Source: a phage. From it: 64,000 bases of DNA. The position numbers and the translations under genes were made by a program. The DNA is taken from the sequence record PV805633.1. The stretch is one strand, 5' to 3'. The number at the start of each line of letters is the position of its first letter. Positions within the stretch are counted from its first letter, which is position 1. The notes beneath the pieces were generated by a model that worked only from the letters and a program-made list of their open reading frames with translations, was not told the origin of the DNA and did not search any database. Of the stretch, positions 1 to 64,000 are shown one piece after another.

Positions 1-57
1 CAGCATAAGGGTATCTCTTATTTGGGGTTATAAACCTGAAAGGAATCCCTCTAGTTT

Positions 58-93
58 GACCTCCCTATTGAAGGGAGGTCTTTTTTTTTTTTT
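58..93 (+). terminator. Rho-independent terminator (8-bp stem GACCTCCC/GGGAGGTC, 7-nt loop, T13 tract)
   Basis: Perfect inverted repeat 58-65/73-80 followed by 13 consecutive T (81-93). Confidence 0.75.
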
Positions 94-118
94 GACTTAA
101 ACAAACCGGAGCCAGGAA

Positions 119-307
119 ATGTATAAAGAGATTGCATTCTTCTCGTTCTTGTTAGGTGGGTTAATTGGTGCAGGATTTGTAGCCATTTCTAATAACTACT
201 TTGGTTCTACTCCAAATTCTGTAACACAAACCCTCAAGCATGAATGTGAATTGAATATCCCTCGTAACCAAAACTGCGTAATGCAGTTCGTACCGGAGAA
301 GAAATGA
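119..307 (+). CDS. hypothetical small protein (62 aa), hydrophobic N-terminal segment
   Basis: ORF track; GGAG ~8 nt upstream of ATG; stop overlaps next start (ATGA). Confidence 0.45.
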   Translation: MYKEIAFFSFLLGGLIGAGFVAISNNYFGSTPNSVTQTLKHECELNIPRNQNCVMQFVPEKK

Positions 308-564
308 ATATTCATAATCTACGTTTGGTTGAAAGACTGTATGAAGAATACAACGACAACCGACAGCAATTAGCTAGTATAAAAAAGTCCCCACATATGG
401 TGAAAGTAACCTTCTGTGATACAGATTTGGGGGTACAAGCACGTACAAGCATAATCCCTAAATTGGTAGCATTTTATCAGAAGAAAGTGGATGACTTAGA
501 GAAACGCCTAAAGCATTTAGGAGTTGACCTATCTTTATTACCTGAAGAAGAGGAAGAAGAGTGA
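304..564 (+). CDS. hypothetical protein (86 aa), acidic C-terminus
   Basis: ORF track; ATGA start/stop overlap with upstream gene. Confidence 0.5.
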   Translation: MNIHNLRLVERLYEEYNDNRQQLASIKKSPHMVKVTFCDTDLGVQARTSIIPKLVAFYQKKVDDLEKRLKHLGVDLSLLPEEEEEE

Positions 565-746
565 AACTAACCCAGTCCCAAGCAATTTTCCTTCGCATGA
601 TTCAAGGTGGTTCTGCCACCAGCAACCGTAATAACAAAACCGCACAGTCTCTTAAGAAGCTGGGCTTAGTACAGTTCAATGCTGGTCTTGGGTGGTCATT
701 AACCCCTACCGGCGTACTTCAACTCAACGAATTAAAAGGTAACTAA
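561..746 (+). CDS. hypothetical protein (61 aa), possible GTG start
   Basis: ORF track; GTGA overlap with upstream stop; start codon uncertain. Confidence 0.4.
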   Translation: MKLTQSQAIFLRMIQGGSATSNRNNKTAQSLKKLGLVQFNAGLGWSLTPTGVLQLNELKGN

Positions 747-1073
747 ATGAAAACTTTAATTGCTGTTGTTCTAGTAGCTCTATCAGTTCTGTCATTCGGT
801 GCTCAGGCATCCAGTCGTGCAACCTTGTTGGAATCTGCTGCTGATTACAAAGCCAATAATGCAAACTTTGTGAACCAGGGTTACTTCATGGGCATGGTTA
901 CTATGGGTGTGGAAGCAGGAAAGAATTGTGTACCTGACGGTATAAAATTAGGGCACATTTTTGACAGAGTGGCCTCTATTATTCTGTATGACCGAAAGGT
1001 TAATGCAGTAAAAGTACCATCAGACATGGTTCTGTTAGCGATTAATACAGCCTATCCCTGCGTTAAATCTTAA
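747..1073 (+). CDS. secreted/periplasmic small protein (108 aa) with N-terminal signal peptide
   Basis: MKTLIAVVLVALSVLSFGAQA signal-like N-terminus, two Cys in mature part; AAAGG upstream of ATG. Confidence 0.55.
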   Translation: MKTLIAVVLVALSVLSFGAQASSRATLLESAADYKANNANFVNQGYFMGMVTMGVEAGKNCVPDGIKLGHIFDRVASIILYDRKVNAVKVPSDMVLLAINTAYPCVKS

Positions 1074-1107
1074 TTAGTAATTCCATTAACTTTAGGAGAG
1101 TAAGTAA

Positions 1108-2160
1108 ATGGCGAACATTGACTCCTTGACTGTATGTAATACACGGCAAGCCCGTAACTTTATTATCCGTGCCTTGCAAGCAGGTAACGTACCGTTCCTG
1201 ACTTCATCACCGGGTATGGGTAAGTCTGCAATTATTCATTCTATTGCAGAAGAATTTGGTATGAAGCTGATTGACCATCGTTTGTCTACTTCTGCCCCAG
1301 AAGACTTATCTGGTCTACCATTCCGTAATGGTGACCGTGCAGAATTTATTCCTTTCGCTGATTTATTCCCTATCGAGGGTGACGAAGTACCGAAAGGTTA
1401 TAATGGCTGGCTCCTGTTCCTTGATGAGTTCAACTCAGCTAAAAAGGAAGTAGTAGCTGCTGCATACAAACTGATTCTAGACCGTATGACCGGACAGAAA
1501 AAACTTCACCCTAATGTGATGATTATCTGTGCCGGTAACAAAGCTACTGACCGAGCCATAGTTAACCCACTGGGTACTGCAATGCAGTCCCGTGTTGTCC
1601 ACTTCGAAATGGAACTCGACTTCGACATCTTTGTTGAAGACGTTATGATTCCACAAGAATGGGATGAGCGTCTGGTTGCATTCTTACATGCTAACCCTGG
1701 TTATCTGCATGACTTCGACCCTGCCCACAAGAACAAAACATTCTGTTGCCCACGTACCTGGGACTTTGTTAACAAAGACCTCAAGAACCGACCAGAAGGT
1801 GCTTTGCCTGATGAAGATTCTATCTACTATGCAGGCCACGTCACTGCTGGTAAAGCTACAGAGTTTGTTCAGTTCACTCAGGTATACAATCGTATGATTA
1901 CGATTGAGAAGGTAGTCAAAGACCCTTTGGGATGTGCACTACCGGAAGATAATAACCTGTGCTGGGCTACTGTTAACCATCTGGCTAACAAAACTACTGA
2001 AGATAACTTCGCTGATGTTCTTCAGTACATTGAACGCTTTAAAACGTTCACCCATAAGATTCTGTACTTCCGTACAGTAGGCAAAGCATTACCAGAAATT
2101 CAGGCTACCCCTGAATGGCGTAAAGCTGCTGCCAATATCTCTCGTTACATTCACGGATAA
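1108..2160 (+). CDS. MoxR-like AAA+ ATPase
   Basis: Walker A SSPGMGKSA, Walker B LLFLDEFN; 350 aa; strong RBS GGAGAG; paired with downstream VWA-like gene. Confidence 0.8.
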   Translation: MANIDSLTVCNTRQARNFIIRALQAGNVPFLTSSPGMGKSAIIHSIAEEFGMKLIDHRLSTSAPEDLSGLPFRNGDRAEFIPFADLFPIEGDEVPKGYNGWLLFLDEFNSAKKEVVAAAYKLILDRMTGQKKLHPNVMIICAGNKATDRAIVNPLGTAMQSRVVHFEMELDFDIFVEDVMIPQEWDERLVAFLHANPGYLHDFDPAHKNKTFCCPRTWDFVNKDLKNRPEGALPDEDSIYYAGHVTAGKATEFVQFTQVYNRMITIEKVVKDPLGCALPEDNNLCWATVNHLANKTTEDNFADVLQYIERFKTFTHKILYFRTVGKALPEIQATPEWRKAAANISRYIHG

Positions 2161-2167
2161 TCACAAC

Positions 2168-3343
2168 ATGAACCAGATACCTCAGCACACACTTAGTGAT
2201 GAACAACTCATGCGTGAGTATGACCGTATTCAGGCCCAAGCCTTCCTAGGCAAGTCTGCTGCGTTTTTTGGTTCATTGCTGTGTAGTCTTAAGTTCTCAT
2301 GGAAACGTGAGGGTTGTCCCACTGCATGTACCGATGGGATAGAACTCCATTTCAACCCTGACTTCTTTATCTGGATGTGCCCTGATGCAAGAGAAACAGT
2401 GCTAATGCACGAACTCTGGCATGTGGCATATCTGCATGGCATCCGTTGTGGAAGCCGTGACCCGGAAGTCTGGAACCAGGCATGTGACCACTTCATTAAC
2501 CTTCAGTTAGAGGAAGATGGTTACAAGTTCACTGGTATCGACGAAGGTATTTGCAAAGACCCTCAATATAAAGGATGGGTCGAAGAAGACATCTACGATG
2601 ACCTGATGAAGAACCCTCAGAAAAGGCAGAAGCCGTCGGGGGGAGCTGGAGCAAGTCTTGCTGGCGACATGAAAGCCCCCTCTTCGGGGCAGTCCCAGGG
2701 TGCTGTTGTCAACAACGTAGTGCGTGCAATGCAAAGCCAGAAGATGGCTGGTGGAACAATGCCCGGTAAAGGTGCTGGTCGTATGGAAGAGGTTATTACC
2801 CAATTCCTTAAACCAGTAGTTCCATGGCAGGAAGTTCTGATGAACTTCTTTACCGACATTGATGACACACATTATACGTGGGCCAGACCTAACCGTCGCT
2901 TCACTGACGTCTATCTACCTTCTCTGGAAGATGATGAAGGACGCTTACGACACTTAGCCTACTTTGAGGATGTATCCGGTTCTATTAGTAGTGCTGACTC
3001 TCTGCGTTTTAACTCAGAGGTTGCCTACGTTAAGAGCCAGTTCAATCCTAAGAAGATGACCCTAATTACCTTCGACGATATTATCCAAGAAGAAATAGAC
3101 ATCACTGAAGAAGATACTTTTGAAGAGATTAAGATTACTGGTCGTGGTGGTACAAACCTTGAACCAGTGCGCGAATGGATTATTAAGAATAAACCAACCG
3201 CTGCAATCATATTCTCCGATATGTATGTTCGTCCAATGGAAGAATTACCATTTGATATCCCTATCATCTGGTGTGTTCTGAATAATCCTAATGCTACCGT
3301 ACCTTTCGGGGAGGTAGTTCATATCCCTAAAGGAATGAAATAA
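2168..3343 (+). CDS. VWA/DUF2201-like protein with N-terminal HExxH metallopeptidase-like motif (partner of MoxR-like ATPase)
   Basis: LMHELWHVAYLHG motif; 391 aa; immediately downstream of the AAA ATPase, the usual arrangement for MoxR-VWA pairs. Confidence 0.65.
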   Translation: MNQIPQHTLSDEQLMREYDRIQAQAFLGKSAAFFGSLLCSLKFSWKREGCPTACTDGIELHFNPDFFIWMCPDARETVLMHELWHVAYLHGIRCGSRDPEVWNQACDHFINLQLEEDGYKFTGIDEGICKDPQYKGWVEEDIYDDLMKNPQKRQKPSGGAGASLAGDMKAPSSGQSQGAVVNNVVRAMQSQKMAGGTMPGKGAGRMEEVITQFLKPVVPWQEVLMNFFTDIDDTHYTWARPNRRFTDVYLPSLEDDEGRLRHLAYFEDVSGSISSADSLRFNSEVAYVKSQFNPKKMTLITFDDIIQEEIDITEEDTFEEIKITGRGGTNLEPVREWIIKNKPTAAIIFSDMYVRPMEELPFDIPIIWCVLNNPNATVPFGEVVHIPKGMK

Positions 3344-3849
3344 TGATTGTTAATGGTAATTCTCTATACCGTTCATCTCAATTGCTGGATGTCCCAGACC
3401 GTAAAGTATCCGAGCATGGTGTAAGCTATGGATTAGGTGAAGCTGGTTATGATATTCGTATCAAACAAGACATTACCTTCTATCGCTTATTTGGATTGAT
3501 TCCAATGGTGAAAATCGCTGATGGAAAACAAGTATCACGCCACTTCGGTAAGTTTGCATTGGCTTCAGCAATTGAGAAATTCAACATGTCCCCGTCCTGT
3601 GTAGCTATCGTTCACGATAAGTCCACATGGGCAAGACGTGCATTATCTGTGTTCAATACCGTAATAGAACCAGGATGGAAAGGGTATCTTACCCTCGAAC
3701 TGGTCTATCATGGTCGTAAGAAACTGCATATCCCGGCTGGTGCTGGGATAGCTCAAGTATTATTTCATCTGGTTCAAGAGCCTGCTAACTACAATGGCAA
3801 GTATCAGAACCAGGAAAACAAACCAGTTGCTGCAAGAAGCAGCAAATAA
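3343..3849 (+). CDS. dCTP deaminase-like protein (dUTPase superfamily)
   Basis: 168 aa; EPGWKGYLTLEL resembles the Dcd/dUTPase DPGW...G signature; ATGA overlap with upstream gene. Confidence 0.65.
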   Translation: MIVNGNSLYRSSQLLDVPDRKVSEHGVSYGLGEAGYDIRIKQDITFYRLFGLIPMVKIADGKQVSRHFGKFALASAIEKFNMSPSCVAIVHDKSTWARRALSVFNTVIEPGWKGYLTLELVYHGRKKLHIPAGAGIAQVLFHLVQEPANYNGKYQNQENKPVAARSSK

Positions 3850-3858
3850 GGAAACAAC

Positions 3859-4059
3859 ATGTCAGTATTTCAAGTATCTCCTGTTGACAGTACCCAACGT
3901 AAAACTATTGTTGCAACTAACGTAGTAGATGTAGATGAAACCCCGACTGGTGCTGTAATTCATCTGATTGATGGACGAACTGTAACTGTAAAAGAAAGCT
4001 ATCGTTCAGTACGTGGATATGTTCGTAAAGCTTTGACTGCTGACTCTGACGCAGAGTAA
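3859..4059 (+). CDS. hypothetical protein (66 aa)
   Basis: ORF track; GGAAACAAC upstream of ATG. Confidence 0.5.
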   Translation: MSVFQVSPVDSTQRKTIVATNVVDVDETPTGAVIHLIDGRTVTVKESYRSVRGYVRKALTADSDAE

Positions 4060-4071
4060 GTAGCTGCCTAA

Positions 4072-4097
4072 ATAGCCCAACTATGTTGGGCTATTTG
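4072..4097 (+). terminator. terminator-like hairpin (9-bp stem ATAGCCCAA/TTGGGCTAT)
   Basis: Perfect 9-bp inverted repeat with 5-nt loop followed by TTGTG; weak U-tract. Confidence 0.4.
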
Positions 4098-4132
4098 TGA
4101 AGAAACTATCTCAACCTCACATAGGAACCATC

Positions 4133-4393
4133 ATGGAATCTTTAGCAGCAATCCTCGTTCTGTTATTTGCACTTGCTGTATACCTTATCCCTACTATTAT
4201 TGCTTTTGCACGAGGCCATGCCTCTAAGTGGGGCATTGGTGTACTCAATATCGTATTAGGCTGGTCTTTAGTCTTCTGGGTAGTAGCACTGATTTGGTCA
4301 CTGTCTAATAAAGAACAGTCTCAGACTACAATCGTTAACGTTGGTAGTGGTAACCAGTACAACGTGTCTCAAACGAGCCTGTCTGATAAGTAA
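4133..4393 (+). CDS. small inner-membrane protein (2 predicted TM helices), possible superinfection-immunity-like
   Basis: MESLAAILVLLFALAVYLIPTIIAFARGH...NIVLGWSLVFWVVALIW; track ORF begins at an upstream GTG (4097), ATG at 4133 preferred. Confidence 0.5.
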   Translation: MESLAAILVLLFALAVYLIPTIIAFARGHASKWGIGVLNIVLGWSLVFWVVALIWSLSNKEQSQTTIVNVGSGNQYNVSQTSLSDK

Positions 4394-4467
4394 CTAACCT
4401 AAGCATCATTGTATAGTGGTGCTTGTGGAAGTTACTTCCAGCTCATTACTTATCCATCTCCTAATCC

Positions 4468-4494
4468 AAGCCCACCTAACCCGTGGGCTTTTTT
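4468..4494 (+). terminator. Rho-independent terminator (AAGCCCAC/GTGGGCTT + T6)
   Basis: 8-bp stem, 7-nt loop, TTTTTT tract. Confidence 0.7.
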
Positions 4495-4578
4495 AATTAC
4501 AGGTACTCTTATGTCAAACAGACAAATGGTAAGTCTATCTTATATGGACTGGACTTAAGTAAACTGGAACAAACTGCA

Positions 4579-4890
4579 ATGCTTACTTTAGGTATACATG
4601 ACCAAGTAGAAGTGAATGGAATTGGTCCTGATGTTTGTGCAGCAATGCAAGCTGCTATTCAGAAAGGATGGACTAGTAGATCATTTAATGTTTTCCCATA
4701 CATCCCTCCTGAACCTCATCTGAAATCTAAGGTAGACAGAATCATAGATAAGTTCTGGCTTAGCCCATGCGGGGATGACATGCATCTTTACCTGGCTCAA
4801 ATACAAAAGAATCCGCGTACTAAAGATGTGTTCAAAGGCAAAAGCACTACCCACCATTACCCTTGGTATAGAAGAGGTAGTAAATACTAA
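4579..4890 (+). CDS. hypothetical protein (start uncertain; track ORF begins at GTG 4483 inside the terminator stem)
   Basis: First in-frame ATG downstream of the terminator; no clear SD. Confidence 0.4.
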   Translation: MLTLGIHDQVEVNGIGPDVCAAMQAAIQKGWTSRSFNVFPYIPPEPHLKSKVDRIIDKFWLSPCGDDMHLYLAQIQKNPRTKDVFKGKSTTHHYPWYRRGSKY

Positions 4891-5333
4891 TGCGTATCCC
4901 ATTCCTAAGAAAAAGGGAACGAAATCCTGTTCTTTATAATAAAGGTATAGAGGATGAGTACGAACTCAACCGTAAAGCCCGTTCCTACGCAACAAAATTA
5001 TTCATGGGGACTAGCAACCCTAATAGATTACTGGACTTTGTTTTCGAACAAGTCTTTATCATATACAGCTTAGCTATGTCTGCTGGTTCACAAGAAGTAA
5101 GTGATAAGGCAAGATATGCTCTCTGTATGCTCCGGAAAGAGTATGAAGCCATCATGTATGAAGACTTGTACTCCTTTAAGAAAGAAACCGCTGTAGCGTG
5201 TTCTGTGGCTCTTACTGAAGGTATAGCAGTATTACAAGAACTACCCCGTAGTGAGTTTAAGCTGGTATATGTCCAGGCCAGGAGAATTACAGAAAACCGA
5301 AGTGGTATTACCAACTATCTAAGGTCATTCTAA
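4890..5333 (+). CDS. hypothetical protein (147 aa)
   Basis: ORF track; start overlaps upstream stop. Confidence 0.55.
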   Translation: MRIPFLRKRERNPVLYNKGIEDEYELNRKARSYATKLFMGTSNPNRLLDFVFEQVFIIYSLAMSAGSQEVSDKARYALCMLRKEYEAIMYEDLYSFKKETAVACSVALTEGIAVLQELPRSEFKLVYVQARRITENRSGITNYLRSF

Positions 5334-6277
5334 TGATTAAGGCAACTGTCATTGCAGATTCCGTTCATCATGTAACGGGTACTCGTATTACTACCTTTGA
5401 ATTGGTTTATCCTCGATTCATTCACAGTGAGTTTATGACCCACCGTGTATTCAACCGAAATGCTTCAAGTAGTCGTGCTATCCCTACTTCTAAGTTCATC
5501 GAACAGGTTCGTAATGAACCAGTGATGCCAAGTCACTGGGGCAAGAACCAGAAAGGTATGCAGGCATTTGAAGAATTGTCTGAAGACCAGTGTAGTGATG
5601 CAACCTTTATCTGGGAACAGGCTGCATCCAGTGCTGCTACCTATGCAGAAATGCTACGTCGTGGACAAGTACATAAGCAGATTGTTAACCGTATTCTGGA
5701 GCCATTCACACATATCCGTGTAGTAGTAACTTCAACTAGCTGGGCTAACTTCTACGGCTTGCGTGACCATGAAGATGCTCAACCAGAGATTCGTGAATTA
5801 GCTCAAGCAATGCGTAAGGCTCATAATGAAAGTGTTCCATCTAAGCTGTCCCAAGGTGTGTGGCATCTGCCTTATATTCGCAAGATTGATTGTATTAACG
5901 CTTACGATCATTGCAAATATCAACGAGTTACTTGTGATAAACCAAGTGATGAAGAAGTTATAGGCTTACTGCTTAAAGTCTCTGCTGCTCGTTGTGCTCG
6001 TGCCTCCTATAACAACTTTGAAGGCAAGCCATCTACTATTAGTGATGACCTTGCTCTCTTTGCTAAGTTGGTAGAGAAACAACCAATTCATGCATCACCT
6101 ACTGAGCATCAAGCTACCCCGATGGACTTCAGTACCAAGTTTGTTAACAACCAGAACCCATTAACCTGGGAACAAGGTGTTACTTCAATGGACCGGGAAG
6201 GTAAGCTGTATTCTGGTAACTTAATGGATTTCATCCAATTCCGTAAACTAATCCCCGGAGAAACAATTACAGAATGA
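5333..6277 (+). CDS. thyX: flavin-dependent thymidylate synthase ThyX
   Basis: 314 aa; RFIHSEFMTHRVFNRNASSSR matches the ThyX RHR...S.R signature region; ATGA overlap with upstream gene. Confidence 0.7.
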   Translation: MIKATVIADSVHHVTGTRITTFELVYPRFIHSEFMTHRVFNRNASSSRAIPTSKFIEQVRNEPVMPSHWGKNQKGMQAFEELSEDQCSDATFIWEQAASSAATYAEMLRRGQVHKQIVNRILEPFTHIRVVVTSTSWANFYGLRDHEDAQPEIRELAQAMRKAHNESVPSKLSQGVWHLPYIRKIDCINAYDHCKYQRVTCDKPSDEEVIGLLLKVSAARCARASYNNFEGKPSTISDDLALFAKLVEKQPIHASPTEHQATPMDFSTKFVNNQNPLTWEQGVTSMDREGKLYSGNLMDFIQFRKLIPGETITE

Positions 6278-6510
6278 AGCGTTTAGCTATCCAAGCAATG
6301 ATTGTAAGCATCATCCTGGTTCTGGAATTTGTATTTGCACTGCATGGTGCACAGAGCCTGGAAGGGATGTTTTTCGTAGTAGCTCGTTTCTCTGCATGTG
6401 TTCTTGGCTTATGGTGTGTGTATTACTATGCACGCGACTATGTAGCTATCAAGGAACATGATGATGCTAAGGAACGTCTACGACAATTCGTAGAAGAGAA
6501 TCGTAAGTAA
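6274..6510 (+). CDS. small membrane protein (78 aa)
   Basis: Two hydrophobic segments; ATGA overlap with thyX stop. Confidence 0.5.
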   Translation: MKRLAIQAMIVSIILVLEFVFALHGAQSLEGMFFVVARFSACVLGLWCVYYYARDYVAIKEHDDAKERLRQFVEENRK

Positions 6511-6516
6511 ACCTAA

Positions 6517-6541
6517 GACCTCCTCCGGGAGGTCTTTTTTT
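6517..6541 (+). terminator. Rho-independent terminator (GACCTCC/GGAGGTC + T7)
   Basis: 7-bp stem, 4-nt loop, 7 T; stem sequence near-identical to the terminator at 58-93. Confidence 0.75.
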
Positions 6542-6569
6542 GGTTTCAATTACTGTCCCAGGAGGACTT

Positions 6570-6794
6570 ATGGCAAGTTGGTACGCAACTATGTTGGAGA
6601 AAGATTCCAATGGACTATACAGGGAATCCGTCGGTAGTTTTAAAAACATCTGTATAGATGGGCGTTTATGCATGATTAACGCAGTAGATATTGCAGAAGA
6701 AACCCTATCTAAAGAATCAGGTTATGCAGGGTTTAAGCTGGAAAAACTTAATAGAGCCTGGGATTACAGAAATCCTTTTATTTATAAAAAATAA
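6570..6794 (+). CDS. hypothetical protein (74 aa)
   Basis: AGGAGG SD 4-5 nt upstream of ATG 6570 (track ORF starts at upstream TTG 6540). Confidence 0.55.
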   Translation: MASWYATMLEKDSNGLYRESVGSFKNICIDGRLCMINAVDIAEETLSKESGYAGFKLEKLNRAWDYRNPFIYKK

Positions 6795-6803
6795 GGAAAC
6801 AGT

Positions 6804-7016
6804 ATGCCCGCTAAATACCGTATCAAAGACACTCCACTAATGTGTGAGAGTGAGAAGGGTGACATTGTATATGCCTGTATCCAAGACGATTTCAATGCTG
6901 CTCTGATATTAACCCAAATGACAAATACACTGCATGTATCAGTAACACTGGACCCTACCGGTGACTATCCCTGCTTCCCCATTCCTGCCCATAACCTGGA
7001 GCAAATCCGTGATTAA
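6804..7016 (+). CDS. hypothetical protein (70 aa)
   Basis: AAGGAAAC upstream of ATG. Confidence 0.5.
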   Translation: MPAKYRIKDTPLMCESEKGDIVYACIQDDFNAALILTQMTNTLHVSVTLDPTGDYPCFPIPAHNLEQIRD

Positions 7017-7317
7017 TCCTGAAGTTATTCATAGTAAAACTGGTAAGGCTGTTCCACTTAGTGATATTGCAGTTACCGGTGATATTGCTGCTTGCCCAGC
7101 TAACGTCGCTTCACTATGTATGTGCATTGCTGCACTGGCAGAGGAACGTAAATTATGGCTGGAACCAAGCAAAGAAATGGTACTGGCTGGCGTGTCTGAA
7201 CTGAATGCACTTCTGAAAGAAATGTATGACGAGGATGGACAATTAGTTGAGCCAACCGATGACCAAATTTCTGATGCTGTAGTATTCGTACTTCAGGCAA
7301 TGGCTTCAAAACGCTAA
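6961..7317 (+). CDS. hypothetical protein; start unresolved (GTG 6961 overlapping upstream gene, or internal ATG 7120)
   Basis: ORF track; 56-nt overlap with the upstream ORF in another frame. Confidence 0.35.
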   Translation: MTIPASPFLPITWSKSVINPEVIHSKTGKAVPLSDIAVTGDIAACPANVASLCMCIAALAEERKLWLEPSKEMVLAGVSELNALLKEMYDEDGQLVEPTDDQISDAVVFVLQAMASKR

Positions 7318-7356
7318 TTAATTCAATAAGCAACATTTAAACTGGAGAGTAAATAA

Positions 7357-9921
7357 ATGTTAGTCGCAGATACCAATCAATCAGCCACTTCAGCGACACT
7401 GGGTGGCAAAGAAGCAATCGCCTTTGGCATCTCTGATGACCCGGCATTCTTTCACGTATTAAGTACTTCCTTATATAACAACCCTACACTGGCAGTAGTC
7501 CGTGAGACTATCTGTAATAGTTGGGATGCTCATATTGAAGCAGGTAAGACTGATACTCCTATCCGTATCACTATTGATACTGACAATTTTATTACCTTCC
7601 GTGACTTCGGTAACGGGATACCAGATGAACTCATTGGTTCCATTTATGGCGTCTATGGTGCATCTACCAAGAAGTCCAACAGTAGTGTTACTGGTGGCTT
7701 TGGCCTGGGATGTAAATCCCCATTCGCTTATACAGATAGCTTCCAGGTTACTTCATGGAACCAGGGAAAGATGTCGGTATATAACGTAGCTAAGGCTGCA
7801 ATTGAGAATGATGGTAAACCGGGTATTGTTCCTATCGTTACTGGTATTCCTACTAAGGAATCTGGTCTGGAAGTTAAATTCCAGCTAGGTAAACATGATG
7901 TGAATACCTTTGTGCATTACATCACGTCAATTGTATTTAACGGTGAAATTAAGGCTGAGCTTAGTCTTCCCAAACTTGTTCGTGAAGAAACGGGTAATAG
8001 TATTCAGCAGGGTAACTATACTCTACTGAATACACTAGGTATGTCATTTGAACCTGGTTCATATGATATGTCTGATAGATGGTATCAAGGATATATGAGT
8101 AGCAGTAACATCTTTGTTCGCTACGGTAACGTAATGTACCCAATAGTATCTAGCCCGGCTAGTGAAGAAGCTGTAGGTCTTATTCTCAACTTCATGAATA
8201 TCATTGGAGCTGATAATTTAGTAGTTCAGGCTGCACCAAATACACTAGCGATTGCTCCTAGTCGTGAAACTCTGTCTAACCAGAAGTTAACCGACGACGG
8301 CATTACTGCTCTATGTGTAGACTTAGTAGACCGTATGGAGAAAGAGATTAAGGCTAAGATTCCTGAAGCTATTAAGCAGATTGAAGAATATGCCTCCCAA
8401 TCTTCTACTCGTTACTGGGAATATCCATCTTTCTTGGGTGCTGTTACATACAGAACTGTTCAACGCTATATGTCCTCTAGCTTGTGGGCTAAGCAACGTA
8501 AGCATCATATTAAGCACTGGCGTAATCTATCCAATAAGGCATTACTAGCTCGCCCTGAATATGCAGGTCTTAAGAGAATGTATGGTAAGGCTATGCGTGC
8601 TCTTAAGGATACCCGTAAAGATAGTACCAACCATTCTTTCCAGGATTTGGTATATCGACATCTGCACTTACCTCAGCTTGCTGCTTTAAAAGCTACTGGT
8701 GTTAAGTGGTCTGGTTACATAATGAACCAGGGTAACAGTGTTGGCCTGGTAAAAGGTAAACTTACTGACTACTTTAAGATGGGCTATAACTCCCACCTAG
8801 GTATCGGTATATTCACTACCAAGAACGTTGTAGTTACCCGACGTTTCTCTGACTGTGCAGACTCTTTCTCATACTTCCCAGAGTACAACCGAGGTGACCT
8901 GGAGCGTACAGCTTTTGTTCACGTCGTTGGTCCTAAGAAGGGAGAAGCAGAAAAAGCTGTAGCTAAGTTCACTGCTATGGGTTATCGGGTAATTGACCTT
9001 ACTCAATATAATGAGTGGGACAAGCCAACTAACTTCCGCAGGGAACAAGCTAAGTTAGCTGCCGAGAAGCGTGCTAAGACAATAGCTGCCAATAAAACCA
9101 AAGTAAGCGGTAAAACTAATGCACTGGTTTCATTGAATGCAGTACTTGGTACTACTCTTGTACGAGATAAAAGTGGTGATTTGGTAACTAAACCGGTCAT
9201 TGACAAGGCTTTTGCTGACCCAGCACGCCATGAGAAGTATGGTTTCGTCGAAGTAGAACAGCCTAAGTACTACGTACCAGCCAGTCAGGTTGTTTCTGGT
9301 AGACCAGAAACTGCCAAGATTGGAACCATGTGGAAATGGTATGAACTGTCTGATGAGATGAAAGCAGGAACTGTTGTCTGTCGTAATCAAATCGAAGTTA
9401 ACAAAGCCAAACGTCGTGGGGCTATTCACATTGACGATATTCGTCTTAATGAATTGATGTCTGTTATTACCAGCAAGGGATTCAAGAAGTACGCCACTGA
9501 ACAACGTAATGGTGTTCTTGAGTATCTTGATTTAAATGACAAAGAGTACTGTGAAATCCTCGATATTCTTGGACTAACATTCAAACCATTACAGAGTCTG
9601 GTTCTTAAACCAGAGTATGAATGGGCATGTAACTTCCTAAGAAATCATTCAAGTAACAAAGATAAACTGGTTGAGATGGGCCTCATTAAGTCAGTAGATG
9701 ACTTGGAACCATATGTAAAGATGGTTAATCCTCGTATGCATAAGCATTTCAAAGTACTTAACGAGTACAAAGGGTTATTTAGATATAGCTGGAATGATAA
9801 TGACATCCTGCAAAGCCTGGATTTGAGTAGATTAATCAAACATCTCAAGAAAAATCCGGAGGATATTCCTGGATTTAAGTCCCTCTACCGTAATCGTCTA
9901 AATAAACTGAAAGGTAACTAA
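7357..9921 (+). CDS. rIIA: rIIA-like protein with N-terminal GHKL-type ATPase motifs
   Basis: 854 aa; N-box-like ICNSWDAH and G1-box-like DFGNGIPDE; GGAGAG RBS; size and position as rIIA-like genes of N4-type phages. Confidence 0.65.
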   Translation: MLVADTNQSATSATLGGKEAIAFGISDDPAFFHVLSTSLYNNPTLAVVRETICNSWDAHIEAGKTDTPIRITIDTDNFITFRDFGNGIPDELIGSIYGVYGASTKKSNSSVTGGFGLGCKSPFAYTDSFQVTSWNQGKMSVYNVAKAAIENDGKPGIVPIVTGIPTKESGLEVKFQLGKHDVNTFVHYITSIVFNGEIKAELSLPKLVREETGNSIQQGNYTLLNTLGMSFEPGSYDMSDRWYQGYMSSSNIFVRYGNVMYPIVSSPASEEAVGLILNFMNIIGADNLVVQAAPNTLAIAPSRETLSNQKLTDDGITALCVDLVDRMEKEIKAKIPEAIKQIEEYASQSSTRYWEYPSFLGAVTYRTVQRYMSSSLWAKQRKHHIKHWRNLSNKALLARPEYAGLKRMYGKAMRALKDTRKDSTNHSFQDLVYRHLHLPQLAALKATGVKWSGYIMNQGNSVGLVKGKLTDYFKMGYNSHLGIGIFTTKNVVVTRRFSDCADSFSYFPEYNRGDLERTAFVHVVGPKKGEAEKAVAKFTAMGYRVIDLTQYNEWDKPTNFRREQAKLAAEKRAKTIAANKTKVSGKTNALVSLNAVLGTTLVRDKSGDLVTKPVIDKAFADPARHEKYGFVEVEQPKYYVPASQVVSGRPETAKIGTMWKWYELSDEMKAGTVVCRNQIEVNKAKRRGAIHIDDIRLNELMSVITSKGFKKYATEQRNGVLEYLDLNDKEYCEILDILGLTFKPLQSLVLKPEYEWACNFLRNHSSNKDKLVEMGLIKSVDDLEPYVKMVNPRMHKHFKVLNEYKGLFRYSWNDNDILQSLDLSRLIKHLKKNPEDIPGFKSLYRNRLNKLKGN

Positions 9922-9925
9922 TCTG

Positions 9926-11977
9926 ATGAAAATCGAACTGATTTCTATCATCGCACTGGCAGTTGACAGTCGTAACCTTACACTGTGGAAGCCAGATGGC
10001 TCTACGGTTGTATACCCTCAGAGCGACCCACGGGTTGCTCGTATTGTATCTGAAGCACAGACTAAAGGTCTGGGCACTACCCAGGATCAAATAGAAGTAA
10101 ACATTGCACCAGAAGTAGAACTTCGTACTGAATACCTGGAAGCAGAGAAAAACACCAACGGATTCGTTCGTTTCTTTAAGGTAGCTAAAGCTAAACTCAA
10201 AGAGTTCTTCGAAGATGGTACGGGTGTTTCACCAGCCCGTATCGTCTCAGATATTAAGCTAGGTAATCCTACTAAGACGCTGGTGTCTAAAGCTATGGAT
10301 ACCTACCTGGCTATTCAGGCTAATGAACCAGAAGTAACAGTAGCAGATGGTTACTACGACAAACGTGACAATCTGATGTGGGTTACTGGTTGGGATAAAG
10401 ACCATAACCATCTTGCACTGGTTCGTTTTATTAACGACGTACTTTGTTGGAGTCATAAGCATACTGATCATATTCTTGCACAGGAGTGGCCTATTGCAAT
10501 TCGTGCAGTATCCGATGATGAAATGGGTGAGTTTGCTAAACAAGCCCAATACATCAAAGGTGTACACATTGTATTTACCAACCGTGGGGAAACACCACTG
10601 CCTTATGTGGAAGTGGTTAAAACTACGAACCAGGATAAGCTGGCTGCTGCTTCAGAGAAGCTGGCTGCATTAGGTGCTATCAGTACCGATGATGCTAACT
10701 TCCATACTGATGTGAAGGAAGACGAGGTGGTTGTTGCTGTTACCAATAGTGGGGTTATCCCTGGAGTTGAGAACCTGCAACGTCATCTACGTCAGTCTGC
10801 CAAGCTGAAAGACTATAAGGGCTTTACCAAGTTCCTTGAGCGTCTGGCTCCGGTTATCAAAGACCGTCTGCACTCAGTGGAAGACCTGATGAAGTTCATG
10901 GAAACTGCTGAACTGCCTATCGCTGATGATGGCTCCATCCTGTTTCTGAAACGACTTAAGATCAAAGGCGAAGAAAATGGTAAACGTGTATTCGTTGACT
11001 GTCACTCAGGCAACATCCGTCAATGGGTAGGCTGTAAAGTACAGGTACGAGAAGACCTGGTAGACCCTGACCGTCGTCGGGACTGCTCCAATGGCCTGCA
11101 CGTAGCATCCATGAGCTACATCCGCACCTTCGGTGGTAACGTAACTATCCTAGGTAAAGTAGCACCAGAAGATGTATTTGCTGTTCCTGAGTACAACACT
11201 AATAAGATGCGTGTAGCTGCGTATCACATTATTGCTGAACTACCGGAAGAGGAACGTTGCAACGTTAACAATGGTATCTATCTGTCTAATACAGAAGTAG
11301 GTAAGAAGTTACTTAATGATGCCATCGTTGGGAACCATAGTTCACCTACCACACTTGTTATGGTTGGCGGACATCGTGGCACTAACCTCAAATACACCAA
11401 TCTATCATCTGGTTCCGTAGAACAATTCCGTACAGTTGCTAATAAAGAGGCACTGAATATGGAAGAGTCACTGAATGAAGCTTTAGCTGCTGAACCAGTG
11501 AAGGCTACTGACCTTAAACCTATTGTTAATAAGGCTCCTACCGTGAAAGAACAAATCCAGGAACTGATTAAAGAGTTCCTTAACGCAACTACTCCGGAAG
11601 ATAAATTAGCTGCTGCTGACTTACTTGTGGAAATGCGAGGTAAGGCTCGTAAGCCATGGGCTGCTTTAGGTGTTGGTTCTGATGTGGTGGCTAAGATTGC
11701 TGATGTACGTACAACCTACACAGCTAAACCTATTGGCAAACCAAAACCAGTGAAGCAAGCTAAGGTTCATCGCTCGGCTACTGCCACTAAGGTAGCACCG
11801 TCAGGTAAACACGCTGATAACCTGCGTAGCATCCTGAACGATACGTCCTACTCTGACTATCAGAAAGGTCATGCTCTGCAAGACTATAAGCGTCATGCTA
11901 AGAAGTCATTCACTGCAATGGGACTGACAGAAGAAGAAGCTAAGTTGGCTACCAAGCTGGTCAAGGCCGTTAAGTAA
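9926..11977 (+). CDS. rIIB: rIIB-like protein (assigned by size and adjacency to rIIA-like gene)
   Basis: 683 aa ORF immediately downstream of rIIA-like gene; no motif-level support. Confidence 0.45.
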   Translation: MKIELISIIALAVDSRNLTLWKPDGSTVVYPQSDPRVARIVSEAQTKGLGTTQDQIEVNIAPEVELRTEYLEAEKNTNGFVRFFKVAKAKLKEFFEDGTGVSPARIVSDIKLGNPTKTLVSKAMDTYLAIQANEPEVTVADGYYDKRDNLMWVTGWDKDHNHLALVRFINDVLCWSHKHTDHILAQEWPIAIRAVSDDEMGEFAKQAQYIKGVHIVFTNRGETPLPYVEVVKTTNQDKLAAASEKLAALGAISTDDANFHTDVKEDEVVVAVTNSGVIPGVENLQRHLRQSAKLKDYKGFTKFLERLAPVIKDRLHSVEDLMKFMETAELPIADDGSILFLKRLKIKGEENGKRVFVDCHSGNIRQWVGCKVQVREDLVDPDRRRDCSNGLHVASMSYIRTFGGNVTILGKVAPEDVFAVPEYNTNKMRVAAYHIIAELPEEERCNVNNGIYLSNTEVGKKLLNDAIVGNHSSPTTLVMVGGHRGTNLKYTNLSSGSVEQFRTVANKEALNMEESLNEALAAEPVKATDLKPIVNKAPTVKEQIQELIKEFLNATTPEDKLAAADLLVEMRGKARKPWAALGVGSDVVAKIADVRTTYTAKPIGKPKPVKQAKVHRSATATKVAPSGKHADNLRSILNDTSYSDYQKGHALQDYKRHAKKSFTAMGLTEEEAKLATKLVKAVK

Positions 11978-11992
11978 TAGCCTGTTCAAATG

Positions 11993-12016
11993 CCCTCACT
12001 TATAATAAAGTGAGGG
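11993..12016 (+). other. intergenic hairpin (9-bp stem CCCTCACTT/AAGTGAGGG, 6-nt loop), possible weak terminator or regulatory structure
   Basis: Perfect inverted repeat after the rIIB-like stop; no strong U-tract. Confidence 0.4.
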
Positions 12017-12039
12017 TAAATTTGAAGAGGAAATGTACT

Positions 12040-12435
12040 ATGAGTTCTGTATACAGAGTTAATCGCAAAGCAACTGATGAAGACATCATTCGTATGAATG
12101 CTGTTGGTCTATCCCTCGCAACTATCGCTAAGACGTTGGGGGTTCACCCCACTACGGTTACTTTGCGATTGCGTTCTTTAAACATTGAACCAGCCGACAC
12201 ACGTCGGACGTTCATGGAGAATGTACTCCGTCCATTACCAACCCATGTGGTAGATTGGCTATCAGAGCAAGTTGGTCCTGCTTATGAGATTCGTTCATAT
12301 GTAAGGGACTTGATTCTGGAGGCATATAATAATCGCCACCTTAACCAAGAGAGTGAGCATGACAAGTTCATCCGTTTGTACGCTGGAAAACACACGGCAA
12401 TGGTTTCTAAAAGCCGTACCAAATCCGACGAGTAA
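12040..12435 (+). CDS. putative helix-turn-helix DNA-binding protein (131 aa)
   Basis: NAVGLSLATIAKTLGVHPTTV HTH-like segment; GAGGAAA upstream of ATG 12040. Confidence 0.5.
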   Translation: MSSVYRVNRKATDEDIIRMNAVGLSLATIAKTLGVHPTTVTLRLRSLNIEPADTRRTFMENVLRPLPTHVVDWLSEQVGPAYEIRSYVRDLILEAYNNRHLNQESEHDKFIRLYAGKHTAMVSKSRTKSDE

Positions 12436-12481
12436 GAATATTAGTACCCAGATTGGTTGCCATCTGGAAGAAGTATGTGAA

Positions 12482-12820
12482 ATGTTAGACGAGTTAACTC
12501 CTTCATGCGAAGAAAGTATGCAGGTATTAGCTGAAGCACAATCTGCTTTAAGTAAACTGTCCTTACTCATGAAAACAAATCACACAGCTGTTTTCCCAGA
12601 AGATGCCAATCGTTTGGCTCTCCTGGATGCACTGGCAGATCAGATTGTTACAGCAACTGGCGTCGGTACTTTTCTTGGGATGAATGTCCCTGGAGCATTG
12701 GCTGAAGTCAATCGCTCAAACTATTCCAAGTTCGAAGATGGGGAACCTATCTTCAACGAGAATAAGAAAGTCATGAAGGGGAAAGATTATACTCCCCCTG
12801 ATTTAACACCTTACATCTAA
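12482..12820 (+). CDS. hypothetical all-alpha protein, possibly MazG-like NTP pyrophosphohydrolase (start uncertain; frame open from 12353)
   Basis: EEVCEMLDE acidic motif; track ORF overlaps the upstream gene by 83 nt, so ATG 12482 chosen. Confidence 0.35.
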   Translation: MLDELTPSCEESMQVLAEAQSALSKLSLLMKTNHTAVFPEDANRLALLDALADQIVTATGVGTFLGMNVPGALAEVNRSNYSKFEDGEPIFNENKKVMKGKDYTPPDLTPYI

Positions 12821-12841
12821 CCCTCTACGGAGGGTTTTTTA
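12821..12841 (+). terminator. Rho-independent terminator (CCCTC/GAGGG + T7)
   Basis: 5-bp GC stem, 4-nt loop, 7 T. Confidence 0.65.
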
Positions 12842-12853
12842 CTGGAGATTTAA

Positions 12854-14164
12854 ATGTTTTCCAAACCTACCAAAGCCCCATTGAACCAGGGGCAAGAAGC
12901 GGTTGCGAAGGAGTTCTTCGACTTCCTGCTCGACCCTAATGCCACAGAGTTCGGAATCAGTGGACCTGGAGGGACTGGTAAGACATTCCTGATGTCGCAC
13001 CTAATTGATGACACTATGCCTGCGTATATGGAAACCTGTTCTCTGATGGGAACCAAGCCTCTGTATAACGAAGTTGTCATGACTGCGACCACGAACAAAG
13101 CTGCTGAAGTTCTGGCTCAAGCTACTGGGCGTCCAACGTCTACCTATCACTCCTTCCAGGGACTGATTGTTAAGAATGACTTTAAGACTGGTGAGGCTAA
13201 TGTCGTACCGTCTAAGTCATTCTCTATTAAGAAGAACAAAATCATCTTCGTAGACGAAGCATCCATGATTGACCGTCAGTTACTTAAGTATGCTCGTGAA
13301 GGTACTCACCAGTGCAAACTGGTATTCGTAGGTGATGCTTCTCAGCTTCTACCTGTTAAAGAGAGTAAGTCTCCAGTGTACGCAGGTAATATCCCAACAC
13401 ACTATCTGACTGAACAGATGCGTACCGATTCACCAGAACTCAAAGCGTTGCATCAGCAATTGCGTGATACGGTGGAAGGTAAGACAGGCTTCCTGCCTAT
13501 TAAATGTATTCCAGGCATTATTGACTGGGTGCAAGGAGAAGAGATGGAGAAACTGGTTCTCAGTCACTTCACTCAGCCTACCAATAGCCGCATTGTTGCT
13601 TACACCAATGACCAGGTTATTAATTACAATAACTACATTCGTGAAGCTAACGGCTACGTAGGTGAATACTCCATTGGTGAGCAGCTAGTCTCTAACTCAG
13701 CTGTTCGCTTGGGCGTGGATGACCGTCTGTCTATCGAGCAGGACGTAAAACTCATCGACCAGGATAGTAGTACTCGAATGATTAAGGTTACAGGTGACCT
13801 GGAACTGGAAGTCCGTGATAGTACTCTAGACCTTGGTTATGGTGGTATTGTTAGTGAAGTACCAGTTCCTACCGACCCAGACTACTTCAACCGTTTGGTT
13901 AAGTGGTTAGGTAAAGAGAAGAACTGGGAACCTTACTTCCGCCTTAAAGAAACCATTCCAGACCTACGTGCTACTCATGCATGTACTGTTCATAAATCAC
14001 AAGGCTCTACTTATGACACAATCTTCATTGATGCAGATGACCTCTCAAGCTGTCGCCAACCAGATATGGTTGCTCGTCTGCTTTACGTCGCTGTGTCTCG
14101 TGCCCGTAAGCGAGTAGTGTTCTATGGCAATCTTGCCAGTAAGTACGGTGGCCTAACTTTCTAA
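12854..14164 (+). CDS. SF1 DNA helicase (Dda/RecD-like)
   Basis: Walker A GPGGTGKTF, Walker B IIFVDEASM, C-terminal TVHKSQGSTYD motif; 436 aa. Confidence 0.8.
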   Translation: MFSKPTKAPLNQGQEAVAKEFFDFLLDPNATEFGISGPGGTGKTFLMSHLIDDTMPAYMETCSLMGTKPLYNEVVMTATTNKAAEVLAQATGRPTSTYHSFQGLIVKNDFKTGEANVVPSKSFSIKKNKIIFVDEASMIDRQLLKYAREGTHQCKLVFVGDASQLLPVKESKSPVYAGNIPTHYLTEQMRTDSPELKALHQQLRDTVEGKTGFLPIKCIPGIIDWVQGEEMEKLVLSHFTQPTNSRIVAYTNDQVINYNNYIREANGYVGEYSIGEQLVSNSAVRLGVDDRLSIEQDVKLIDQDSSTRMIKVTGDLELEVRDSTLDLGYGGIVSEVPVPTDPDYFNRLVKWLGKEKNWEPYFRLKETIPDLRATHACTVHKSQGSTYDTIFIDADDLSSCRQPDMVARLLYVAVSRARKRVVFYGNLASKYGGLTF

Positions 14165-14174
14165 GGGAGGGTAT

Positions 14175-14705
14175 ATGCCTCAGATTGGTTCAGCGACTAT
14201 TGGTCAGGTTGCCAATAGCAGTGAGATAGTCAAACACCTGTTCTTAGCAGAACTGGTTCGTCTTGATGGTGTGTTAAATGGCATTATTGATAAGAATGAT
14301 CGTATCAATGGCGTAGACGTATCGGCTGGATTCCTTCACCAAGGGGAGTTCTATCAGCGTTCCAATGCTACCAGACCCCCAACCTACGGTGAGCGATTAA
14401 CGCTTAATCCAGAACTTTGGCCTGCAATGGACAAGTATCTGAAAGCCTCCAGTCGTCTGATTATGGAAGTACACCTTGTGAACCAGACTGTATATCGACT
14501 GGTTCGTGGTTGTATGTCCTATCAGGATGTACGTGATGCTCTACCTGAATGCCTGGTAGCACAAGACCAGACTGGTCAGTACAAAGGACTACCACGTACT
14601 CGTGAAGCAGCATGGACTCTTGCTGGTGATGCTATGGCAATCAAACAGTATGAGAAGATTCTTCCTTCTATTGAGTACTATGCAGCTTCACATCTGATCT
14701 TCTAA
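14175..14705 (+). CDS. hypothetical protein (176 aa)
   Basis: GGGAGGG SD upstream of ATG; lies between helicase and DNA polymerase. Confidence 0.6.
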   Translation: MPQIGSATIGQVANSSEIVKHLFLAELVRLDGVLNGIIDKNDRINGVDVSAGFLHQGEFYQRSNATRPPTYGERLTLNPELWPAMDKYLKASSRLIMEVHLVNQTVYRLVRGCMSYQDVRDALPECLVAQDQTGQYKGLPRTREAAWTLAGDAMAIKQYEKILPSIEYYAASHLIF

Positions 14706-14714
14706 GGTAAAGCT

Positions 14715-17294
14715 ATGCGTTACATCACCTCTCAGGATACTGGCAAGTATCCTATTGCTATCCTCGGTCATCAAATCCGAAGGGAGGAGATGATTAAAAC
14801 CTACCTGCTGCCTTATGACCTAAGCATGGAAGATTTCATCTTCCTTGAACTTCATTCTGCCCCAGGCAAAAAGAAGACCCCTGCAAGGGAGATTAAGGAG
14901 TTCATTCAGCAGGAACTGCAACAAGTACTGGATGATGCAGAGACTCAATACATTATCTGTACCGATTCTGACTACTTTAAAATACTGACTAAGGAAGCTA
15001 AAGCAGAAGCTAACCTCGGCTATGTTTGTGATTCGGTATGGGGTAAGCAGAAGGTTATCTATACACCCAGCTACAGACAGGTCTTCTACGACCCACCTGT
15101 AGTAAAGGCCAAGATTGCTCAGGGTATGGATGCATTACTTAACCACATCCGGGGACAGTATGCTGAACCAGGGCAGGGAATAATTGAGTTTGAAGCCTAC
15201 CCAGATACACCCGAAAAGATTAAAGCCTGGTTGGACCAGTTGCTTGAGATGAATAAGCCTCTGGCTATAGACATCGAATCGTTCGGTTTAAAGCACTATA
15301 ACGCAGGTATAGGAACGATTACATTCTGTTGGAGTAAGACACAAGGCATAGCCTTTAATGTGGACTACGAGCCAATTAAGGGGGCTACTGAAGCTCCTTA
15401 TGGGCGTATCAACAGGAATGATGTTGTTCGTAACCTGTTACGTGAGTTCTTCATTAAGTACACTCAACGGCAGATGTATCACAACATTAGCTATGACGTG
15501 TACATACTTATCTATCAGTTATTCATGGATAACCTGATTGATACAGAAGGCTTACTGCATGGCATGGAAATCATGCTACGTAACTGGGACTGTACTAAGT
15601 TAATCACCTACCTGGCTACTAACAGTTGTGCCGGTAATCATCTTAGCCTGAAAGATCAGGCTCAGGAATATGCTGGTAACTATGCTCAGGATGATATTAA
15701 AGACATACGTCTTATTCCTAATGAGCAACTGTTACGCTACAACCTCATTGATGGTTTGTGTACGTGGTACACCTACGAGAAGCACTGGGATACTCTCATT
15801 GCTGATGACCAACTGGATGTTTACAACAACATCTTTAAACCAGCCTGTGAAGACATTATTCAGATGCAGTTAACCGGTATGCCCATGAACATGGAAACCG
15901 TTAACCAAGTGGCTGAAGAGATGGAAACTGACAGGAACCAGGCTCTGAAAACTATTCGTGAGTCTAAGCTCATGAAGAATTTCACCCTGATGCTTCGTCA
16001 GGAATGGGTAGACGATAAGAATGCTAAGCTGAAGAAGAAACAAGTAACACTTGCAGATTGTGACATCGAGTTTAATCCTAACTCCGGTCCTCAATTACAG
16101 AAGCTGTTATTTGATTATATTGGCTTACCAGTCCTTGGTCTTACTAAGAGCAAGCAACCTGCTACTGACGGTGACACCATTAAAGCACTGCGCACACATA
16201 CGCAGAGTGAAGATGTTAAGGAACTGCTCAATGCACTTATCGACTATAAACTCGTGGATAAGATCATCACTAGTTTTATACCAGCTTTCAGGAATGCCCA
16301 ACCGGGGCCGGATGGCTGGCACTATCTGTTCGGAAACCTCAATCTGGGAGGCACAGTCTCCGGTAGGCTATCGGCTTCAGAGCCAAATCTACAAACAATT
16401 CCATCCGGCTCTAAATATGCCAAGAAGATTAAGAAATGCTTCGAAGGCCCTCCTGGCTGGATATTTTGCGGTTTGGACTTCGCCTCGCTGGAAGACAGAA
16501 TCTCTGCACTAACCACTAAAGACCCGCAAAAGCTTAAGGTATATACCGATGGCTATGATGGTCATAGTCTCCGCGCATATGCTTACTTCGGTGAGCAGAT
16601 GCCAGACATAGTAGACACAGTTGAGTCAATCAATTCTATTCAGACGAAGTACAAGCACTTGCGTAGTGATTCTAAAGCCCCAACCTTCTTGCTTACCTAT
16701 GGTGGCACGTATATGGGCTTGATGAAAAACTGTGGCTTCTCAGAAGAGAAAGCTAAAACAACAGAGAAACGTTATCACGACCTCTATGTAGTTAGTGATG
16801 CGTGGGTTCAGGCTAAGCTAGATGAAGCTGCCAAGACTGGTTATGTAACTGCTGCATTTGGTTTGAGAGTGCGTACTCCTTTACTGGCTCAGGTATTACG
16901 TGGGACATGTAAGACTCCATATGAAGCAGAAGCTGAAGGTAGAACTGCTGGTAATGCTTTAGGGCAAAGCTGGTGTCTACTGAATAACCGTGCTGGTTCA
17001 GAGTTTATGCGTAAAGTCAGAGCCAGTGAGTTCAGATTAGATATACGTCCTAGTATTCACATTCATGATGCCCAGTACTTCATGATTCGTGACAATATGG
17101 ATACCTTGCAATTCACGAACAAGCACTTGGTTGAAGCCGTTAACTGGCAAGACCATCCTGATATTGCTCATCCAGAAGTTGGTTTGGGTGGGGAACTATC
17201 CTTGTTCTACCCAACGTGGGCTAACGAGATTGAGATTCCAAATCACGCTACCCCAGAAGAAGTTCATCAAATAATTCAAAAGGCATTCGCATGA
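14715..17294 (+). CDS. DNA polymerase, family A, with 3'-5' exonuclease domain
   Basis: 859 aa; exo motif LAIDIESFG; pol motif B RSDSKAPTFLLTYGG; motif C IHIHDAQYF. Confidence 0.85.
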   Translation: MRYITSQDTGKYPIAILGHQIRREEMIKTYLLPYDLSMEDFIFLELHSAPGKKKTPAREIKEFIQQELQQVLDDAETQYIICTDSDYFKILTKEAKAEANLGYVCDSVWGKQKVIYTPSYRQVFYDPPVVKAKIAQGMDALLNHIRGQYAEPGQGIIEFEAYPDTPEKIKAWLDQLLEMNKPLAIDIESFGLKHYNAGIGTITFCWSKTQGIAFNVDYEPIKGATEAPYGRINRNDVVRNLLREFFIKYTQRQMYHNISYDVYILIYQLFMDNLIDTEGLLHGMEIMLRNWDCTKLITYLATNSCAGNHLSLKDQAQEYAGNYAQDDIKDIRLIPNEQLLRYNLIDGLCTWYTYEKHWDTLIADDQLDVYNNIFKPACEDIIQMQLTGMPMNMETVNQVAEEMETDRNQALKTIRESKLMKNFTLMLRQEWVDDKNAKLKKKQVTLADCDIEFNPNSGPQLQKLLFDYIGLPVLGLTKSKQPATDGDTIKALRTHTQSEDVKELLNALIDYKLVDKIITSFIPAFRNAQPGPDGWHYLFGNLNLGGTVSGRLSASEPNLQTIPSGSKYAKKIKKCFEGPPGWIFCGLDFASLEDRISALTTKDPQKLKVYTDGYDGHSLRAYAYFGEQMPDIVDTVESINSIQTKYKHLRSDSKAPTFLLTYGGTYMGLMKNCGFSEEKAKTTEKRYHDLYVVSDAWVQAKLDEAAKTGYVTAAFGLRVRTPLLAQVLRGTCKTPYEAEAEGRTAGNALGQSWCLLNNRAGSEFMRKVRASEFRLDIRPSIHIHDAQYFMIRDNMDTLQFTNKHLVEAVNWQDHPDIAHPEVGLGGELSLFYPTWANEIEIPNHATPEEVHQIIQKAFA

Positions 17295-17596
17295 CTAAAA
17301 GTACTAAAGAAACCGTCGTCAAAAAATATCATTGGATGGTGGCAGCACAGGTAATCTTCCAGCTTCCTAAAGCCGATGATGGTTCCCTGCTTACCATGAA
17401 CACAATGCTGCTCACTGACGAACCTCATGTGACCTATAAAGATTTGGCCCGTGTCAATCACTCCCTGAAGATTAGTCTGGACCAGCGTTTCGACACCTCA
17501 GTTGACCTGAAAGACATTGTTTATCTGTCTATTAACAATCTGGGTCTGATGTCTGAACCAGAGTTCCAGGCAAACATGATTCCCAAGGGGGAATAA
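17291..17596 (+). CDS. hypothetical protein (101 aa)
   Basis: ATGA overlap with polymerase stop. Confidence 0.55.
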   Translation: MTKSTKETVVKKYHWMVAAQVIFQLPKADDGSLLTMNTMLLTDEPHVTYKDLARVNHSLKISLDQRFDTSVDLKDIVYLSINNLGLMSEPEFQANMIPKGE

Positions 17597-17880
17597 TGAC
17601 TAAGCTCTCCGGTGGTCTTAATAACTACTATGTAGTTTTAATTAAAAATCCCCAACGGAAAGAGCAAGAGCCATATCAAGCAGAGTGTGAAGATATTATC
17701 CAAGCACTGGGCATGACCTTCGATGAAGGTTGTGCCTTTAAAGCTCTATGGCGAAATGCTGCTGCCCGTATGGGTAATGGTAAACCAGGTAACTCTTCGG
17801 TGTACGACTCAGAGAAGATTGTGCATTATGCCAATCGAATATTGAAAAAGGCTTACAATGAAAGTAACCAACAACCATGA
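17596..17880 (+). CDS. hypothetical protein (94 aa)
   Basis: ATGA overlap with upstream gene. Confidence 0.55.
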   Translation: MTKLSGGLNNYYVVLIKNPQRKEQEPYQAECEDIIQALGMTFDEGCAFKALWRNAAARMGNGKPGNSSVYDSEKIVHYANRILKKAYNESNQQP

Positions 17881-25853: not shown

Positions 25854-28800
25854 TTAGTTTACTAAGTTCATCCAAGGGTTTAGGTTGTGAGCACGAAGCC
25901 CCTGACCAAAGCCCCATGAGTAATCCAGACTACCCTTAGCAGCAATACTAAAGATGTTGTCCTGAATAGGTAAGCCAACGTTACCAAACATGGTAGGAGT
26001 TGGAGCCAGCATCGCCATTGCTGCATGTACTGGGTTATTGCGAATCATGGACACTGCAACTTTTGCAGAACGAATCTTAAAGTTGTAGAACCACATCAAA
26101 CCAACACTTTCCATATACCCACGGAAACGACCAGGCAGACGGTCATAGTTAATGAACTCTTCGGTTACACGTCCCAGTGCTTCTTCACGAGTCTTACCTT
26201 TACGCTGAGTCAGTTCATCATAGATGATTGCTTTAGCGATAAAGTCAGAGTACTCAACCGTCTTCTGGATACCCTGGAACAGAGCAGTATCTTTAGTGAT
26301 AAGTGCATAACGACCAGCAGCACGTACAGACTTAGGTAACTTATCCGCCAGCTTTTCCATGTATTCGTGAAGTTTGCCTTCAGTAATCAGGATGTCATCA
26401 CGACCAATACCAGCATCTGCAATTGAAGAGAACTCACCAGCTTCTATCAGAGGCCAGATACTCATACGCTTATGGCTATCAGTAATGGACTGAATCTCAG
26501 CCTTAAGTTTACGAATCTGATTCGGGTTAGTAGCTGCACGTAATTCTGCTTCTGCATCTACCTGACGTAAACGAGATTTAAGGTACTGGTTAATCTCAGC
26601 AGTTTTCTGTGGAATGCTCTTAGCAATGTTCTTAACTGGCACACCACGAGCAACCATCTGGTAAAGGTTAGCCAAAAAGTTAACAACAGGTACGACTACT
26701 GACTTAACTACAATCAGAGTCTTAGCATCTTTAACTAAGTTTTGAACCAGGTTCTCACCACCCATTAAGTACTTATAGGCGCGGTTACCGGCTAAACCCA
26801 GAATAGCTTTTTTAAAAGTATTAAGCGTTTCCGGGGACCAACGAGAATTACCAGACCAAGCATCACCAATCGAAGCTGCACGATAGCCAAGTGCATCATT
26901 CAGCATGTCACGACGTACCCACAGTTCACCCTCACCAAACAGTTTTTCTGCTTTCCGTCGAGTTTCGCTGTTCATCAGCTTAAGAGCATCAGCAGTTACT
27001 GGGTCCAGCTTAGAACCAAAAAGGTTCACGTACTGGGACTTATTAGCAGCAGACATCTTAATGTCTTCCTTGTACATGCTATACAGGTTCTCAATCAGCA
27101 TATCATTGAAACGCTGAGCCTTAGCTTCTTCCACCTGACGTCCACGCCATACACCAATTGCACGGGCAAGATGATTTTCACCTTCAATATGCTTCAGCAT
27201 ATTAGGGTTAATTGATTGCTCATAAGCAACCACATCACCTTTAGCATTATATACAGGCAGCAGTGGTTCATTACCACGTTCACCACGAGCTAGTGCTTTA
27301 GCGATACGGTCTACAGAAGGCTTGTCAGTAATACGACCAGCTACCATGGAACCCATAGTAAAGCCTGTACCGAGGTCTACACCACCAGCAGTATTACGAA
27401 CGTTCTGTAGAATACCTTGTGAGAACGGAGCCTGTGCCTGTACTGGGGCAAAGTAGTAGCTACGTGCCAGACCTCGGTTAGCAGAGCTACCTTGATAAGT
27501 ACCCAGACGAACATAGGACTTCTCTATCAAATCACCAAACTCGCTATCTTCAGCAACAACCAGACTAACACCCTGTTTAGTCTCACTAGGGATATACCCT
27601 TTGTACTGGTTCAGGGTTGCACGCATATTAGATTTGGCTTTAGCCATTTCATCTTTACGCTGCCCAACCAGGTAAGAAGTAGCAAAGTCCATTCCCTCAA
27701 CTTCTGTCTGAGCCAGTGAAGATAACATCTCACGGTCGGACTTGTTCATTGCTTCCAGTGCATACAGGGTAATAAGTTTATCCAGTTGAGCTACATCTAC
27801 AATAGAACGAGTAGTCTTACGTTCACCCAGCATACGAGAGATTGCAGTAGCATTACGCAGCAAGTTTTTACCGACTGTGCCATTAATCATGTACTGAGCC
27901 AGTTGCTTAGATTTACGGTTAATCAGAGGCCAGTTACGACCAGCTTGTTTCTGCAAATCTGCTTCCAGCTTATTCACTTCACGGTCAACAATCTTCTGGT
28001 CTGAAAGCAGGTCACGAATTTCAGCCAGAGACATGGTGTCACGCAGGACAGCTAAGTCAGTTTTACCCATACCAGTGTACATTGCTTTCCACTCATCCTT
28101 AGTCAGCTTACGGCTGAACTTAGATGCGATAGTGGTAGGCAGGTGTTCACGGAACTGCTGACGGTCAGCCTGCACCTGTGCACGGACTGCTTTAATCAAA
28201 TCGTATACAGAAGCATTGCTCTTAGTACGACCGGTTAAATCATTAACCAGGTCATGGAAAGGTTGCCATACTTTACCCTGGTTCATTGCAACCATAACGC
28301 CTTCAGCTACGTTTGCACCATTCTTCTCTGTAGCAATAGCAGCCATTAGTTGTGCAGCATGAGCAGCACCTTTGACCAATGGGTTCTTGGTATTAGCTGC
28401 AACTTCACGAGCACTTTCTAAAACACGAGTAGACAGTACATCAATAGAGTCCACCAAATACTGGTTAGCACGGTCAATAGCATTACCACTAGGAGTAGCA
28501 ACGGAATCATAGAATGACTGTGCATTTAGGCTAGTCTGCATGATTGTTTGAGCCAGTGCATCCATACCTTCCTGTACGTTGGTAGCTTTGGTATCACCTG
28601 CTACACGAGCATTCAGACTAGCCATTGCAGCAGTACCAATGTTAGTCAGCATTGCATCAACGGTATTCCCAGATTTCTTATCTGCTTTCATAACAGGAAT
28701 GTTAGCCAGTACGCTACGTACCTCTTCACTTACCATTGCCAGACCAACAAAGGTAGGCAGTATTGAAGAACGACCCTGTGCATCAAACTCAATATTGTTA

Positions 28801-31800
28801 GCACCCATGATGGTATCGAACTTCTGCTGTGCATAGTAACGGTCAGCAGGGTTAGTACTATCTGGGTCAGTCATGAATGATTCAACAGTCAGGTTCTTAG
28901 TAACGTGTGCATAGTATTCCTGTGCACGAGAAAGAGCAGCCGGACTAATAGCAGCTTCAGTAGCGAGTGCAGCAACAATGTTAGTAAAGAGACGCTGTTC
29001 CTGCATATTCATGGTAAAGCCATGAGCCTGAACATCACGGGTTACTTTAGTTGCGTGCTTTTTCGCATCAGAGAACTTACCTTCACGGATTACTTGCTGT
29101 ACTGGTTCTGAACCAATGTAGTTAGTAATCAGCTTATCAAAGGTCTGTCCTAACTCTTCCAGACGGGTATTGTCACCATATGCTTTGTTATGGAACAAGG
29201 TAGTATCTTTGGCTACAGCAGCCGTAGGAGCCTGACCACGCATAACTACTGAAGAGTTAAACAGTAAGCCAGAGAACATATCATCTGCATTAGCAGGTGC
29301 TTTCTTGCGACCAAATACCAGACGTTTGATTGCTTCATATACTGACTGAACCATGGCTTTCAGTGCAGTGGTCTTCTTCTGCTTACTAATTAATTCACGG
29401 TTAGTTAAGCCCCAAGCCATGTACTCATTCAGTGCAGCAGCTTTAGCCATTGCTGGTTCAATAAAGCCGTTAGACAAGTGACCATTAATGGTATTAAGTG
29501 CATCAGCATATGCTTCACGTACTGCCGGAGATTCATCCATAACATCCAGATTACGGAACTGGTTCATCAAGTCTTCAATATTCTGGACTGCTTCATTAGG
29601 AGTACCCTCATAGTGAGCCAGTACAGATTCAAAAGTAGAAGCATGTACTAATTCATGAACCAGAGTCTCTAGGGAAGGGGTAACTAAGTAGATGGTTTTA
29701 TCATCAAAGTTAGTCCAGCCATACGCATTACCAGCTTCGGCAGCTTCAATATCTTCCGGTGCTGGACGAGTAATGTTCTTCTCAATAGCATAGGCATCCA
29801 GTTGAGCAGGAGTACCGTAAACAACTTTGTAGTCTTTAGCAGCAAGGGATTTCTGTATCTCTTTCAATACTGCTTGCTGTTCTGGAGACATCTCTTTAGC
29901 CAGCTTGGTAATAGCAGTATTAGACAATAGACGTACACCAGACTTAAGTACACGACCAACTTGTTCCATTGCTGGCACTTCTTTAGTAGGTACTTCTTTC
30001 ACTGGATCTGCTTTAGCAGCACGTACTGCATCACGACGCTTATTTAATTCAGCATCAAACAGTTCGTTCAGCTTAGCTACTTGCTGGTCTACAGTCAGTC
30101 CCTCAAGAGAAATTTTACCGTTGTTCACATAAGGAGCACCTACAGCAGCCATCTGGTCAACAGTGGTCTGTACCTGGTTCATTACTTTGTGGCGAATATC
30201 CACACTTAAAGCAATGTTACGCAGGTTACGCTCAATAAGGTTAACACCGGAATTCTTAATCATATCAATCTTATACTGCCTGTCTCCCTCAACGCGACTG
30301 ATATGAGAAAGCTGTTCAAAATCTAAAGCGGAACGGGCAATGTCATCAATTGTCTTATCTGACAACTTATCAAAGTCTACATTCTTCAAGAACTCAGAGA
30401 AGGATTCATATACAGCCTTGATAGGATTCCCCTGCCAGGAAGTGTATACAGCCTCGTTTGCTTTACGACTTGCATCAGTGATGTCACTAATACCAATGTT
30501 CATACCATCAAAGATTTTCAGGGTATTCTTCGGAGCACCTTTCATAGTAGAAAGGGTCTGCATCATCATGCCATCACCAGTACCGATGGTCATAAATGGA
30601 ATACCTGCAACACCTGCTTGTGAAGGAGCATAGATGCTCATTGGCACACGCATACGGTCATCTAAGTTGGTAGCCAGTACTTGGTTAGCAACGTCAGTAC
30701 TCTCACTGCCAGCAAGGTAGAAAGTCTGTGAGCCAGTCTCAATCATTGGAGCCAATGGAGATAATGATTCCTGGATTTCATTCAGTTCTTTCTGTGTTAA
30801 GAAATCACCCTTCTTCCAGGTTGGGTCTTTTTCTTTTTCTGCTAGCTTAGCCTGTACTGCTTGCTGGAACATATCCTGCAATACCAGGGACTGAATCTGA
30901 GTAGCCTTCTGCAAGTTCTCAGTAGAGTACATCAGACCTTCACCAACAGTATTACGGATACCAGTACGCATTGGTTCAACGAACAAATGGAGCATATTCT
31001 CTTGTAAGTTCTTCAGAGCATTACCGGATACGGTAAATTTCTGAGGGTCTAACTTACCAGTCAGAGCACCATCTACTTCCTTAATAAATAACTTACCCTT
31101 ACGCTTAGCTGGAATCTTACCGGTCAGTGCTTCCATAGAAGTAAGGAAAGTATCCAGCATAGCCTGAGCATCTGCCTCAGACGCAGCCTCCTTACCAAAC
31201 ATTGCCATAGCCGGGGAAATGCTAGGGTCAGCAGCACGTGCTTGCAGAACGTCGCTGAAGCGTTCGTAGATGGTGTCAGTAATTGCACTGACCATCTTGC
31301 CAGCAATACCACGAGCACCAGAACCATAGATGGTAATGGTCAGAGGGTTCTTAGCGATACCACGTTTCAGGTCCAGAGTACCATCTTCATTCAGGTTAAA
31401 GTCTTTAATGAACAGGTCCATTAACTTCTGGAGATGATTTATCTGGTTCATAACTGGAACGTTGTTACGGTAAGTAGTACGTAACTCATTCAGTGCTTGT
31501 TGTAGACCATTGGTAGATGCTTCATACAAGTCAACATTATCGTCGATAGAACAATGTTCATTCATCGTTTTACCAGCACGACCGAAAAACAAACCACCTT
31601 TAGCAGTGTTCTTAATCCAGTCTGGGGTGAACTTACCACCAGTCATTAATACCATTGCATTGATTGGGCCGTTGGTTACACCATCAGCTTCAACGTACAG
31701 AGGGGTAGTAAAATTAGCACGGTCATCACTGTTCAGGTAACGGGCATATTCCATCAGAGCCATGAGAGCCACGAAGGATTTGTTATCACCCAGAGAGGTT

Positions 31801-34800
31801 TTCAGAATATCTACTGCATCAGTAGGTAAGTAGCCAGACTTATCAAACTCGACCATCATATCAACAGCAGGTTTCAGATTACCTTCCAGGGCTTTGGTCA
31901 GATTTTCAGACATAGCTTCACGGGACATTTTATGTACCTTGATGCCCAATGCCTGAGCCAGTCCTAGCTGGAAGTCAGAGAACGCTTGGCTGTTTTCATT
32001 ACTCAAGTCGATAGTAGAGAAGGTTGGCAGAATTGCTTCACGAACCAGTTTACTGGATTGTGGGTTATTCTTACCAAGCATCTGCATACGACCTACACGG
32101 GTCATGTTGTAACCGTAGTGGATAGGTGTATCCAGTCCATCCTCTTGTTCTTTTAGCTGATTAATTAAACCAAACAAGGAATCATATGCCATAGACACAG
32201 ACAGGTTTTTACCTTCCAGAGATTTGGCAGTGTTTTCATTCAGCAAATCAGGATTAAGAGAACCAGCACCCATCAGTTCCAGAATGCCGTCTCGACCTAA
32301 TGCTTCATAGAAATTAACCATCGGCATGTGTACACGGAACTCCGTAGCCTGTTCAGCTTTCAGAGCAGCTTTCTGTTCTGGGGTATTCCTAACCGCAGGG
32401 TTACGTAACTGAGTTTGAGCCACAGAAGGAATGTCGTCACCGAAGTACGTTTTCTCTTCCGGGTTTACCAAAACAGCTTCTTCAATTGCTGTAAGGAAAT
32501 TATTAATAGGGTCTTTATCAGCCAACTTATTAATAGTGTACAAACCAATAGTCTTATTAGAGTCCGGGTCAATCTCAGACACATCCAGCATAGTCTCAGT
32601 AACTGCACCCATCTCGATGAGGGAAGACAGAATCTCTGTAGCCATTGCCACTGGAATACCCTTGGTATAACCCAGTGGTGCATTAGGGTTACGGTTTAAA
32701 CCCCAGTAGGATTCAATCTTTTGAGCCAGTGAGTTAGTAGCCTCAATCAGAGTCTGGGCATTATCAAACTCAGCCAGAATACTTTCTGGTAACAGAGATG
32801 CATCTACACCAGTAATAGCAGCTACGTCTTTCATGTCTTTAATGGCAGCATTCTGTGTAGCAGTCAGTCGCCATTGCAGACCGGCAAGTACAGCAGTCTC
32901 TAACAACTGGTCATTGAACTTAAAGGTATCCCCGTCTTTCTCTACGATGTTAAGTAACTTACCACCTACCCAACGGTTAGCCTCAGTACCTTCTGCAAAA
33001 CGTTTACCAACATTTTTATTAGCAAGGAACTTAGCCAGTCGTTCAGACAGAGTAGCCTTCAGAGTTTCCCCAAAGTCCATCAAGTCCTGATAACGTTCTA
33101 ACACATCACCTGCGAGAACGTTATTTTCTTTTTGAGTGAACGCTTCAAAGCGAGCAGCAGAAGACAGTGCTTTCTTGATATCAGCCAAAGGAGATTCAGA
33201 GCCAATGGTACGGGACTTAGGTTCTTCCGGTAAGGTAAATGCTTTCAGGAACTGGTTCGGTGTCTTCTCATTGTTATAGACAGGGAACACTGCTTCCATT
33301 CCAGAAAGGGGTTTGCCACCCACTGTATAATCTGCTTTCAGCTGAGCCAGTGATACTTCATCCTTCTCCACGTTGTTAGTGTTACGACCAGAGGTATCTA
33401 CACCAACCAGTATCTGTGCATTATTAGCTTCAACGAAAGACTGAACAGTATTGAATTGTTCAGCAGTCAGCTTCTGATTATCAAACAGTTGCAGAGATAC
33501 GAATGGTTGTTCACTACCTTTATAGAAGGTAGAGCGAATAGCACCTGTATCCAGAGACATATCACGATAACCATCGTGACCAAATACATCGGACAGGCTG
33601 ATATGGTCGCCATTAGAACCAACCACAGTACCATCAGCAAACAGCCATGGACTCTCCCTACGATCACCATACTTATTAAGAGTTTCCTGTGAAATAGTAT
33701 TTTCTTTCACATAAGCATCTCTCTCAGATTCAGTAGGTTGTTCGACGGTATCCTCATTAGTGGGGGTAGCCTCATCTACAACCGGGCTAGTCTTTTCAGA
33801 CTTAGGTACTTTCTCTTCCTGTACAGGTGTAACTTCTGGCTGGGAGAATGTATTACGTACATAGTTCATAAAATCATTACGTGCTTGAGAAGGAGAAGAC
33901 CATACTTCCCGTGTGCTACGTAAACTAAAGATTCGACCTTCAGGAGTCATTACGTAAGGTACATTTGTTTCACCGTACTTAAATGAAGTGAGCACGTCTG
34001 ACTTACCAGTAACAGTGCTTTCCCCTGGAATGACAATAGTCTTACCACCAGTAGAAGGAACAGCACGAACACCCTCAATATCCTTACCAAGAGAAATATA
34101 CTCTTTACCGTTGTAATCAAAGTACTGACCTATCTGCATATAGGTAGCTTGTTGCTTACCAGTAAACTCAGCAGTTTTCATCTCCGGGCCATTAGGTACA
34201 GACGTACTTTCAGACTTAGGCTTAGATACTTTCTCTGGTTCTGACTTAGACTCTACAGTGTTAGGAGCAGTTTTATTGTTTACCACTGGTTTAGCTTTAG
34301 ATTGTACAGTAGTAGTGTCCTCTTGCACTGGTGCAGGGGTTTCATCAACCTGATTCACTGGTTCATTAGTCTGTTGAGACTGAGTGGCATTAAGACCACC
34401 TTGACGGAACTCTTTAACTACCTGGGCAGCTGGCTTGTTCAGACGTGAATCCAACGAGGTAACTTTCACATGAGAAACATTAAGCTCCGGGTAAGCCGTA
34501 GCAAGTGCGTTAGCAATATCAGCTACGGTCTTAGCTTCCAGCGCTACTTGCTGGGCAAACTTAACAGACTTGGTATCATAAGGATTGACACCGAGGCCAG
34601 TACGACTACGTACCCATTCACGGGTAGGCGTGAGAGCCTGATAATGAACAGACTTATTCTTATCCGCATTCCCCGAAATCAGATGCTCATTCAACGCTCC
34701 GACCTTATTCTGCATGTGCTGGGCGAACTTCATAAAATCGCTCAGATAAGCGGAGGCCAAATCGAAGTTACCAGAGTTATACGCAGAACGAATGCGTTTC

Positions 34801-37100
34801 GCATGTTGCAACGCAGAGTACTGTCCTTCATTAGAACGAGACTCGTCGGTTTTAATCTGTTTACTAACGATGTCTTGACGACGTAAGCCCAGTTCTTCTG
34901 CTTTAGCATCATACTCACGTGCACCCTGTAATAGAGCAGCAGCTGATTGCAGGGCAGCACGTTGACGATTATTCAGTGTAATCTTACCTTCACTCGCATG
35001 CTTCAGAACCATGTTCACTGAATCTGCATCCAGTACTTCTGGAGACATATCAGCAGCCATAGCAATGTTGTTTGCTTGGGCTTGGTTAGCTTCTTCAGTA
35101 GCTTTCAGTTTACCTGCTTCAGCCTGTTCCTGAATCATAGAATGGATGGCACGGAATGCACGAAGTACTTTAGGGGTATTCTGTATGTTAGCCATCAGGC
35201 CGGAGAACTGGTCTACGATTGCAGCAGCAGGAGAACCTTGTTCCAGATTAGCCAGAGCACCTGGGTCACGGTTAATGAAGCTATCCATAGACATGATGTT
35301 GTCATACATCTGGATTGCAGCTTCCATTTGAACGTTAGGGTCTTCAGCAGTATTAACCAGGTCAGCCATCTTCTGAATAGCTTCCACACGGTTAGTGGAA
35401 CCAGAAACAGCTTCACGGATTACTGGGCTGGCTTGTTCCAATTCTACTGGGTCAAACTTCATTGCCTGGGTTAAGTCAGCAGCATACTGGGTAGCAGCAG
35501 CCTTCTCTTCTGGAGTGATGTCCATTGCATCTACTGCTTCCTGTACAGTTGCTTGTGCTTGCTCTGCTTGAGCAGCAGCTTCCTGTGCAGCAGCATTAAC
35601 CGTAGCATCAGCTACAGGGGATGCTTGTTCATTACGCTTAGCAACTTCTTCACCACGTTGAACCAGGATGTTAGTAAGAGGGGATGCAGCTTTAGCTAAT
35701 GTTTTACCAACCAGAGAAGCACCTGCCAGAGTAGTACGAAGAGCGGGGCCAGCAGCAGCACCGGCAGCTTTAACAGTTGCACCTGGAGCTTGAGCAACCC
35801 CAGCACTACCGAAGCCATAGAGTGCACCAAGACCCGCTTGCTCACCGACACCTTTGAGGGTATCTCGGGATGCATCAACATTTTCCTTGATTGCACGGTT
35901 CTGTGCGAACTGACCAAAGCCTGATTGAGTACCCTCTTCAAAAGTCTGAGCACCAAGGTTAGTAAGGGCTGCCCCAGCAGAACCAACCCTCATGGGGTTA
36001 AGTTCAAACTTAGATACTAACGGACCCATAGCAGCAGCAACTGGAGCAGTTAAGCCAGCAGCAATGATACCTGTTTCGGATGCAGTCTGACGACGTGCTT
36101 CATCAGGAGATAAACCATCAGCAATATGTTGTTGGTAAACAGGAGACTTACTTGCCAGTTCTGGATGGGACATCTTCATGATTTCAGAAGCAGTCTGTTG
36201 GTATGCACCACCAGCTTCCATACCACCGATTGCAATAGCAGGTGCAGCAACACGACCAGTAGACAATGCAACCTGTGCAGGACGTGAACCTAACCCAGCA
36301 GCTAAGGTAATACCCTTAACAGCTTTATCACCACCTACCATTACTTTACCGAGTGCAGATACACCACGGATAAGAGGACCACCAGTAAAGAGGGAACCAA
36401 CACCTTCACTCAGTCCATCTGAGGCAGCCATACCATTATCAAGTGTATTAGCAACAGAGTCGAAAGCGTCACGACCAATGCGAGACAGGGAGGCAACCAA
36501 ATCGCTCTCCCCATTTTTGATGTCCTGTTCATAGAGTTTCTGGTTCTTTTGAGCAGAAATCTGGTTCTGATTCTGAACAACTTTACGGGTAGCATTCAGT
36601 GCATCAGACTGTAGACTATGCACGCCTTCATTCAACCAATCCATCCCGGAAGCAATGGTTGCCCCGGCATTATCATTGACCAGACCTGCGCCAAGAGCAG
36701 CAATGCCCCCAAGGGTATTAGCAACACCAAGACCAACACCAGAAAGAGTATCGCCAAATGCTTCTGCGTTAGTACGCTGTTTAGATAAGTCCTGACGTAC
36801 AGCATCCGCAGCATTAGCTCGGCTATTAAGAATCTGTAAACCTTGCTCATTACCGTACTTATTAATGATTTCTAAAGGGGAGGCTTGAGTGAAATCTGCT
36901 TGAAGTGAACCTGGTTCGAATGCACCGATTCCAAGATTACCTACTCGTCCAGTCTGGAGATTGTAAGCATTCTCTGGGGTTAATTGGAAAGGGTTTTGCC
37001 CTTGTGCAGCTTGCTTCTGAGCGGTTGCAGTAGAGACATCGACTTGCTTAGCATTAGTGATGCTGTCTGCGAAACCTGCCAGACGGTCAAATGTTGACAT
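25854..37100 (-). CDS. giant virion-encapsidated RNA polymerase-like protein (N4 gp50-like), ~3748 aa
   Basis: Single uninterrupted 11.2-kb ORF; AGGAAA SD before ATG at 37100 (track starts at upstream TTG 37118); size and position match the N4-type vRNAP. Confidence 0.8.
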   Translation of the reverse strand: MSTFDRLAGFADSITNAKQVDVSTATAQKQAAQGQNPFQLTPENAYNLQTGRVGNLGIGAFEPGSLQADFTQASPLEIINKYGNEQGLQILNSRANAADAVRQDLSKQRTNAEAFGDTLSGVGLGVANTLGGIAALGAGLVNDNAGATIASGMDWLNEGVHSLQSDALNATRKVVQNQNQISAQKNQKLYEQDIKNGESDLVASLSRIGRDAFDSVANTLDNGMAASDGLSEGVGSLFTGGPLIRGVSALGKVMVGGDKAVKGITLAAGLGSRPAQVALSTGRVAAPAIAIGGMEAGGAYQQTASEIMKMSHPELASKSPVYQQHIADGLSPDEARRQTASETGIIAAGLTAPVAAAMGPLVSKFELNPMRVGSAGAALTNLGAQTFEEGTQSGFGQFAQNRAIKENVDASRDTLKGVGEQAGLGALYGFGSAGVAQAPGATVKAAGAAAGPALRTTLAGASLVGKTLAKAASPLTNILVQRGEEVAKRNEQASPVADATVNAAAQEAAAQAEQAQATVQEAVDAMDITPEEKAAATQYAADLTQAMKFDPVELEQASPVIREAVSGSTNRVEAIQKMADLVNTAEDPNVQMEAAIQMYDNIMSMDSFINRDPGALANLEQGSPAAAIVDQFSGLMANIQNTPKVLRAFRAIHSMIQEQAEAGKLKATEEANQAQANNIAMAADMSPEVLDADSVNMVLKHASEGKITLNNRQRAALQSAAALLQGAREYDAKAEELGLRRQDIVSKQIKTDESRSNEGQYSALQHAKRIRSAYNSGNFDLASAYLSDFMKFAQHMQNKVGALNEHLISGNADKNKSVHYQALTPTREWVRSRTGLGVNPYDTKSVKFAQQVALEAKTVADIANALATAYPELNVSHVKVTSLDSRLNKPAAQVVKEFRQGGLNATQSQQTNEPVNQVDETPAPVQEDTTTVQSKAKPVVNNKTAPNTVESKSEPEKVSKPKSESTSVPNGPEMKTAEFTGKQQATYMQIGQYFDYNGKEYISLGKDIEGVRAVPSTGGKTIVIPGESTVTGKSDVLTSFKYGETNVPYVMTPEGRIFSLRSTREVWSSPSQARNDFMNYVRNTFSQPEVTPVQEEKVPKSEKTSPVVDEATPTNEDTVEQPTESERDAYVKENTISQETLNKYGDRRESPWLFADGTVVGSNGDHISLSDVFGHDGYRDMSLDTGAIRSTFYKGSEQPFVSLQLFDNQKLTAEQFNTVQSFVEANNAQILVGVDTSGRNTNNVEKDEVSLAQLKADYTVGGKPLSGMEAVFPVYNNEKTPNQFLKAFTLPEEPKSRTIGSESPLADIKKALSSAARFEAFTQKENNVLAGDVLERYQDLMDFGETLKATLSERLAKFLANKNVGKRFAEGTEANRWVGGKLLNIVEKDGDTFKFNDQLLETAVLAGLQWRLTATQNAAIKDMKDVAAITGVDASLLPESILAEFDNAQTLIEATNSLAQKIESYWGLNRNPNAPLGYTKGIPVAMATEILSSLIEMGAVTETMLDVSEIDPDSNKTIGLYTINKLADKDPINNFLTAIEEAVLVNPEEKTYFGDDIPSVAQTQLRNPAVRNTPEQKAALKAEQATEFRVHMPMVNFYEALGRDGILELMGAGSLNPDLLNENTAKSLEGKNLSVSMAYDSLFGLINQLKEQEDGLDTPIHYGYNMTRVGRMQMLGKNNPQSSKLVREAILPTFSTIDLSNENSQAFSDFQLGLAQALGIKVHKMSREAMSENLTKALEGNLKPAVDMMVEFDKSGYLPTDAVDILKTSLGDNKSFVALMALMEYARYLNSDDRANFTTPLYVEADGVTNGPINAMVLMTGGKFTPDWIKNTAKGGLFFGRAGKTMNEHCSIDDNVDLYEASTNGLQQALNELRTTYRNNVPVMNQINHLQKLMDLFIKDFNLNEDGTLDLKRGIAKNPLTITIYGSGARGIAGKMVSAITDTIYERFSDVLQARAADPSISPAMAMFGKEAASEADAQAMLDTFLTSMEALTGKIPAKRKGKLFIKEVDGALTGKLDPQKFTVSGNALKNLQENMLHLFVEPMRTGIRNTVGEGLMYSTENLQKATQIQSLVLQDMFQQAVQAKLAEKEKDPTWKKGDFLTQKELNEIQESLSPLAPMIETGSQTFYLAGSESTDVANQVLATNLDDRMRVPMSIYAPSQAGVAGIPFMTIGTGDGMMMQTLSTMKGAPKNTLKIFDGMNIGISDITDASRKANEAVYTSWQGNPIKAVYESFSEFLKNVDFDKLSDKTIDDIARSALDFEQLSHISRVEGDRQYKIDMIKNSGVNLIERNLRNIALSVDIRHKVMNQVQTTVDQMAAVGAPYVNNGKISLEGLTVDQQVAKLNELFDAELNKRRDAVRAAKADPVKEVPTKEVPAMEQVGRVLKSGVRLLSNTAITKLAKEMSPEQQAVLKEIQKSLAAKDYKVVYGTPAQLDAYAIEKNITRPAPEDIEAAEAGNAYGWTNFDDKTIYLVTPSLETLVHELVHASTFESVLAHYEGTPNEAVQNIEDLMNQFRNLDVMDESPAVREAYADALNTINGHLSNGFIEPAMAKAAALNEYMAWGLTNRELISKQKKTTALKAMVQSVYEAIKRLVFGRKKAPANADDMFSGLLFNSSVVMRGQAPTAAVAKDTTLFHNKAYGDNTRLEELGQTFDKLITNYIGSEPVQQVIREGKFSDAKKHATKVTRDVQAHGFTMNMQEQRLFTNIVAALATEAAISPAALSRAQEYYAHVTKNLTVESFMTDPDSTNPADRYYAQQKFDTIMGANNIEFDAQGRSSILPTFVGLAMVSEEVRSVLANIPVMKADKKSGNTVDAMLTNIGTAAMASLNARVAGDTKATNVQEGMDALAQTIMQTSLNAQSFYDSVATPSGNAIDRANQYLVDSIDVLSTRVLESAREVAANTKNPLVKGAAHAAQLMAAIATEKNGANVAEGVMVAMNQGKVWQPFHDLVNDLTGRTKSNASVYDLIKAVRAQVQADRQQFREHLPTTIASKFSRKLTKDEWKAMYTGMGKTDLAVLRDTMSLAEIRDLLSDQKIVDREVNKLEADLQKQAGRNWPLINRKSKQLAQYMINGTVGKNLLRNATAISRMLGERKTTRSIVDVAQLDKLITLYALEAMNKSDREMLSSLAQTEVEGMDFATSYLVGQRKDEMAKAKSNMRATLNQYKGYIPSETKQGVSLVVAEDSEFGDLIEKSYVRLGTYQGSSANRGLARSYYFAPVQAQAPFSQGILQNVRNTAGGVDLGTGFTMGSMVAGRITDKPSVDRIAKALARGERGNEPLLPVYNAKGDVVAYEQSINPNMLKHIEGENHLARAIGVWRGRQVEEAKAQRFNDMLIENLYSMYKEDIKMSAANKSQYVNLFGSKLDPVTADALKLMNSETRRKAEKLFGEGELWVRRDMLNDALGYRAASIGDAWSGNSRWSPETLNTFKKAILGLAGNRAYKYLMGGENLVQNLVKDAKTLIVVKSVVVPVVNFLANLYQMVARGVPVKNIAKSIPQKTAEINQYLKSRLRQVDAEAELRAATNPNQIRKLKAEIQSITDSHKRMSIWPLIEAGEFSSIADAGIGRDDILITEGKLHEYMEKLADKLPKSVRAAGRYALITKDTALFQGIQKTVEYSDFIAKAIIYDELTQRKGKTREEALGRVTEEFINYDRLPGRFRGYMESVGLMWFYNFKIRSAKVAVSMIRNNPVHAAMAMLAPTPTMFGNVGLPIQDNIFSIAAKGSLDYSWGFGQGLRAHNLNPWMNLVN

Positions 37101-37164
37101 AGCATGTTTCCTGTTCAAACTTATATCGTATATAGGTAACCTACTCTACAGTAAGCCAGTGTAA

Positions 37165-37190
37165 GAAAAAAGCCCCGTAGGGCTTTTATT
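37165..37190 (-). terminator. terminator-like hairpin between gp51-like gene and vRNAP gene
   Basis: AGCCC/GGGCT stem flanked by an A-tract and a T-tract on the + strand. Confidence 0.4.
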
Positions 37191-37203
37191 AGTATGAAGT
37201 ATT

Positions 37204-39158
37204 TTAAGGCATTTTCACATACCCAGGTATGCCTTGGGCTTGGCGTATATACCGTATAGCACGCTCCTGGTTTTCTTTCTCAGCCTCCCGATCTACGGAA
37301 GCCTGTGATCGAAAGTTACGAGGAGCCAGGTTTTGCGGATCAGCCTGTACCTGCCCCTGAGCATTTTTAAGCATTGCAGCAGCTCTAGCAACAGCCTCCT
37401 GTCGTGCAGGTAACAGTGCAGTAAGTGCAGTCTGACCTGTAGCAATCTTATTTGGGTGTTTGACAGTGCAGCTACGGCAGCATCATATGCAGTCTGTGCT
37501 GCCTGAATATTCTGCATAGCCTGAGCACGACCAAGGTTACGTACACTTGCTTCAAGGGGTTCACCACGTTTTAACCCCTCAATCATTTGGTCTACCTGAC
37601 GGTCATTAAGTCGCAAGCCATTACCGGCTTCTGGGGTTTGCCCTATAGTTAGATAATCAATAAGACGTCCTGTATTACTTTCCGGTACGTTAGTCATTGC
37701 ACGTTGAACAACAACACCTGCCATAGCAGGAGATACATTAGCACGCTGAGCAATATCATTGATACGAGCCACAACCCATTGTTTATCTGCCCCCTTAAAG
37801 TCACCCTCTAGTAATCTGTTAGCAACTTCCCCAACAGTAGAAGTGTCATTTAAGGCAGGTAAATAATCAGGAGCAATACTTCCAGCATTGTCCTCCATAG
37901 AACGAGTACCAATCATACCGGTAGCCAGAGTAGATACTGCCTGATTACCTTGGTTATTCTGAACCATAGCTAGTGGGTCAGCCCCTACTTCAGCTTGGGC
38001 AATAACAGGTTTCATCTCTTCCCAAGTCATATCCTTATAAGCACCTGGAGTAGAGTTAGGCAGAGCAGCCCAAGTATCTTTAAGGTTACCGTTCTTACGG
38101 GCCTCGAAGATAGCCCTACCAATCTTATCCTGGTTCTCAGGAGAAAGAGGCTGGCTTTGCCAATCTGGACCAAGAACTTTAGGAGCGAAGTCTAGCAGAG
38201 TAGCTTGGTTAATCTGGAATGCACCAACAGGAGAAGCACCCTGCTTCGACTTCATACTATCCTGATGCTTAATTACATCACCAATACTCATTTGAGTAAT
38301 AGGAGTAGATGTACCAGCAAACTGGTAAGTAACATCATAAGGAGAACCCTGACGAGTACCAGCAGTACCTGGGGCAGACGTAGCACCAACATTGTTACCG
38401 TAAACACCCGGATATGCTCGTGCAAGCATTTCCTGCAAACGTGCCTGTGCAACCGGAGACAGATGCTTACTATAAGATTCTGCCAGAATACGGGCATCGT
38501 CAGCATTCTCAGCACCACGAGTAATCAGTGCCATTACCCCCGTAGCAGCCTGACTATCAGCATCATTACGTTGAGCAACACCTAAATCAAAACGATTCTG
38601 TGCCTGATTAATAGCCTGACCACCCTGACCTTGAAGACGACTCAGCATGTCCAATTGCTGGTCAGCAGGGAGTGCAGACAATGCATCACGGGTCTGACTT
38701 AATGCAGCATTAATACGGTTCTGGTCACCCGACTGATAAGCCTCAGACAGCAAACGAATAGCAGGGGAAGCATTATCTAATGCAGTGTTAGTATCCCGTA
38801 AACGATCAAAGTTATAAGTATTGTAGTCATTGGTTCCCTGCTGACCTTGTTGAGTCAACAGTGTACCTGCTCGCTCATCAAGGTTTTGGAGGGTACGCTG
38901 GTTTATCAATGAAGGGTCAACCCCCTGAAACAGTGCACCAGATGCCAAAGCATTGCGGTACTCAGTAGGGTCTTGGTACTGCATAGCATTCATCATGACG
39001 GCATTGCCAGCCTCCTGCTTGGCAGCGTTCTGGAAATTACCCAGTGCATCACTTAAGCCGGAGGTGGCGTTACCAATCATGCTACCAAATGTGCGAATGC
39101 TGTCACCAACTCCAGAGAAGTTAGGTGCATCAACATTTCTCCACGTTATCTGAGCCAT
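37204..39158 (-). CDS. virion protein (N4 gp51-like), Gln/Ala-rich; reading frame interrupted by a 1-nt indel near 37451-37453
   Basis: 621-aa track ORF ends in R/L-rich out-of-frame sequence; alternative frame gives a coherent C-terminus ending ...GIPGYVKMP at 37204; AGGAAACC SD before ATG 39158. Confidence 0.65.
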
Positions 39159-39170
39159 GATGGTTTCCTA

Positions 39171-39635
39171 TTAACGAGTTAATTTATTAGCTGCAATGTA
39201 AGCATCAGCCGAAGACTGGTCACGGTTCTCTGCTGTAGCACGACTACGAGCACGGTCTTCCAGTGCAGTGTTATAAGACTTAATCTGATTATTCAGGTTA
39301 GTGTTAGTAACACTCTTAGTAAAGTTCAACTGGTCTTTGGCTAACTTGTTAGCCTGGAAACCACTATAGATACCTGCTAAGGAACCAAGTGCACCGAGTC
39401 CTAGCTGGAAGGTAGGAATGTTCATTCCCAACTGATTAGCTGAACCAGATAAGAAAGAGGTGGGCGTAGTTAATCCTGTACCTGCATTCATACCAATAGC
39501 TGCACCCGGATTGTAGTTCATAGCTGGGGTATTAAAGTTCTGATTGTTATTAGACATCCAAGACATAGCAGCTGGCTGTGGGGTTTGGTTGCCTGTTAAG
39601 AATGACAAATCCATGGGGATTCTCCTGTTAAACAA
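39171..39635 (-). CDS. virion protein (154 aa), Gly/Asn-rich
   Basis: ORF track; tight spacing within the late operon. Confidence 0.6.
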   Translation of the reverse strand: MFNRRIPMDLSFLTGNQTPQPAAMSWMSNNNQNFNTPAMNYNPGAAIGMNAGTGLTTPTSFLSGSANQLGMNIPTFQLGLGALGSLAGIYSGFQANKLAKDQLNFTKSVTNTNLNNQIKSYNTALEDRARSRATAENRDQSSADAYIAANKLTR

Positions 39636-42291
39636 GGTCAGTATTAAGAGTCATATCAGAGTAGCTGCCAACCATGTTTAAGGACATGTCAGCTATATCC
39701 GAACCAGTCATAAGAGTACGTGAGAGGAAAGAATCCAACGACTCCATTGACACAAATTGCATAGGGTCAATTACACCCTGCCCAGCAGTACCAAACATTT
39801 CTTCATACTGCTTATTGATTGCCATCATATCAGTATTGTACTGCTGCATTACATTCTCTGCTTTCTGAATAGTAGCAGCCGTAGATGCATTAATATACTG
39901 ACTAATGCCGTTACCTACTGAACTAGTAAGCTGCATGATGTTTTGAGCATTCATCATTTCACTAGCTAAGGTAGATAAGGATGTACCAGTAGACATAGCA
40001 GTACCAACATTCATAGCCACCATTGAAGCAACAGCAGCAATGATAAAGCCTAGCTTATCACCAAATAGTGAAGTAGATACTTTAGTGATAATAGATACCA
40101 GAATCATTGCAGCAATGGCGTTTGCTACAGCACCTACTATTACAGCAGCTAATCCAACAAAGCCAAGTGATGCACCAACTGCACCATATGCCCCAAGAAT
40201 ACCTGCACCACCTGCACTACCAGCACCCATAGTAAATACGGATATAACGACAGCAACTACAACAACCACAATCTTAAAGGCAGAGGACTGATACCACTTT
40301 TTCTTAACCTTTTTATATGAGTTCATTACTAAGTAGGAACAAGCAGTAGACAGTTGAGTACTACGAGTCAGTGACATTGAACGGTAGATGTTAGTGTGTA
40401 GCGGAATAATGAATCCACTCTCCTCTGCATCACCCATCGCCTCAGCAACATCAATATTTACTGACTTATTTTTATATACCCTGTTGCTATGATGAAGGCC
40501 CAATACCCTAAGTTTACGGTAGGTGTTATTACCATCCTGCCAAAGCAACTCATATTCTTGCATAGAGTAAAACGTAGGAGTAACTTCTAATCTTTTAGTC
40601 GAACCAGAGTTACCAGCAGTACGTATGTTCTTACGGGTAAGAGTTATATCTCCTGCATATCTGGCTCGTAGCTGTCCTTGCTTAGCACCAGACCACGCTT
40701 TACCTGAGTGGGTAGTTTCAAATACGTAGTTCCAACTAATAGTCATGTCATACTTATACTGCTTACTACTGTGTACCCTAAACTCTCGCTTAGGTATGAC
40801 GGGGTATTCTGGCAGAGGTGGAGGTGTTCCAACAGTTTGACCTTCCTGCCTGTTCCACCATTCTACATACTCATCGACTGCATCATTTGCTGCCTGATAG
40901 CCTGCAATCACTGCTTCCAGTGTAGGGTAGGTTGGATCAGGTGGGAATGCTTCAGTAGCCATCTGAAAGAAACGGTAGATGTATTCCTTAGCAGTATCCT
41001 CTGGAGTATTTAGGGATACACCGAATGTGCCATAGATGTATTGAATATCACCTATGTCGTCATTCTTCTTAAGCTCAGTCACTACTTTATTAAGCTTACC
41101 ACCAGTAGCTTTATAGAGTGCCTTCTCACAGTGGGGGTAGATTGGGTCATTCTCTACCCATTGTTTATCATTCCTGATTGGAATGAATGGATAGAATCGG
41201 TTATCAGTAGCTTCAGTATCAAACAGGGAATCAAGTGCAACGTTACCTGAGTTCTGCTTATAGATAAGCATCTTAGGTGTACCAACAGCAGTCATCTCAG
41301 TATCAGTACTAGTAGTCTGGGATGAGTACTTACGAACCAGTGTCTCTGTAGTTGTAGTGATTGTATCTGTGCGAGTAACACCACCACCTAAATCAACTAC
41401 ATTGGTAGTTACAGTAGTACTGGATTGAACCTCACCAAACTTTGTATGAGTCATTACCCTGTCGGATACAACCACAGTTACATCATCAGGTTTCTCAGTG
41501 AACCCTCTACGGTAAACCTTAACGTAAGAGTTCCAGCTATCCACACTTGGTTCAGTAACAGTATTGTCTTCATCCGGTCTACCATCAGAGTAAACAGAAT
41601 GAGTCTGTATAGTCTTAGTAAGATTTGTTGTGTTAGCCGTCGTATCACTTGAGATGGTAGTCCATAACAGAGTAGACGGTAAGTCATCTTCGCTGTTATA
41701 GACAGTAGTCGGACCTACTACCGGTGGATTGGTAGCCGGGGACTTATAGAAAGTGTAATCAGCATAGAGATACAAAGCACCTGGTTCAAAGTTAGTAGGT
41801 GTGAATGTAATGGGGGAACCTCCATCTAAGGAGGTCATAGTGATTACATTGGTATCTTCATCAATGTCTACATCGAATCGTTCCATGATTCGACTTGGGG
41901 CATTCTCATAAAGATACTGGTCACACCATTGCTCAAAGTCAGCAAAGCCAATCTCTGCTGCCTGAACATAGACAGATTCTCCAGCAGGTGGAGTAATTTG
42001 ACCCTCTATAACAGTAGGGTCAATCTTAGCCAGTACACCTAACGAAGAACCTGCCATACCAACTTCTGAATCATAGTGGTTCTTGCTCCAGCTAGAGAAC
42101 AGTCGCATACGTATACCAGGCCCCTTCAGATAACTATCAGAGATAGTGTCTGCCATAGTGAATCCTGTATCAGCAACAATCTTACCAATGACTACAGTCT
42201 TCATATAGTTTGGACGTTTGTGTATATCCCCTGCCATGTTATAGACAGAGGATGCTACGTATACTTTGGTCTTACTACTGAATAAGCCCAT
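39628..42291 (-). CDS. large virion structural protein (887 aa) with Gly/Ala-rich hydrophobic segments
   Basis: ORF track; internal TM-like stretch VVVVVAVVISVFTMGAGSAGGAGILGAYGAVGASLGFVGLAAVIVGAVANAIAAMILV. Confidence 0.65.
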   Translation of the reverse strand: MGLFSSKTKVYVASSVYNMAGDIHKRPNYMKTVVIGKIVADTGFTMADTISDSYLKGPGIRMRLFSSWSKNHYDSEVGMAGSSLGVLAKIDPTVIEGQITPPAGESVYVQAAEIGFADFEQWCDQYLYENAPSRIMERFDVDIDEDTNVITMTSLDGGSPITFTPTNFEPGALYLYADYTFYKSPATNPPVVGPTTVYNSEDDLPSTLLWTTISSDTTANTTNLTKTIQTHSVYSDGRPDEDNTVTEPSVDSWNSYVKVYRRGFTEKPDDVTVVVSDRVMTHTKFGEVQSSTTVTTNVVDLGGGVTRTDTITTTTETLVRKYSSQTTSTDTEMTAVGTPKMLIYKQNSGNVALDSLFDTEATDNRFYPFIPIRNDKQWVENDPIYPHCEKALYKATGGKLNKVVTELKKNDDIGDIQYIYGTFGVSLNTPEDTAKEYIYRFFQMATEAFPPDPTYPTLEAVIAGYQAANDAVDEYVEWWNRQEGQTVGTPPPLPEYPVIPKREFRVHSSKQYKYDMTISWNYVFETTHSGKAWSGAKQGQLRARYAGDITLTRKNIRTAGNSGSTKRLEVTPTFYSMQEYELLWQDGNNTYRKLRVLGLHHSNRVYKNKSVNIDVAEAMGDAEESGFIIPLHTNIYRSMSLTRSTQLSTACSYLVMNSYKKVKKKWYQSSAFKIVVVVVAVVISVFTMGAGSAGGAGILGAYGAVGASLGFVGLAAVIVGAVANAIAAMILVSIITKVSTSLFGDKLGFIIAAVASMVAMNVGTAMSTGTSLSTLASEMMNAQNIMQLTSSVGNGISQYINASTAATIQKAENVMQQYNTDMMAINKQYEEMFGTAGQGVIDPMQFVSMESLDSFLSRTLMTGSDIADMSLNMVGSYSDMTLNTDLV

Positions 42292-42292
42292 A

Positions 42293-43135
42293 TTAATTCA
42301 GCCCGTTGTTAATCTTCAGCTTGGACAAAATGGTATCAATACTTGCGTTGGTGAATCCATTAGGTGGGTTCAAGCCTTCATCAATAGTCTTCTGTGTAAT
42401 CCATGCATCAGTAAACAACTTAGATGCTTTAACTTCTGCATCACGTTGGTAAGAAGTAATCTGTTGGGAGTACAACTCTTTCTGTTTACCTACGGAACCC
42501 CTAACTGCTGCACCGTCTGTACGAGTATCCAATGTCTGTGCACGTTGTGCCTCAGTCTGCTCAGTAATCAGTTTAAGCTGTTGAGGTAACATATGGTCAG
42601 CATTAAACAATGCAGCACAGTACGTTTCAGACTCAGTAGCAATCTTCATCTTAGTGAGAGCATATTCACTCTTAGCAGATAGTGCCTGAATCTTAGCCAG
42701 CACATACTGAGCTTTAGAAGTAGCCAGTTGCACTCGTGCAGTAACTGCCTGAATCTGTGCCATAGCAGCAGCCCAGTATGCTTGGTCACGACCGAGTAAG
42801 AACTGAACAGCGTTACTCATGCACGATTCCATCATAGCAATGTATGCTTTGGTATATTCACCACCAGTAATACGGTTAGCTTTAAACTCAGCTTTAAGAT
42901 GGTTGTGTGCAGATTCCATTAAAGCATCAAACGTACCACTACCACCTACTTCACGGGTAGTAAGCGATTCATTCGTTACTTTAGTAATAGCATCAAAGAT
43001 AGGAGAGTCATCACCACCAGGGATATCCCATTCAGGGCCAGACATATCAATGTCAGGGAGGGTAAAGTCATCACCCTTAGTTAACTCTTCTAGGAGTCGG
43101 TTAGCTTCTACCTCAGCAGAACAAGACATAATCAT
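42293..43135 (-). CDS. virion structural protein (280 aa)
   Basis: ORF track; late-operon position. Confidence 0.6.
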
Positions 43136-43146
43136 TCCTCTTGGTT

Positions 43147-43187
43147 CAAAAAGAAACGGCCCACGGAGTTACCCCAGTGAGCCGTGT
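43147..43187 (-). terminator. Rho-independent terminator (minus strand)
   Basis: 9-bp stem with one G-U (43158-43166/43179-43187), 12-nt loop; the A-rich run at 43150-43157 on the + strand is the U-tract on the minus strand. Confidence 0.5.
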
Positions 43188-43205
43188 TGAACTGTAGCTT
43201 ATACG

Positions 43206-43847
43206 TTAATCGTTCAGGCTACCAGCAGCAATCTGTGCTTGAGCCAGTTGAGCCAATTCTGCTTCAGTCAGCGGAGGCAATACTTCAATGGAGAACTCAC
43301 GTGCTTCTGTTGCACGGATATCTGGTAAGCCATTCTTACCTTTACGAGTCGTAATATTGATGAACTTACGCTCTTTAAGGAACTCGTAGATACAGTACGG
43401 AATATGATAACCATTGTCGGTAACTTCACCGAATGGAACAAACTTACGCACAGTACCCATATATTCGTTAGCTACGGTGATAATCTCACCCGGCAGGTCT
43501 TTCTTCTTAGGGTCAAGGTTCTGGATACGTACACGAATCAGTCGAGTTTGTTCTGCACGAATCTTCTGACCCAGGGTCATCTTCTTAACACCAGCTTCCT
43601 GTTTTTCACCCAAAGGGTTAACAGCAGATTCTTTTACTTCTGGTTCATCTTTTGCTTGTGCAGCTTCAATTTTCTCACGGAGTTTCTCAACGGAGATGTT
43701 GTTAGAGAACTTAATATTCATCAACGTTGCACGTTGCTTAAGAACTTCAAGTTCGCTAGGCATTGCAATATCGTTAACGGTATCTTCGTTGCCCTGTACG
43801 TCCAGTTCTACGCCAGTGGTCGGTTTATCGTTAATGCTCATGTTCAT
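43206..43847 (-). CDS. virion-associated protein (213 aa)
   Basis: ORF track; immediately downstream of the capsid gene. Confidence 0.6.
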   Translation of the reverse strand: MNMSINDKPTTGVELDVQGNEDTVNDIAMPSELEVLKQRATLMNIKFSNNISVEKLREKIEAAQAKDEPEVKESAVNPLGEKQEAGVKKMTLGQKIRAEQTRLIRVRIQNLDPKKKDLPGEIITVANEYMGTVRKFVPFGEVTDNGYHIPYCIYEFLKERKFINITTRKGKNGLPDIRATEAREFSIEVLPPLTEAELAQLAQAQIAAGSLND

Positions 43848-43877
43848 ATTTCCTGTGGTTCAACTAGTTTTATTAAG

Positions 43878-43907
43878 AGGGGGACACTAGTCCCCCTTAT
43901 TTTATTT
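43878..43907. terminator. stable hairpin downstream of the capsid gene (AGGGGGAC/GTCCCCCT, 4-nt loop) with T-rich 3' flank on the + strand
   Basis: Perfect 8-bp stem; TATTTTATTT follows on the + strand. Confidence 0.45.
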
Positions 43908-43914
43908 AGGACTA

Positions 43915-45117
43915 TTACAGAGGAGCAACAGTCTTAATCAGAGCCAGACGTTCCGGACGTTTAACCAGGATACCGTAGTACCACTTGATGGAACTGAAAC
44001 CAGTCTCACCATACGGGTCATTACGGTCAGCAGTTTCACGACCAGGCATCTTAGTCATGATGGAGAACTTAACAGACTTACCATCAGTCTGGAAGCCAAT
44101 GGTAGAGAAGGAGTCATCACCAACTACCAGCATCGGGAACACGTCATAGTGTTCTTCACCACTAACCATAGAAGAACGGTAACCCGGGTTAGTAGAGACT
44201 TGAGCACCAGCACCTGCCCAATGCAGCATCTCAGGAACCTGGATAATACGGAACTTGTCGATACAACCAATCTCACCATTCATCAGAGTACCAGCATCAG
44301 CATAGTGCTGAACCTCGATGAATGCTTTGTTACCGAATAGGTCTTTCATCGCTTTCAGTTCTGGAACAAGTTCAGAACCAACGTACATTACACGAGTACC
44401 ACCAAGTACTTTGGTATCGGTAAGTTTAGAACCAGTGATGATAGTAGTCTGGGTCGGAGTACGGTTCTCAGTAAGAATCTGGTCAAGACGCATCAGGTTC
44501 TTATAAGAAACTACAGATGGGGTAGCACCTTCACCAGTGATGGTAGCATCGGAGGTAGCAGCACCTGCATACAGTACAGTACCAGCAGCAGCCAACAGAT
44601 CTTTCTGGAGAACAGCTTCAGTCAGCTGTACAGCACCGTTCATCAGTTCACGAGACAGGTGTTCTTTCAGTTGGTCATCAGAATCAAAGTCCAGAGACTC
44701 TTGAGTAAATTCGTAGAAGAAACCGAACTTATGAATGGAACCTTCACGAGACAGACGAGTAAAGCCTACACGGTTAACACGACCACCGTTCTCTGTCAGC
44801 AGAGGCAGTTTAGAAGTGATGTTACCAACGTCTCGGGAAGAACCATACAGGTTACCATTAACAATGGTAGCACCATTAGCATCAATACCCTGGTCGTTGA
44901 TGTTCTTATCGTCAAGCAGTGGAACGTATTCATACACCTTAACAGTCTTACCGTAGTTCTTCGGCATGTTAATGGTGTTAGCCAGTGGCATGAAGTACTG
45001 GTCTTTACGGGACTGAATAATAGCTTTCTTCAGCCAGTAATAGGTATTCATCTGGTCGGAACCAGTACCATCAATGCTAGATTTCTGGCCGTCAATTGGG
45101 GCGTTATAGTTTAACAT
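43915..45117 (-). CDS. major capsid protein (HK97-fold class, N4 gp56-like)
   Basis: 400 aa, matching N4 MCP size; position between scaffold-like gene and portal; followed by a stable hairpin. Confidence 0.7.
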
Positions 45118-45133
45118 ATCATCTTATTCCTGT

Positions 45134-46354
45134 TTAAAGACTACCCGGTACTGGGAGTTTAGCGAAATCTTCATCACTCATAGCGAGTGGGTTTACAATA
45201 GGTGTTGCTTTACGTGTAGCAGCCCGATTAAGGGAAGCTGCTTTAGCTTGCTCACTGTTAGCCAGAGTCTGCTTAGGTTGTGCTACACGCACTACCGGCT
45301 GAACTACTGGTTTAACTGCTTGTACCGGTTCTGGCTTAGCCACTCGGTTAAATGCCCCCTGCTGTGCAAGGAGGTTACCGACGTGGTTATAAGCCTGAAT
45401 GAACGGAGTACCTACCGGAATCTGGCCTAACATTTGAAGACGGTTCACTTCGTTTGCAATGGTGTCATAAATACCATTCTCACGTTGTTCGTGAATAGTC
45501 TGGAGTAGGCCACGATTCTGGTAAAGAGCTTCTTTACTGGCAGCATCCCATGTCGAGCCGATAACACCTAATGTAGCTTGTCCTTCTTGAGTAGACTTTA
45601 AGTCGTCAATTTCGGTTGCAAAATCTGCTTCGGTGTCGGTAACACGGTGATTGCCACCCTGGTAGTTAATTTCTTCATCTGGATTAAAGTCCAGAGGATC
45701 TGTACCAGAGTCTTTGAGCAACTTCTTAATGGCTTCAGGATTCTTTTTATCCAGGTCAATAAGGAAAGAAAGTTTATCCTCATCCATCAAACCGTTGTTC
45801 TGTAACATCAGCATTACCTTACGGTAAGGCTTTAGTTCTTGCATCTTACGAGTATAGTTAGCACCCATCTGCATCAGGCTAATGGCCTCCTCCGGTGAAC
45901 GGGGAGTAATTACTTTGCCGTTAGCTTTAAAAGGAGCCATCAACTTCTCGTAACCTTCTTTATAGTTGAAGTCAGCAGGCAGACCTTCAGACTGTTTGCC
46001 TTCTTCTTTCTGTTCCTGGCCTGGTTCAGTAGTAGAAGGTTCAGCTTTAGTAATCGGCTCGCCGTTACTATCAACTTCTGTGTCAACAACTTTATCATCA
46101 ACTTTATCAGAAGTTAAAGGATTTGCTGAATCTTCTTCATCTGGTTCGGCTTCAGGGGAGGTTTCTTCAGTTGGTAGGTCTTCAACAGCAGGGGTGTCAA
46201 CTTCTTCTTCAGGAGTCTGTACGCCGTTGGTTTCTGGGTTGTTCTGAGTGGAAGTATCTTCCTCAGCAATAATTGCTGGGGCTTCCATATTCAGAATCTC
46301 ATCATCCGACATTGCGAGAATGTCGGAAGCTGTGGTTGCAGCTTCCGTAGTCAT
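45134..46354 (-). CDS. putative scaffolding protein (406 aa, acidic N-terminal region)
   Basis: Acidic, Pro/Glu-rich N-terminal third; located directly upstream of the capsid gene. Confidence 0.45.
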   Translation of the reverse strand: MTTEAATTASDILAMSDDEILNMEAPAIIAEEDTSTQNNPETNGVQTPEEEVDTPAVEDLPTEETSPEAEPDEEDSANPLTSDKVDDKVVDTEVDSNGEPITKAEPSTTEPGQEQKEEGKQSEGLPADFNYKEGYEKLMAPFKANGKVITPRSPEEAISLMQMGANYTRKMQELKPYRKVMLMLQNNGLMDEDKLSFLIDLDKKNPEAIKKLLKDSGTDPLDFNPDEEINYQGGNHRVTDTEADFATEIDDLKSTQEGQATLGVIGSTWDAASKEALYQNRGLLQTIHEQRENGIYDTIANEVNRLQMLGQIPVGTPFIQAYNHVGNLLAQQGAFNRVAKPEPVQAVKPVVQPVVRVAQPKQTLANSEQAKAASLNRAATRKATPIVNPLAMSDEDFAKLPVPGSL

Positions 46355-46373
46355 AGGAAATATCTCCGGTTAA

Positions 46374-46718
46374 TTATTCGTCTTCAGGTTCAGCACGAAC
46401 TGCGTCGAGTTCTTCTTCTACCTGTAGAATAACGTCAGCTTCGTTTTCGCCCATACGAATGGCAAGATCAAGCCAACGACGTAAGTGACCAGCAGCTTGA
46501 GCCATGTTCAGTGCATCTGCACGGTTATTAGGTTCAAGCAGTGGGTCACCAGACTCTTGCACGTAACGTGCACAATCTTCCGTACAGAACTGGCGAAGGA
46601 TTACTTTACGGAACAGTGGATTCTCCAGAAGTTTACGTACATCTTCTGCATGTGCAACTGCACCTTTAGCAGCTTCCAGTCGATGTTCCAGTCCAGCGAT
46701 TGTTGATTCTTTACTCAT
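46374..46718 (-). CDS. hypothetical virion-module protein (114 aa)
   Basis: ORF track. Confidence 0.55.
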   Translation of the reverse strand: MSKESTIAGLEHRLEAAKGAVAHAEDVRKLLENPLFRKVILRQFCTEDCARYVQESGDPLLEPNNRADALNMAQAAGHLRRWLDLAIRMGENEADVILQVEEELDAVRAEPEDE

Positions 46719-46731
46719 GTGAAGGTCTGCC

Positions 46732-49002
46732 TTACAGGTTCATGCCAAGAGCCGATGCTGGGTCTTGGCTAGGGTCATAGTATTGGGAACTAAGTGAATA
46801 AGACGGGTCTTGCTGAGCAGCTAAATCCCGTTCTGGTATAGAGTTCACGTTAGTCAAAGTATTATATCCAACAGCTGCAGATATGTTGGGGGTAGTTTCC
46901 CCTTCTTTAATAGGTGTTGTCAATGCCTTAGTTATTTGAAGGTTCTGGTTTCCTTGGGATTGTGCTTTTTGTTTTTCCATATCACGAGCATGTTTAGTAC
47001 CAGATTCCTGTTCCAGATAATCCAGGTCTTTAAGGTCACCACTAGAAGCAGCCTCTTTAGCTTTAGCCATATTGAGTGCAATCTTACTTTGCAACTCTTC
47101 ATTCTCAAGCTGTGCTTTCTGAATTGCCAATTGCTTAAGCTGTTCTTCCATAGGGTCTGGTTGTGGTTGCCAAGTACGTAACTCATGAGCCAGGTCAGGC
47201 ATACGTTTAAGCTCTGCAATCTTAGCTACGAGGGATAATGTAATAGTCTGGTCAACCGTATTACCCAATGTTTGAACCATGAAGCTCAAGTCCTGGGATT
47301 TCTGGTTATCAATTTCAGCAGTGTTAATATCAACCTCAATGTCGAAGTTACCTTTAAGATCTTCACGGTTAATCTCTACATACTGCTCGTTAGTAATACG
47401 TACTACTTCCTTCTCAGATAAGAACACAGCATTCATTGCACAAATCTTAGTACCAATGTCTGCCATACCCTTAGCTAATCGACGAAGGATTGCCATCTCA
47501 CGCTTGGATGCTGCATCAAGTGCACCACGAATACCAGCAGCCACATCTCCGTATGCTGAACCAGTTACACCACCGGAGAATGCTTTAACACCAGTTAATG
47601 ATTCAGCTTCCTGGTTTTGCATCTGGGTCATTATTATTGCCGACTGAGGTAACTCAGGGAACTTATGTTCCATAATGGCTTGACTAGGATTACCCTGCAT
47701 TGGGTTGTATTCATAGTCTTGCCCATCGTCATAACGACGTCGGTTTAGTGTATCCAACATCCCTTTAGGATAACCACGTTGACCATTTGCACTTCGACCT
47801 AACAGGTCAATCATCCCACGCATAGTTGCACCAAGAATTGCTTGGTTATCCCCCAACAGTTCAGCATCAGCTTCACCAAAGAGTTCACGTTTACGAGGCA
47901 TGTAAGGAACAACTACTAAAGGTAATTTGCCGTCAGGGAATGGGTTCCTCTCCATACGAATAAGGGTAGAACCAATCCAGGTAGCAACAATAGGTTCCAG
48001 AGAACCATCATCATTGATGTCGTAGAATCCCCAGTATTCATAAGCAACAACTTTCTTACGTAGTGCATCCTTAAACTGAAAGTCACTAGGGGTTTTACTT
48101 TCATGGTCTGGGTCAGTCATAGGACTGGAGCTTTCCCAGTCAATCTTATCTAAGTTGTGATATATGTCCTTGTTCTTCATGAGGTCTGCTTTGCATGTCT
48201 CAAACGAGATAACTGCATACAGAGCCTTATCCAAATCACCATTACAGCTTGGGTCAATAACTACGTTATTAGGGTTAAGCATTTCAACGGTAGGTCTGTT
48301 AACTAGTGCCTTCTCTACTTCTACTTCAGTAACTCCCGTTTGAATTGCATAGGTAGCTTCCCCGGTTTCATTGAAGTAGTTAACAGCTTCCTTAATATCT
48401 TCCGGCATTGTTTCATCATACTCACGAGGATTCTCTGCCTGAAGCTGTAAAGCTTGTTGAAGAACATCAGCTTGTTCCTGGTTCTCAATTGGATACAACT
48501 GGAATACTGGTGTTTCTGTTTTAATCTTAACAGTCTTACGTTCCCAACCAATACGAGCAATACCAGTGCCATCATCTACGACACTATGTACATAATCATC
48601 TACCAGTTTCACTTTATTAAGCTGAGTACGGAATTGGTAGTTAAGAACTAATTCATTCTGGCGTGCAGCTAACTCATCTTCAAAAGTAACAGGGGTTACT
48701 TTAAAGAGCTTATTAGACGAGAGAAAAGGCTCAGACAATGGAGCATATCGCCATTCTGCCTGACGGCGAACCAGTCTGGGTTGGACTTGGGAACGTCCCT
48801 TAACCTTTGGGGGTTTAGCTTTACCTTTAACTTCCATCAGGTCATTCCACTCACGAATCTGTGCCATAATTGCATCGTGAGCAGGTTTAGCTGATTCCAA
48901 ATCACCCTTCAGTAATTGGATACTTGGTTCCTTCTTCCAGTCCGTTAACTTCTCTGATTGAGCCGGGTCTGGTAAAGGCTTAAAAGTGTCTTGGTGTTCC
49001 AT
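46732..49002 (-). CDS. portal protein
   Basis: 756 aa, close to N4 portal size; position upstream of capsid-assembly genes. Confidence 0.7.
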
Positions 49003-49010
49003 AGTTAATC

Positions 49011-49511
49011 CTATTCAAAAAGTTTACGGTCAGCCTGAATTTGCTTACCCAACTCAATTAGTTGGTTGTCACGGAGTCTAACAGTTGCCCGGAGTTCTTC
49101 AACCAAACGTCTGCCTTCTTCAAGACTGTTGTCGAGTCTGGCTGCATGGCTTGCAAGACTTCTGCACTCAAGGGTTCCGGCTTCGGCTTGACGTTTATAT
49201 ACCGATGCTCGTCTTTCAGACTGTTGCATCCGGCTGTCGTAATCACTGCTAACGCGAGCAAGCTCGCTTGCGTAATTACTCTCAGCCGTCTGCAACCGGG
49301 AAGTAAGTAACCCGACTTCATAACTATGGTTTCTTTGGAGAGCATTGTATTTGTCCTGTAGTTTTTGTGTTGCCTTCTGGTCTTCAACCTTTTGAGCATC
49401 CCATCTCTTTTGGACAGTAGACTGTCCATTGGAATTGCCCCAAAAGTAAATGGTGGCCCCGAGGACCACCACCAGAAGATAAGGCCAACCTTTAGAGATT
49501 AGCATCTTCAT
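49011..49511 (-). CDS. Rz-like i-spanin (N-terminal TM helix, coiled-coil periplasmic domain)
   Basis: [27 protein letters not shown] followed by a charged coiled-coil region; GGAGG 7 nt before ATG 49511; contains an embedded lipoprotein ORF. Confidence 0.65.
49058..49321 (-). CDS. Rz1-like o-spanin lipoprotein embedded within the Rz gene in another frame
   Basis: Signal peptide with lipobox-like ...[12 protein letters not shown], Pro-rich mature region; wholly inside Rz. Confidence 0.55.
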   Translation of the reverse strand: MKSGYLLPGCRRLRVITQASLLALAVITTAGCNSLKDEHRYINVKPKPEPLSAEVLQAMQPDSTTVLKKADVWLKNSGQLLDSVTTN

Positions 49512-50126
49512 TACATGCCTCCAGTGGTACATTACCGATTCGGTTAGCTACCCAACCATACGTAAAGTCTGGCATGTTCAATGAGGTGTAGTGGTTCAAT
49601 TGTTTAGCATCAAGCAACTTAATCATTACCTGACATGCTGCAACTTTGCCTCGTTTTTTCTGTAATGCTTTATATGCATTAACAGTACCTGCACCGACTT
49701 TACCATCAACTTGTATTTTAGGGTAGTCTTTGCCATCACGGGACATTTCATTAAGGGATTGCTGCAACCACTTAGCTGGTCTGGTTACACCGGTATTAAC
49801 ACCAGCATCAACCAGTTTGTGTGTTACAGCAGGAGATATATCAGCGAAGGCTACGAAGTTAGGCTTAATAACGTAGTCATCAATGTATATCTCAGCAGCC
49901 ATTTCTTTCGATAAACCCTTCATGGAACCATCCCAACCATACTCAGTAGCCAGAACTTCTTTGTGAGACTTAGCTACTGATTGGGTAATACCATGATTGG
50001 TTTCCCCACCTGGGTCACGAGGATTGTTTACGTACCCCCTTCCATATAGAACACTGCCCCCAGAATAGCAGCGATAACTCCTCCCACCGCACCCCCTTTT
50101 GCAGCAAGTTTCTGTTTAGCTTTCAT
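49492..50126 (-). CDS. GH108 N-acetylmuramidase endolysin with PG-binding domain and N-terminal Gly/Ala-rich TM (SAR-like) segment; frame broken at a C5 run (50035-50039)
   Basis: Frame 0 from ATG 50126 encodes MKAKQKLAAKGGAVGGVIAAILGAVFYMEGGT*; the -1 frame continues with the family motif GYVNNPRDPGGETNHGIT and the track ORF 49492-49923; combined length ~210 aa. Confidence 0.65.
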
Positions 50127-50376
50127 GGGAATCTTCCTTTGGATGGAAACGTATTAGTCTGCCCACAATGTTTAAGGCAAACAGTGCGATTGTAATACTG
50201 GAACCATGTGGAATATCTTCAAGGATGTGACGTGGTAGTCCTGTTAGCATTGGTTGGATAATATCTACTGTAGAAAACAGAATTAATCCAAATGCACTAA
50301 TCTGAACAGATGCCCACTTCCAGGACTTCTTCCAGTTAGGAACTAGCCCTATTTTTCTTTTTAGCTTGCGAACCAT
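50116..50376 (-). CDS. holin-like small membrane protein (2 predicted TM)
   Basis: GGGAGA 8 nt upstream of ATG 50376; hydrophobic segments WASVQISAFGLILFSTV and SSITIALFALNIVG; directly upstream of the endolysin. Confidence 0.5.
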   Translation of the reverse strand: MVRKLKRKIGLVPNWKKSWKWASVQISAFGLILFSTVDIIQPMLTGLPRHILEDIPHGSSITIALFALNIVGRLIRFHPKEDSHES

Positions 50377-50693
50377 GCGAATATCTCCCGTCTTGCAGCA
50401 GCCAATACACCAATAATTGCACCTGCCCCAGCCCATACCCACTTACCAAAAATCCCAGCACCTGCAACCTTATGTTTGATGGTGATGAACTCTTCAATGG
50501 TAGGTTCGGACTTAGTGATGCTCTCCTCTACCCGTTTAAGTCGGGTACTGAGGTCACCCATAGACTCGCTTAGCTTTTTAATAGACTCTTCCATTTTCTC
50601 CCTATCCCTCGATTCACGAGTTTGGTTTTCGAAAATGTTTCTCAGTCTCTCTTCAAGTCTGGCTAGAGTTACGTTATCTGGTTCATTTCCCAT
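50361..50693 (-). CDS. lysis-associated membrane protein (coiled-coil N-terminus, C-terminal TM helix)
   Basis: 110 aa; C-terminal GIFGKWVWAGAGAIIGVLAAA; first gene of the lysis cluster. Confidence 0.5.
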   Translation of the reverse strand: MGNEPDNVTLARLEERLRNIFENQTRESRDREKMEESIKKLSESMGDLSTRLKRVEESITKSEPTIEEFITIKHKVAGAGIFGKWVWAGAGAIIGVLAAARREIFAWFAS

Positions 50694-50895
50694 AGGGATT
50701 TTCTCAGGTTAGTTAAGTCGTAATTGACTAAAACAGTCTACCTAATGACTTGTTTTTGGTACAACAAAACCCACCCCCGCAACCTAGTTGGGCTGGTTAA
50801 AGCCTGAAATATGGAACAGCAGTCACCAAAACAACAAAGACCATACTTAGGATTGAGACAACCATATGGGTGGCTATATGCGTATAATATTTTTA

Positions 50896-50919
50896 GGGAG
50901 CAAGTATACACCTGCTCCC
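50896..50919 (-). terminator. terminator-like hairpin between the tailspike gene and the lysis cassette
   Basis: 7-bp stem GGGAGCA/TGCTCCC with 10-nt loop; the + strand AT-rich tract 5' of the stem (50882-50895) is the 3' flank on the minus strand. Confidence 0.35.
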
Positions 50920-50938
50920 CGGAGCTATCTCAGAGCCA

Positions 50939-53479
50939 TCAGAACACAAAATCCAGTTGCATAAGCTGCTTCAACTGAATCTGCACGGTACTATCCTGGG
51001 TTACTTCCGGAACAGTTAAGCCAGAAACACCGATTGCAAAGTCCGCAATGAACCCGGTAGTAGGATTCCTTACTATATCCGCCCCAGTACCCCCAGAACC
51101 TGTACTTGCAAACTGAGTCTGCTTAGAACCAAAAGCATTACCTGTACCTGCAATAACTAGTTGCCATACACCCCTGCCGAGCGTACCTGGAATACTCAAG
51201 CTACCTGAACCAGCAGCACGGAATATCTTGGTATTCTCATAGAACATACACTCTTGCAACGTGCAGGTACTTCTCTGCCCGGTACTCAGTACCTGATTAC
51301 CCTGGAAGCTAAAGTTAGTCTGGTCATTCAGAACGAAGTCGCAGAGCATGGATGCTTGCAACTGCACGTTCATATCCAGAGTGTTGGCATGTGCAATCAG
51401 GGACTTAGGAATGCCTCCAATACGATAACCGGGGGAGCGGTAGTTCAGGTTCAGCGTGTTCAGTTGCTTAATACTGTTACCCACCAGCTTAACGGTTTGC
51501 CCACGATATACTTCAGTTGCGTTGGTGCCGGCGTTAATCATGACACCTTCTGCTTTATTGCTGGCGGTTAAGCACTTAAGCACTACAGTATTATGACTTA
51601 CGTCAATATCCTGGTACACCTGGTATGCGCTATCGCCACCTCCAGTTGATATAGCTACCCCATCAAAAGCTCTAAGCTCGCAATAGTTGTTGTGAATCTT
51701 AACAAAGGGGTTCGGATACGTCGCTGCCGTAGCCTCCCCACCCCCACCTACATCGATGCTGCGGGTGTACCTGCCGCCCGCAAGCGGACCGGTACTGGTA
51801 CTATCCGGAATATCCCTGGAGCGCACATAGTTGTTAGAGATTATGAGGTTATATGGTTCATAGTTTGGGTGCCAGCCTGAACCACATTTAGCGTAGATAC
51901 CGACTACGCCATGCTCCAGGCAGAAGTTATCAGTGATAATTAACTGACCCCCACCGTGAAAATCGATGCATTTTCTACGGCAGTTAAAAACGAAATTGCG
52001 GCTGGCTGTTATGTTGCGTATTCTCCTGTTTCTACCATGTCCGATGCCATAGCCAGGGTCAAAGGATGCATTCAAATCATCAGCACCGTTCGGGTGTCCG
52101 ATGTTGCTAATTACATTATCAAAGTAGCCCATTTTGTAGCCACACAGAACACCTATACCGTTTGAGTAACAGTTGGTTATTGTGTTCTTTGAAATAATAA
52201 TACCTTCTGGAACATCGCTTTCATTTGGGTAGTCCGCCATGTCCGGTGAGGCAATATTTCTTATGCCAATCCCAACACCTGCATAGTTAAAGCCAGATAT
52301 CTTACACCTTTCAACGGTTATATTTTTACAAGCTCTTTGAATCTTAACACCGCAACTCCAGCTGCCAATATACCCGCCAAGAAAAGTACCCCAACTGCTT
52401 TGGTAGCTTCCTGTTGGATTACCCGCACTGTCATAGGATGGGAATTGTCCGGACACCTCATTAAATGCCCCTGTGTTATAACTAGAGGTATCAACTGAGT
52501 TATTTGGTCCCAACACATTAACTCCACCGGCTGTATTGTAGCCAAATCGAGATTCTCCTTTCTCTGCATAACCAGTAGGCGCATCTATAGCAGGGAACTT
52601 GTTAGGGCCACGCACTGTTACAGACACAGTCACGTTCCGGCAATTTACAAGGGCAAGCCCATCCAGTCCGTGCGTATTCACAATTATAGTGCCGTTGGAG
52701 ATACGAATACCTTCCTTATTTACCAGTGCCAGACACGGACTGTAGTTACGTGTACCGTCGCTGAAGTCAGGCTCAGTAGGGTACGTAGAAGCCAGTGCAG
52801 GATTTTTCGAACTAAATACGTCTTCCCGCCTAAATCAATATCTCCAGTGGTGGCGTCGAAACATGCCTGCACTGCCAACGTATCGTCGGCAACGCCATCA
52901 CCAACCGCCCCCCCATCCACGTGGATCGCCATTATCACGCCAGCGAGCCATTTGTAGTTCGGGGTATTTTGTTGCACCTTCAGGGTCTGAAATCTGTCCT
53001 CGTAGTACCGCATCCCCAACACTCACCCAAGCACCCAGACCAACGCCACCAGAAGTTTCGGGGGTTGAATCAGCAGGAACCTCTTTAGGTAATGCTCCAT
53101 CCCAACGGTACTTACCATCAGTGAATACAACCAGTTCATTCTTAGTATTAACTGTTACACCAGTAGCAAATGAACCAGGTAGGGTTACATACTCTTCACG
53201 AGCAACAGCCAGTGCACCTAAGTCCACACTACCAGCAGAATGAACTAATACTCCAGCAGGGCTAAGACTTACAGCAGTAACCCCTGAACCAATATCAGCA
53301 GGTAAGGAATAAGCACGCTGTGACGCTTTGTCATAAATGACTTTGTAACCAGTAAGCAGAGCACCCACTGAGAAGTAAACAACTTCCGATTGTTTAACCC
53401 CAAAGTGACGGGCTACTGCTTGTTTGTTGGTTAATATTCCGGTTGATCCTCTTCCACCTTGTGAGAATAATTCGTTCAT
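50939..53479 (-). CDS. tailspike/tail fibre protein with right-handed beta-helix (pectate-lyase-like) domain; split into three ORFs by two single-base homopolymer frame breaks
   Basis: Pieces 52898-53479, 52720-53022 and 50939-52681; beta-helix entry motif GAVGDGVADDTLAVQA in the middle piece; AAGAGG SD before ATG 53479. Confidence 0.65.
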
Positions 53480-53528
53480 GTAAACCTCTTTGTTTTTCTA
53501 TAAGAAACTGCCCCGAAGGGCAGTCTGT

Positions 53529-56252
53529 TTAGCCAATGGACATACGGGAGTTAGCGAAATCATACGCATCTTGCTTTTTAGCAAACTGCGTTACGAAGTA
53601 GTCGCTGATACGAATTACACACCCGTTCGTTGACTGCAACTTAAGACGGCAAGTTCCTGCTGTTGCCGCCTGTCCTACACCGAAAGTATGCACCCATTCT
53701 CCTGGTGATGTGTATAGCCCCCCAAGAGGTACAGAATCCGCAATAGATGCCGTAACATCACCACTTACCAGTTTAAGACTGCACCCCCATACAATCTGAT
53801 AATACTGCGCTATGTTAGCCACTGGTTCACTCAAGAATAGGGTATATCCGGCAGGTATTACTAACTGAGCGCAAGTATCGCTTAACACACCGTCAGTAAC
53901 CGATGTGGCGTCTACGGTGCTCGTCCCGACAAACGCCCACGGCCCGCTCCCTGAAAAAGATTGTGAGTTTAGTACCGTACCAGTATGTGGGCGCTTTATT
54001 CTTCCGTTCAGCTTTGTACCACGAAGTGACAAATCCAGGTTACTGGCCACAGTGGATGAAACACTCGCCACAGATTCAACGTGAACCTTATCGCCGACGT
54101 AGCCACCTACGATAAGGTCGTGCGCAATAATCTGGCTTCCGTCGTCAACATTGATACTATACACACCAGTCGCGGCATCAAACCTACAGTTTTTTGCCAC
54201 CAGGGTAGAGCTTATCAGCTCAATATTGTTAAAATGGCACCCTTCCGCAACAGTTACCGGAACATTCTCTATTTTTAACTGTCTCGGGGTTTGCGGAACC
54301 CCGTCAACAGTTACTGTGTCTGCGGTGGCTACCAATTCGAACCATACGTTGCTGATAGTGGGCGGTACGACAGGAGCCAATCCATTGCCTTTAAAATAAA
54401 TACCGCCACCAGGGCATGCCTCAATGATACAGTCACGAATTGCTATGCCGTCAAGACCACCACCAGGAGCAGGACCTCCGACAGCGCCATTAAGGTAAAT
54501 GCTGTACGTATTAATTCCTGCAAAATGGCAATCCCTCCATGTATCAGCCCCGACATGCATGCCTGGGTCTGATACCGCCATATGGCCGTAATTACACGCC
54601 AGATAGCTACAGTGTTGGTACGTGTTGCCGATGTTTCCTTTCGGCTTGTAAAATCCAATATCAAGACCGTCAAAGGCAATATCCCTAAAGTTCCATCGGC
54701 CATCAAGATTAGATGATCCAAAAGCTATGCCTGTACCAACAGGGGTGGTTATGTCCCCTTCGATGAGGAAGTTCTGGGCGTGCCGATACTGCCACAGGCG
54801 GGAAGACTCGGTTAGAGTTAAACTTGTTTCCCCGGAGGATGGTTTAAATTTTACCTGATAACCAGTACCAATTATGTTGGCATTTCCCGATGTGTATTGC
54901 CCCGTGTAAGTACCAGGAGTGACCAGGAGATCATCTCGCCATCCAGTTGCATCAATAGCATCCTGTAAGTCTAAGTAATTACCAGAATGTTTAATATCAT
55001 CAAGATTGTCAGCAACAGTTCTCGTCCCATGACCAACGGATGCAGAACCAGTTGTCTGTGAATAGAAGTCCTTAACTTCAGCGATAATACTTTCCTTGGG
55101 AACATCCAATGGTAGTAGGTCAACTGTTACGTTACCGGGGGAATACGTTAACTGACCCTCACTAACAGATGCAATGTAAACGTTATTAGGTAAAGTAGGT
55201 AAGACATAGATGTGTTGGTTAACCACATCATAAATAACCTTCATTCCATTCAGATACTGAGTAGTATTAGTACTCAGTATAACTTCATTCTCCTGCACAT
55301 TAGCAGAACGAGCTACTTCCTGAATGGTACGGTCAGACATAACCAGGGTAGTAGACTCACCACCAATAGTTACAATCAAACGATCGTTGGTAGCCAGAGG
55401 CTCTGTTAAAAGGATACGCTGGTTAGCTGCATCGACTGTATAGGACTTATCAGCCAAACCTGCATAGTAGCGTTCGCCATTCTTGTAGATGGCTGGTACA
55501 GATTCAAACGTATACGGAACAGCAATTACTTGCTCACCACCCGAAGCATACCCACCGTTGTATAGCCAGTTAATCTGAACCCAGTCATTTACGTTAGGGT
55601 TATCTGGAACAGCAGGAGTACCGGTAAGGAACAGATGTACTTCATCACCTGGTTCCAATGGTTGAGCCAGAGTAACAGTTAGTGAAGCTGCATCATAGGT
55701 AAAACCATAACCAACTAAGTTGGTGTAGCCCCCAATTACAATCATCGGTACACCAACAGTGCCAGCAGGCACTGGGATAGTGGTTTCACCCCCAATAGCA
55801 GAACCATTGTTATATGAATATGGGATGTATGGTGGAGATGCTTTACCATCACCAGAATCTCCACCATCATCTGAATTAGAAGTGGCAACCAAAATCCAGG
55901 AACCAGTAGCAGACTGGTCATCCGGAATAACACCTGTACGGTCACCATCTACATACAGGTAATCTGTAACAACTCGTTTATTGGTATTATCAAAACCATA
56001 CAGACGTACATAGGATGCACTGGTAGGCATGGCCTTCAGTTCAGTTTCTGATTGAACACCTAGTACCATTCCATATTTATTTAAGAAATCATAAATGAGT
56101 TTAAGGTTACCCAAGTTACAGTAAACAGTGCGAACCACATGGTAAGCATTACCAAGTAGTGCATCTACCATTGGGTCGTTGGATCTATTCTGGCAGTAAG
56201 GATTAGACCAATCCTGATTTGCATCGAAGGGGGTATGTGCGTTCATCGCCAT
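53529..56252 (-). CDS. second receptor-binding/tail protein (907 aa) with beta-helix-like repeats
   Basis: Large ORF; Gly/Asn-rich repetitive segments such as ...IAIRDCIIEACPGGGIYFKGNG typical of beta-helix adhesins. Confidence 0.6.
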   Translation of the reverse strand: MAMNAHTPFDANQDWSNPYCQNRSNDPMVDALLGNAYHVVRTVYCNLGNLKLIYDFLNKYGMVLGVQSETELKAMPTSASYVRLYGFDNTNKRVVTDYLYVDGDRTGVIPDDQSATGSWILVATSNSDDGGDSGDGKASPPYIPYSYNNGSAIGGETTIPVPAGTVGVPMIVIGGYTNLVGYGFTYDAASLTVTLAQPLEPGDEVHLFLTGTPAVPDNPNVNDWVQINWLYNGGYASGGEQVIAVPYTFESVPAIYKNGERYYAGLADKSYTVDAANQRILLTEPLATNDRLIVTIGGESTTLVMSDRTIQEVARSANVQENEVILSTNTTQYLNGMKVIYDVVNQHIYVLPTLPNNVYIASVSEGQLTYSPGNVTVDLLPLDVPKESIIAEVKDFYSQTTGSASVGHGTRTVADNLDDIKHSGNYLDLQDAIDATGWRDDLLVTPGTYTGQYTSGNANIIGTGYQVKFKPSSGETSLTLTESSRLWQYRHAQNFLIEGDITTPVGTGIAFGSSNLDGRWNFRDIAFDGLDIGFYKPKGNIGNTYQHCSYLACNYGHMAVSDPGMHVGADTWRDCHFAGINTYSIYLNGAVGGPAPGGGLDGIAIRDCIIEACPGGGIYFKGNGLAPVVPPTISNVWFELVATADTVTVDGVPQTPRQLKIENVPVTVAEGCHFNNIELISSTLVAKNCRFDAATGVYSINVDDGSQIIAHDLIVGGYVGDKVHVESVASVSSTVASNLDLSLRGTKLNGRIKRPHTGTVLNSQSFSGSGPWAFVGTSTVDATSVTDGVLSDTCAQLVIPAGYTLFLSEPVANIAQYYQIVWGCSLKLVSGDVTASIADSVPLGGLYTSPGEWVHTFGVGQAATAGTCRLKLQSTNGCVIRISDYFVTQFAKKQDAYDFANSRMSIG

Positions 56253-56674
56253 CCTCGTTGTTCAAATTTAGTTTCGGTAATTGAAATACTTCCATTAGCC
56301 AGGTCGTAATCAACAACCTCACCACAGATGCTTTCATACGTTTGCAGATACTCTGCTGCTTTAGCGTTAGCTTCAGGAGTATTCAAACCAGTGTGGTAAC
56401 GATAACCCACCCAGTTATGAAGTGCCGTCATTAGCGTGTCAGCTAAATCAACTTCCTGTTCTTCATCACCCGTAAGTACTGGGTGCTTAGCTTGATACGT
56501 TACGTTAAGTGCCTCGAAGTGTCGAGGTCTCATACACTGAATAGTATCAGGCCGTGGAGTGAAAATAGCACGAGGGTCTGAGTCGTCGTTCAGTCTACGT
56601 CGATTCCCAGAGTTATCAAACACATTTAGGATTTTAATAACATCATCCTGGAAAGGCTTCATGAACCCATCCAT
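56243..56674 (-). CDS. virion/tail-associated protein (143 aa); start uncertain
   Basis: ORF track; overlaps upstream 97-aa ORF by 16 nt; no SD close to the ATG. Confidence 0.45.
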   Translation of the reverse strand: MDGFMKPFQDDVIKILNVFDNSGNRRRLNDDSDPRAIFTPRPDTIQCMRPRHFEALNVTYQAKHPVLTGDEEQEVDLADTLMTALHNWVGYRYHTGLNTPEANAKAAEYLQTYESICGEVVDYDLANGSISITETKFEQRGWR

Positions 56675-56952
56675 GATATAAGGATATTGAACCTCAAGAG
56701 TAGGCTGAGTAAATTTGAGTAAGCATATTTGGATTGAAGAGGATAATCAGTACGTCCTTCCTTCATCTCTACAATGCAGCTATTTGTCTTAAGGGGGAAA
56801 CGACTATGAAGTCGTACCAGTCCTTCATTAATAGCTGCCAGTATCTCCGGCTTACTATCTGGTTCAATATCCAGTCTGTCATCCGTGACTGCACCAGTAC
56901 CTTTTAAGGTACTTAGTGCCAAGCCACGGTATACTTCCGATAGTTTCTGCAT
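56659..56952 (-). CDS. hypothetical protein (97 aa); C-terminal ~20 residues look out-of-frame
   Basis: ORF track; may form one gene with the 143-aa ORF. Confidence 0.4.
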   Translation of the reverse strand: MQKLSEVYRGLALSTLKGTGAVTDDRLDIEPDSKPEILAAINEGLVRLHSRFPLKTNSCIVEMKEGRTDYPLQSKYAYSNLLSLLLRFNILISWMGS

Positions 56953-56958
56953 GGTTCC

Positions 56959-58548
56959 TCACACAATGTATGAACGTAGTGGGTTAACACTATCTTCTTC
57001 TTCCTCATCCCACATCGGGTCACCCTTGTTATCCACCAAAGTCATACCTGCTTGTGGTTTCCAAGGATTGAGATAACCCAGCATGGAGATAGTATCAATA
57101 CAGTCATCCTTGCCTTTTATTCCATTAATGGTAGCTAGTTTAATCTGGCCCATGAACAGACCCATAATAGTTGTATCTCTCAACTCTTCCGGGAAGTACA
57201 TCTTACCAGCTTTGAACCATGGAACTACCAGGTTAAAACGTGACAGTTTAGAGGTTACAGGACGAATGCCAGGCTTACCACCCTCAGAGGATGCAAAGTT
57301 AAAGAAGACATTACGGTTAATCATTTCTTTCTGAAGGAGCGATATGAATCCACCTTGTTGTCCTGTAATTTCGACCCCAACATTTTGTGGCTGGTATTCT
57401 TGAACCAGACGGAACAGGTCGTCGAAGTTCTTATCCATAAGCTGGCGATTAGCCACACCATCAACCCAGAACCAATCCCCATTAGAACTATAGGCCCAAA
57501 CTGATATGACACTATAGTCACTGGTCTGTTTCTCCGAAGTAGCAAAGTCAGTTGTAATGTAATAGTTATAGCAAGACTTCATCCTTAACAGATGTTGCCT
57601 GCTGTACCATTTAATCTCACTATCCTGAACAAGACGTTCATCTTCAGAACTAATACGAAGCATAAGTTCCTGGTAGAAGCCAGCCAGCTTACCAGTCTTA
57701 ACTGCCATGTCGTATTGGGCTTTGATGTAGTCATACGAGAAACGGTCATCCCATGCACCCTGAAACTCTTCCCTACTGCATGGAAACTTCTCACACACAG
57801 GCCATACGTTGACATCCCATGCACCGGACTCAACTGCTTCAATGATAATATCTTCCTTATTAAAGGGAGTACCATTGAAGATTACCTTACGGCGTGTCGG
57901 GTCAAGAGCATGGTTTACGCCTTTATAGACGGTATCCTTGATGGCTTCCATGCTTGTCTTAGAGTTAGCATCACCATCACTAATCAGGTCATCCAGTACG
58001 CAAAGTGTTGGACGCTTACCATATATCTTCGTACCACGAAGACCTGTCTTAGCACCAAACAACTTAACACCCAGTCGATGACCTTCTGCATTACGGAATT
58101 CTAATAGGTTATCCGTAAAGATAGCTTCAGGTATCCACTGTTGGAGGAACTCACTATTCTTATATCGGAACTCAATGTTCTTACGTGCGGACTTAGCACC
58201 GTTATCCATTGAGTCGGATACGTAGATCATTCCTTCTACCTTACCTAAACTTGGTAAGTGTCCAAACACTGCCAAGAACAAAGTAAAGTATTCCATGAAC
58301 ACAGCAGTCTTACCTGCACCACGGAAGCACAGGTTAACTACATACTGGTTCGGGGTAATCATCTTATCCAACATCTTCAGGTGAACTGGGGGTGTTTTGT
58401 TTGATTCACCTTCTTTACCATTAACCAACTTAATAAAGTTGGCAAAGGTAAGAGCAAACTGACTAGGAACATAGTTAGAAGAATTAAGGTGGGAGTAGTC
58501 CACCTGGTCTAGCCATTCATCTAGTTCCTGCTTAATTAACTCAGACAT
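56959..58548 (-). CDS. terL: terminase large subunit
   Basis: Walker A RGAGKTAV near the N-terminus; ~529 aa; GAGGA SD before ATG 58548 whose start overlaps the upstream stop (ATGTCTGA); track ORF begins at upstream GTG 58569. Confidence 0.8.
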   Translation of the reverse strand: MSELIKQELDEWLDQVDYSHLNSSNYVPSQFALTFANFIKLVNGKEGESNKTPPVHLKMLDKMITPNQYVVNLCFRGAGKTAVFMEYFTLFLAVFGHLPSLGKVEGMIYVSDSMDNGAKSARKNIEFRYKNSEFLQQWIPEAIFTDNLLEFRNAEGHRLGVKLFGAKTGLRGTKIYGKRPTLCVLDDLISDGDANSKTSMEAIKDTVYKGVNHALDPTRRKVIFNGTPFNKEDIIIEAVESGAWDVNVWPVCEKFPCSREEFQGAWDDRFSYDYIKAQYDMAVKTGKLAGFYQELMLRISSEDERLVQDSEIKWYSRQHLLRMKSCYNYYITTDFATSEKQTSDYSVISVWAYSSNGDWFWVDGVANRQLMDKNFDDLFRLVQEYQPQNVGVEITGQQGGFISLLQKEMINRNVFFNFASSEGGKPGIRPVTSKLSRFNLVVPWFKAGKMYFPEELRDTTIMGLFMGQIKLATINGIKGKDDCIDTISMLGYLNPWKPQAGMTLVDNKGDPMWDEEEEDSVNPLRSYIV

Positions 58549-59230
58549 CTGTAATGTCCTCATCTGCACGTACTAGTTTAGAACCAGCAATCTCTTTAGT
58601 AGGTACACCACTATTGATTGCATTAATTTGCTGTTCAGCTAATGCAGCAAGTGTTGCCTTGAGATCAGTCAACCCAGAGTTCTCTCTCAAGTCCAGATTG
58701 ATATTTGTTACCTGGTCTTTTGGTTTAGCTAAATGAGTAAGGATAGAGTTAGCTGCATCACATCTTACCTTCTCACTTACTGCTGTAGTCATCAGTTCAA
58801 CCTGAACATTGATTGCCTTCTGATAGTTGTCTTGGTTCACAATCCATACTGGAACCAGACTTTGTTCCATGATGAGGTTAACTAACTTACCCCTGTGATA
58901 AGCAGAGACATAAGCACTAATATCTTTCTCACTGGTTCCCCGTGCTACAAGTTCTGCTTGTCGGTTAGGGAATGTTTTGAAGTAGGCTTCCTTATTTGAA
59001 TAGCCCATGTGTTTGTAAGTCACATACTGAACTGCATTCATGTAGTCCTGTGTCTTAAACTTACCCTCCTTCATAACACCAGAGTAAGAGATGAAGTTTT
59101 CACGGAATGCTTCAGCAACCAGTTGGTCTTGGGTTATGTTGTTAATTGTGTCTACCAACTCCTGGCTTACACTGTTCTTGAAGTTAGCAGGTAAGGCATT
59201 AATGATCTGCTGCTTAGTTAGCTCTCTCAT
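58541..59230 (-). CDS. hypothetical protein upstream of terL (229 aa), possibly small terminase subunit
   Basis: Position immediately 5' of terL with translational coupling; no motif support. Confidence 0.5.
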   Translation of the reverse strand: MRELTKQQIINALPANFKNSVSQELVDTINNITQDQLVAEAFRENFISYSGVMKEGKFKTQDYMNAVQYVTYKHMGYSNKEAYFKTFPNRQAELVARGTSEKDISAYVSAYHRGKLVNLIMEQSLVPVWIVNQDNYQKAINVQVELMTTAVSEKVRCDAANSILTHLAKPKDQVTNINLDLRENSGLTDLKATLAALAEQQINAINSGVPTKEIAGSKLVRADEDITDV

Positions 59231-59276
59231 ACTTATCTCTCTACAAAGTTATGTCTATTAACGAAGATTCTTTTCT

Positions 59277-59291
59277 TGGGGTGAGTTACCC
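59277..59291 (+). promoter_or_regulatory. short hairpin GGGGTG-AGT-TACCCC (6-bp stem incl. one G-U, 3-nt loop with central G), candidate hairpin promoter
   Basis: Architecture resembles N4 vRNAP promoter hairpins (5-7 bp stem, 3-nt loop); ~110 nt upstream of the first early-type gene. Confidence 0.25.
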
Positions 59292-59401
59292 CTTGAAGAA
59301 ACTCTAACACACAGTTACACTTTAGTCATGATATAGAAAAAGTTCATGATACTAAATAGTATGTAATGTTCCGATGACCCTATTCCCAAAAGGAGTAACC
59401 T

Positions 59402-59692
59402 TTGAGAATCTATATGAGAGTCATCGACTCTAAAGACGAATACTCAGAGATAGACCACACCAAAGCTGGCTTTATGGCTGGTGATATAATCCTTACCCAT
59501 GACGAAGATACATTCCATGAGTTATCTGGAATGATGCTGTTAGAGAACCGTCCTGGTGTTAAAGTCTTAGAACCGCAAGAAACTTACTCTTTAGAAAAGT
59601 CTATTCCATCTCTTGTGTTCTTCACAAAATTACCTCATAGTGTCTCCATCAAACGAAGCAAAGATAGCGTTCGGATGACGGTGATGATGTGA
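59402..59692 (+). CDS. small early-type protein, paralog family member 1 (96 aa; TTG start)
   Basis: AAGGAG 6 nt upstream of TTG 59402; shares a motif with the next three genes. Confidence 0.5.
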   Translation: MRIYMRVIDSKDEYSEIDHTKAGFMAGDIILTHDEDTFHELSGMMLLENRPGVKVLEPQETYSLEKSIPSLVFFTKLPHSVSIKRSKDSVRMTVMM

Positions 59693-59892
59693 TTAGTCAT
59701 ACCGCCTAGTAGACAGTGGCGGTACTCGTAAAGAGTTAATAACTTCTACAGTCAGGGTTCCCCGGCTCCTTTCCTACTCCGTAGGTCTAACGGTACATAA
59801 GTACCTAGGGGGGTGAACTGACCCGTGATTGAAAACGGTAAGGGGTAGGGTCGAGAGGCTCTACCCCATTTCTTTTCTGGAGGAATGCAATT

Positions 59893-60291
59893 ATGAGCAT
59901 CTACGCTTTTGATATTGATATTACTGGAGTACTCCGTAAACAGGAACCCTATTACCTTGGGGAACCAGAAGTAGTAAGTAAGTTCACTACCCCGTGGCAA
60001 ACAGTATTCTTACCTGACTGTGAAGAGTCCCATGAAGTAATTGGTTCTCTTTTCTTATCCAACCTTCAACTTAACACTGTGATATTGTCTGAACCAAGGG
60101 TGTATGACCTTATCTATTATGATGGGTTTAACGAGTTCTTCCCCGGCATACGCTTCTATAAGATAGATGGTTGGGAATTGATAGCTGACCATAACGTATT
60201 TAATAAAACACTTTCCATTTACTTCAGACCTATCCCTAAAGGAAGGAAAATCAATCATGAAATTCAAAATGACTATCCCCAGTTTTGTTGA
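59893..60291 (+). CDS. small early-type protein, paralog family member 2 (132 aa)
   Basis: GGAGG SD; motif TVFLPDCEESHEVIGSLFLSN. Confidence 0.6.
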   Translation: MSIYAFDIDITGVLRKQEPYYLGEPEVVSKFTTPWQTVFLPDCEESHEVIGSLFLSNLQLNTVILSEPRVYDLIYYDGFNEFFPGIRFYKIDGWELIADHNVFNKTLSIYFRPIPKGRKINHEIQNDYPQFC

Positions 60292-60301
60292 GGGGGAATC
60301 T

Positions 60302-60571
60302 ATGTACACAACTGACTTCTCTTTAGAAGAGGTCATGAACAGCAACCCCCAGCAAGTAATCCTGGTTCCTACCTTAGAGAATTATCACGAAGTAAGGGGT
60401 CAACTCTTCTTAGCAGGCAATGACCGTAAGGTTGTATGCATTATCCCACCTTCTGTCTATACCAACTATAACGCTAATGACCCCATACCGTACATGCTGG
60501 TATCCGATGAATACCAATGGGATAGTCGCTATGAGAATGATGAATATCATTACTACTATGTAAGGAAGTAG
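60302..60571 (+). CDS. small early-type protein, paralog family member 3 (~89 aa)
   Basis: GAGGGGGAA SD before ATG 60302; motif QVILVPTLENYHEVRGQLFLAGN. Confidence 0.55.
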   Translation: MYTTDFSLEEVMNSNPQQVILVPTLENYHEVRGQLFLAGNDRKVVCIIPPSVYTNYNANDPIPYMLVSDEYQWDSRYENDEYHYYYVRK

Positions 60572-60574
60572 GGT

Positions 60575-60886
60575 ATGCACCTGTACTGCCTGATTAGCTA
60601 TGCCACTACCTGTTATCTATCCCCGTATACAATGGATAATATCCTGGCAGGTAAGGGGAGTGTTGCCACCATCCTATATGAACCAAGTGAAGAAGCAGAA
60701 GTATTCCTGGGTACTTGCTTAATACTGGGGCAACCTATCCAGTTCATTAAGATAGTGGATTCTGTGGAAATACCGGAGCACACCTGTGTGTACATACTGT
60801 CTGATAAAGAGCCTATGGTAGCTACTACTCTTACAGGTAGACTCATTACCCTTTACCCTTCCTCCTATTTAACTGCTTATAAGTGA
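60575..60886 (+). CDS. small early-type protein, paralog family member 4 (103 aa)
   Basis: Motif ATILYEPSEEAEVFLGTCLILGQ aligned with members 1-3. Confidence 0.55.
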   Translation: MHLYCLISYATTCYLSPYTMDNILAGKGSVATILYEPSEEAEVFLGTCLILGQPIQFIKIVDSVEIPEHTCVYILSDKEPMVATTLTGRLITLYPSSYLTAYK

Positions 60887-61088
60887 GATAGCTACAATAT
60901 TTTTGCATGTCGATTTCATCATAGCTATGTGTAGCTACAGTGGTGTGACTGGGGCTACACCCTTACACTCAACCATCCCCCCCGGTATGTTGACCCTGTA
61001 GCCACTACCCTACCCCACCTTACACGTTACACGTTGCTCCGCAACCTATGGACATGTCGTCCTATCATCAACTATTGGAGCTATCATC
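60887..61088 (+). promoter_or_regulatory. palindrome- and repeat-rich intergenic control region (candidate promoter/operator cluster)
   Basis: Palindromes ATAGCTAT and GTAGCTAC (three TAGCTA cores within 50 nt), direct repeats TACACGT x2 and CTATCATCA x2, -35/-10-like TTGCAT-17-TATGTG. Confidence 0.4.
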
Positions 61089-61412
61089 ATGACTACTACC
61101 GCTACTGTACGTATGACCGCAGGAACTCTGCTGGGTACTGTTAACTCAGCTGCTACTACTGTTGCAGATTCCTTCGGTGCTGCAACAAAAGCAGTTGGTA
61201 TGCTTAATTCTTATGTAAGTACTATGGCAAAGAAACAAGCCATTCGTACTAAATTAGAAATGCATACTTTCGAAAACAAATTAGCTGAAGAAACAGCTAT
61301 GAACGAGACTCTTCGTAAGAAAAGTATCGAAGAATTCTGCAAAGATCCAGAAAACGCTCGTATCTACAACGCAGAATATTCAAGAATAATTGACATCCTG
61401 TCTAAAGACTAA
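61089..61412 (+). CDS. hypothetical protein (107 aa)
   Basis: TGGAG upstream of ATG. Confidence 0.55.
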   Translation: MTTTATVRMTAGTLLGTVNSAATTVADSFGAATKAVGMLNSYVSTMAKKQAIRTKLEMHTFENKLAEETAMNETLRKKSIEEFCKDPENARIYNAEYSRIIDILSKD

Positions 61413-61415
61413 ATC

Positions 61416-61442
61416 AATAGGAGGCTCTTCGAGCCTCCTATT
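61416..61442 (+). other. perfect 12-bp hairpin (AATAGGAGGCTC / GAGCCTCCTATT, 3-nt loop) directly after the stop codon
   Basis: Perfect inverted repeat; no U-tract; the 12-mer AATAGGAGGCTC recurs at 63563-63574 in the terminator. Confidence 0.5.
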
Positions 61443-61501
61443 AAGGGCATTAGATAGATAGATAGTCAGTTCTGTATAAAAAGATAGGAGAGATACCTAC
61501 T

Positions 61502-61648
61502 ATGAGCAAACTAAAAAACGCATTCATGCTGATTGTCAGTGTCCTTGCACTTGTTGCTATGGTTTCCGTATACATTGGAAAACCTCTGGTAAACACTGAC
61601 TATGGTAATGGTCAGAAAGTAAAATCCATCCTGCTAATGGATAAGTAA
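61502..61648 (+). CDS. small membrane protein (48 aa)
   Basis: AGGAGA SD; single TM helix AFMLIVSVLALVAMVSVYI. Confidence 0.45.
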   Translation: MSKLKNAFMLIVSVLALVAMVSVYIGKPLVNTDYGNGQKVKSILLMDK

Positions 61649-61832
61649 AATGTCCTTGAATCTAAATCACCGTAAGAAATTCTGGATATCTTACATACCC
61701 TAAAAGACAACGACGCTCCGCGTCTTATGGATGATGTAAATGCATCCACTAATCATTGAAATTTTATCCTTTTGTTTGGGTGTTCTCACCGACGAGTTCA
61801 CCCGTAATTCACATAAATCTGGAGAGTACAAA

Positions 61833-62216
61833 ATGTCTATTCAAAAATTCACTTTCGGTCAATCTAACGCTGCTGCTACTTCTACTGCTAAAGCTGATAA
61901 ACCTAAAGCTCAGTTCTGGCTGAACATTGGTTATGTAGCTAATGAAGGCTCTGATGATGAGAAATTCATCTCGCTGCCTACTGGTATCCCACTGGATACT
62001 CAGGAACCGCTGCCTACTAACAGCAGCAATGCTGACTTCCGTGCTATGCGTTGTGCACAGAACGATTTGCTGGAACAGTTAATCGAATATGCTCAGAACC
62101 TGAAACCAGGTGAAGAGGGTATCATTAACCTGCAAGTTCAACTTCGTCGTGTGAAAGCAGAGGCTGCTGACATCCCAGCAGACGAGAATAAATATGCTCG
62201 TAAACTGACTTTCTAA
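61833..62216 (+). CDS. hypothetical protein (127 aa)
   Basis: GGAGAG SD before ATG 61833 (track ORF starts upstream at 61740); followed by a strong terminator. Confidence 0.55.
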
Positions 62217-62225
62217 TCAACAACT

Positions 62226-62255
62226 GGACTCCCTTCGGGGAGTCCTTTTATTTTT
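62226..62255 (+). terminator. Rho-independent terminator (GGACTCCC-TTCG-GGGAGTCC + T-tract)
   Basis: 8-bp perfect stem with TTCG tetraloop followed by TTTTATTTTT. Confidence 0.8.
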
Positions 62256-62360
62256 AACTCAGCGATAAACTAAGTAGAGTGTAATCCTACTTTTAGACGA
62301 AGAGTCACTAAAAGTTAAACGTAAACAGAAGCAGATAACTTAGAGTAAGGAGTAATCAAG

Positions 62361-62660
62361 ATGCGTACATTATGTAACCGTTATAACTCACAGAAGTTGA
62401 TTGTTACGTTGCAACCTTGGGGTAGTAAGATGTCATTGGATGCTCGTTGGCAAGTGTCTGTAGAAGGCAAGAATGGCAAATGTCATGACCACTACTTCGT
62501 AGCTAAGCCTACTCGTAAACAAATCCGTAAACTTCACAAAGTACGTAAGCATTACTTACTAAGTAAATGCTACGAATGTGGCAAAAGGATAGAACTAGGT
62601 AAAGAATTTACTTTTGATGATCTCAACTATGCTCACAATAACTGCTTAGGAACTAAATAA
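62361..62660 (+). CDS. small Cys/His-rich protein (99 aa), possible zinc-binding
   Basis: AAGGAG SD; CHDH...CYECGKR...HNNC pattern. Confidence 0.5.
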   Translation: MRTLCNRYNSQKLIVTLQPWGSKMSLDARWQVSVEGKNGKCHDHYFVAKPTRKQIRKLHKVRKHYLLSKCYECGKRIELGKEFTFDDLNYAHNNCLGTK

Positions 62661-62661
62661 A

Positions 62662-62760
62662 ATGACTACTCATAAAATTGTAAAAAGCTGGACTACTGAA
62701 GCTGGTTTATCTGCTGTAATCCTGCTAGTAATGATGGTTCTCACCATTGTGGTTACGTAG
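62662..62760 (+). CDS. small TM peptide (32 aa); may be the N-terminal part of the downstream ORF across a frame break
   Basis: ATG right after the upstream stop; downstream ORF 62763-63065 has no ATG and its frame is open back to 62700. Confidence 0.3.
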   Translation: MTTHKIVKSWTTEAGLSAVILLVMMVLTIVVT

Positions 62761-62762
62761 CA

Positions 62763-63065
62763 TTGCCTGCTGATTTAGCAGACAAAGACTTTATTAATTA
62801 TGATCCAGAAGAATCCATTTCTGTTCATGGTGGTGTTACCTATCAAGATGCACTTCCTCAATTAGAGGATAAAATCGCTATCGGTTTTGATTGTGCTCAT
62901 CACGGTGACCTCATGAAATGCCCTGAGAAGTACAAAGGTACTCCTCTGGAAGGACTGCGCATGTATTCAGAAGGTGTATGGCGAGATGAGCAATATTGCA
63001 CCAATGAGTGTGAGTCTATGGCTAAACAACTAATGGCAATGTTGCCTAAACAACTAGAAGGATAA
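62763..63065 (+). CDS. His/Cys-containing protein fragment (100 aa), start unresolved
   Basis: Track ORF with TTG start and no SD; HHCGY...HGGVTY...GFDCAHHGD motifs. Confidence 0.35.
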   Translation: MPADLADKDFINYDPEESISVHGGVTYQDALPQLEDKIAIGFDCAHHGDLMKCPEKYKGTPLEGLRMYSEGVWRDEQYCTNECESMAKQLMAMLPKQLEG

Positions 63066-63069
63066 TGCT

Positions 63070-63222
63070 ATGAAGCTACTAGCAGAGATTCTGTGTATTT
63101 TATTAATGATACTGCTGGTAGCTGCATTTCCGTGGCTATTAGCCGTAGGCATTATTATTGGTATGCTCGTAGCCGGAGCGAGTGATGCTCGTGGAAGAGA
63201 TGAGCCAGGTGGGGATGTGTAA
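63070..63222 (+). CDS. small membrane protein (50 aa)
   Basis: AAGGA SD 9 nt upstream; hydrophobic ILCILLMILLVAAFPWLLAVGIIIGMLVA; preferred over the overlapping minus-strand 158-aa ORF. Confidence 0.45.
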   Translation: MKLLAEILCILLMILLVAAFPWLLAVGIIIGMLVAGASDARGRDEPGGDV

Positions 63223-63254
63223 ATACTGTCAGAAGAGTGTGTACGGAGGAACCA

Positions 63255-63428
63255 GTGATATTCACTAACATTGAGGATGCCATTGAAGAATGTATCTTCC
63301 GTAGATATCACACTGGAGTGCAGAAAAGACACTATGGTGTTGTACAACTCAATGGTTATCAAATGGCTGTAAGAATTGTACGTAACAATAAACCTTTTAA
63401 CTTTATGTGGAGTACTAAACATGCGTAA
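63255..63428 (+). CDS. hypothetical small protein (57 aa; GTG start)
   Basis: GGAGG 5 nt upstream of GTG 63255. Confidence 0.45.
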   Translation: MIFTNIEDAIEECIFRRYHTGVQKRHYGVVQLNGYQMAVRIVRNNKPFNFMWSTKHA

Positions 63429-63549
63429 GTCATTAATCATGGGAACCAAAGCTGACGTACAAAAGATGAAAGAGCGTCTGGCTGCTAAGCAACAGACATC
63501 TGAACCAGTACGTAAGATTGTTACCTTCAATCATCCGTGCATCAAATAG
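63421..63549 (+). CDS. hypothetical small protein (42 aa)
   Basis: ATG overlaps upstream stop; followed by a terminator. Confidence 0.4.
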   Translation: MRKSLIMGTKADVQKMKERLAAKQQTSEPVRKIVTFNHPCIK

Positions 63550-63551
63550 TA

Positions 63552-63589
63552 AGGAGTCCTCCAATAGGAGGCTCCTATTTTTTATTTTT
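63552..63589 (+). terminator. Rho-independent terminator (10-bp stem with 1-nt bulge, AATA loop, long T-tract)
   Basis: AGGAG(T)CCTCC-AATA-GGAGGCTCCT followed by ATTTTTTATTTTT. Confidence 0.75.
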
Positions 63590-63626
63590 GAATAGTTAGA
63601 TATGTATTTAAATAGGAGAAAGAACC

Positions 63627-63935
63627 TTGAATGAAATAGTATGCATACTTCCACACTTAGCTAAAGTAGCTGATAGGAATATACGGATACATTTACCCTT
63701 CCCATTAAGTAACCCATTCACTCGTAATGAAAGAACCACAGTAGAGGATATAGAGGTAGCTTATGAAGCTTACCTTCGTAATCGTCTTATTAGTGGTGAC
63801 AAATTAATTACAGCAGAGATGGAAAGGATTGCTGGCTTTGTCACAGATAGTACAAAGAAACCTGTTGGTTTAATTGGTACTGAATCTGATGTTAACGTTA
63901 TTCGTAAAATATTAATGGAGGCATTAAGCCAATGA
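63627..63935 (+). CDS. hypothetical protein (102 aa; TTG start)
   Basis: AGGAGA 7 nt upstream of TTG 63627. Confidence 0.4.
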   Translation: MNEIVCILPHLAKVADRNIRIHLPFPLSNPFTRNERTTVEDIEVAYEAYLRNRLISGDKLITAEMERIAGFVTDSTKKPVGLIGTESDVNVIRKILMEALSQ

Positions 63936-64000
63936 TGTACTCAAACGATTATGGTATATGCCCAGTCTGTAAGAAAGGACGTGGAGTTGCCAATCATAAG
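63933..64000 (+). CDS. hypothetical protein, 5' fragment truncated by window end
   Basis: ATGATG start overlapping upstream stop; Cys-containing N-terminus CPVCKKGRG. Confidence 0.3.

Follow-up and report, generated by a model that had tools for sequence, protein, structure and literature searches.

The window analysed here, the whole stretch of 64,000 nucleotides in sequence record PV805633.1, comes from a Gamaleyavirus, an N4-like (G7C-like) Escherichia coli phage that is ~97% identical to vB_EcoP_G7C. Phages of this type are podoviruses that inject a giant virion RNA polymerase. An earlier note on this DNA had proposed two small open reading frames (ORFs), 747-1073 and 4133-4393, as candidate superinfection-exclusion or envelope-modifying factors. 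Both are present at these coordinates on the + strand and, because both are kept as genes across dozens of related phages, neither is a chance ORF. Their location with respect to the RNAPII genes places both the Rap1a-like gene (747-1073) and imm (4133-4393) in the middle-gene region. The features of the two loci are as follows.

58..80, + strand: terminator-like hairpin (9-bp stem, 6 GC pairs) followed by a T run (T10)
747..1073, + strand: Rap1a/Tai4a-like exported protein, 108 aa, predicted periplasmic five-helix bundle with one disulfide; 100% identical to G7C gp17.3
747..809, + strand: Sec-type signal peptide, residues 1-21, predicted cleavage between AQA and SS (hydrophobic segment 1-23, AXA motif)
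927..959, + strand: Cys61 plus the loop after it as far as helix 3 begins (residues 61-71); variability in the family is highest here (entropy; Rap1a alignment)
4068..4094, + strand: perfect 12-bp hairpin, AAATAGCCCAAC-TAT-GTTGGGCTATTT, read from the sequence; stem_loop at the same place in G7C
4133..4393, + strand: Imm-family superinfection-immunity membrane protein, 86 aa, two transmembrane (TM) segments (Pfam, PHROG, T4 Imm BLASTP, hydropathy)
4468..4490, + strand: intrinsic-terminator-like hairpin followed by a T run; terminator at the equivalent place in PhAPEC7

The hairpin at 58..80, which matches the place of a stem_loop or terminator in the G7C and PhAPEC7 annotations, precedes a block of translationally coupled small genes (119-1073), the last of which is the Rap1a-like gene. 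The ATG of this gene comes immediately after the TAA that ends the preceding ORF, and AAGG is located 9-12 nt upstream. The signal consists of an n-region (MK), a hydrophobic core (TLIAVVLVALSVLSF) and a c-region (GAQA) with the AXA motif before Ser22; residues 1-6 and 15-17 are invariant across phage alleles, and residues 1-23 form the only Kyte-Doolittle segment of the product. The earlier note had read a signal peptide and two cysteines in this ORF and had called its product likely periplasmic. The n/h/c signal with its AQA/SS junction was confirmed, as were exactly two cysteines (C61 and C105), and the signal-sequence features support a cleaved signal peptide and a predicted periplasmic location. 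Rap1a itself is a periplasmic five-helix protein whose precursor carries a 26-residue signal sequence (PMC3852654).

In the AF2 model, the 87-aa mature domain is all-helical with a pLDDT above 90, and C61 lies in the loop between helices 41-57 and 68-81. Foldseek comparison of this model with the PDB returned Tai4 or Rap1a chains as 8 of the 13 top matches, including the first five, and the only strong fold matches were Tai4 6IJE and Rap1a 3ZFI; the modelled product has the five-helix Rap1a fold. G49, C61, and C105 are invariant in all aligned phage and bacterial members. The cysteines align with those of Rap1a and have the same spacing of 44 residues (Cys61-Cys105 and Cys78-Cys122, respectively), and C61 and the +6 position align with the Rap1a sequence WCQYSQLQ. 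From this alignment, the predicted disulfide would be positioned as in Rap1a, linking the helix 2-3 loop to the C-terminus.

Profile searches placed the protein in the same family. The Pfam Rap1a profile (PF18602) matched the 747-1073 product at 19.5 bits (E 1.4e-3; residues 44-105 on profile positions 26-90), which is below the gathering cutoff of 27.7 bits, and other phage alleles scored 14-24 bits. A profile of 17 phage sequences returned 23 proteins from 1.8 billion representatives; matches to proteins P0118-P0129 had E values of 1.8e-5 to 9e-4 in this search of 1.8 billion proteins, and all 11 of these that were scanned scored 35-82 bits on PF18602, above its cutoff. A joint phage-plus-bacterial profile matched PDB entries 4BI8, 3ZFI, 6IJE, and 6IJF at an E value of about 1e-3; the phage-family-only profile gave no match to PDB sequences. 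By tblastn, an Enterobacter "Rap1a/Tai family immunity protein" (P0119) was ~30% identical to G7C gp17.3 over 99% of its length. We firmly assign the 747-1073 product, as a divergent member, to the Rap1a/Tai4a superfamily, and a Tai4/Rap1a label is already found in some GenBank and UniProt records. The characterised members of this superfamily are immunity proteins against type VI secretion system (T6SS) peptidoglycan amidases; to our knowledge, function has been established for only two members of the Rap1a fold family. Serratia marcescens Rap1a ("Tai4a"; PDB 3ZFI/4BI8) and Agrobacterium tumefaciens Tai4 (PDB 6IJE/6IJF) provide periplasmic immunity against the T6SS Tae4/Ssp1 peptidoglycan DL-endopeptidases. 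In contrast, the window protein is just 10-15% identical to the solved proteins and comes from a virulent phage, in which no effector lies next to the gene and no T6SS genes are found.

The Rap1a-like gene lies directly upstream of the gp24 ATPase gene, a fixed position in every Gamaleyavirus examined. The same arrangement is found in contig L008, from a more distant N4-like phage, and in contig L007 the gene is directly downstream of a different AAA ATPase. In the window it is flanked by small phage genes and by the gp24 ATPase gene; no cognate Tae4/Ssp1 effector is adjacent. Tae4, amidase, NlpC/P60, CHAP, and T6SS genes were not found in the annotated genomes of the relatives or among the scanned virion and lysis proteins, and the scanned virion proteins of the window phage gave no hydrolase match. 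The lysis cassette of this phage is located at about 49-50.7 kb, and its endolysin is a GH108 muramidase. Genomic context was read for four of the nearest bacterial Rap1a relatives (P0124, P0119, P0125, and P0121): each is a lone gene beside which no Tae4 is recorded, and two of them (P0124 and P0119) lie within integrase/resolvase islands. Since these bacterial relatives stand alone without Tae4, T6SS immunity is no more than a possible function in this part of the family. The phage gene resembles the orphan immunity genes, that is, solitary genes of the Rap1a family that lie, without the effector, in integrase/resolvase islands of E. coli and Enterobacter; however, its carrier is strictly lytic, so protection would last for one infection cycle only. 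Lone Rap1a-family copies also occur in the unrelated phages DSL-LC04 and Cronobacter phage ENT47670, and "uncultured Caudovirales" entries in BFVD carry such copies too.

The Rap1a-like gene is an allele-swapping hotspot. Comparison between phages gave 37-58% identity for this gene, against 92-99% for gp17.2 and gp24 on either side of it, and the difference between alleles reaches 63% in phages that share a host species. Entropy peaks at residues 64-66 and 70-71, with 13 different residues at position 70 among 105 sequences. This variability peak (residues 64-71) falls on the segment equivalent to the active-site plug of Rap1a, in which Gln84 (Cys78+6) blocks His133 of Ssp1 (PMC3852654). Residue 67, which aligns with the plug Gln84, is Lys in the window phage and Gln, Lys, or Pro in other alleles. 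The overall dN/dS of the gene is about 0.35, which indicates purifying selection on average; dS is raised as well, and the same degree of mosaicism is seen in two small genes nearby, gp27 and gp30.1. Based on these observations, the divergence represents swapping of old alleles and not demonstrated positive selection.

The second ORF has a reading frame that is open back to a GTG at 4097, which comes immediately after the perfect 12-bp hairpin (4068-4094) and lacks a ribosome-binding site. The ATG at 4133 has AGGA 8-11 nt upstream and is the start annotated in G7C, in which the ortholog is gp27.1. Kyte-Doolittle analysis with 19-residue windows gave two hydrophobic segments (~1-28 and 33-59) with the loop ARGHASK between them, and T4 Imm had a comparable pattern. 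The description of this ORF in the earlier note as a two-TM protein resembling superinfection-immunity proteins therefore stands, as do the motifs it quoted (IIAFARGH, NIVLGW, and VVALIW), all of which are present. The comparison with known immunity families that it had proposed yielded a match to Pfam PF14373 (Imm_superinfect) at 61.1 bits (E 9e-17; profile positions 1-42 of 42), above the gathering cutoff of 27.9 bits. The ORF also matched phrog_1039, "immunity to superinfection" (E 4.5e-34), and, by BLASTP, T4 Imm (32% identity and 57% positives over 69 aa, colinear from Met1; E 2e-10). Homologs were found in 454 phage records, the imm genes of T4-like phages among them. On these sequence comparisons, the product is firmly assigned to the T4 Imm superinfection-immunity family. 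The label "immunity to superinfection" is already attached to gp27.1 in the G7C GenBank/RefSeq record, and an Imm annotation is also present in the PhAPEC7, Bp4, and ECBP1 records; this homolog is thus routine, having been annotated before.

At 86 aa, the window protein is close in length to T4 Imm (83 aa), and both have a pair of hydrophobic segments, a short basic loop, and a hydrophilic tail at the C-terminus. Unlike T4 Imm, it has an unrelated C-terminal tail, is carried by an N4-like podovirus and not by a T-even myovirus, and has no Spackle homolog encoded beside it. Its gene also differs in behaving like a dispensable accessory cassette, with the hairpin immediately upstream of imm (4068..4094) as the left border and the hairpin at 4468..4490 as the right border. 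This cassette is missing from some Gamaleyaviruses, such as phages phi G17 and Moonfish, and the Rap1a-like gene is present in both of these. Since the two genes are 3 kb apart with terminator-like hairpins between them, and since imm is missing from phi G17 and Moonfish, they are not one functional unit.

The imm product is predicted to be an 86-aa inner-membrane hairpin protein that, as a homolog of T4 Imm, would stop the DNA of later-arriving phages at the cytoplasmic membrane, resulting in superinfection exclusion. By this analogy with T4, blocking the DNA entry of superinfecting phages is its most likely role. The family name could be misleading here if the protein had another membrane role, such as lysis timing or membrane remodelling for replication. 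T4 Imm is the only experimentally studied member of this large family, the C-terminal tail varies by allele, and Gamaleyavirus Imm alignments cover only 74-86% of the query. Furthermore, no superinfection-exclusion system has been characterised for N4 or in N4-like phages, and G7C has no lysis inhibition (PMC12642591). However, the family match and the T4 Imm match are full-length and colinear, the gene is far from the lysis cassette, and a dispensable hairpin-bounded cassette is what would be expected of an exclusion moron; we therefore regard a different membrane role as unlikely.

For the Rap1a-like protein, we infer the activity and target, as we do the activity and target of Imm and the expression timing of both genes. 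It can be envisaged that the gp17.3-type precursor is exported by the Sec pathway and cut after AQA, that the Cys61-Cys105 disulfide would form in the periplasm, and that the 87-aa mature domain would fold as a five-helix Rap1a/Tai4a bundle. If it acts as Rap1a and Agrobacterium Tai4 do, the mature protein would bind an incoming papain-like peptidoglycan DL-endopeptidase of the Tae4/Ssp1 type and plug its active site. The most likely source of such an enzyme would be the T6SS of a neighbouring bacterium, with the virion of a rival phage as the alternative; in both cases the infected cell would keep an intact sacculus until phage development is complete. The protein is therefore probably, on this analogy, a periplasmic inhibitor of an incoming peptidoglycan endopeptidase.

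Two other roles were considered. The protein may be a functional analogue of T4 Spackle that inhibits the peptidoglycan-degrading enzyme of a superinfecting virion, in which case it and Imm would provide two-layer exclusion like that of T4 Imm and Sp. Spackle (gp61.3) is likewise a small phage protein, made early and 75 aa long when mature; it is exported to the periplasm, where this alpha-helical bundle with one disulfide inhibits a cell wall hydrolase, the gp5 lysozyme (PMC7677548). The same phage encodes an Imm homolog, and diversity at the plug-equivalent segment would suit an arms race with rival phages. The likeness would be one of function: no sequence or fold similarity to Spackle was detected in Pfam, PHROG, and fold searches, and the targets differ in kind (a lysozyme for Spackle, papain-like amidases for the Rap1a family). 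We consider this role rather improbable. The other candidate is a host target, either a periplasmic enzyme (NlpC/P60 type, e.g., MepS or MepH) or an outer membrane receptor, so that the wall would be remodelled or frozen, or receptors masked, and incoming toxins would be irrelevant. The lone state of all four bacterial relatives allows that this branch has other functions, and the presence of the gene in every Gamaleyavirus examined, fixed beside core middle genes, fits a routine role in infection. A conserved target nevertheless predicts a conserved binding surface, yet variability in the protein is greatest at the plug-equivalent loop and alleles diverge strongly even among phages of the same host species; a host target appears less probable still.

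The notion that ORF 747-1073 encodes an exclusion or envelope factor holds in part: envelope-protecting is a fair umbrella term, but the Rap1a/Tai4a identity had been missed, and exclusion is just one of several possible roles. On balance, and largely by analogy, we favour the view that these phages carry two unrelated accessory genes that would act on the envelope of the infected cell, one for Imm exclusion and one for a Rap1a-like endopeptidase inhibitor. A broader proposal, which we offer only tentatively, is that virulent N4-like coliphages supply a periplasmic Tai4a-type inhibitor against peptidoglycan-cleaving toxins from outside, whether T6SS amidases of gut competitors or hydrolases of rival phages, and that the divergent plug-loop alleles track the diversity of these enzymes.

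The Rap1a-like gene is the more useful lead of the two, since a strictly lytic phage keeps a periplasmic protein of a family known only for immunity to T6SS cell wall amidases. Gamaleyaviruses have been proposed for therapy against uropathogenic (UPEC) and avian pathogenic (APEC) E. coli, and exclusion genes affect the design of phage cocktails. If phage enzymes are what the Rap1a-like protein neutralises, the Spackle strategy would have been invented a second time, independently. If T6SS effectors are neutralised, infection would transiently alter the outcome of contact-dependent killing in the gut, with a lytic virus defending its host cell for one cycle.

The exported protein encoded by ORF 747-1073 is a member of the Rap1a/Tai4a superfamily, whose characterized members, Rap1a of Serratia marcescens and Tai4 of Agrobacterium, are periplasmic immunity proteins against the peptidoglycan DL-endopeptidases Tae4/Ssp1 of type VI secretion systems (T6SS). 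We regard both the family and the fold assignments as firm, and several lines of evidence converge on this membership. The earlier note had credited the ORF with a signal peptide and two cysteines, and both are present: a Sec signal of classic layout (MK, then 15 hydrophobic core residues, then GAQA ahead of SS) and exactly two cysteines, C61 and C105. Its proposal of an envelope or exclusion factor was right in generic terms, but the actual identity of the protein (Tai4a/Rap1a-like) was missed. The ATG of the gene comes immediately after the gp17.2 stop codon, which makes translational coupling of the two genes probable.

Bases 1-6500 of the window are 96.6% identical to vB_EcoP_G7C, and 55 N4-like coliphage records, the majority of them Gamaleyavirus (family Schitoviridae), cover at least 80% of this query. 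The gene order is that of G7C: gp17.1, gp17.2, gp17.3, gp24 (AAA ATPase), gp25 (metallopeptidase/VWA), gp26 (dCTP deaminase), gp27, gp27.1 (imm), gp28, gp29, and gp30 (ThyX). By gene content, the window phage is distinct from G7C itself. The extra ORF at 304-564 has a counterpart in Bp4 and ECBP1 and none in G7C, PhAPEC7, phi G17, or Moonfish.

Features of the window
119-307, gp17.1 homolog, 62 aa, with one N-terminal transmembrane segment and two tail cysteines; it opens the apparently coupled gene block whose last member is the Rap1a-like gene
304-564, ORF of 86 aa (phrog_19185), extra relative to G7C
747-1073, plus strand, Rap1a-like gene, 108 aa, identical to G7C gp17.3
2160-2168, site from which the HNH homing endonuclease gene gp24.1 (between gp24 and gp25 in G7C) is missing
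3859-4059, gp27 homolog, a small gene just 5' of imm
4068-4094, perfect 12-bp hairpin, bracketing imm on the 5' side
4133-4393, plus strand, imm, 86 aa, ortholog of G7C gp27.1
4468-4490, terminator-like hairpin with a run of T, bracketing imm on the 3' side
4483-4890, gp28 homolog; G7C is without one
6274-6510, gp30.1 homolog, 78 aa, with two hydrophobic segments
about 49492-50126, minus strand, endolysin gene (GH108 muramidase with a PG_binding_3 domain and a SAR-like N terminus; MKAKQKLAAKGGAVGGVIAAILGAVFYMEGG)

Taken alone, the window protein matches Pfam Rap1a below the threshold (19.5 bits versus 27.7), and it falls in a PHROG family of unknown function. All 108 of its close homologs come from contigs of ~70 kb or from fragments, and they share a QGY(F/Y)MG motif; C61 and C105 are invariant among them. 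A phage-family profile built from 17 phage sequences was run, with no word index, on 1.8 billion representatives and found 23 proteins; the nearer ones lie on N4-like phage contigs, and the 11 more distant ones tested are all bona fide Rap1a members, with Pfam scores of 35 to 82 bits. The phage-only profile found just four close relatives in IMG/VR and, by sequence, nothing in the PDB even at an E value of 10; only a joint profile of phage and bacterial sequences reached the Rap1a and Tai4 PDB chains (E value, ~1e-3). In addition, an Enterobacter "Rap1a/Tai family immunity protein" matched the Gamaleyavirus gene directly by tblastn, over its full length and at ~30% identity.

Rap1a is a periplasmic five-helix protein with a cleaved signal sequence, and its fold-critical disulfide joins Cys78, in the loop between helices 2 and 3, to Cys122, near the C terminus (PMC3852654). 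The sole two cysteines of the phage protein lie at the same two places, with the same 44-residue spacing. Homology to Spackle was rejected on the basis of Pfam and PHROG scans and a fold search. The SP5M and Bp4 orthologs appear in UniProt/BFVD as "Rap1a immunity protein domain-containing protein," and among the tblastn matches the gene carries a Tai4 or Rap1a label in the GenBank records of nine phages. Four of these nine are UE phages, whose paper is silent on Tai4 in its text, and we found no discussion in the literature of phage-encoded T6SS immunity or of Tai4 in Gamaleyaviruses.

No Tae4 gene was found beside the nearest bacterial Rap1a relatives in any of the four contexts read; all were lone genes. 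Those of E. coli (L015, 5025-5366) and of Enterobacter roggenkampii or E. kobei (L016 and L017, 6001-6333) sit in integrase- and resolvase-encoding islands. In each case the following gene is small and unannotated (142 or 121 aa) and no Tae4 gene is adjacent; the E. coli orphan island had no match among 5,426 complete E. coli genomes. Lone Rap1a-like ORFs also occur in unrelated phages, namely, DSL-LC04 (L022, 4001-4327), where the label "type VI amidase" is the name of the target and not of the immunity protein, and Cronobacter phage ENT47670 (L023, 4001-4270), where the unannotated ORF is wedged between head genes. There is a further match in Bacillus phage Dartukuta (56593-56883), whose Gram-positive host is unexpected for a periplasmic family. 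Since the bacterial relatives and the copies in unrelated phages are lone genes, it is concluded that mobile elements carry members of this branch of the family as orphan genes; its activity would, by analogy, be that of the two characterized proteins.

Across the Gamaleyaviruses, the position of the Rap1a-like gene is kept and its sequence is not. On the N4-like contigs L006 and L008 it lies directly upstream of the gp24 ATPase gene, as in the window; on L007 (4322-4654) and L004 (1869-2204), which are more distant N4-like phage contigs, it lies directly downstream of a gene for a different AAA ATPase of ~250 aa. On L007, a Band_7 (SPFH) membrane protein is encoded nearby.

Divergence from the window (identity: phi G17, Moonfish, Bp4, ECBP1, and one metagenomic contig; dS: phi G17, Moonfish, and ECBP1)
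gp17.2 (upstream flank): amino acid identity, 92-97%; dS, 0.1-0.46 (range for both flanks)
Rap1a-like gene: amino acid identity, 37-58%; dS, 0.9-1.8
gp24 (downstream flank): amino acid identity, 95-97%; dS, 0.1-0.46 (range for both flanks)

The dN/dS ratio of the Rap1a-like gene is ~0.35 (pairwise, 0.16-0.40), and that of the neighboring enzymes is ~0.05. Positive selection was rejected, as pairwise dN/dS never exceeds 1 and dS is raised too; because dS rises together with dN, the data point to old alleles swapped by recombination rather than to fast local evolution. The signal peptide and a C-terminal YPC.KS motif are near-invariant across alleles, and variation among 105 family members is highest at residues 64-66 and 70-71, just past Cys61. 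The HMM alignment places Cys61 opposite Rap1a Cys78 and position 67 opposite Gln84, which blocks the active site of Ssp1 and contacts its catalytic His133 (PMC3852654); the window phage has Lys at position 67, and other alleles have Gln, Lys, or Pro there. This variability pattern would fit a specificity surface that faces diverse partners. Mosaicism alone is not diagnostic, since gp27 and gp30.1 are similarly mosaic. The gp27 homolog, which has only a weak Pfam FlbD match, comes in two deeply divergent alleles (dS, >1), one with 93-94% identity (G7C and PhAPEC7) and the other with 40-52% (UE-S5b, phi G17, Moonfish, Bp4, and ECBP1); gp30.1 likewise has two very divergent alleles (38-41% versus 86-94% identity). 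The gp17.1 and gp30.1 homologs had no family assignment except PHROGs of unknown function.

The second protein, encoded by ORF 4133-4393, had been described as a two-transmembrane protein with an IIAFARGH/NIVLGW/VVALIW pattern reminiscent of superinfection immunity proteins. Its 86 residues contain two hydrophobic segments and all of these motifs, and the resemblance was borne out by an end-to-end match to Pfam Imm_superinfect (E value, 9e-17; 61.1 bits; cutoff, 27.9), by PHROG 1039 ("immunity to superinfection"), and by direct comparison with T4 Imm (32% identity over 69 residues, colinear from the first Met; E value, 2e-10). A tblastn search found relatives in 454 phage records, which include many T4-like phages (with their imm genes) and a set of Acinetobacter phages. 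The ATG at 4133 is preceded by AGGA and agrees with the G7C annotation; a GTG start at 4097 is unlikely because it directly abuts the 3' end of the perfect hairpin and is without a ribosome-binding site. The guess that this sequence encodes an Imm-like protein is thus correct, but it is not new, since the ortholog is already named an immunity protein in the G7C, PhAPEC7, Bp4, and ECBP1 records. We found no exclusion experiments on N4-like phages in the literature; a 2025 preprint on N4 lysis notes that N4 has no characterized exclusion system and that lysis inhibition is not seen in G7C (PMC12642591).

The roles that we infer for the two proteins would lie in different compartments. Imm would act in the inner membrane and keep the DNA of later phages out of the cytoplasm, as in T4. 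The Rap1a-like precursor would be exported, cleaved, and oxidized, and the mature protein would inhibit an incoming peptidoglycan DL-endopeptidase in the periplasm. T6SS attackers are slightly favored over rival phages as the source of that enzyme. If it came from rival phages, the protein would be a candidate nonhomologous analogue of T4 Spackle, a small periplasmic protein that folds as a helical bundle, has one disulfide, and inhibits the gp5 lysozyme (PMC7677548). A third possibility is that it acts on a periplasmic target of the host. The gene is flanked by small phage genes and by core middle genes, and no cognate effector was found among them. When the lysis proteins and ten virion proteins were scanned against Pfam and PHROG, no papain-like, NlpC/P60, or CHAP domain was detected, and the search for a partner enzyme yielded just the GH108 and PG_binding_3 endolysin, a muramidase; nor is a partner enzyme listed in the whole-genome annotation of UE-S5b.

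The endolysin gene itself is frameshifted in the window by an indel at about 50037-50038, where one A of G7C is missing (GGAAGGAGGGTAC versus GGAAGG-GGGTAC), so that the region spans 901 bases versus 902 in G7C, PhAPEC5, PhAPEC7, and F22. The shifted frame meets a stop after 32 codons, which leaves a separate ORF of 143 aa. Either the sequencing or the assembly is in error here, or the variant is lysis defective.

In conclusion, imm and the Rap1a-like gene form two independent modules, with ~3 kb of nucleotide metabolism genes and hairpins between them. Of the two, just the Rap1a-like gene is universal across the genus; the imm cassette is optional, and an obligate pairing was rejected on its absence from phi G17 and Moonfish. 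The novelty is modest, since public databases already carry both labels; the phage that carries this T6SS immunity-type protein is strictly lytic.

Follow-up and report, generated by a model that had tools for sequence, protein, structure and literature searches.

In N4 and G7C (Schitoviridae, Enquatrovirinae), two genes assigned to nucleotide metabolism lie in a block that runs from the gp24 ATPase through the gp25 vWA gene, gp26 (dcd), gp27, Imm and gp29 to gp30 (ThyX) and rIIA/rIIB. G7C gp26 and gp30 carry the annotation "similar to N4 gp26 and gp30", and the route from dCTP to dTMP that the pair implies is ordinary, known and standard annotation for N4-like phages. The described enzymes closest to their products are the proteobacterial short dCTP deaminases (Burkholderia thailandensis 4dhk, Anaplasma 3km3) with E. 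coli Dcd (1xs1), and canonical ThyX (T. maritima TM0449, M. tuberculosis Rv2754c, PBCV-1 A674R; PF02511, TIGR02170). The window analyzed here, 64,000 nt of a Gamaleyavirus coliphage (G7C-like, N4-family), has the same genes, order and neighbors as N4 and G7C. The DNA of the region is 85-96% identical to that of about 50 sequenced G7C-like coliphages with the same two annotations, reaching 96% over 90% of the region for G7C itself, from which the window differs in lacking the HNH gene gp24.1 and in carrying an extra ORF at 4483-4890. Both focal proteins are 98-99% identical in amino acids to their G7C counterparts, with no differences of note, and both genes are under strong purifying selection, with dN/dS against G7C and a second relative of 0.04-0.06 for dcd and 0.05-0.13 for gp30.

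Organization of the gene block

The sequence-only reading had placed the two genes about 1.5 kb apart among small genes, and they lie exactly so: dcd at 3343-3849 (168 aa) and the ThyX homolog at 5333-6277 (314 aa), both on the plus strand with ATG starts, 1.48 kb apart with four small ORFs in between. The upstream vWA gene overlaps the dcd start by TAATG. The intervening plus-strand ORFs are a G7C gp27 homolog (3859-4059; PHROG 7594, 7.6e-30, and G7C annotation), an Imm-type superinfection immunity membrane protein (4097-4393; Pfam Imm_superinfect, 9e-17; PHROG 1039, 4.5e-34), an ORF without a counterpart in the G7C annotation (4483-4890; PHROG 12812) and a gp29 homolog (4890-5333; PHROG 9867, 1.9e-87), whose stop overlaps the ThyX start (TAATG). 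The ThyX stop is in turn overlapped (ATGA) by the start of a gp30.1 homolog encoding a small hydrophobic protein (6274-6510, plus strand; PHROG 12633, 2.1e-43).

A consensus scan of the plus strand found terminator-like hairpins with T tracts between the dcd and ThyX blocks (4468-4490) and at the end of the ThyX block (6515-6536); terminator-like sites overall are no more numerous than the shuffled expectation, and the 4468-4490 hairpin is suggestive only. Because of that hairpin, the dcd and ThyX genes probably belong to adjacent yet separate transcription units. The stem_loop annotated in G7C lies elsewhere, between gp27 and gp27.1. The PHROG match of the 4483-4890 ORF begins at aa 12, so its true start may lie downstream of the 4468-4490 hairpin. 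With a G+C content of 40-47%, set against about 51% in E. coli, the window is moderately AT-rich, and the earlier description of the genome as AT-rich holds only in this relative sense.

A dCTP-deaminase-type protein

Profile matches, which for this protein and for gp30 alike go far past what chance would give, bear out the claim that the 168-aa protein is dCTP-deaminase-like and a member of the dUTPase superfamily. Pfam DCD matches it at 1.7e-16 (61.1 bits against a gathering cut-off of 27), PHROG 1663 "dCTP deaminase" at 3.4e-59, and TIGR02274 (dCTP deaminase), its best-scoring family by about 50 bits, at 3e-22, with 79.2 bits falling below the NCBIfam equivalog cut-off of 92.8. Its best solved relatives are the Dcd proteins 4dhk (1.6e-11) and 3km3 (1.3e-10); the bifunctional 4xjc (2.7e-7) and 4a6a/2qxx (3e-6) also match. 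Judged against five solved Dcd or DCD-DUT proteins, Ser94, Arg98 and Glu119 sit in the "kSt.aR...tLE" columns common to 4dhk, 3km3, 4xjc and 4a6a; we take them to be equivalent to Ser111, Arg115 and Glu138 of E. coli Dcd, in the numbering of Johansson et al. (2005). The protein has the DCD domain, Ser-x3-Arg and catalytic Glu of the short dCTP deaminases and E. coli Dcd, shares their KYQxQ C-terminal lid (its GKYQNQ aligns with "gkyqgq"), and resembles 4dhk and 3km3 in an FEPEW/LEPGW-type motif 3 with Glu. It differs in being about 20-25 residues shorter than 4dhk, 3km3 and 1xs1, its N-terminus and the aa 47-70 loop being trimmed.

That gp26 is a plain dUTPase whose only task is to sanitize the dUTP pool we consider exceedingly improbable: the weak secondary matches that speak for it (Pfam dUTPase, 6.5e-6; PRK02253, 3e-7) stand against dUTPase models that give gp26 17-30 bits where their cut-offs are 102-130, the trimeric Dut family (TIGR00576 and PRK00601) reaching 18.3 and 17.0 bits against 102.55 and 103. 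The dCTP-deaminase model is ahead by some 50 bits, gp26 has both the deaminase Glu (TLE) and Ser-x3-Arg, and the significant solved relatives are all Dcd or DCD-DUT save 2yzj ("hypothetical dUTPase", E = 4.6e-5). Judged by its sequence, gp26 is a dCTP-deaminase-type member of the superfamily and not a plain dUTPase. A bifunctional gp26 that also hydrolyzed dUTP and so made dUMP directly, completing a dCTP-to-dTMP route with gp30 alone, is a variant of the best explanation and no true alternative. We regard bifunctionality as unlikely, even though the fold and residues are common to 4xjc and 4a6a/2qxx, the motif-3 position where dUTPases carry the water-activating Asp is acidic in gp26 too (Glu109), and the phage has no recognizable trimeric dUTPase among its ORFs or in the G7C annotation. 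That motif-3 residue is, however, Glu and not Asp, the nearest solved relatives, 4dhk and 3km3, are deposited simply as dCTP deaminases, and the E. coli host has Dut while the phage has a MazG-like pyrophosphohydrolase; monofunctional and bifunctional Dcd enzymes are in any case not separable by sequence alone.

A ThyX-fold protein with a rearranged order

The 314-aa protein, read earlier as ThyX, matches Pfam Thy1 at 2.6e-14 (53.9 bits against a cut-off of 24.8), a match limited to profile positions 59-190 at aa 20-169, and PHROG 85 "thymidylate synthase" at 4e-113; TIGR02170 matches at 3.4e-15, its 56.2 bits being below the equivalog cut-off of 87.9. The AF2 model is predicted with a pLDDT of 85.8 and a pTM of 0.85, and the top 50 PDB matches that Foldseek returns for it are all ThyX or PolB, each with probability 1.0 (target-normalized TM-scores 0.42-0.63 over 150-240 columns). 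Taken together, profile and model evidence points to a ThyX-fold protein of a rearranged long subfamily, which is probably a flavin-dependent thymidylate synthase.

What stands of the ThyX assignment is the fold and most of the substrate and flavin residues, and what does not is a complete signature in canonical order. The ThyX-motif region, aa 28-49 (5414-5479, plus strand), reads R28 ... T36-H37-R38-VFNRNAS-S46-S47-R48-A49, and HMMER aligns the segment "fihsefmthrvfsrnasssr" with the T. maritima ThyX motif. Compared with the canonical RHRxxSxxxxSxR(Y), the gp30 motif T-H-R-V-F-N-R-N-A-S-S-S-R-A is not complete: the first Arg (Arg78 in T. maritima) is Thr36, the inner Ser is Asn and the Tyr lid (Tyr91) is Ala49, whereas H-R and S-x-R are kept as H37 (His79), R38 (Arg80), S46 (Ser88) and R48 (Arg90). 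In the HMMER alignments with T. maritima ThyX, His53, Thr55, Glu58 and His59 correspond to H253, S255, E258 and H259, and Arg147 and Arg174 to R120 and R144; the equivalent of Arg165 is Thr135. Arg28 presumably stands at the position of the dUMP-binding Arg87 of M. tuberculosis. The dUMP- and flavin-site residues H253, S255, R48, R120, R144 and R28 are invariant in our family alignment (A1), and by alignment gp30 keeps most of the residues to which section 3.1 of PMC6514825 assigns roles in substrate and flavin binding, among them the counterparts of His53, Thr55, Arg90, Arg147 and Arg174 of T. maritima and of Arg87 and Ser71 of M. tuberculosis; in canonical enzymes, according to that article, the first Arg of RHR contacts both the isoalloxazine and dUMP. 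Mutant structures S88A, R90A, Y91F, R174K and H53A/D are among the Foldseek matches, which marks these as positions studied in ThyX. Canonical ThyX and gp30 share a fold, HxxPxEH, the last two residues of RHR, S-x-R, Arg at the equivalents of Arg147 and Arg174, and an NF...LR...AQ.EI helix. Beyond its Thr for Arg78, Ala for Tyr91 and Thr for Arg165, gp30 differs in that it has a HWGKNQxGMQA loop as an insertion, one more helix at aa 184-196, and a tail, GNxxGWIQ(F/Y)RK, that is conserved.

It differs also in order. The helical module (AARVSY ... HxxPxEH) that lies near the N-terminus of canonical ThyX is found C-terminal of the catalytic core in gp30, where aa 206-259 (SAARCARASY ... HASPTEH; 5948-6109, plus strand) correspond to canonical residues ~20-59, as profile scores of rearranged constructs indicate. 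With aa 173-259 set before aa 18-172, the Pfam Thy1 score rises from 53.9 to 69.6 bits, profile coverage extends from 59-190 to 13-190, and TIGR02170 rises from 56.2 to 72.5 bits, still below 87.9; the reversed control scores 50.5 bits and the shuffled one 50.6, so that re-ordering gains 16-19 bits over native order and controls. A profile built from rearranged sequences gives one continuous alignment to positions 6-102 of the T. maritima ThyX chain, at E = 3e-7, against 0.004 in native order. We surveyed 150 diverse representatives of the 5,240 clusters that match gp30: the module follows the ThyX motif in all 91 in which both motifs were located, and T-H-R with Ala occurs in 95 of the 96 matched by the search pattern. 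The C-terminal tail motif GN(L/F)xxW/F-IQ(F/Y)RK (aa 292-306; 6206-6250, plus strand), with Q302 and R304 invariant in the family alignment, is modeled in gp30 at a low pLDDT of 57 falling to 30; a loose aromatic-Arg pattern follows the H-motif in 112 of 138 representatives, and the tail may be a candidate replacement for the missing RHR Arg.

The family reaches beyond phages and has chromosomal members in the cyanobacterial genus Pseudanabaena. Each of the 30 Pseudanabaena-type loci retrieved is of the rearranged type, the other 29 being 62-97% identical to the reference locus; in one case, on a complete chromosome, the neighbors are cbiC, a tetrapyrrole methylase, recO, an MFS transporter and malic enzyme. 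This conserved chromosomal gene suggests that a rearranged ThyX is in cellular use. Some family members are interrupted by inteins that carry HNH or LAGLIDADG endonucleases and sit near the ThyX motif (~aa 25-32) and near HxSPxEH (~aa 262), which suggests that both motifs are functionally important. We tentatively posit, with somewhat more doubt than confidence, that N4 gp30 and its thousands of phage and some cyanobacterial relatives form an unrecognized rearranged lineage of flavin-dependent thymidylate synthases, whose origin could be a tandem duplication with partial deletion and whose flavin/dUMP site would have been rebuilt, the GWIQ(F/Y)RK tail perhaps supplying the missing Arg. Their kinetics, their handling of flavin or their sensitivity to inhibitors could then be unlike those of canonical ThyX. 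The architecture is a modest side result, possibly undescribed; in the searchable literature we found no member of the rearranged family that had been tested biochemically or genetically.

On a rival reading gp30 is no thymidylate synthase but a ThyX-fold enzyme with a different chemistry or substrate, such as a PolB-like UMP methylase, a hydroxymethylase that supplies a modified base, or an enzyme that methylates uracil in nucleic acids. In favor of such an enzyme are the TIGR02170 score below the equivalog cut-off, the three changed residues of the canonical flavin/dUMP site, the rearranged topology and the presence among the structural matches of PolB, a ThyX homolog with altered specificity (PMC5003785). 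We nevertheless find a different chemistry quite improbable: the Arg/Ser set that binds uracil and phosphate is kept, genes of this kind are linked to those of dCTP or dCMP deaminases, makers of deoxyuridine nucleotides, one cyanobacterial genus conserves a gene of the same type in its chromosome, and Pfam, PHROG and the G7C annotation reveal no hypermodification genes nearby, be it for a glycosyltransferase, a kinase or another enzyme. N4-type DNA is not known to carry an unusual base.

A putative route from dCTP to dTMP

Thymidylate synthesis by gp30 remains the preferred reading, and we think it fairly likely that gp26 and gp30 raise thymidylate supply during phage DNA synthesis through a dCTP-to-dTMP route, the two genes serving nucleotide metabolism within the block of replication (middle) genes of this G7C-like, N4-family phage. 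This view rests on gene presence, family, fold, residue conservation, purifying selection and gene neighborhood, and the enzyme activities are predicted. By homology, gp26, expected to be a homotrimer, would deaminate dCTP to dUTP at Ser94/Arg98/Glu119. Because a monofunctional Dcd makes dUTP and ThyX uses dUMP, a dUTPase step would be needed, which neither gene clearly encodes; host Dut, the MazG-like protein of the phage or, if it is bifunctional, gp26 could take that step. The MazG-like candidate is a nucleotide pyrophosphohydrolase homologous to G7C gp36 (12353-12820, plus strand; PHROG 671 "nucleotide pyrophosphohydrolase", 9.5e-34, and the RefSeq name in G7C); it has no Pfam match, and its best solved relative, DR2231, is a weak one (E = 0.42). 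Going by its fold, the residues it conserves and the genes around it, gp30 would then methylate dUMP to dTMP, using methylene-tetrahydrofolate and a reduced flavin that NAD(P)H regenerates, so that host ThyA would not be needed and tetrahydrofolate would not be consumed to dihydrofolate. The last part of the way, from dTMP to dTTP, falls to host Tmk and Ndk. The sequence-only proposal of a channel from dCTP toward dTTP independent of host ThyA agrees with N4-like phage annotation, but its two enzymes are not directly connected. Counting against the route are the equivalog shortfalls of both proteins (79 against 92.8 bits and 56 against 87.9), the absence from gp30 of the first RHR Arg, the Tyr lid and the Arg165 equivalent, and the terminator-like hairpin that separates the two genes.

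Calothrix has a dcd gene some 1 kb upstream of a rearranged ThyX. The N4-like roseophages DSS3phi2, EE36phi1 and R7L keep the gp30 homolog, but a dCMP deaminase replaces the dCTP deaminase, two genes upstream; this unrelated, zinc-dependent enzyme yields dUMP directly and so dispenses with the dUTPase step. The pairing of a deaminase with a gp30-type ThyX in roseophages and Calothrix suggests that the two are coupled in one pathway, and the roseophages resemble the window in placing a cytosine-nucleotide deaminase a few genes upstream of the gp30 homolog, within the same genome block.

Domain order and active site of the ThyX homologue

The 314-aa ThyX homologue (gp30 in the numbering of N4 and G7C; 5333-6277, + strand) is matched by Pfam Thy1 (2.6e-14) and by PHROG 85 'thymidylate synthase' (4e-113), and reaches 56.2 bits with TIGR02170, for which the cut-off is 87.9. 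The ThyX match, at aa 20-170, is confined to the C-terminal two-thirds of the profiles (Pfam 59-190, TIGRFAM 61-206), so that 145 C-terminal residues are left unexplained by them; the C-terminal 140 aa alone have no Pfam match. From 23 homologues, AF2 gave a confident model (pLDDT 85.8, pTM 0.85); each of the 50 PDB entries that match it best, at a probability of 1.0, is either a ThyX or PolB, a UMP methylase resembling ThyX. These matches span only 150-240 alignment columns, with target-normalised TM-scores of 0.42-0.63, values that would follow from a fold collinear over about 70% of its extent.

Canonical ThyX has a helical module after its first strands, ahead of the strand that leads up to the ThyX motif. 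Sequence comparisons place this module after the catalytic core in gp30. Searched against PDB sequences, the family profile falls on T. maritima ThyX in three weak pieces whose order is non-collinear: query 190-227 on chain residues 6-44 ('vsaarCarvsyn' with 'LSAVRAARVSFD'), 18-48 on 72-102, and 106-170 on 146-212. In an artificial construct in which aa 173-259 precede aa 18-172, the Pfam Thy1 score rises from 53.9 bits (profile 59-190) to 69.6 bits (profile 13-190), as against 50.5 bits for the reversed control, 50.6 for the shuffled one and 52.6 for the core alone (profile 60-190); the displaced module is thus detectable by Pfam only once joined in canonical order. The TIGR02170 score climbs likewise, to 72.5 bits (profile 18-205), and re-ordering the family profile (18 sequences) improves its match to T. 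maritima ThyX from E = 0.004 to 3e-7, in one unbroken alignment that runs from AARVSF through HETPFEH to the ThyX motif. It is because re-ordering raises the scores and restores continuity, and the Pfam controls show no such gain, that we place the module downstream of the core. The ThyX motif and HxSPxEH were both located in 91 diverse representatives, and HxSPxEH comes second in every one.

A plain cyclic shift at aa 172, with the tail and N-terminus kept, barely moved the score (55.4 bits), and we therefore call the order rearranged, or permuted, and do not regard it as a clean circular permutation. The continuous alignment required removal of both the tail of about 70 residues and the N-terminal strand. 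That strand, 'IKATVIADSV', may correspond to the first strand of canonical ThyX, still in its place; if so, only the helical module has moved.

Residue roles were taken from section 3.1 of PMC6514825 and from mutant structures among the PDB matches; gp30 equivalents, in T. maritima numbering, come from HMMER alignments. Retained are His53 (H253), Thr55 (S255; Ser71 in M. tuberculosis), Glu58 (E258), His59 (H259), His79 (H37), Arg80 (R38), Ser88 (S46), Arg90 (R48), Arg147 (R120), Asn169 (N139) and Arg174 (R144). Arg28 presumably occupies the position of M. tuberculosis Arg87. Four positions differ: Arg78, the first Arg of RHR, is Thr36; Tyr91 of the lid is Ala49; Arg165 is Thr135; and Ser83 is Asn41. 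According to PMC6514825, Arg78 of canonical ThyX contacts the isoalloxazine and dUMP. Thr36 and Ala49 are present in 95 of the 96 family representatives matched by the search pattern and are therefore family traits, not signs of decay. The family also has additions of its own, namely an invariant HWGKNQxGMQA loop, a WHLPY strand, an RCAR motif and a C-terminal tail, GNxxGWIQ(F/Y)RK, in which Gln302 and Arg304 are invariant; the tail Arg may replace Arg78.

The sequence-only reading had taken gp30 for a flavin-dependent ThyX. Its fold and the majority of its active-site residues are those of ThyX, but three tested features, the full ThyX motif, the collinear order and the equivalog score, are lacking. 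We therefore class gp30 with a rearranged subfamily of the ThyX superfamily, most probably functioning as a thymidylate synthase, and not as a canonical ThyX. The rearranged order and the changed residues explain why curated equivalog models fail on phage proteins of the gp30 type.

Spread of the rearranged family

The rearranged family comprises 5,240 clusters at 50% identity with E up to 1e-3, and 2,793 such clusters with E up to 1e-30. Its long members were considered as a source of fusion partners that might hint at a pathway, and were set aside: what they carry are inteins (HNH or LAGLIDADG), not extra metabolic domains. The intein-bearing members, of 550-650 aa (P0256, P0263, P0295, P0299, P0324, P0335 and P0354), are interrupted either beside the ThyX motif (around aa 25-32) or beside HxSPxEH (around aa 262), a placement typical of essential active-site segments.

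A search covering genomes from 185,579 species gave at least 388 stretches that code for a gp30 relative, many of them phage-like contigs. About 30 of the best 80 of these matches belong to Pseudanabaena and cyanobacteria related to it. In P. minima the gene is part of a complete chromosome, with cbiC, a tetrapyrrole methylase, a GAF protein, recO, an MFS transporter and malic enzyme as neighbours, and the other 29 cyanobacterial loci hold orthologues at 62-97% identity; this chromosomal setting and the orthologues argue for a putative working housekeeping enzyme.

One further match, a 69-kb contig deposited as 'MAG: archaeon isolate PL23a_bin.95' (JANQNF010000027.1), encodes a Dcd and a ThyX homologue with 96% and 88% amino acid identity to those of the window, and the vWA gene beside them is shared as well; here the genome of a G7C-like coliphage has been binned with an archaeal MAG. 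In the chromosome of Calothrix sp. NIES-2100 (4407-6798 of the retrieved locus), dcd (Pfam DCD 5.9e-24) is followed about 1 kb downstream by a rearranged ThyX (5989-6798), with a canonical-order ThyX in between, so that both forms stand side by side, adjoining dcd. The canonical-order gene is broken into two ORFs that differ in frame, 5084-5623 (HHETPFEK...IKHRISSVNAESQRY) and 5679-5900 (NFRSFVNIQQLRNSDHSQKEI), and may be a pseudogene or reflect an assembly indel.

The dCTP deaminase and its gene neighbourhood

The ORFs of the 168-aa protein (gp26; 3343-3849, + strand) and of gp30 have exactly the coordinates claimed for them from sequence. The 168-aa protein matches Pfam DCD (1.7e-16) and PHROG 1663 'dCTP deaminase' (3.4e-59) and shows the Dcd features tested, except for the equivalog score (TIGR02274, 79.2 bits; cut-off 92.8). 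Its significant solved relatives (E up to 1e-4), among them 4dhk (1.6e-11), 3km3 (1.3e-10), 4xjc (2.7e-7), 4a6a/2qxx (about 3e-6) and E. coli 1xs1 (3.9e-6), are all dCTP deaminases or bifunctional dCTP deaminase-dUTPases, except for the weakest, 2yzj (4.6e-5), which was deposited as 'hypothetical dUTPase'. In the alignments Ser94 and Arg98 occupy the 'kSt.aR' columns and Glu119 occupies 'tLE', while GKYQNQ lies on the C-terminal 'gkyqgq' lid; we take the three residues to be E. coli Ser111, Arg115 and Glu138 (Johansson et al. 2005, cited in PMC10733785). The acidic residue of motif 3 is Glu109 (VIEPGW), as in 4dhk (FEPEW) and 3km3 (LEPGW). A plain dUTPase, the alternative that would have undone the dCTP-deaminase-like assignment, does not apply, dedicated dUTPase models scoring only 17-30 bits against cut-offs of 102-130. 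Homologues found by the Dcd search are all more than 93% identical, too close for a deep alignment. Two PDB entries titled 'dCTP deaminase', 9ln0 and 8y1w (155-156 aa), have Met ('ltlml') at the catalytic Glu position, where the 168-aa protein and the other Dcd structures have Glu ('tlel').

A 3.6-kb query around the dcd/ThyX region matches 79 phage records, 48 of them over at least 80% of its length; of these 48, almost all are Gamaleyavirus (G7C-like, Schitoviridae) phages of Escherichia or Shigella. RudolfBernhard_Bas96 (92.6% identity over 99% of the query) and G7C (96.4% over 90%) match best. The G7C annotation, which notes similarity to N4 gp26 and gp30, names gp26 'dCTP deaminase' and gp30 'FAD-dependent thymidylate synthase', and the window repeats the G7C order: gp24 (ATPase), gp25 (vWA), gp26, gp27, Imm, gp29, gp30, rIIA/rIIB, MazG-like gp36, helicase and DNA polymerase. 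In comparisons with G7C and a second relative, dcd has a dN/dS of 0.04-0.06 and the ThyX homologue one of 0.05-0.13.

The start codon of each gene overlaps the stop of the gene before it (TAATG), and at its other end ThyX shares an ATGA with the start of the following gene. Together with terminator-like hairpins at 4468-4490 and 6515-6536 (both +), these overlaps place dcd and ThyX probably in adjacent units, vWA-dcd-gp27-imm and ORF-gp29-ThyX-gp30.1. A scan for sigma-70 promoters gave 13 sites where chance predicts 13.7; it says little here, since the phage RNA polymerase transcribes the middle genes of N4.

Directly upstream (1108-3343) lie gp24, an AAA ATPase, and gp25, which is translationally coupled to dcd and has a DUF2201_N putative metallopeptidase domain and a VWA-like domain (Pfam 8e-55 and 1.8e-34); its PHROG 1314 label, 'HNH endonuclease', conflicts with these domains. 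In G7C a true HNH gene, gp24.1, separates gp24 and gp25, whereas the window lacks it. Between dcd and ThyX are a T4 Imm-type superinfection immunity membrane protein (4097-4393; Pfam 9e-17) and a 135-aa ORF (4483-4890; PHROG 12812, no function given) that has no counterpart in the G7C annotation and probably starts further downstream than listed, since its GTG overlaps the 4468-4490 hairpin. Farther away, a 3,754-aa ORF (25854-37118, -) is, by size and position, presumably an N4-type virion RNA polymerase, and cumulative GC skew peaks near 26 kb, where gene orientation flips.

The proposed dTMP route and comparison with known systems

The sequence-only reading proposed that the two genes lead from dCTP towards dTTP independently of host ThyA. 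Neither is clearly a source of the dUTP-to-dUMP step: the 168-aa protein may stop at dUTP or carry on to dUMP, and host Dut and a MazG-like nucleotide pyrophosphohydrolase (12353-12820; PHROG 671, 9.5e-34) are candidates. The MazG-like protein could be the missing step, but it has no Pfam match, its best solved relative is a weak one (DR2231 of Deinococcus, E = 0.42), and neither Pfam nor solved relatives tie it to dUTP. N4-like roseophages keep the gp30 homologue, as the window does, but encode a dCMP deaminase two genes upstream of it where the window has a dCTP deaminase. This non-orthologous replacement supports the view that selection acted on the supply of dUMP to gp30.

In N4-like phages, dCTP deaminase and ThyX are annotated routinely, and the standard view is that the two increase the supply of dTTP for a genome of lower G+C than the host; G+C in the window is 40-47%. 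Annotation of the pair, and of its reading, already exists for N4, G7C and dozens of relatives, and such a pair was discussed for N4-like roseophages in 2009, making the dTMP route ordinary and nothing new. The weight of our findings rests instead on the rearranged ThyX. In the searchable literature, whose coverage is incomplete, we found no description of a permuted ThyX or 'ThyX-like' family, though an earlier one is possible, and no experimental test of N4 gp30 or of any rearranged member; gp30 relatives carry the thymidylate synthase annotation all the same.

ThyX is an antimicrobial target whose mechanism was worked out on canonical enzymes, with Arg78, Tyr91 and the N-terminal His53 module at its center. 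A very large natural family in which the His53 module lies elsewhere and both of these residues are missing could matter to enzymologists, for nature would here have tested which portions of the active site an enzyme can do without.

Follow-up and report, generated by a model that had tools for sequence, protein, structure and literature searches.

The sequence analysed here, referred to below as the window, is a stretch of 64,000 nucleotides of phage DNA (record PV805633.1). Its giant open reading frame lies on the minus strand, runs without interruption through positions 25854..37118 and corresponds to 3754 amino acids when counted from a TTG codon. The true start is an ATG at position 37100, located 8 nt after the sequence AGGAAA, and the resulting product of 3748 amino acids begins with MSTFDRLAG, the same N-terminus as that of gp50 of phage G7C (N4 gp50 reads MSVFDRLAG). 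The original prediction had placed an 11.2-kb uninterrupted ORF at 25854-37100, and these coordinates are exact, because the ATG at 37100 gives both the length of G7C gp50 and the N-terminus found in G7C and N4. An ORF of this size is not a chance product, since 3750 consecutive codons would be free of stops with a probability of about (61/64)^3750 (roughly e^-180); the DNA has 44% GC. The strand of the giant ORF had not been mentioned before. The features discussed in the text, among them the gene of the virion RNA polymerase (vRNAP) and the domains of its product, are listed in Table 1.

Table 1. Features of the vRNAP gene, its product and the surrounding window. Coordinates are those of the window; domain limits are also given as amino acid (aa) positions of the 3748-aa product.
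Feature	Coordinates	Strand	Basis or remarks
N4-type SSB (gp45 homologue)	21838..22641	+	phrog_743, E=1e-88; G7C annotation
Bidirectional intrinsic terminator, perfect 10-bp stem, 4-nt loop	25824..25847		6 nt past the vRNAP stop codon
vRNAP gene (gp50 orthologue), 3748 aa + stop	25854..37100	-	96.9% nt, 98% aa identity to G7C gp50
C-terminal domain, aa 2361-3748	25857..30020	-	PDB alignment; HELVH at aa 2482
Single-subunit RNAP domain, aa 1278-2360, mini-vRNAP equivalent	30021..33269	-	PDB and Pfam matches
Module B, aa 1125-1262, uncatalogued domain	33315..33728	-	Alignment, HMMER family
Low-complexity linker part 2, aa 1087-1124	33729..33842	-	PETSKQ fraction 0.74
Module A, aa 973-1086, orphan beta-rich domain	33843..34184	-	Alignment
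Low-complexity linker part 1, aa 901-972, rich in Pro/Glu/Thr/Ser/Lys/Gln	34185..34400	-	PETSKQ fraction 0.64
N-terminal domain, aa 1-900	34401..37100	-	Aligned to N4 residues 1-970; 61% identity
Terminator-like hairpin AAAAGCCC-TACG-GGGCTTTT with T-rich tail, between gp51 and the vRNAP gene	37163..37187	-	
gp51 and gp52 homologues	37293..39635	-	Homology, G7C annotation
P1-like vRNAP promoter hairpin GTTGC-GGA-GCAAC, preceded by CCATAG	61033..61045	- (template)	Upstream of gp1 homologue
P2-like vRNAP promoter hairpin GACGC-GGA-GCGTC, preceded by CCATAA	61712..61724	- (template)	Upstream of gp2 homologue

Over most of its length, the window is 88-97% identical at the nucleotide level to the genomes of many gamaleyaviruses, which places the phage in the genus Gamaleyavirus; the genome has a mosaic make-up, and none of the records matches all of the window at >95%. 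Alignment with the ends of the G7C genome by local BLAST showed a circular permutation, positions 60946-64000 being equal to G7C 1-3528 (early region), with window position 1 lying at about G7C 9020. The window is without about 5.5 kb of G7C coordinates and the relatives measure 70-73 kb, which fits the podophage of ~70 kb that had been estimated. No tRNAs are present in the window. The order of the genes surrounding the giant ORF is that of N4, with a Sak4-like gp44, the single-stranded DNA-binding protein SSB (gp45), gp46 and gp47 on the plus strand, and gp50, gp51, gp52 and gp53 on the minus strand. In N4, SSB is the activator of late transcription, and the identification of an N4-type SSB gene agrees with the expectation of SSB-dependent late transcription that accompanied the original prediction. 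The gp51 and gp52 proteins are known as ejection-channel partners of vRNAP in N4 (PMC13434306). In the window, gp51 shows a putative frameshift near position 37450, which may be a sequencing error.

Hairpins flank the vRNAP gene on both sides. The bidirectional terminator sits where the rightward and leftward gene blocks converge, and annotated terminators are carried by both strands at the equivalent place in G7C and PhAPEC7. The vRNAP gene stops 6 nt short of this terminator and thus closes the leftward block; its earlier description as the first gene of the late block applies to map order only, the gene being the last leftward one in the direction of transcription. The hairpin at 37187-37168 follows gp51 and is annotated as a terminator in PhAPEC7. 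A sigma-70 scan of the 65 nt between this upstream hairpin and the vRNAP ATG revealed no convincing promoter, which says little because N4 late promoters are weak and SSB-dependent. The presence of terminators on both sides of the gene would fit a low copy number of the protein, estimated at 4 +/- 1 vRNAP per N4 virion (PMC13434306).

Comparison of the product with all PDB chains (phmmer) retrieved full-length N4 gp50 (3500 aa; 11GP, 9PNQ and 9PNR) at E=0, residues 1-966 and 1257-3747 aligning to N4 residues 1-970 and 998-3499, respectively. The crystal chains of the N4 mini-vRNAP (2PO4, 3C2P and 3Q0A), against which a comparison had been proposed beforehand, also matched at E=0 over aa 1265-2362. 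The layout of this giant single polypeptide in three parts, namely an N-terminal, an RNA polymerase and a C-terminal domain, is collinear with that of N4 gp50, in which the N-terminal domain anchors to the membrane and binds gp51, and the C-terminal domain is required for encapsidation and autoinhibits the polymerase (PMC13434306). The Pfam domains N4_RNAP_helical, vRNAP_dom_2, vRNAP_dom and vRNAP_plug (PF21894, PF21867, PF21769 and PF21624) were all found, with scores of 87-337 bits for a cut-off of 27, and the PHROGs family phrog_2206 “virion RNA polymerase” matched with 4060 bits over aa 25-3747. When the gene was compared by megablast to 50,697 phage records, 88 of these matched, the best being vB_EcoP_G7C (96.9% nucleotide identity over 100% of the gene), where it is annotated as “virion RNA polymerase”. 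At the protein level, identity amounts to 98% with G7C, 91-95% with other gamaleyaviruses, 66% with N4 and 30% with Shigella phage B2. The proposal of an N4-like vRNAP is supported by the matches to N4 gp50, Pfam and PHROGs; as to the phage type, the assignment to the N4-like family holds, but the nearest relative is G7C, a Gamaleyavirus, and not N4 itself.

The T7-like RNA polymerase motifs expected in the central part of the protein are present. Seven residues (W1377, R1671, D1806, R1913, K1917, Y1925 and D2198) are kept in an identical local context and align with W129, R424, D559, R666, K670, Y678 and D951 of the N4 mini-vRNAP, each listed N4 position having been verified to carry the expected residue. 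R424 is the Arg of the T/DxxGR motif, D559 and D951 are the Asp of motifs A and C, R666, K670 and Y678 belong to motif B, and W129 is the Trp stacking on the promoter hairpin. This list of active-site and hairpin-contact residues reportedly goes back to Kazmierczak in 2002 and Gleghorn in 2008. In addition, an HExxH motif is conserved as HELVH in the C-terminal domain; the HExxH of the vRNAP C-terminal region has been assigned to a zincin-like domain (Iyer et al., PMC5512222).

Two hairpins of the N4 promoter type were identified in the early region (Table 1). The N4 P2 hairpin, whose sequence we take to be that of the DNA in PDB entry 3C2P, is located at N4 559-571 on the template strand, and the P2-like site differs from it by two mismatches, which are compensatory (GAAGC/GCTTC changed to GACGC/GCGTC), the GGA loop and the upstream CATCCA-AAG context being retained. 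The P1-like site was found by a scan for hairpins with a 5-bp stem and a 3-nt loop, and N4 P1 reads CCATAA-GTTGC-GAA-GCAAC at the equivalent place. The strict motif CCAWAR-stem5-GRA-stem5 occurs twice in the 64-kb window, for 0.015 expected per shuffle, both times in the early region and upstream of the gp1 or gp2 homologue. Within N4 1-5000, the same motif is present at three sites, which precede gp1, gp2 and gp15, the genes transcribed by vRNAP in that phage (PMC13434306); the third site expected from N4 falls outside the window. Folding of the single-stranded DNA gives the same hairpins for the sites of the window as for the N4 promoters, with modest energies in both. The expectation of hairpin promoters, based on the identity of the giant gene, is therefore verified within the window.

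The gene product is almost certainly a gp50 orthologue, the RNA polymerase carried in the virion of an N4-type coliphage resembling G7C. It could be imagined that the ORF specifies a giant structural, tail or polyvalent protein instead, for example a decayed vRNAP kept for ejection or as a scaffold, as the N- and C-terminal two thirds of the N4 protein have other roles (anchoring, encapsidation, autoinhibition) and some orthologues are labelled “DNA polymerase”, “hypothetical protein” or “gram positive anchor domain protein”. Such a reading is extremely improbable, given that every catalytic and promoter-contact residue checked is kept in an identical context, that the polymerase domain displays a dN/dS of 0.06-0.15, and that the cognate promoter hairpins are retained, one of them with a compensatory change; the deviant labels are annotation errors on genes that are about 90% identical. 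A virion RNA polymerase of this kind is an already annotated and well-understood gene type, and its assignment here is not new. The value of the finding is one of annotation: it types the phage as a G7C-like schitovirus, to which the transcription programme can be transferred from N4.

By homology with N4, the protein would be packaged, ejected and active as a polymerase. For N4, experiments have established that vRNAP is packaged and injected and that early transcription resists rifampicin. A few copies of vRNAP would be packed in the capsid and, once gp52 and gp51 have built a channel spanning the envelope, would pass into the cell like “beads on a string”, while the N-terminal domain would remain at the inner membrane. 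The T7-like single-subunit domain in the centre would then refold and recognise small DNA hairpins with a 5-bp stem and a purine loop of 3 nt that are extruded from the template strand in the early region. Transcription of gp1, gp2 and the RNAPII genes by vRNAP may start the early-middle-late cascade, in which the late genes, including that of vRNAP, would be read leftward by the host RNA polymerase with the phage SSB, the vRNAP gene coming at the end of the leftward block, between two terminators.

The part of the protein that departs from N4 is the linker between the N-terminal and polymerase domains. The PDB alignment breaks between residues 966 and 1257, and a multiple alignment resolves this region into two separate linker insertions, named here modules A and B, whose boundaries in the alignment fall inside the low-complexity linker. 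The equivalent stretch of N4 gp50, residues 907-1006, is a low-complexity tether of 100 aa within a protein described as “beads on a string” (PMC13434306), and linker part 1 of the present protein corresponds to it. Both modules have a globular composition, unlike the flanking linker, and hhalign shows no relationship between them (probability 0.2%). The modules were acquired independently and are under selective constraint. An intein or homing-element origin was considered and rejected, no Hint, intein or HNH signature being found with Pfam. No description of either module was found in the papers searched, and novelty is claimed for them only to the extent that current domain libraries lack them.

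Module A was found, besides the present phage, only in G7C and in Shigella phage B2, which belongs to a different subfamily, and is absent from N4 and most gamaleyaviruses. It shares 75% amino acid and 76.8% nucleotide identity with the B2 copy, against 27-30% amino acid identity for the flanking domains, and the sole similarity to the B2 vRNAP gene at the nucleotide level is a 353-nt block of 76.8% identity that coincides with it. Likewise, dN between the two copies is 0.145, against about 0.9 elsewhere in the gene, with a dN/dS of 0.13. Judging from these sequence comparisons, the most parsimonious explanation would be that module A passed laterally between phages. HMMER, run exhaustively over 1.84 billion representative proteins, gave no further relative, and G7C itself was the only carrier in IMG/VR. 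Matches to P0021 and P0022 (FG-GAP-like beta-propeller repeat proteins) were rejected as chance matches boosted by repeats. The single-sequence AlphaFold model of module A has a pLDDT of 39, and the module was for that reason left out of the fold search.

Module B has a wider distribution. It occurs in ~28 gamaleyavirus records, is absent from genomes of the PhAPEC7 type and from N4, and was detected in 20 cluster representatives by exhaustive HMMER search of the same 1.84 billion proteins. Its carriers include DarB-like polyvalent proteins (with SLT, methyltransferase, SNF2/Sbno helicase, ddrB-ParB and LPD39 domains), where identity reaches 57-62%, proteins with LPD38, LPD22, SLT or polyvalent-type pyrophosphatase (InPase) domains, one TrwC relaxase, and a distant vRNAP that harbors it at the same position; it also exists as a stand-alone protein of 166 aa. 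A search of PLSDB plasmids by tblastn with the relaxase-borne copy gave no match. The alignment of 19 members (22-67% identity) displays eight invariant residues, comprising S-P-x-L, G, D-H, R and Q, and dN/dS values lie between 0.015 and 0.065. The family has no match in Pfam, PHROGs, NCBIfam or the PDB, where the sole hit of its profile, 37 residues long, was a spurious one to FliF (E=0.0098), and scans of the individual members in Pfam, PHROGs and NCBIfam gave nothing consistent. Finally, none of the Pfam LPD models matched module A, module B or the 19 module B members, even at E<=10.

A single-sequence model of module B (pLDDT 63) gave weak matches to restriction-endonuclease-like folds, which raises the question of whether the module is an active nuclease (PD-(D/E)xK, Hjc or splicing-endonuclease type) attacking host nucleic acids. 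We regard this as improbable, since all matches are individually insignificant and depend on that model, the invariant SPxL, G, DH, R and Q fall off the D...(D/E)xK positions in model strands 2 and 3, and the profile search of the PDB was empty of relevant matches.

Several observations bear on whether the modules have a function at all. Modules A and B may be regarded as an expanded linker or spacer, or as functionless selfish mobile remnants of the intein or homing-element kind, considering that the linker carrying them is of low complexity, that protein length varies from 3450 to 3748 aa among close relatives, that HNH homing endonucleases are abundant in G7C-like genomes and that neither module can be assigned to a known family or fold. 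This is nonetheless unlikely in view of the globular composition and strong purifying selection (dN/dS 0.015-0.13 over the two modules), the conservation of the invariant residues of module B among such divergent sequences, and its occurrence both alone and in unrelated injected proteins. Modules A and B are probably passenger domains co-delivered with the polymerase and tethered near the site of DNA entry, a purely structural role being less likely. vRNAPs have been classed as polyvalent proteins, occasionally with ART, lysozyme or PBECR/RNase passengers (PMC5512222). The present protein keeps the HExxH motif, a zincin-like MPTase being a usual component of polyvalent proteins, and shares module B with bona fide members of that class. 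A more specific possibility, proposed here tentatively, is that the linker of schitovirus vRNAPs represents a plug-in site for small effectors that phages exchange with one another, and that A and B are undescribed host-directed domains (for example for anti-defence or host takeover) acting at the inner membrane face beside the entering DNA and delivered before phage gene expression, module B corresponding to a new enzymatic or ligand-binding family (invariant D-H, R and Q) of injected phage proteins and conjugative relaxases.

The linker modules are a modest residual lead, possibly of specialist interest. Natural vRNAP variants with zero, one or two linker domains exist within one genus and offer a ready test of “beads-on-a-string” translocation; Bas96, for instance, has module B only, and PhAPEC7 has neither module. 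Module B, an uncatalogued family present in proteins that are physically delivered to recipient cells, is thereby a candidate early effector.

Among known systems, the closest is gp50 of the Gamaleyavirus G7C (AEL79661.1), likewise of 3748 aa, which has the same order of N-terminal domain, module A, module B, RNA polymerase and C-terminal domain, the same flanking terminators and the same neighbours. The two proteins differ at about 2% of amino acid positions, concentrated in the linker (83% identity), and no identical record of the present protein was found. At the genome level, the late and tail region is nearer to ST4, ZQ2 and pSb-1 than to G7C, and the HNH gene gp24.1 of the latter is missing. 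N4 gp50 (YP_950528) is collinear in the three domains, with identities of 61%, 70% and 69%, and N4 has the polymerase motifs, the HExxH, the type of hairpin promoter and the gene neighbourhood in common with this phage; its linker is a plain low-complexity segment of ~100 aa, whereas modules A and B occupy about 250 aa at that place in the present protein. The gp30 vRNAP of Shigella phage B2 (UUG68314.1; Ithacavirus, Humphriesvirinae) has module A in the corresponding place (aa ~966-1080) but lacks module B, and is only 27-30% identical in the remainder. Modules A and B match no LPD deposited in Pfam, which is the portion of the 40 published LPDs that the comparison covers. The general architecture nevertheless resembles that of the polyvalent proteins (Iyer, Burroughs, Anand, de Souza and Aravind 2017), such as the P1 DarB-like ones, which are also giant, co-delivered with DNA and equipped with mobile domains on linkers.

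The assembly behind the window is circularly permuted. At window position 60946, the right end of the genome (gp69-gp71.2 region) is directly joined to the left-end early region, and the terminal repeat is present as a single copy at this junction. With respect to the reference Escherichia phage vB_EcoP_G7C (G7C), window 60946-64000 corresponds to G7C 1-3528 and window position 1 to about G7C 9020; around 5.5 kb (G7C 3.5-9.0 kb), including the RNAPII genes gp15/gp16, lie outside the window.

Several small G7C genes have no match by BLAST in the window and are either absent or diverged past detection. The genes concerned are the HNH homing endonuclease gp24.1, located between gp24 and gp25 in G7C, gp1.2, and the HNH gp2.1 (G7C 1836-2330 unmatched). 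Homing endonuclease content varies among close relatives.

Perfect hairpins with a 5-bp stem and a GRA loop number nine in the whole window, on both strands, against 4.2 +/- 2.0 in shuffles, and only two of them display the promoter context, a CCAWAR motif preceding the stem. A longer palindrome lies in the early region and harbors neither a T-tail nor the CCAWAR context; it may represent an early-transcript terminator or a processing site.

Features of the window with their coordinates
Feature	Window position	Strand	G7C position	Details
Palindrome	~61416-61442			perfect 12 bp, 3-nt loop; AATAGGAGGCTC-TTC-GAGCCTCCTATT; between gp1 and gp1.1 homologues
gp51 homologue	37293-39158	minus		1-nt deletion site at 37442-37460
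G7C small-gene gaps	2160-2168, ~61650		10917-11393, 843-1058, 1836-2330	BLAST

Compared with G7C, the gene coding for the gp51 homologue, an ejection-channel partner of the virion RNA polymerase (vRNAP), has lost 1 nt (ACCCAGAATAAG -> ACCCAAATAAG). This deletion shifts the frame about 85 codons ahead of the natural stop, the conserved C-terminus being readable in another frame and ending at ~37204. Either the deletion is an artefact of sequencing or assembly, or this outer-membrane ejection protein carries a true frameshift. Mis-annotation is present in GenBank among the orthologues of vRNAP itself at about 90% identity: for example, those of U1G, ST4, PD205 and HK2 are labelled “DNA polymerase”, that of ECBP1 “gram positive anchor domain protein”, and that of pSb-1 is entered as three separate ORFs.

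The genome is a mosaic, as the vRNAP gene (25854-37100) and window 40001-64000 have different closest relatives. The closest match of the vRNAP gene is G7C (96.9%), whereas G7C is not in the top matches for 40001-64000, a late, tail and packaging region most closely related to phages ST4, ZQ2, pSb-1 and PD205 (90-94% identity, 74-78% coverage).

Follow-up and report, generated by a model that had tools for sequence, protein, structure and literature searches.

The window, that is, the whole stretch of 64,000 nucleotides of phage DNA that was analysed (record PV805633.1), is a G7C-like phage genome (Gamaleyavirus, Schitoviridae). Its minus strand carries an ejection operon in the order gp52-gp51-gp50, the last of which encodes the virion RNA polymerase (vRNAP), and this arrangement was confirmed by the ORF list, by tblastn and by the annotation of G7C (Table 1). 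The vRNAP of phage PD205 matches positions 37100..25857 of the window entirely in frame -3 in a tblastn search, and the ATG at 37100 is the likely start of the polymerase gene. The gp51 homolog ends just upstream of this start, as had been noted in a preliminary description of the locus, with a gap of about 90-100 nt between the two genes. As given, the gp51 homolog is not a single uninterrupted ORF of about 644-654 aa and is split in two reading frames.

Megablast of positions 37150-39200 retrieved 69 phage records, the best of which were PD205 (91.9% identity) and G7C (86.5% identity). A near-identical GenBank record was not found for the window, the best genome being about 92-94% identical, and no protein on record is identical to the products of the 621-aa ORF described below, of gp52 or of gp53. 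Likewise, a lineage-specific 40-mer was absent from the metagenome and genome contigs searched. The PD205 record (ON922919.1) labels its 3584-aa virion RNA polymerase as "DNA polymerase", and the phage is named vB_EcoM (myovirus morphology), yet the taxonomy line gives Schitoviridae, the N4-like family; the label and the name are annotation errors.

Table 1. Positions of the gp51 locus and of the other interrupted genes in the window
Feature	Position	Strand	Remarks
Small early gene (homolog of PD205 CDS 65756-66136, 126 aa)	4511..~4890	plus	break at codon 5, 4524-4526
Virion RNA polymerase (gp50 homolog)	25854..37118	minus	3754-aa ORF, intact, one frame
gp51 homolog, C-terminal authentic part	37204..37452	minus	82 codons + stop; NKIATGQTALTALLPARQEAV...GIPGYVKMP*
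621-aa ORF, out-of-frame tail	37293..37452	minus	IRLLQVRLHLLHCYLHDRRLLLELLQCLKMLRGRYRLIRKTWLLVTFDHRLP + stop
Break site, A3 run (T3 on the plus strand)	37451..37453	minus	one base short relative to every relative
gp51 homolog, N-terminal authentic part	37453..39158	minus	codons 1-568 and the first two bases (CA) of codon 569
gp52 homolog (outer-membrane ejection protein in N4)	39171..39614	minus	intact; 147 aa, 93% identity, coverage 1.00
gp53 homolog	39628..42291	minus	ORF list, tblastn, G7C annotation
Endolysin gp61 (homolog of G7C gp61 and N4 N-acetylmuramidase, 211 aa)	49492..50126	minus	break at codon 30, ~50034-50035
gp67 homolog (N4 30-kDa virion protein, 236 aa)	56243..56952	minus	break at codon 79, ~56714-56718

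The gp51 homolog and the position of its frame break

The minus-strand ORF 39158..37293 encodes 621 aa, and its product is normal up to ...AAVAALSNTQ, after which it continues as IRLLQVRLHLLHCYLHDRRLLL..., an R/L-rich sequence. The neighbouring frame carries a 56-aa ORF (37204..37374) that ends in ...GIPGYVKMP*. Both the change of character within the 621-aa product and the continuation of the protein in the neighbouring frame as far as 37204 had been pointed out in the preliminary description, and they are borne out by the ORF list and the raw sequence. The R/L-rich tail of 52 aa, which starts with IRLLQVRLH..., is a translation artefact of a missing base. The authentic C-terminal segment instead runs NKIATGQ...GYVKMP and contains NFRSQASVDREAEK and AIRYIR.

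At the break, the upstream frame reads AAC ACC CAA ATA AGA and the continuing frame reads CCA AAT AAG ATT GCT; the latter is the -1 frame relative to the former, and they share an overlap of 187 nt. The T3 run named earlier as the site of the break was located accurately to the base. In the DNA alignment, the window has ACCCA-AATAAG where PD205, G7C and Bas96 have ACCCAGAATAAG, and when the alignment is phased by codon the gap falls on the third base of codon 569, about 1705 nt from the start of the gene. The missing base is G in all relatives (ACC CAG AAT AAG) and falls between 37453 and 37452 if it is the G of CAG. Either this G was lost, or this lineage carries the synonymous CAA AAT and its A4 run was shortened by one A. 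The span 39158..37204 measures 1955 nt, compared with 1956 nt for the gp51 gene of PD205. Insertion of one base after 37453 yields a single ORF of 651 aa that terminates at the TAA at 37206-37204; a protein of ~650 aa had been predicted from the addition of one base to the A run, and 651 aa is also the length of gp51 in PD205, the closest relative. The split is best attributed to the sequence rather than to the gp51 gene itself.

The repaired protein matches PHROG 6126 with an E-value of 4.8e-296 over residues 1-649 (profile positions 1-662 of 667), and its N-terminal 357 residues match PDB 11mn, the N4 "66 kDa protein" (residues 1-359), with an E-value of 3e-129. Pfam holds no family for the repaired 651-aa sequence. 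With PD205 gp51 as the tblastn query, residues 1-572 align to the window in one frame with 93% identity and residues 570-651 align with 93.9% identity. Judged from its sequence and from the gene order, the window protein is a clear member of the N4 gp51/PHROG 6126 family. The earlier assignment as a gp51-like virion gene is thus upheld by the PHROG 6126 and N4 66 kDa protein matches and by the gp53-gp52-gp51-vRNAP gene order, which is the same as in G7C. By its match to the N4 fragment, the protein may also possess the T7 gp15-like leg fold and assemble into the decameric channel described for that fragment (PMC13434306).

Conservation across the break and the recoding alternative

The break is private to this sequence. 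A 200-nt query centred on the break retrieved 49 GenBank records, in every one of which the span of the record equals the span of the query plus one (49/49). A pattern search of IMG/VR, in which the base was made optional, returned seven stretches, comprising four real gp51 homologs and three chance matches; all four homologs read ACCCAGAATAAG in a single frame, and the sole match without the base (19 nt) lies in an unrelated giant-virus MAG contig. The gp51 genes of PD205, G7C and Bas96 are single ORFs of 651 to 654 aa. The preliminary description had named homologs that end at the same point as the 621-aa ORF with the same R/L-rich tail as the finding that would speak against a frame break; a search for such homologs gave none, and the 52-aa tail has no match in a protein database of 5.8 billion clusters.

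The segment beyond the break is encoded in 68 phage records at a coverage of at least 80%, lying under annotated gp51 CDS in the matches listed, and the downstream frame contains no stop before the terminal TAA. In comparison with PD205, dN/dS is 0.097 after the break (about 82-83 codons) and 0.126 before it; in comparison with G7C, the corresponding values are 0.225 and 0.199. With dN/dS as low downstream as upstream, the segment past the break is still a coding sequence, under the same purifying selection as the part before it.

These data bear on the idea that -1 ribosomal frameshifting or transcriptional slippage joins the two frames to give full-length gp51 from the broken gene, which is highly improbable. 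In its favour are the -1 phase of the continuing frame and its overlap with the upstream frame, together with a CCCAAAT heptamer at the break site and, at 37368, an in-phase A_AAA tetramer. However, the heptamer lies in the wrong phase (phase 2), since the zero frame reads ACC CAA ATA, so that a -1 shift there would not allow any tRNA to re-pair. The 187-nt overlap holds no canonical in-phase X XXY YYZ heptamer, and slippage at 37368 would still place 28 residues of the conserved segment out of frame. Efficient transcriptional slippage needs runs of about 8 or more, for which the A3 run is too short. A stimulatory RNA structure downstream of the break was not detected, as the minimum free energy of -28.4 kcal/mol compares with a shuffle mean of -29.6 kcal/mol (z = +0.39), and 130 of 200 shuffled sequences fold at least as well. 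In addition, the two-frame arrangement occurs in none of the relatives (0/49 in GenBank, 0/4 in IMG/VR), which leaves nothing for selection on recoding to act on. Programmed -1 frameshifting was accordingly rejected on the grounds of the phase, the unremarkable RNA fold and the lack of conservation of the two frames.

Further one-base deletions and the origin of the break

All 80 annotated PD205 proteins were compared with the window by tblastn. This screen gave three frame switches, in gp51, gp61 and gp67, all of which are 1-nt deletions in the window and were confirmed by comparison with G7C and ST4. As a control among finished relatives, the PD205 proteins were searched against the G7C and ST4 genomes, and 0 frame switches were obtained, compared with 3 for the window. 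The preliminary description was silent on the cause of the gp51 break, to which the present analysis adds the recurrence of such a lesion in three other genes.

In the endolysin gene gp61, the relatives have GAA GGA GGG TAC or GAA GGG GGA TAC where the window has GAAGGGGGTAC (GGGGG), and the gene is divided into ORFs 50126..50028 (32 aa) and 49923..49492 (143 aa, starting at an internal ATG). In the gp67 homolog, which adjoins the large terminase gene, TAC TCC AAA/AGA TTT of the relatives corresponds to TAC T-C AAA TTT of the window, and the ORF pieces are 56952..56659 and 56674..56243. The third additional case is the small early gene, which the tblastn screen missed because only five codons precede its break. 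It begins ATG TCA AAC AGA CA-AAT GGT, with CAG AAT in ST4 and CAA AAT in PD205 at that place, and its upstream frame stops at 4556-4558. The early gene and gp51 thus share the same lesion context, CA[G/A]AAT to CAAAT. Since the A4 run of PD205 in the early gene is a natural state, undercalling of A4 as A3 is a plausible origin for the lesions in both of these genes. In all four genes the downstream frame is fully preserved, and normal purifying selection was found in the three that were tested (gp51, gp61 and gp67).

Outside of coding regions, several homopolymers of the window are one base short in comparison with two or three relatives, namely C3 to C2 at ~37, A6 to A5 at ~24816, T6 to T5 at ~25144 and T5 to T4 at ~59873. 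Altogether, lineage-specific 1-nt deletions number about 8-9, mostly shortened C, A, T or G runs, compared with only two lineage-specific 1-nt insertions (~24733 and ~24770), which is a small sample. This excess of deletions agrees with the breaks in the coding regions. Natural indels have the same bias and likewise favour homopolymers, so that the non-coding shortenings taken alone are weak evidence. In a homopolymer census scaled by length, the window has slightly fewer 6- and 7-mers than its relatives, in numbers too small to serve as evidence.

Two further observations were made near the left end of the window. At the start of a 61-aa gene at ~562 (homolog of PD205 69893-70078), the relatives have AGAAGAAATGAAAC and the window has AGAAGAG-TGAAAC, one base shorter; the gene apparently has a GTG start in the window and an ATG start in the relatives. 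Positions 57-93 contain a hairpin (GACCTCCCTATTGAAGGGAGGTC) followed by T13; no other homopolymer of the window exceeds 7. This element resembles an intrinsic terminator whose T tail is unusually long, and the T13 run could alternatively be a homopolymer of uncertain length.

With regard to the cause of the gp51 break, a deletion-biased consensus error, that is, an indel introduced by sequencing, basecalling or assembly next to a short homopolymer, is very probable. One base would have been dropped from the consensus beside the A3 run while the true gene is unbroken; at this site the phage DNA itself probably reads ACC CAG AAT AAG or its synonymous variant ACC CAA AAT AAG, and a normal gp51 of 651 aa is most probably encoded. 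This protein would be the periplasmic-tunnel ejection protein, which leaves the virion before the giant vRNAP. The absence of the base from this sequence alone, the effect of its repair and at least three further one-base deletions that interrupt conserved genes of the assembly are directly observed, and the technical cause is what we infer. It is favoured because three other conserved genes of the window carry a similar 1-nt lesion: simultaneous breaks in the endolysin, gp67, the ejection protein and the early gene are unlike a replicating phage genome and resemble a consensus with a few deletion errors. A phage in which endolysin, tail and ejection genes were all broken is unlikely to be viable. 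On the other hand, the vRNAP gene with its 11 kb, as well as about 50 other genes, came through the tblastn survey free of frame switches, and the assembly is therefore not badly error-ridden. As a counter-point, in the relatives the missing G has A's on either side rather than lying within a long homopolymer, and in gp67 the change is no more than CC to C; homopolymer undercalling thus explains the gp51 break only if the lineage has the synonymous CAA.

A genuine deletion, in which the base is truly absent from the phage or from its dominant genotype and a 621-aa gp51 is made with a 52-residue nonsense tail in place of the C-terminal 82 residues, is unlikely. Such a mutation would have arisen very recently, for example in a lysate or metagenome variant that is defective or hitch-hiking, or would be tolerated owing to a dispensable C-terminus. 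The break is unambiguous in the sequence as given, the missing base is outside any long homopolymer, and deposited sequences of phages Bp4 and U1G also have a fragmented gp51, although these may be errors too. Moreover, the 1-359 fragment of N4 gp51 still forms a decameric channel in vitro (PMC13434306), and the N-terminal 569 residues could therefore keep partial function. Against this, a genuine origin needs four independent inactivating frameshifts at once, including those at codon 30 of the endolysin and codon 79 of gp67, which a replicating phage would not plausibly carry. The frame beyond the break is without decay under normal purifying selection, and the lesion is shared by 0/49 GenBank and 0/4 IMG/VR relatives. 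The lost C-terminus is, furthermore, the segment conserved in 68 phage records, and in N4 it has been proposed to form part of an inner-membrane complex with the N-terminal domain of the vRNAP (PMC13434306). Essentiality of a gp51-type protein is presumed rather than derived from knockouts, since the study of phage DEV (PMC11445570) gives no knockout evidence for it, its knockouts being those of tail fibres.

Less probable still is a deletion that is both genuine and compatible with viability. In that case gp51 would act without its conserved C-terminal 82 residues, or a small full-length-like fraction would be produced by unprogrammed -1 slippage, for example at the A_AAA tetramer; the C-terminus would then be dispensable or needed only in sub-stoichiometric amounts for delivery of the genome and vRNAP. 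A real deletion would be mildly informative as a natural C-terminal truncation of an ejectosome component for which a C-terminal role has been proposed.

Annotation of the window and comparison with known systems

Under the preferred reading of a consensus error, the gp51 break is most likely technical, and its main consequence is for the quality of annotation. If left unflagged, the sequence would be annotated with a truncated gp51 ending in nonsense and an orphan 56-aa ORF, and the gp61 endolysin, gp67 and the early gene at 4511 would likewise appear as broken. All four genes are best regarded as intact, each with a probable one-base error in the consensus, and they should be flagged as such or as "frameshifted; internal indel" and not be read biologically. 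Given the pattern of four deletions, other short-ORF oddities of the window should first be checked against this deletion error mode.

The properties of N4 gp51 (644 aa) have been described recently (Nat Commun 2026, PMC13434306). In full virions the protein surrounds the portal, emptied particles lack it, and it makes channels in lipid bilayers. Residues 1-359 assemble into a decameric channel whose leg fold is like that of T7 gp15 (PDB 11mn; PMC13434306). The proposed model assigns N4 gp51 to the periplasmic tunnel of the ejectosome and places its C-terminus in an inner-membrane complex together with the N-terminal domain of the vRNAP (PMC13434306). The three-gene ejection operon that contains the vRNAP gene is conserved in 191 Schitoviridae genomes (PMC11445570). 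The gp51 homolog of the window has the same operon position as that of N4, a similar length after repair and strong N-terminal homology. In contrast to the window gene, which is split by a one-base gap, the N4 gene is a single ORF; N4 is an Enquatrovirus, whereas the best megablast matches of the window belong to Gamaleyavirus (G7C-like).

Pseudomonas phage DEV gp72 and T7 gp15 are periplasmic tunnel/core ejection proteins that share their role and the leg fold with N4 gp51 (PMC13434306), and their relationship to the gp51 of the window is taken from the literature and not from a sequence match obtained here. The source is inconsistent on the DEV counterparts, as it equates N4 gp51 and gp52 with DEV gp73 and gp72 "respectively" and elsewhere gives gp72 as the counterpart of gp51 (PMC13434306). 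The mapping used here is that of gp51 as the periplasmic tunnel, corresponding to DEV gp72.

The gp51 regions of ST4 (locus 1761-2334) and of PGN829.1 are each split into two aligned pieces over about 2.65 kb. An HNH homing endonuclease is annotated in this region in PGN829.1, which indicates that some relatives carry a mobile-element insertion at or just upstream of the 5' end of gp51.

Among the closer relatives, gp51 of G7C (YP_004782181.1, 654 aa), whose presence in the virion has been confirmed, and that of PD205 (UVK80524.1, 651 aa) are encoded by intact single ORFs, in contrast to the window gene. Nucleotide identity between these phages and the window is 86-92% over the gene and its flanks, and the order of the neighbouring genes is identical. 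In Bp4 (NC_024142.2), gp51 is represented by three adjacent or overlapping CDS with breaks near locus coordinates 1206 and 1466, and in U1G (NC_070872.1) by two adjacent or overlapping CDS with a break near locus coordinate 588; both genomes are collinear apart from this. No break point is common to Bp4, U1G and the window, and fragmentation of gp51 is therefore not a conserved feature. The splits in Bp4 and U1G are probably sequence errors in those RefSeq records, and with gp51 fragmented in these two phages as well, breaks of the kind seen in the window are familiar in databases.

Follow-up and report, generated by a model that had tools for sequence, protein, structure and literature searches.

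Six single-base frame breaks that disrupt five genes in a Gamaleyavirus genome are, with a probability that we put at roughly 0.88, consensus indel errors (five deletions and one insertion relative to related phages) that arose when the genome of a viable, lytic G7C-like phage was sequenced or its consensus polished. The window, that is, the whole 64,000-nucleotide stretch analysed here, is the genome of a G7C-like E. coli phage of the N4 family (Schitoviridae) and shows about 95% DNA identity to G7C. It contains the vRNAP, replication, structural and lysis modules alike, and its gene order is collinear with that of G7C; the lesions are consensus base-call indels and not misassemblies. The broken genes encode the virion protein gp51, the endolysin, the tailspike (which is hit twice), gp67 and the product of an early ORF. 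The real genome would most likely encode intact versions of all five, including the gp67 adaptor and a 134-aa early protein. This interpretation is well supported by comparison of sequences, and its proof would lie in the reads.

Extent of the frame breaks

The sequence-only reading had pointed to four homopolymer indels in late genes and attributed them to assembly errors as opposed to biology. The artefactual origin is supported by the one-base fixes, the unshared indels, the purifying selection on downstream frames and the combination of losses that the assembly implies, whereas assembly error proper is not, the lesions being base-call indels. The count rises to six with the addition of gp67 and the early ORF, so that one lesion falls in an early gene and the pattern is not confined to late genes. 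The four runs originally named are exact, each lying at a point where homology to orthologues switches frame, and the corrections proposed for them (+1, +1, +1 and -1) restore the reading frames.

Each G7C protein that has an orthologue within 1-37.1 kb, including the 3748-aa vRNAP, DNA polymerase, primase, helicase, SSB and rIIA/B, yields a single tblastn HSP, with full-length coverage in all cases except gp41; the vRNAP and replication genes are thus intact, as had been stated. No breaks beyond the six were found in a search that also included comparison of a gp28-like ORF with its PhAPEC5 orthologue, and where G7C has no counterpart, the listed ORFs likewise appear unbroken. Scans of the window for tRNAs and Rfam families gave no matches. 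Apart from the six frame breaks, which set the window apart from Gamaleyavirus genomes, it differs from G7C in that the HNH genes of the latter are missing.

Loss of a lone base in gp51 and the endolysin

The gene for the virion structural protein gp51 (37204-39158, minus strand) carries a one-nucleotide deletion at a T3 run (37451-37453), where tblastn homology to the orthologues passes from frame -3 to frame -2 (approximately 37443-37452). The coding strand reads CCCA-AAT in the window vs CCCAGAAT in five relatives, in DNA alignments that took in PD205, PhAPEC7, G7C and a Logan contig. Addition of one base yields a protein of 651 aa, the length found in PD205 and P0121, and nearly all of the 120 gp51 matches listed are full-length (about 647-662 aa). 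A truncated form of 621 aa was found neither among these 120 nor among the closest homologues of the tailspike.

The gp61 endolysin gene (49492-50126, minus strand), which encodes a GH108 N-acetylmuramidase domain and a PG_binding_3 domain, is broken at a C5 run (50035-50039). Homology again switches from frame -3 to frame -2 in tblastn (approximately 50034-50058), and the zero frame meets a stop three codons past the break, which falls within the M-E-G-G-Y (EGGY) motif at the start of the GH108 domain. The coding strand is GG-GGG in the window vs GGAGGG in relatives: all seven endolysin loci examined, representing four phages (PhAPEC7, G7C, PhAPEC5 and one IMG/VR viral contig), contain GGAGGG, and none contains GGGGGG. 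The corrected product has the orthologue length of 211 aa and matches PF05838 and PF09374.

At both sites a lone base interrupts the run in all relatives (CAGAAT in gp51, GGAGGG in the endolysin); therefore the T3 and C5 runs are themselves products of the deletion, and the description of these two lesions as homopolymer indels does not hold. A synonymous substitution followed by a homopolymer under-call (CAG to CAA, GGA to GGG) is possible in principle since the lost base occupies the third codon position, but we reject this route: no relative has the required CAA or GGG intermediate, so that plain loss of a single base is the simpler account. If the breaks are artefacts, the gp51 coding strand would be expected to read CCCAGAAT (or CCCAAAAT) and the endolysin GGAGGG (or G6). 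Classical homopolymer miscalls less often take the form of a lost single base, which is a point in favour of genuine mutation at these two sites.

Two probable, opposite errors in the tailspike gene

The gene for the tailspike, which corresponds to G7C gp63.1 (50939-53479, minus strand), contains two opposite one-nucleotide errors located 105 nt apart. Its product comprises a Tail_spike_N anchor, as judged from the Pfam annotation of intact homologues, and a receptor-binding part that matches beta-helix tailspikes; relative to G7C-like Gamaleyavirus genomes, this part has been exchanged for a module that also occurs in an Agtrevirus and in Kayfunavirus-type Enterobacter phages. Homology to the P46FS4 tailspike, traced by tblastn, leaves frame -1 at the C7 run (52908-52914; G7 on the coding strand) and re-enters it at the T5 run (52803-52807; A5 on the coding strand), and three-frame translation shows two in-frame stops between these points. 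The C7 run, the only coding-region run of at least 7 nt in the window, has one base too many (G6 is needed to read GDPRGWGAVGDG), whereas the T5 run has one too few (A6 is needed to read TYLVRKNPALAS).

G6 and A6 are found at these sites in the P0002 contig, which comes from an independent, Illumina-type metagenome and encodes an intact homologue, whereas the error-prone records of Enterobacter phages have G5 at the G-run and A6 at the A-run. The corrected tailspike, for which A6 and G6 would likewise be expected, consists of 846 aa and shows 78% identity to intact P0002 across the full length, 89% identity to intact P0001 over 89% of its length, and 93-94% identity to both in the junction segment. 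The closest homologues are intact and about 800-900 aa long; the corrected length falls within the 800-850 aa range of the closest intact ones, and the orthologues measure about 813-844 aa.

A frame switch in a receptor-binding gene calls to mind the hypermutable poly-G tracts of Campylobacter phages, which are much longer than G7. The window resembles that system in that the G-run lies inside the tailspike gene and a change in its length switches the frame; unlike it, the window has no more than G7 here (G6 in relatives), and the frame is regained only through the other, opposite error at a distance of 105 nt. We consider it very improbable that at least one of the lesions is real and tolerated, for example if the tailspike G-run were a mutable on/off switch for the second receptor-binding protein, or if the gp67 deletion were rescued at low level by -1 slippage on an A_AAT_TTA heptamer that it brings into phase.

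The gp67 adaptor and an early ORF

Two junctions had been flagged as suspicious, and each indeed contains or adjoins a real one-nucleotide break. The gene for the virion protein gp67, an SU10-type head-tail adaptor (56243-56952, minus strand), has a one-nucleotide deletion at 56717, outside the flagged ORF overlap (56659-56674). The window has G at this position vs GG in G7C, that is, ACT-CAAA on the coding strand vs ACTCCAAA in relatives, which is also the sequence that would be expected in the real genome. Once corrected, gp67 is 236 aa long, the same as in G7C, and matches PF24175. In the second case, the lesion (62730-62731) lies inside the flagged interval (62700-62763), in an early ORF of 134 aa in relatives (62662-63065, plus strand). 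The window reads GT-AAT, in contrast to GTAAAT or GTGAAT in relatives, so that GT[A/G]AAT would be expected, and correction by one base restores 134 aa. The alignment included CU10EC and VTCCBPA_322, each annotated with an intact 134-aa CDS; the lesion is a change from AAA to AA only with respect to CU10EC, VTCCBPA_322 having GAA.

The gp67 site also bears on the idea that full-length proteins are made from the sequence as written, by ribosomal frameshifting, transcriptional slippage or phase-variable runs. Programmed -1 ribosomal frameshifting occurs in phage structural genes such as lambda G/GT and T7 10A/10B, and the window shares with these cases adjacent ORFs that can be joined by a shift: after the deletion, gp67 contains an in-phase A_AAT_TTA at which a -1 slip would restore the orthologous frame with only two residues changed, and the tailspike G7 run formally fits G_GGG_GGC. 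However, the phase of AAATTTA arises automatically once one base is lost immediately before AAA TTT A, the RNA 3' of the heptamer folds no better than shuffled sequences (z=0.20), and the tailspike site requires +1, not -1. No in-phase slippery heptamer was found at the gp51, endolysin or early-ORF sites, and two sites run into a stop within 3-4 codons. Unlike in the lambda and T7 systems, shifts in mixed directions would be required and no stimulatory structure is present; all relatives have uninterrupted ORFs, so that neither the two-ORF arrangement nor the slippery site is conserved. Transcriptional slippage and phase variation are known from far longer runs than those in the window. Programmed frameshifting is rejected for lack of conservation, the wrong phase or direction of the heptamers and the absence of downstream structure, and we regard this whole class of explanations as highly unlikely.

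Evidence common to the six sites

Every break is a one-nucleotide difference from each relative examined within otherwise well-aligned sequence, and the comparison with related genomes that had been proposed as a check found the orthologue-type base count in every one of them. The one-base fixes yield proteins of 651, 211, 846, 236 and 134 aa, all but the 846-aa tailspike being equal in length to their orthologues. None of the indels is shared with any relative or independent assembly examined. Pattern scans of IMG/VR at four of the sites, with either base count allowed, returned only orthologue-type counts or no matches. Exact look-ups of the gp51 fragment, gp53 and the gp66-like tail protein of the window detected no independent copy; the single contig that has an identical gp63 protein represents another phage, whose tailspike differs, and an independent genome identical or nearly identical to the window was not found. 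EC1-UPM, which its paper describes as sequenced with Illumina and as having a tail fibre of 928 aa, does not match the window.

The dN/dS values past the breaks (0.04-0.23) are similar to those upstream (0-0.15), which implies that the downstream frames have been under selection through essentially all of the divergence from the relatives; such low values would also be seen if a real mutation had arisen very recently. Taken as it stands, the assembly describes a phage without an endolysin, a head-tail adaptor, a tailspike and an intact gp51. On established phage biology, a lytic phage that forms plaques cannot do without endolysin, head-tail adaptor and further virion proteins all at once; no phage that propagates could bear all these defects, and an artefact is therefore favoured over biology.

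Some or all of the indels could nevertheless be genuine, in a defective or mixed population or in a stock with a dispensable, decayed second tailspike or early ORF. As the counterpart of G7C gp63.1, the tailspike may plausibly be non-essential on some hosts, and so may the early 134-aa ORF. Against genuine mutation, the catalytic motif of the endolysin and the head-tail adaptor are struck as well, five genes are broken together, no decay is seen past any break, the opposite-sign changes in the tailspike fall in runs whose length is also wrong in other assemblies, and the lesions appear in no other contig examined. We consider this explanation unlikely.

The distribution of the breaks is a point in favour of this alternative: all six lie within 37.4-62.8 kb, with none in the preceding 34 kb of coding sequence, a clustering in one part of the genome that would not be expected of errors arising uniformly. 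A post-hoc split gives p=0.006, but the hand-calculated range statistic is only about 0.05; the clustering was accordingly rejected as a biological signal and treated as unexplained unevenness in data quality.

The residual indels of nanopore, 454 or Ion Torrent assemblies are the closest parallel to the lesions, which we favour as consensus errors. The points of likeness are changes of ±1 nt at or beside runs with a 5:1 bias towards deletion, conserved genes split into adjacent ORFs that one-base fixes return to orthologue length, and a tailspike G-run whose length is also wrong in further phage records of low quality. Unlike in that pattern, two of the six sites have lost a lone base between runs, and the spread is uneven. 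A pre-existing long homopolymer changes length only at the two tailspike sites (G6 to G7 and A6 to A5), where the homopolymer description stands; the gp67 (CC to C) and early-ORF (AAA to AA) lesions involve short runs of 2-3 nt. The errors would thus sit at or beside both short and long runs, and some of them would remove a single base that separates two runs of a different base. From the deletion-biased profile, we infer a nanopore consensus or low-coverage flow-based data (454/Ion Torrent) as a better source than Illumina. The corrected proteins would have masses of about 70 kDa (gp51), 27 kDa (gp67) and 90 kDa (tailspike), and their junction peptides would include RGWGAVGDGVADDTLAVQ and TYLVRKNPALAS.

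Implications

Left uncorrected, the genome would yield about 10 fragment ORFs instead of five genes, and such fragments, on entering protein databases and comparative analyses, could be misread as pseudogenes, new small genes or cases of recoding. In their place, the corrected proteins can be used. The frame breaks are almost certainly a matter of data quality, with no new biology in them.

Genome context and survey for broken genes

In a megablast search the segment 37000-53600 matched 141 phage records, the best being members of Gamaleyavirus that infect Escherichia (G7C, PhAPEC7, ST4, Bas96 and others; 91-95% identity), and the whole window is collinear with G7C (NC_015933; blastn). Early and replication genes occupy the plus strand up to ~24 kb, vRNAP and late genes the minus strand at 25.8-59.2 kb, and beyond 59.2 kb lies the terminal-repeat region followed by the first early genes. 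Both G7C ends (1-468 and ~71.7-72.5 kb) map to one stretch, 60946-62318, that runs on into gp2; thus, the terminal repeat is a single collapsed copy and the assembly is circularly permuted with respect to the physical genome ends. G7C gp1.2 has no counterpart in the window by protein and DNA comparison, and none of the four G7C HNH homing-endonuclease genes (gp2.1, gp24.1, gp41.1, gp47.1) was detected by tblastn (sites 2160, 17850, 23650-23880 and 62320). The ~1.8 kb between the early-gene end and the convergent vRNAP gene (24050-25850) aligns with G7C only with many indels and contains no sizeable ORF, tRNA or Rfam match.

When the 79 annotated G7C proteins were used as tblastn queries against the window, each protein whose orthologue lies in 1-37.1 kb gave a single HSP, including the 3748-aa vRNAP, DNA polymerase, primase, helicase, SSB and rIIA/B, and all these orthologues except gp41 are full-length, which bears out the earlier view that the vRNAP and replication genes are intact. 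HSPs split between two frames are confined to gp51 (~37443-37452), the gp61 endolysin (~50034-50058) and gp67 (~56710-56764). The gp41 homologue (17596-17880) comprises 94 aa vs 156 aa in G7C, with residues 1-85 alone aligning; the missing part adjoins the G7C site of gp41.1, where G7C carries a duplicated short stretch of the gp42 start. The gp36 homologue (NTP pyrophosphohydrolase, 12487-12620) is just 76% identical to that of G7C, compared with 99-100% for its neighbours, and this indel-dense patch is probably a recombined segment. The gp66-like tail protein (53529-56252) is an intact 907-aa ORF (1063 aa in G7C) that resembles G7C gp66 in the first ~375 residues only (67% identity), the distal part being a different module.

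Frame breaks and their reconstruction

In total, six breaks were identified in five genes; one is an insertion and the others are deletions. A previous sequence-only reading listed four homopolymer indels; the runs T3 (37451-37453), C5 (50035-50039), T5 (52803-52807) and C7 (52908-52914) are present exactly there and all four sites are real, but lesions in gp67 and an early ORF have to be added. On the coding strand of gp51 (37451-37453), PD205, PhAPEC7, G7C and one Logan contig read CCCAGAAT and the window CCCA-AAT, with a lone G lost. In the endolysin (50035-50039), GGAGGG of the relatives is GG-GGG in the window, with a lone A lost; all seven loci fetched from four phages read GGAGGG and none GGGGGG. 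This lesion falls inside the M-E-G-G-Y motif, which stands at the start of the GH108 domain; a zero-frame stop follows three codons on. In gp67, the lesion is at 56717 (coding strand, ACTCCAAA in relatives vs ACT-CAAA, CC to C); the previously suspected junction at 56659-56674 reflects a truly broken gene but is itself the overlap of two gp67 ORF fragments. The other suspected junction, 62700-62763, is a real break: in an early 134-aa ORF (ATG at 62662) one base is lost at 62730-62731 (GTAAAT or GTGAAT in relatives vs GT-AAT), and with this early gene affected, "essential late genes" no longer holds as the common factor. The adjacent gp2.2-like ORF (62361-62660, 99 aa) carries a 108-nt in-frame insertion (62540-62647) relative to CU10EC (63 aa), adding a C-terminal tail with CYECG...HNNC that looks like a small zinc-binding motif.

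Beyond its N-terminus, the tailspike (50939-53479) lacks a close equivalent in G7C. Residues 1-168 share 86% identity with the N-terminus of the PhAPEC7 tail protein (Tail_spike_N anchor), whereas the remainder comes closest both to ORF5, the tailspike of Agtrevirus P46FS4 (65% aa identity, whole protein), and to the tail-fibre region in Kayfunavirus-type Enterobacter phages (76-82% DNA identity). In this mosaic, modules have been exchanged across three phage families. With the P46FS4 tailspike as tblastn query, frame -1 matches across the whole gene except ~52790-52945, where two stops occur and three-frame translation reads ...GAVGDGVADDTLAVQACFDATTGDIDLGGKTYLVRK... in another frame. Compared with an ENA metagenome contig encoding P0002, an intact 844-aa tailspike homologue, the coding strand has A5 instead of A6 at 52803-52807, one too short, and G7 instead of G6 at 52908-52914, one too long; the latter is the sole run of at least seven in the coding regions of the window. 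Two Enterobacter phage records, PQ039555.1 (1450-4118) and OP272492.1 (1589-4201), have G5 and A6 at these runs; there the homologous tail-fibre gene is broken up into numerous small ORFs, annotated as 6-10 "hypothetical proteins", and these records also look heavily indel-affected, with G5 where G6 is expected.

Changing one base per site yields ORFs of 651 (gp51), 211 (endolysin), 846 (tailspike), 236 (gp67) and 134 aa (early ORF), equalling the orthologues from PD205 and P0121, a gp51 homologue (651 aa), G7C gp61 (211 aa), G7C gp67 (236 aa), and CU10EC and VTCCBPA_322 (134 aa). The corrected endolysin contains Glyco_hydro_108 and PG_binding_3 domains, and the corrected gp67 an SU10_adaptor domain (Pfam). 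After correction, the tailspike shares 89% identity with a second intact homologue, P0001, across 89% of its length and 78% identity with P0002 over the full length; a 101-aa segment spanning both junctions is 93-94% identical to P0001/P0002. The RGWGA(V/I)GDG motif is kept in three homologues with the same linker region, and its GA(V/I)GDG core together with TYLV(R/S)KN in all eight homologues. The comparison with related genomes proposed earlier as a check showed none of the six lesions in those examined.

Sequencing error versus biology

Consensus indel error is the best explanation of the six breaks (probability roughly 0.88). No lesion is common to any relative or independent contig examined. 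As written, the genome is without a functional endolysin, head-tail adaptor, intact gp51 or tailspike and, by established phage biology, a lytic phage able to propagate, or dominating a population, cannot bear all such defects. Genuine mutations are unlikely, given that five genes would have to be broken at once without downstream decay: in Nei-Gojobori counts with the nearest relatives as reference, dN/dS downstream of the breaks is 0.10 (gp51), 0.23 (endolysin), 0.04 (gp67) and 0.10 (early ORF), with similar values upstream. The downstream frames accordingly were under selection throughout divergence, and the lesions must therefore have arisen very recently if they are real at all. The two tailspike changes, of opposite sign and in two runs, are separated by 105 nt containing stop codons, and they do not represent a natural frameshift that has been compensated.

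Programmed recoding or phase variation appears highly improbable. The gp67 deletion does put A_AAT_TTA in X_XXY_YYZ phase, where a -1 slip would restore the frame, but this phase follows automatically from base loss just before AAA TTT A, and the RNA downstream shows no structure (z=0.20). Furthermore, relatives carry plain uninterrupted ORFs, the tailspike G7 site needs a +1 shift, and the remaining sites lack an in-phase heptamer.

Under consensus error, the attribution to homopolymer miscalls applies to the two tailspike sites, the sole length changes in long homopolymers; the gp67 and early-ORF losses are in 2-3 nt runs, and those in gp51 and the endolysin are lone-base losses, with the T3 and C5 runs being products of the deletion only. 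For these last two, one could conceive of a synonymous substitution with a later under-call, since the lost bases are third codon positions, but this route was rejected, the intermediate being found in no relative. With this mixture of site types, the indel profile is general and deletion-biased rather than purely homopolymer; of the proposed pyrosequencing, semiconductor or nanopore sources, this pattern would fit nanopore consensus or low-coverage flow-based data. Because synteny is intact, the "assembly errors" of the sequence-only reading, correctly preferred over biology, are better described as base-call errors than as misassemblies. The longest run in the window, T13 at 81-93 in the tail of a terminator stem-loop downstream of gp17 (T7 in G7C), is non-coding and may likewise have the wrong length.

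All six breaks lie within 37.45-62.73 kb (~25.2 kb coding) and none in the preceding 34.4 kb of coding sequence, where 8.2 would be expected (p=0.006, for a split chosen after the fact); a range statistic calculated by hand from the same numbers gives p ~0.05. This clustering could stem from uneven coverage, a mixture of data types or partial manual curation.

These frame breaks look like the residual indel errors well known from phage assemblies. They hold no new biology; in practice, they leave six bases to be checked and provide five corrected proteins.

Follow-up and report, generated by a model that had tools for sequence, protein, structure and literature searches.

The locus at positions 49492–50126 (minus strand) of the stretch analyzed here (64 kb of phage DNA, hereafter the window) is broken into two frames, and very probably represents a gp61 orthologue: a single 211-aa signal-anchor-release (SAR) endolysin composed of a SAR helix, a GH108 domain and a PG_binding_3 domain, in which a single base has been lost from the Gly30–Gly31 codons. 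From the sequence comparisons presented below, we infer that this loss is most likely a sequencing or assembly error and not a property of the phage. By megablast, the region belongs to Gamaleyavirus (G7C-like, N4-like coliphages of the Schitoviridae), with identities of 97.8% to G7C and 96–97% to Bas96, PhAPEC5, PhAPEC7, and KKP 3715.

Organization of the gp61 locus

The 5′ ORF begins at ATG 50126 (minus strand), 6 nt after a Shine–Dalgarno sequence (AAGGAAG, 50133–50139), and comprises 32 codons (MKAKQKLAAKGGAVGGVIAAILGAVFYMEGGT) that end at a TAA stop (50030–50028). The first 11 nt of this ORF also belong to the 3′ end of gp62. The −1 frame reads GYVNNPRDPGGETNHGIT... and is open down to a stop at 49492–49494. 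A first-pass annotation of the DNA had described this arrangement, and its coordinates, the stop, the G5 run, and the −1 continuation were each borne out on the window sequence. The parts of the locus are as follows.

50028–50126, minus strand: 5′ fragment of gp61, codons 1–31 of what is probably the true protein, followed by an out-of-frame Thr and TAA
50035–50039, minus strand (C5 on the plus strand): G5 run from which one base is very probably missing, coding in relatives for Gly30–Gly31 of EGGY
49492–50034, minus strand, −1 frame: 3′ part of gp61, Tyr32 to Leu211 and the stop

G7C gp61 matches the 5′ fragment in one frame (residues 1–31, 100% identity) and the 3′ part in the other (residues 23–211, 94.7%); because it aligns across both frames, the two ORFs are not a chance pair. 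Start and stop of gp61 span 635 nt in the window vs. 636 nt in relatives. The first ATG, GTG, or TTG in the −1 frame is ATG 49923 (M69 of the full protein); with no start before M69, a product containing the presumed catalytic Glu cannot be made unless the frame changes.

Domains and SAR helix of the repaired protein

Insertion of one G yields a continuous protein of 211 aa. The first-pass annotation had anticipated about 210 aa from one extra G, which agrees both with this length and with the additional base in relatives, although the protein starts with MKAKQK and not, as then proposed, with MEGGY. The repaired protein has Pfam matches to GH108 (PF05838; residues 24–113, 71.1 bits vs. a gathering cut-off of 21.2, E 1e-19) and PG_binding_3 (PF09374; residues 117–196, 33.1 bits vs. 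24.6, E 6.5e-8), both above the gathering scores, as expected from the original assignment as a GH108 muramidase with a PG-binding-like C-terminus. It also matches the PHROG 315 endolysin family (E 1.4e-41). The 3′ part holds the remainder of GH108 and all of PG_binding_3.

49789–50057, minus strand: whole GH108 domain, spanning the frame break
49540–49779, minus strand: PG_binding_3 domain, C-terminal to GH108
50046–50096, minus strand: SAR helix, residues 11–27 (GGAVGGVIAAILGAVFY), from hydropathy and composition

The break had been placed between a transmembrane segment and the catalytic domain; it falls instead inside GH108, where the EGGY motif is cut after G31 and before Y32. Once the base is restored, E29-G-G-Y32 is invariant with N4, G7C, KKP 3715, and the 6V3Z/6V40 chains, whereas the raw window splits the motif, with Glu in one frame and Tyr in the other. 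We take Glu29 of EGGY to be the catalytic Glu of GH108; a literature search on the motif returned no open-access primary source assigning the catalytic residue.

Residues 11–27 form the sole hydrophobic segment of the repaired protein. Nine of the 17 residues are Gly or Ala (53%), and the segment is weakly hydrophobic (Kyte–Doolittle peak ~2.0); it is preceded by four Lys in residues 1–10 and followed directly by Glu29. It aligns with the N-terminus of N4 gp61 (VGGVIAAIIAAVF) and fits the published description of the N4 gp61 SAR domain. The proposal of a SAR-type Gly/Ala-rich helix is thereby upheld by composition, by the alignment to N4 gp61, and by experiments on N4 (bioRxiv 10.1101/2025.11.12.688109). 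That this gp61 family is of SAR type has already been published, and several N4-like genomes already label gp61 "SAR endolysin N-acetylmuramidase," so there is nothing new in the assignment itself. The biological weight of the locus is accordingly small: it is a standard member of a characterized family whose SAR mechanism has been published for N4.

The break site in related phages

In G7C, Bas96, PhAPEC5, and KKP 3715, gp61 is one uninterrupted ORF of 636 nt (211 aa). The first three read GAA GGA GGG TAC at the site where the window reads GAA GGG GG- TAC; KKP 3715, the nearest at the protein level (99.5% amino-acid identity), reads GAA GGG GGG TAC, that is, G6 vs. G5 in the window. Since the nearest gp61 has G6, the simplest description is a homopolymer change in which G6 was read as G5. 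The window gp61 differs from that of KKP 3715 by 15 synonymous and two non-synonymous codons, with no new stops.

Wider comparisons gave the same picture. Over the aligned span, the 40 megablast matches listed are all one or two bases longer than the window, with the single exception of a two-piece match carrying a large insertion. When 50,697 phage records were searched by tblastn, each of the matches listed ran through residues 31/32 without a break. A pattern that allowed both alleles recovered three IMG/VR and three metagenome (JGI) contigs, 6/6 with the intact six-base form, and had no match in GTDB genomes. The exact G5 34-mer was not found in IMG/VR, nor was the G5 allele found in IMG/VR, JGI metagenomes, or GTDB genomes. 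Searches for an independent assembly of the same phage were negative too: exact-protein look-ups with the portal protein of the window and with the 143-aa gp61 fragment gave no match, and neither did complete E. coli genomes or PLSDB plasmids. Two other accounts raised at the outset, a two-ORF layout shared by homologues and an N-terminal peptide that is a separate conserved holin/antiholin gene, do not agree with the homologues checked: none share the layout, gp61 being single and in frame, and the peptide is the gp61 N-terminus in relatives.

Other frame-breaking indels in the window

The whole window was aligned to G7C, and tblastn was run with 54 G7C proteins. Most genes with a G7C counterpart align in one frame, but in several conserved ones the frame is interrupted by single-base indels that only the window has. 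In total, at least five single-base indels split four conserved genes in the 64 kb (gp51, gp61, the tail spike gene, and gp67). Those outside gp61 are listed here.

~37453, minus strand (gene 37195–39158): gp51 indel; relatives CCCAGAAT, window CCCA-AAT
~56718, minus strand (gene 56243–56952): gp67 indel; relatives ACTCCAAA, window ACT-CAAA, CC read as C
52908–52914 (G7) and 52803–52807 (A5), minus strand (gene 50939–53479): tail spike (gp63.1-type) indels, for which G6 and A6 are the probable lengths

The gp51 orthologue (66-kDa virion protein) has lost one base (G) near 37453 (CCCA-AATAAG in the window, CCCAGAATAAG in PD205, G7C, and Moo19), and its final ~80 residues run on in another frame. 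The gp67 orthologue (30-kDa virion structural protein) reads ACT-CA where G7C, ST4, Bas96, and two contigs read ACTCCA; against G7C it has 20 synonymous and two non-synonymous differences and no extra stops. Judged from sequence, gp67 is otherwise under purifying selection.

The tail-spike gene is cut into three ORFs, and changing G7 to G6 together with A5 to A6 gives one ORF of 846 aa. This repair was validated on the well-annotated tail spikes of Peacock and LS2, since the Enterobacter phage records taken as tail-spike references are heavily fragmented by indels; the repaired stretch over both junctions aligns in a single piece with each (74.6% and 68.2%, respectively). The tail spike is G7C-like at the N-terminus only. 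For its receptor-binding part, the relatives are tail spikes of Kayfunavirus (Enterobacter) and Salmonella phages and not G7C gp63.1, which makes this a swapped host-range module. Among the Enterobacter phages, vB_Ecl_MII_004 (L018) and 02_vB_Eclo_IJM (L019) have ~39-kb Kayfunavirus genomes with 125–130 annotated "genes" and tail-fiber genes shredded by many 1-nt deletions; both appear to be error-rich assemblies and poor references.

The practical value of these findings is a warning about sequence quality. With such indels in the window, annotators and pipelines would mis-call fragments, pseudogenes, and "novel small ORFs." A 32-aa "SAR peptide" and a 143-aa "leaderless endolysin" should not be deposited from the gp61 locus as separate proteins.

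Origin of the frame break

The reading of the gp61 break as an artifact draws above all on the four further single-base indels that break three other conserved genes of the window. Five indels in four conserved genes are not plausible for a propagating virulent phage, whereas an error-prone consensus could contain them (as could arise from long reads, a chemistry sensitive to homopolymers, or low coverage). Two of the five, in gp51 and gp67, lie outside long homopolymers, so the error process would not be purely one of homopolymer undercalling. Neither gp61 nor gp67 shows decay beyond the single-base break. Against an artifact, a G6 run is also a site where genuine slippage during replication is naturally common.

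Such slippage is the starting point of the alternative that survives best, which we nevertheless consider improbable: a real deletion, in which this genome lost its endolysin through spontaneous slippage at the G6 run, for instance because the genome is defective, because a minority variant entered the consensus, or because the mutation arose very recently. Runs of six G are prone to mutation, and the absence of other decay in gp61 is as compatible with a very recent event as with an artifact. However, with no start before M69 and thus no product containing Glu29, the deletion would leave a virulent phage without a functional endolysin; the same genome would also need a broken tail spike, gp51, and gp67, which is not credible if it propagates, and the G5 allele is absent from the IMG/VR, JGI, and GTDB searches described above. 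It is more doubtful still that G5 is real in a viable phage in which low-level −1 slippage supplies a trace of full-length SAR endolysin, either by ribosomal P-site slippage on GGG_GGU or by RNA polymerase stuttering on C5/G5. Were this so, the N4-type lysis system would exist here in a natural variant that is attenuated or delays lysis.

Programmed recoding, by which a −1 ribosomal frameshift or transcriptional slippage on G5 would join the SAR helix to the catalytic domain and set the dose of enzyme, is very hard to sustain. In its favor, a −1 shift would restore the exact wild-type protein (E-G-G-Y) at this G run and nowhere else, and lysis might need only a little endolysin. Yet the site is A_GGG_GGU and contains no X_XXY_YYZ heptamer, as was recognized in the first-pass annotation; the downstream 85 nt have a minimum free energy of −14.1 kcal/mol (z = 0.31), with 124 of 200 shuffles folding at least equally well; and the two-frame layout occurs in none of the relatives compared. 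In most relatives the run is interrupted by an A (GGAGGG), and there is thus nothing selected to slip. The four other frame-breaking indels would, moreover, need the same ad hoc explanation. Least credible of all is a pair of genuine genes, a 32-aa membrane peptide (holin/antiholin-like) and a separate leaderless endolysin: the 32-codon ORF has a good Shine–Dalgarno sequence in the window, but its peptide is residues 1–31 of an intact gp61 in all relatives, N4 included, and the downstream frame has neither a start before M69 nor the catalytic Glu. An alternative downstream start giving a cytoplasmic endolysin was ruled out, the first start (M69) lying past the catalytic Glu.

Neighboring lysis genes

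The gene order is gp63, gp62, gp61, gp60 with an embedded gp60′, and portal, as in G7C and N4.

50361–50693, minus strand: gp63 orthologue, 110 aa, C-terminal transmembrane domain (TMD); pinholin in N4
50116–50442, minus strand: gp62 orthologue, 108-aa GTG-start form; lysis regulator with two TMDs
49011–49511, minus strand: gp60 i-spanin (Rz-like), 166 aa; start overlaps the end of gp61
49058–49321, minus strand: gp60a o-spanin (Rz1-like lipoprotein), 87 aa, inside gp60 in another frame

The gp63 orthologue lies 235 nt upstream of gp61, with gp62 between them, and shares 60% identity with N4 gp63, the two being almost the same in the C-terminal TMD/receiver region. For gp62, relatives annotate a "holin" (PHROG 1356 holin; Pfam DUF7940), and the usually annotated 86-aa form starts at ATG 50376; the window gp62 is 59% identical to the 109-aa form of N4 gp62. 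The N-terminal extension of gp62 (50377–50442, minus strand; GTG start, MGMGWGRCNYWCIGCCKTGD...) is conserved with the 109-aa N4 gp62 and overlaps, in another frame, the highly conserved C-terminal TMD of gp63. Because of this overlap, constraint on gp63 may be what conserves the extension, and the conservation need not mean that it is translated. The gp60 protein matches PHROG 6197 (Rz-like spanin, E 3.5e-77) and is 98.8% identical to G7C gp60; gp60a had no PHROG match in the profile search, and its position is that of the annotated o-spanin of Bas96 and of gp60′ of G7C.

Comparison with known endolysins

Experiments on N4 gp61 have established that it works as a SAR endolysin and is released by the gp63 pinholin (Awuah et al., bioRxiv 10.1101/2025.11.12.688109). 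In both holin and pinholin lysogens it can stand in for a defective endolysin, behaving like R21 in the pinholin lysogen; it causes gradual lysis that does not depend on a holin, and lysis is rapid once negative charges are introduced into the SAR domain (bioRxiv 10.1101/2025.11.12.688109). In the same system, gp63 serves as the pinholin, and gp62 regulates lysis without being essential (bioRxiv 10.1101/2025.11.12.688109). According to the citation given there, N-acetylmuramidase activity of N4 gp61 was shown biochemically (Stojkovic & Rothman-Denes 2007, cited in bioRxiv 10.1101/2025.11.12.688109).

N4 gp61 (YP_950539.1), the founding member of CAZy GH108, is 68% identical to the repaired window gp61 over its full length, SAR helix included, and the orthology of the two is unambiguous. 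The two share a Lys-flanked Gly/Ala-rich helix (VGGVIAAI..AVF), an EGGYVN motif, a PG_binding_3 C-terminus, and the gene order gp63-gp62-gp61-gp60/60a-portal. The resemblance in size to N4 gp61, remarked on in the first-pass annotation, also holds (211 vs. 208 aa), the window protein having three extra residues in its N-terminal Lys-rich tail. Closer still are the Gamaleyavirus proteins of G7C, KKP 3715, Bas96, and PhAPEC5, with 98–99% amino-acid identity to the repaired protein (98% for G7C, YP_004782192.1; 99% for KKP 3715, WLW40930.1). In G7C, KKP 3715, Bas96, and PhAPEC5, gp61 has the same length and the same overlaps with gp62 and gp60 as in the window, and is intact; among them, the window alone has G5.

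P1 Lyz and phage 21 R21 carry, beside the catalytic Glu, a weakly hydrophobic N-terminal signal-anchor rich in Gly and Ala, and the enzymes are released when the pinholin depolarizes the membrane. The window gp61 is predicted to share this SAR logic, but P1 Lyz and R21 have a T4-lysozyme-like fold (GH24) and no sequence relationship to it. The closest solved structures are the Salmonella TtsA-family muramidases PDB 6V3Z (Sen1395) and 6V40 (E 4e-27 and 3e-20), which have the same GH108 plus PG_binding_3 architecture and an EGGYV motif. Unlike the window gp61, TtsA-family enzymes have no N-terminal SAR helix or signal sequence, and they act in non-lytic type 10 secretion rather than phage lysis; TtsA is holin-dependent.

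A mode of action can be proposed for the window gp61 by orthology to N4 gp61. The protein would be exported by the Sec system and held inactive, with its weakly hydrophobic Gly/Ala-rich helix tethering it in the inner membrane and directly abutting the presumed catalytic Glu29 of EGGY. Depolarization of the membrane by the gp63 pinholin would allow the helix to leave the bilayer and the enzyme to degrade murein, after which the gp60/gp60a spanins would disrupt the outer membrane. Muramidase activity is likewise ascribed to the window protein by its orthology to N4 gp61, and membrane tethering, with release or activation upon depolarization and no cleavage of a signal peptide, is predicted by analogy with the same protein, for which it has been shown.

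Homopolymer and terminal-repeat observations

Just downstream of the gp17 region, the window has its longest homopolymer, a T13 run at 88–100 that corresponds to T8 in G7C and whose length may be unreliable. The left end (1–790) and the right terminal repeat (71758–72547) of G7C both map to ~60946–61650. With both G7C ends on one stretch, the direct terminal repeat appears to have been collapsed and the assembly to be circularly permuted relative to G7C.
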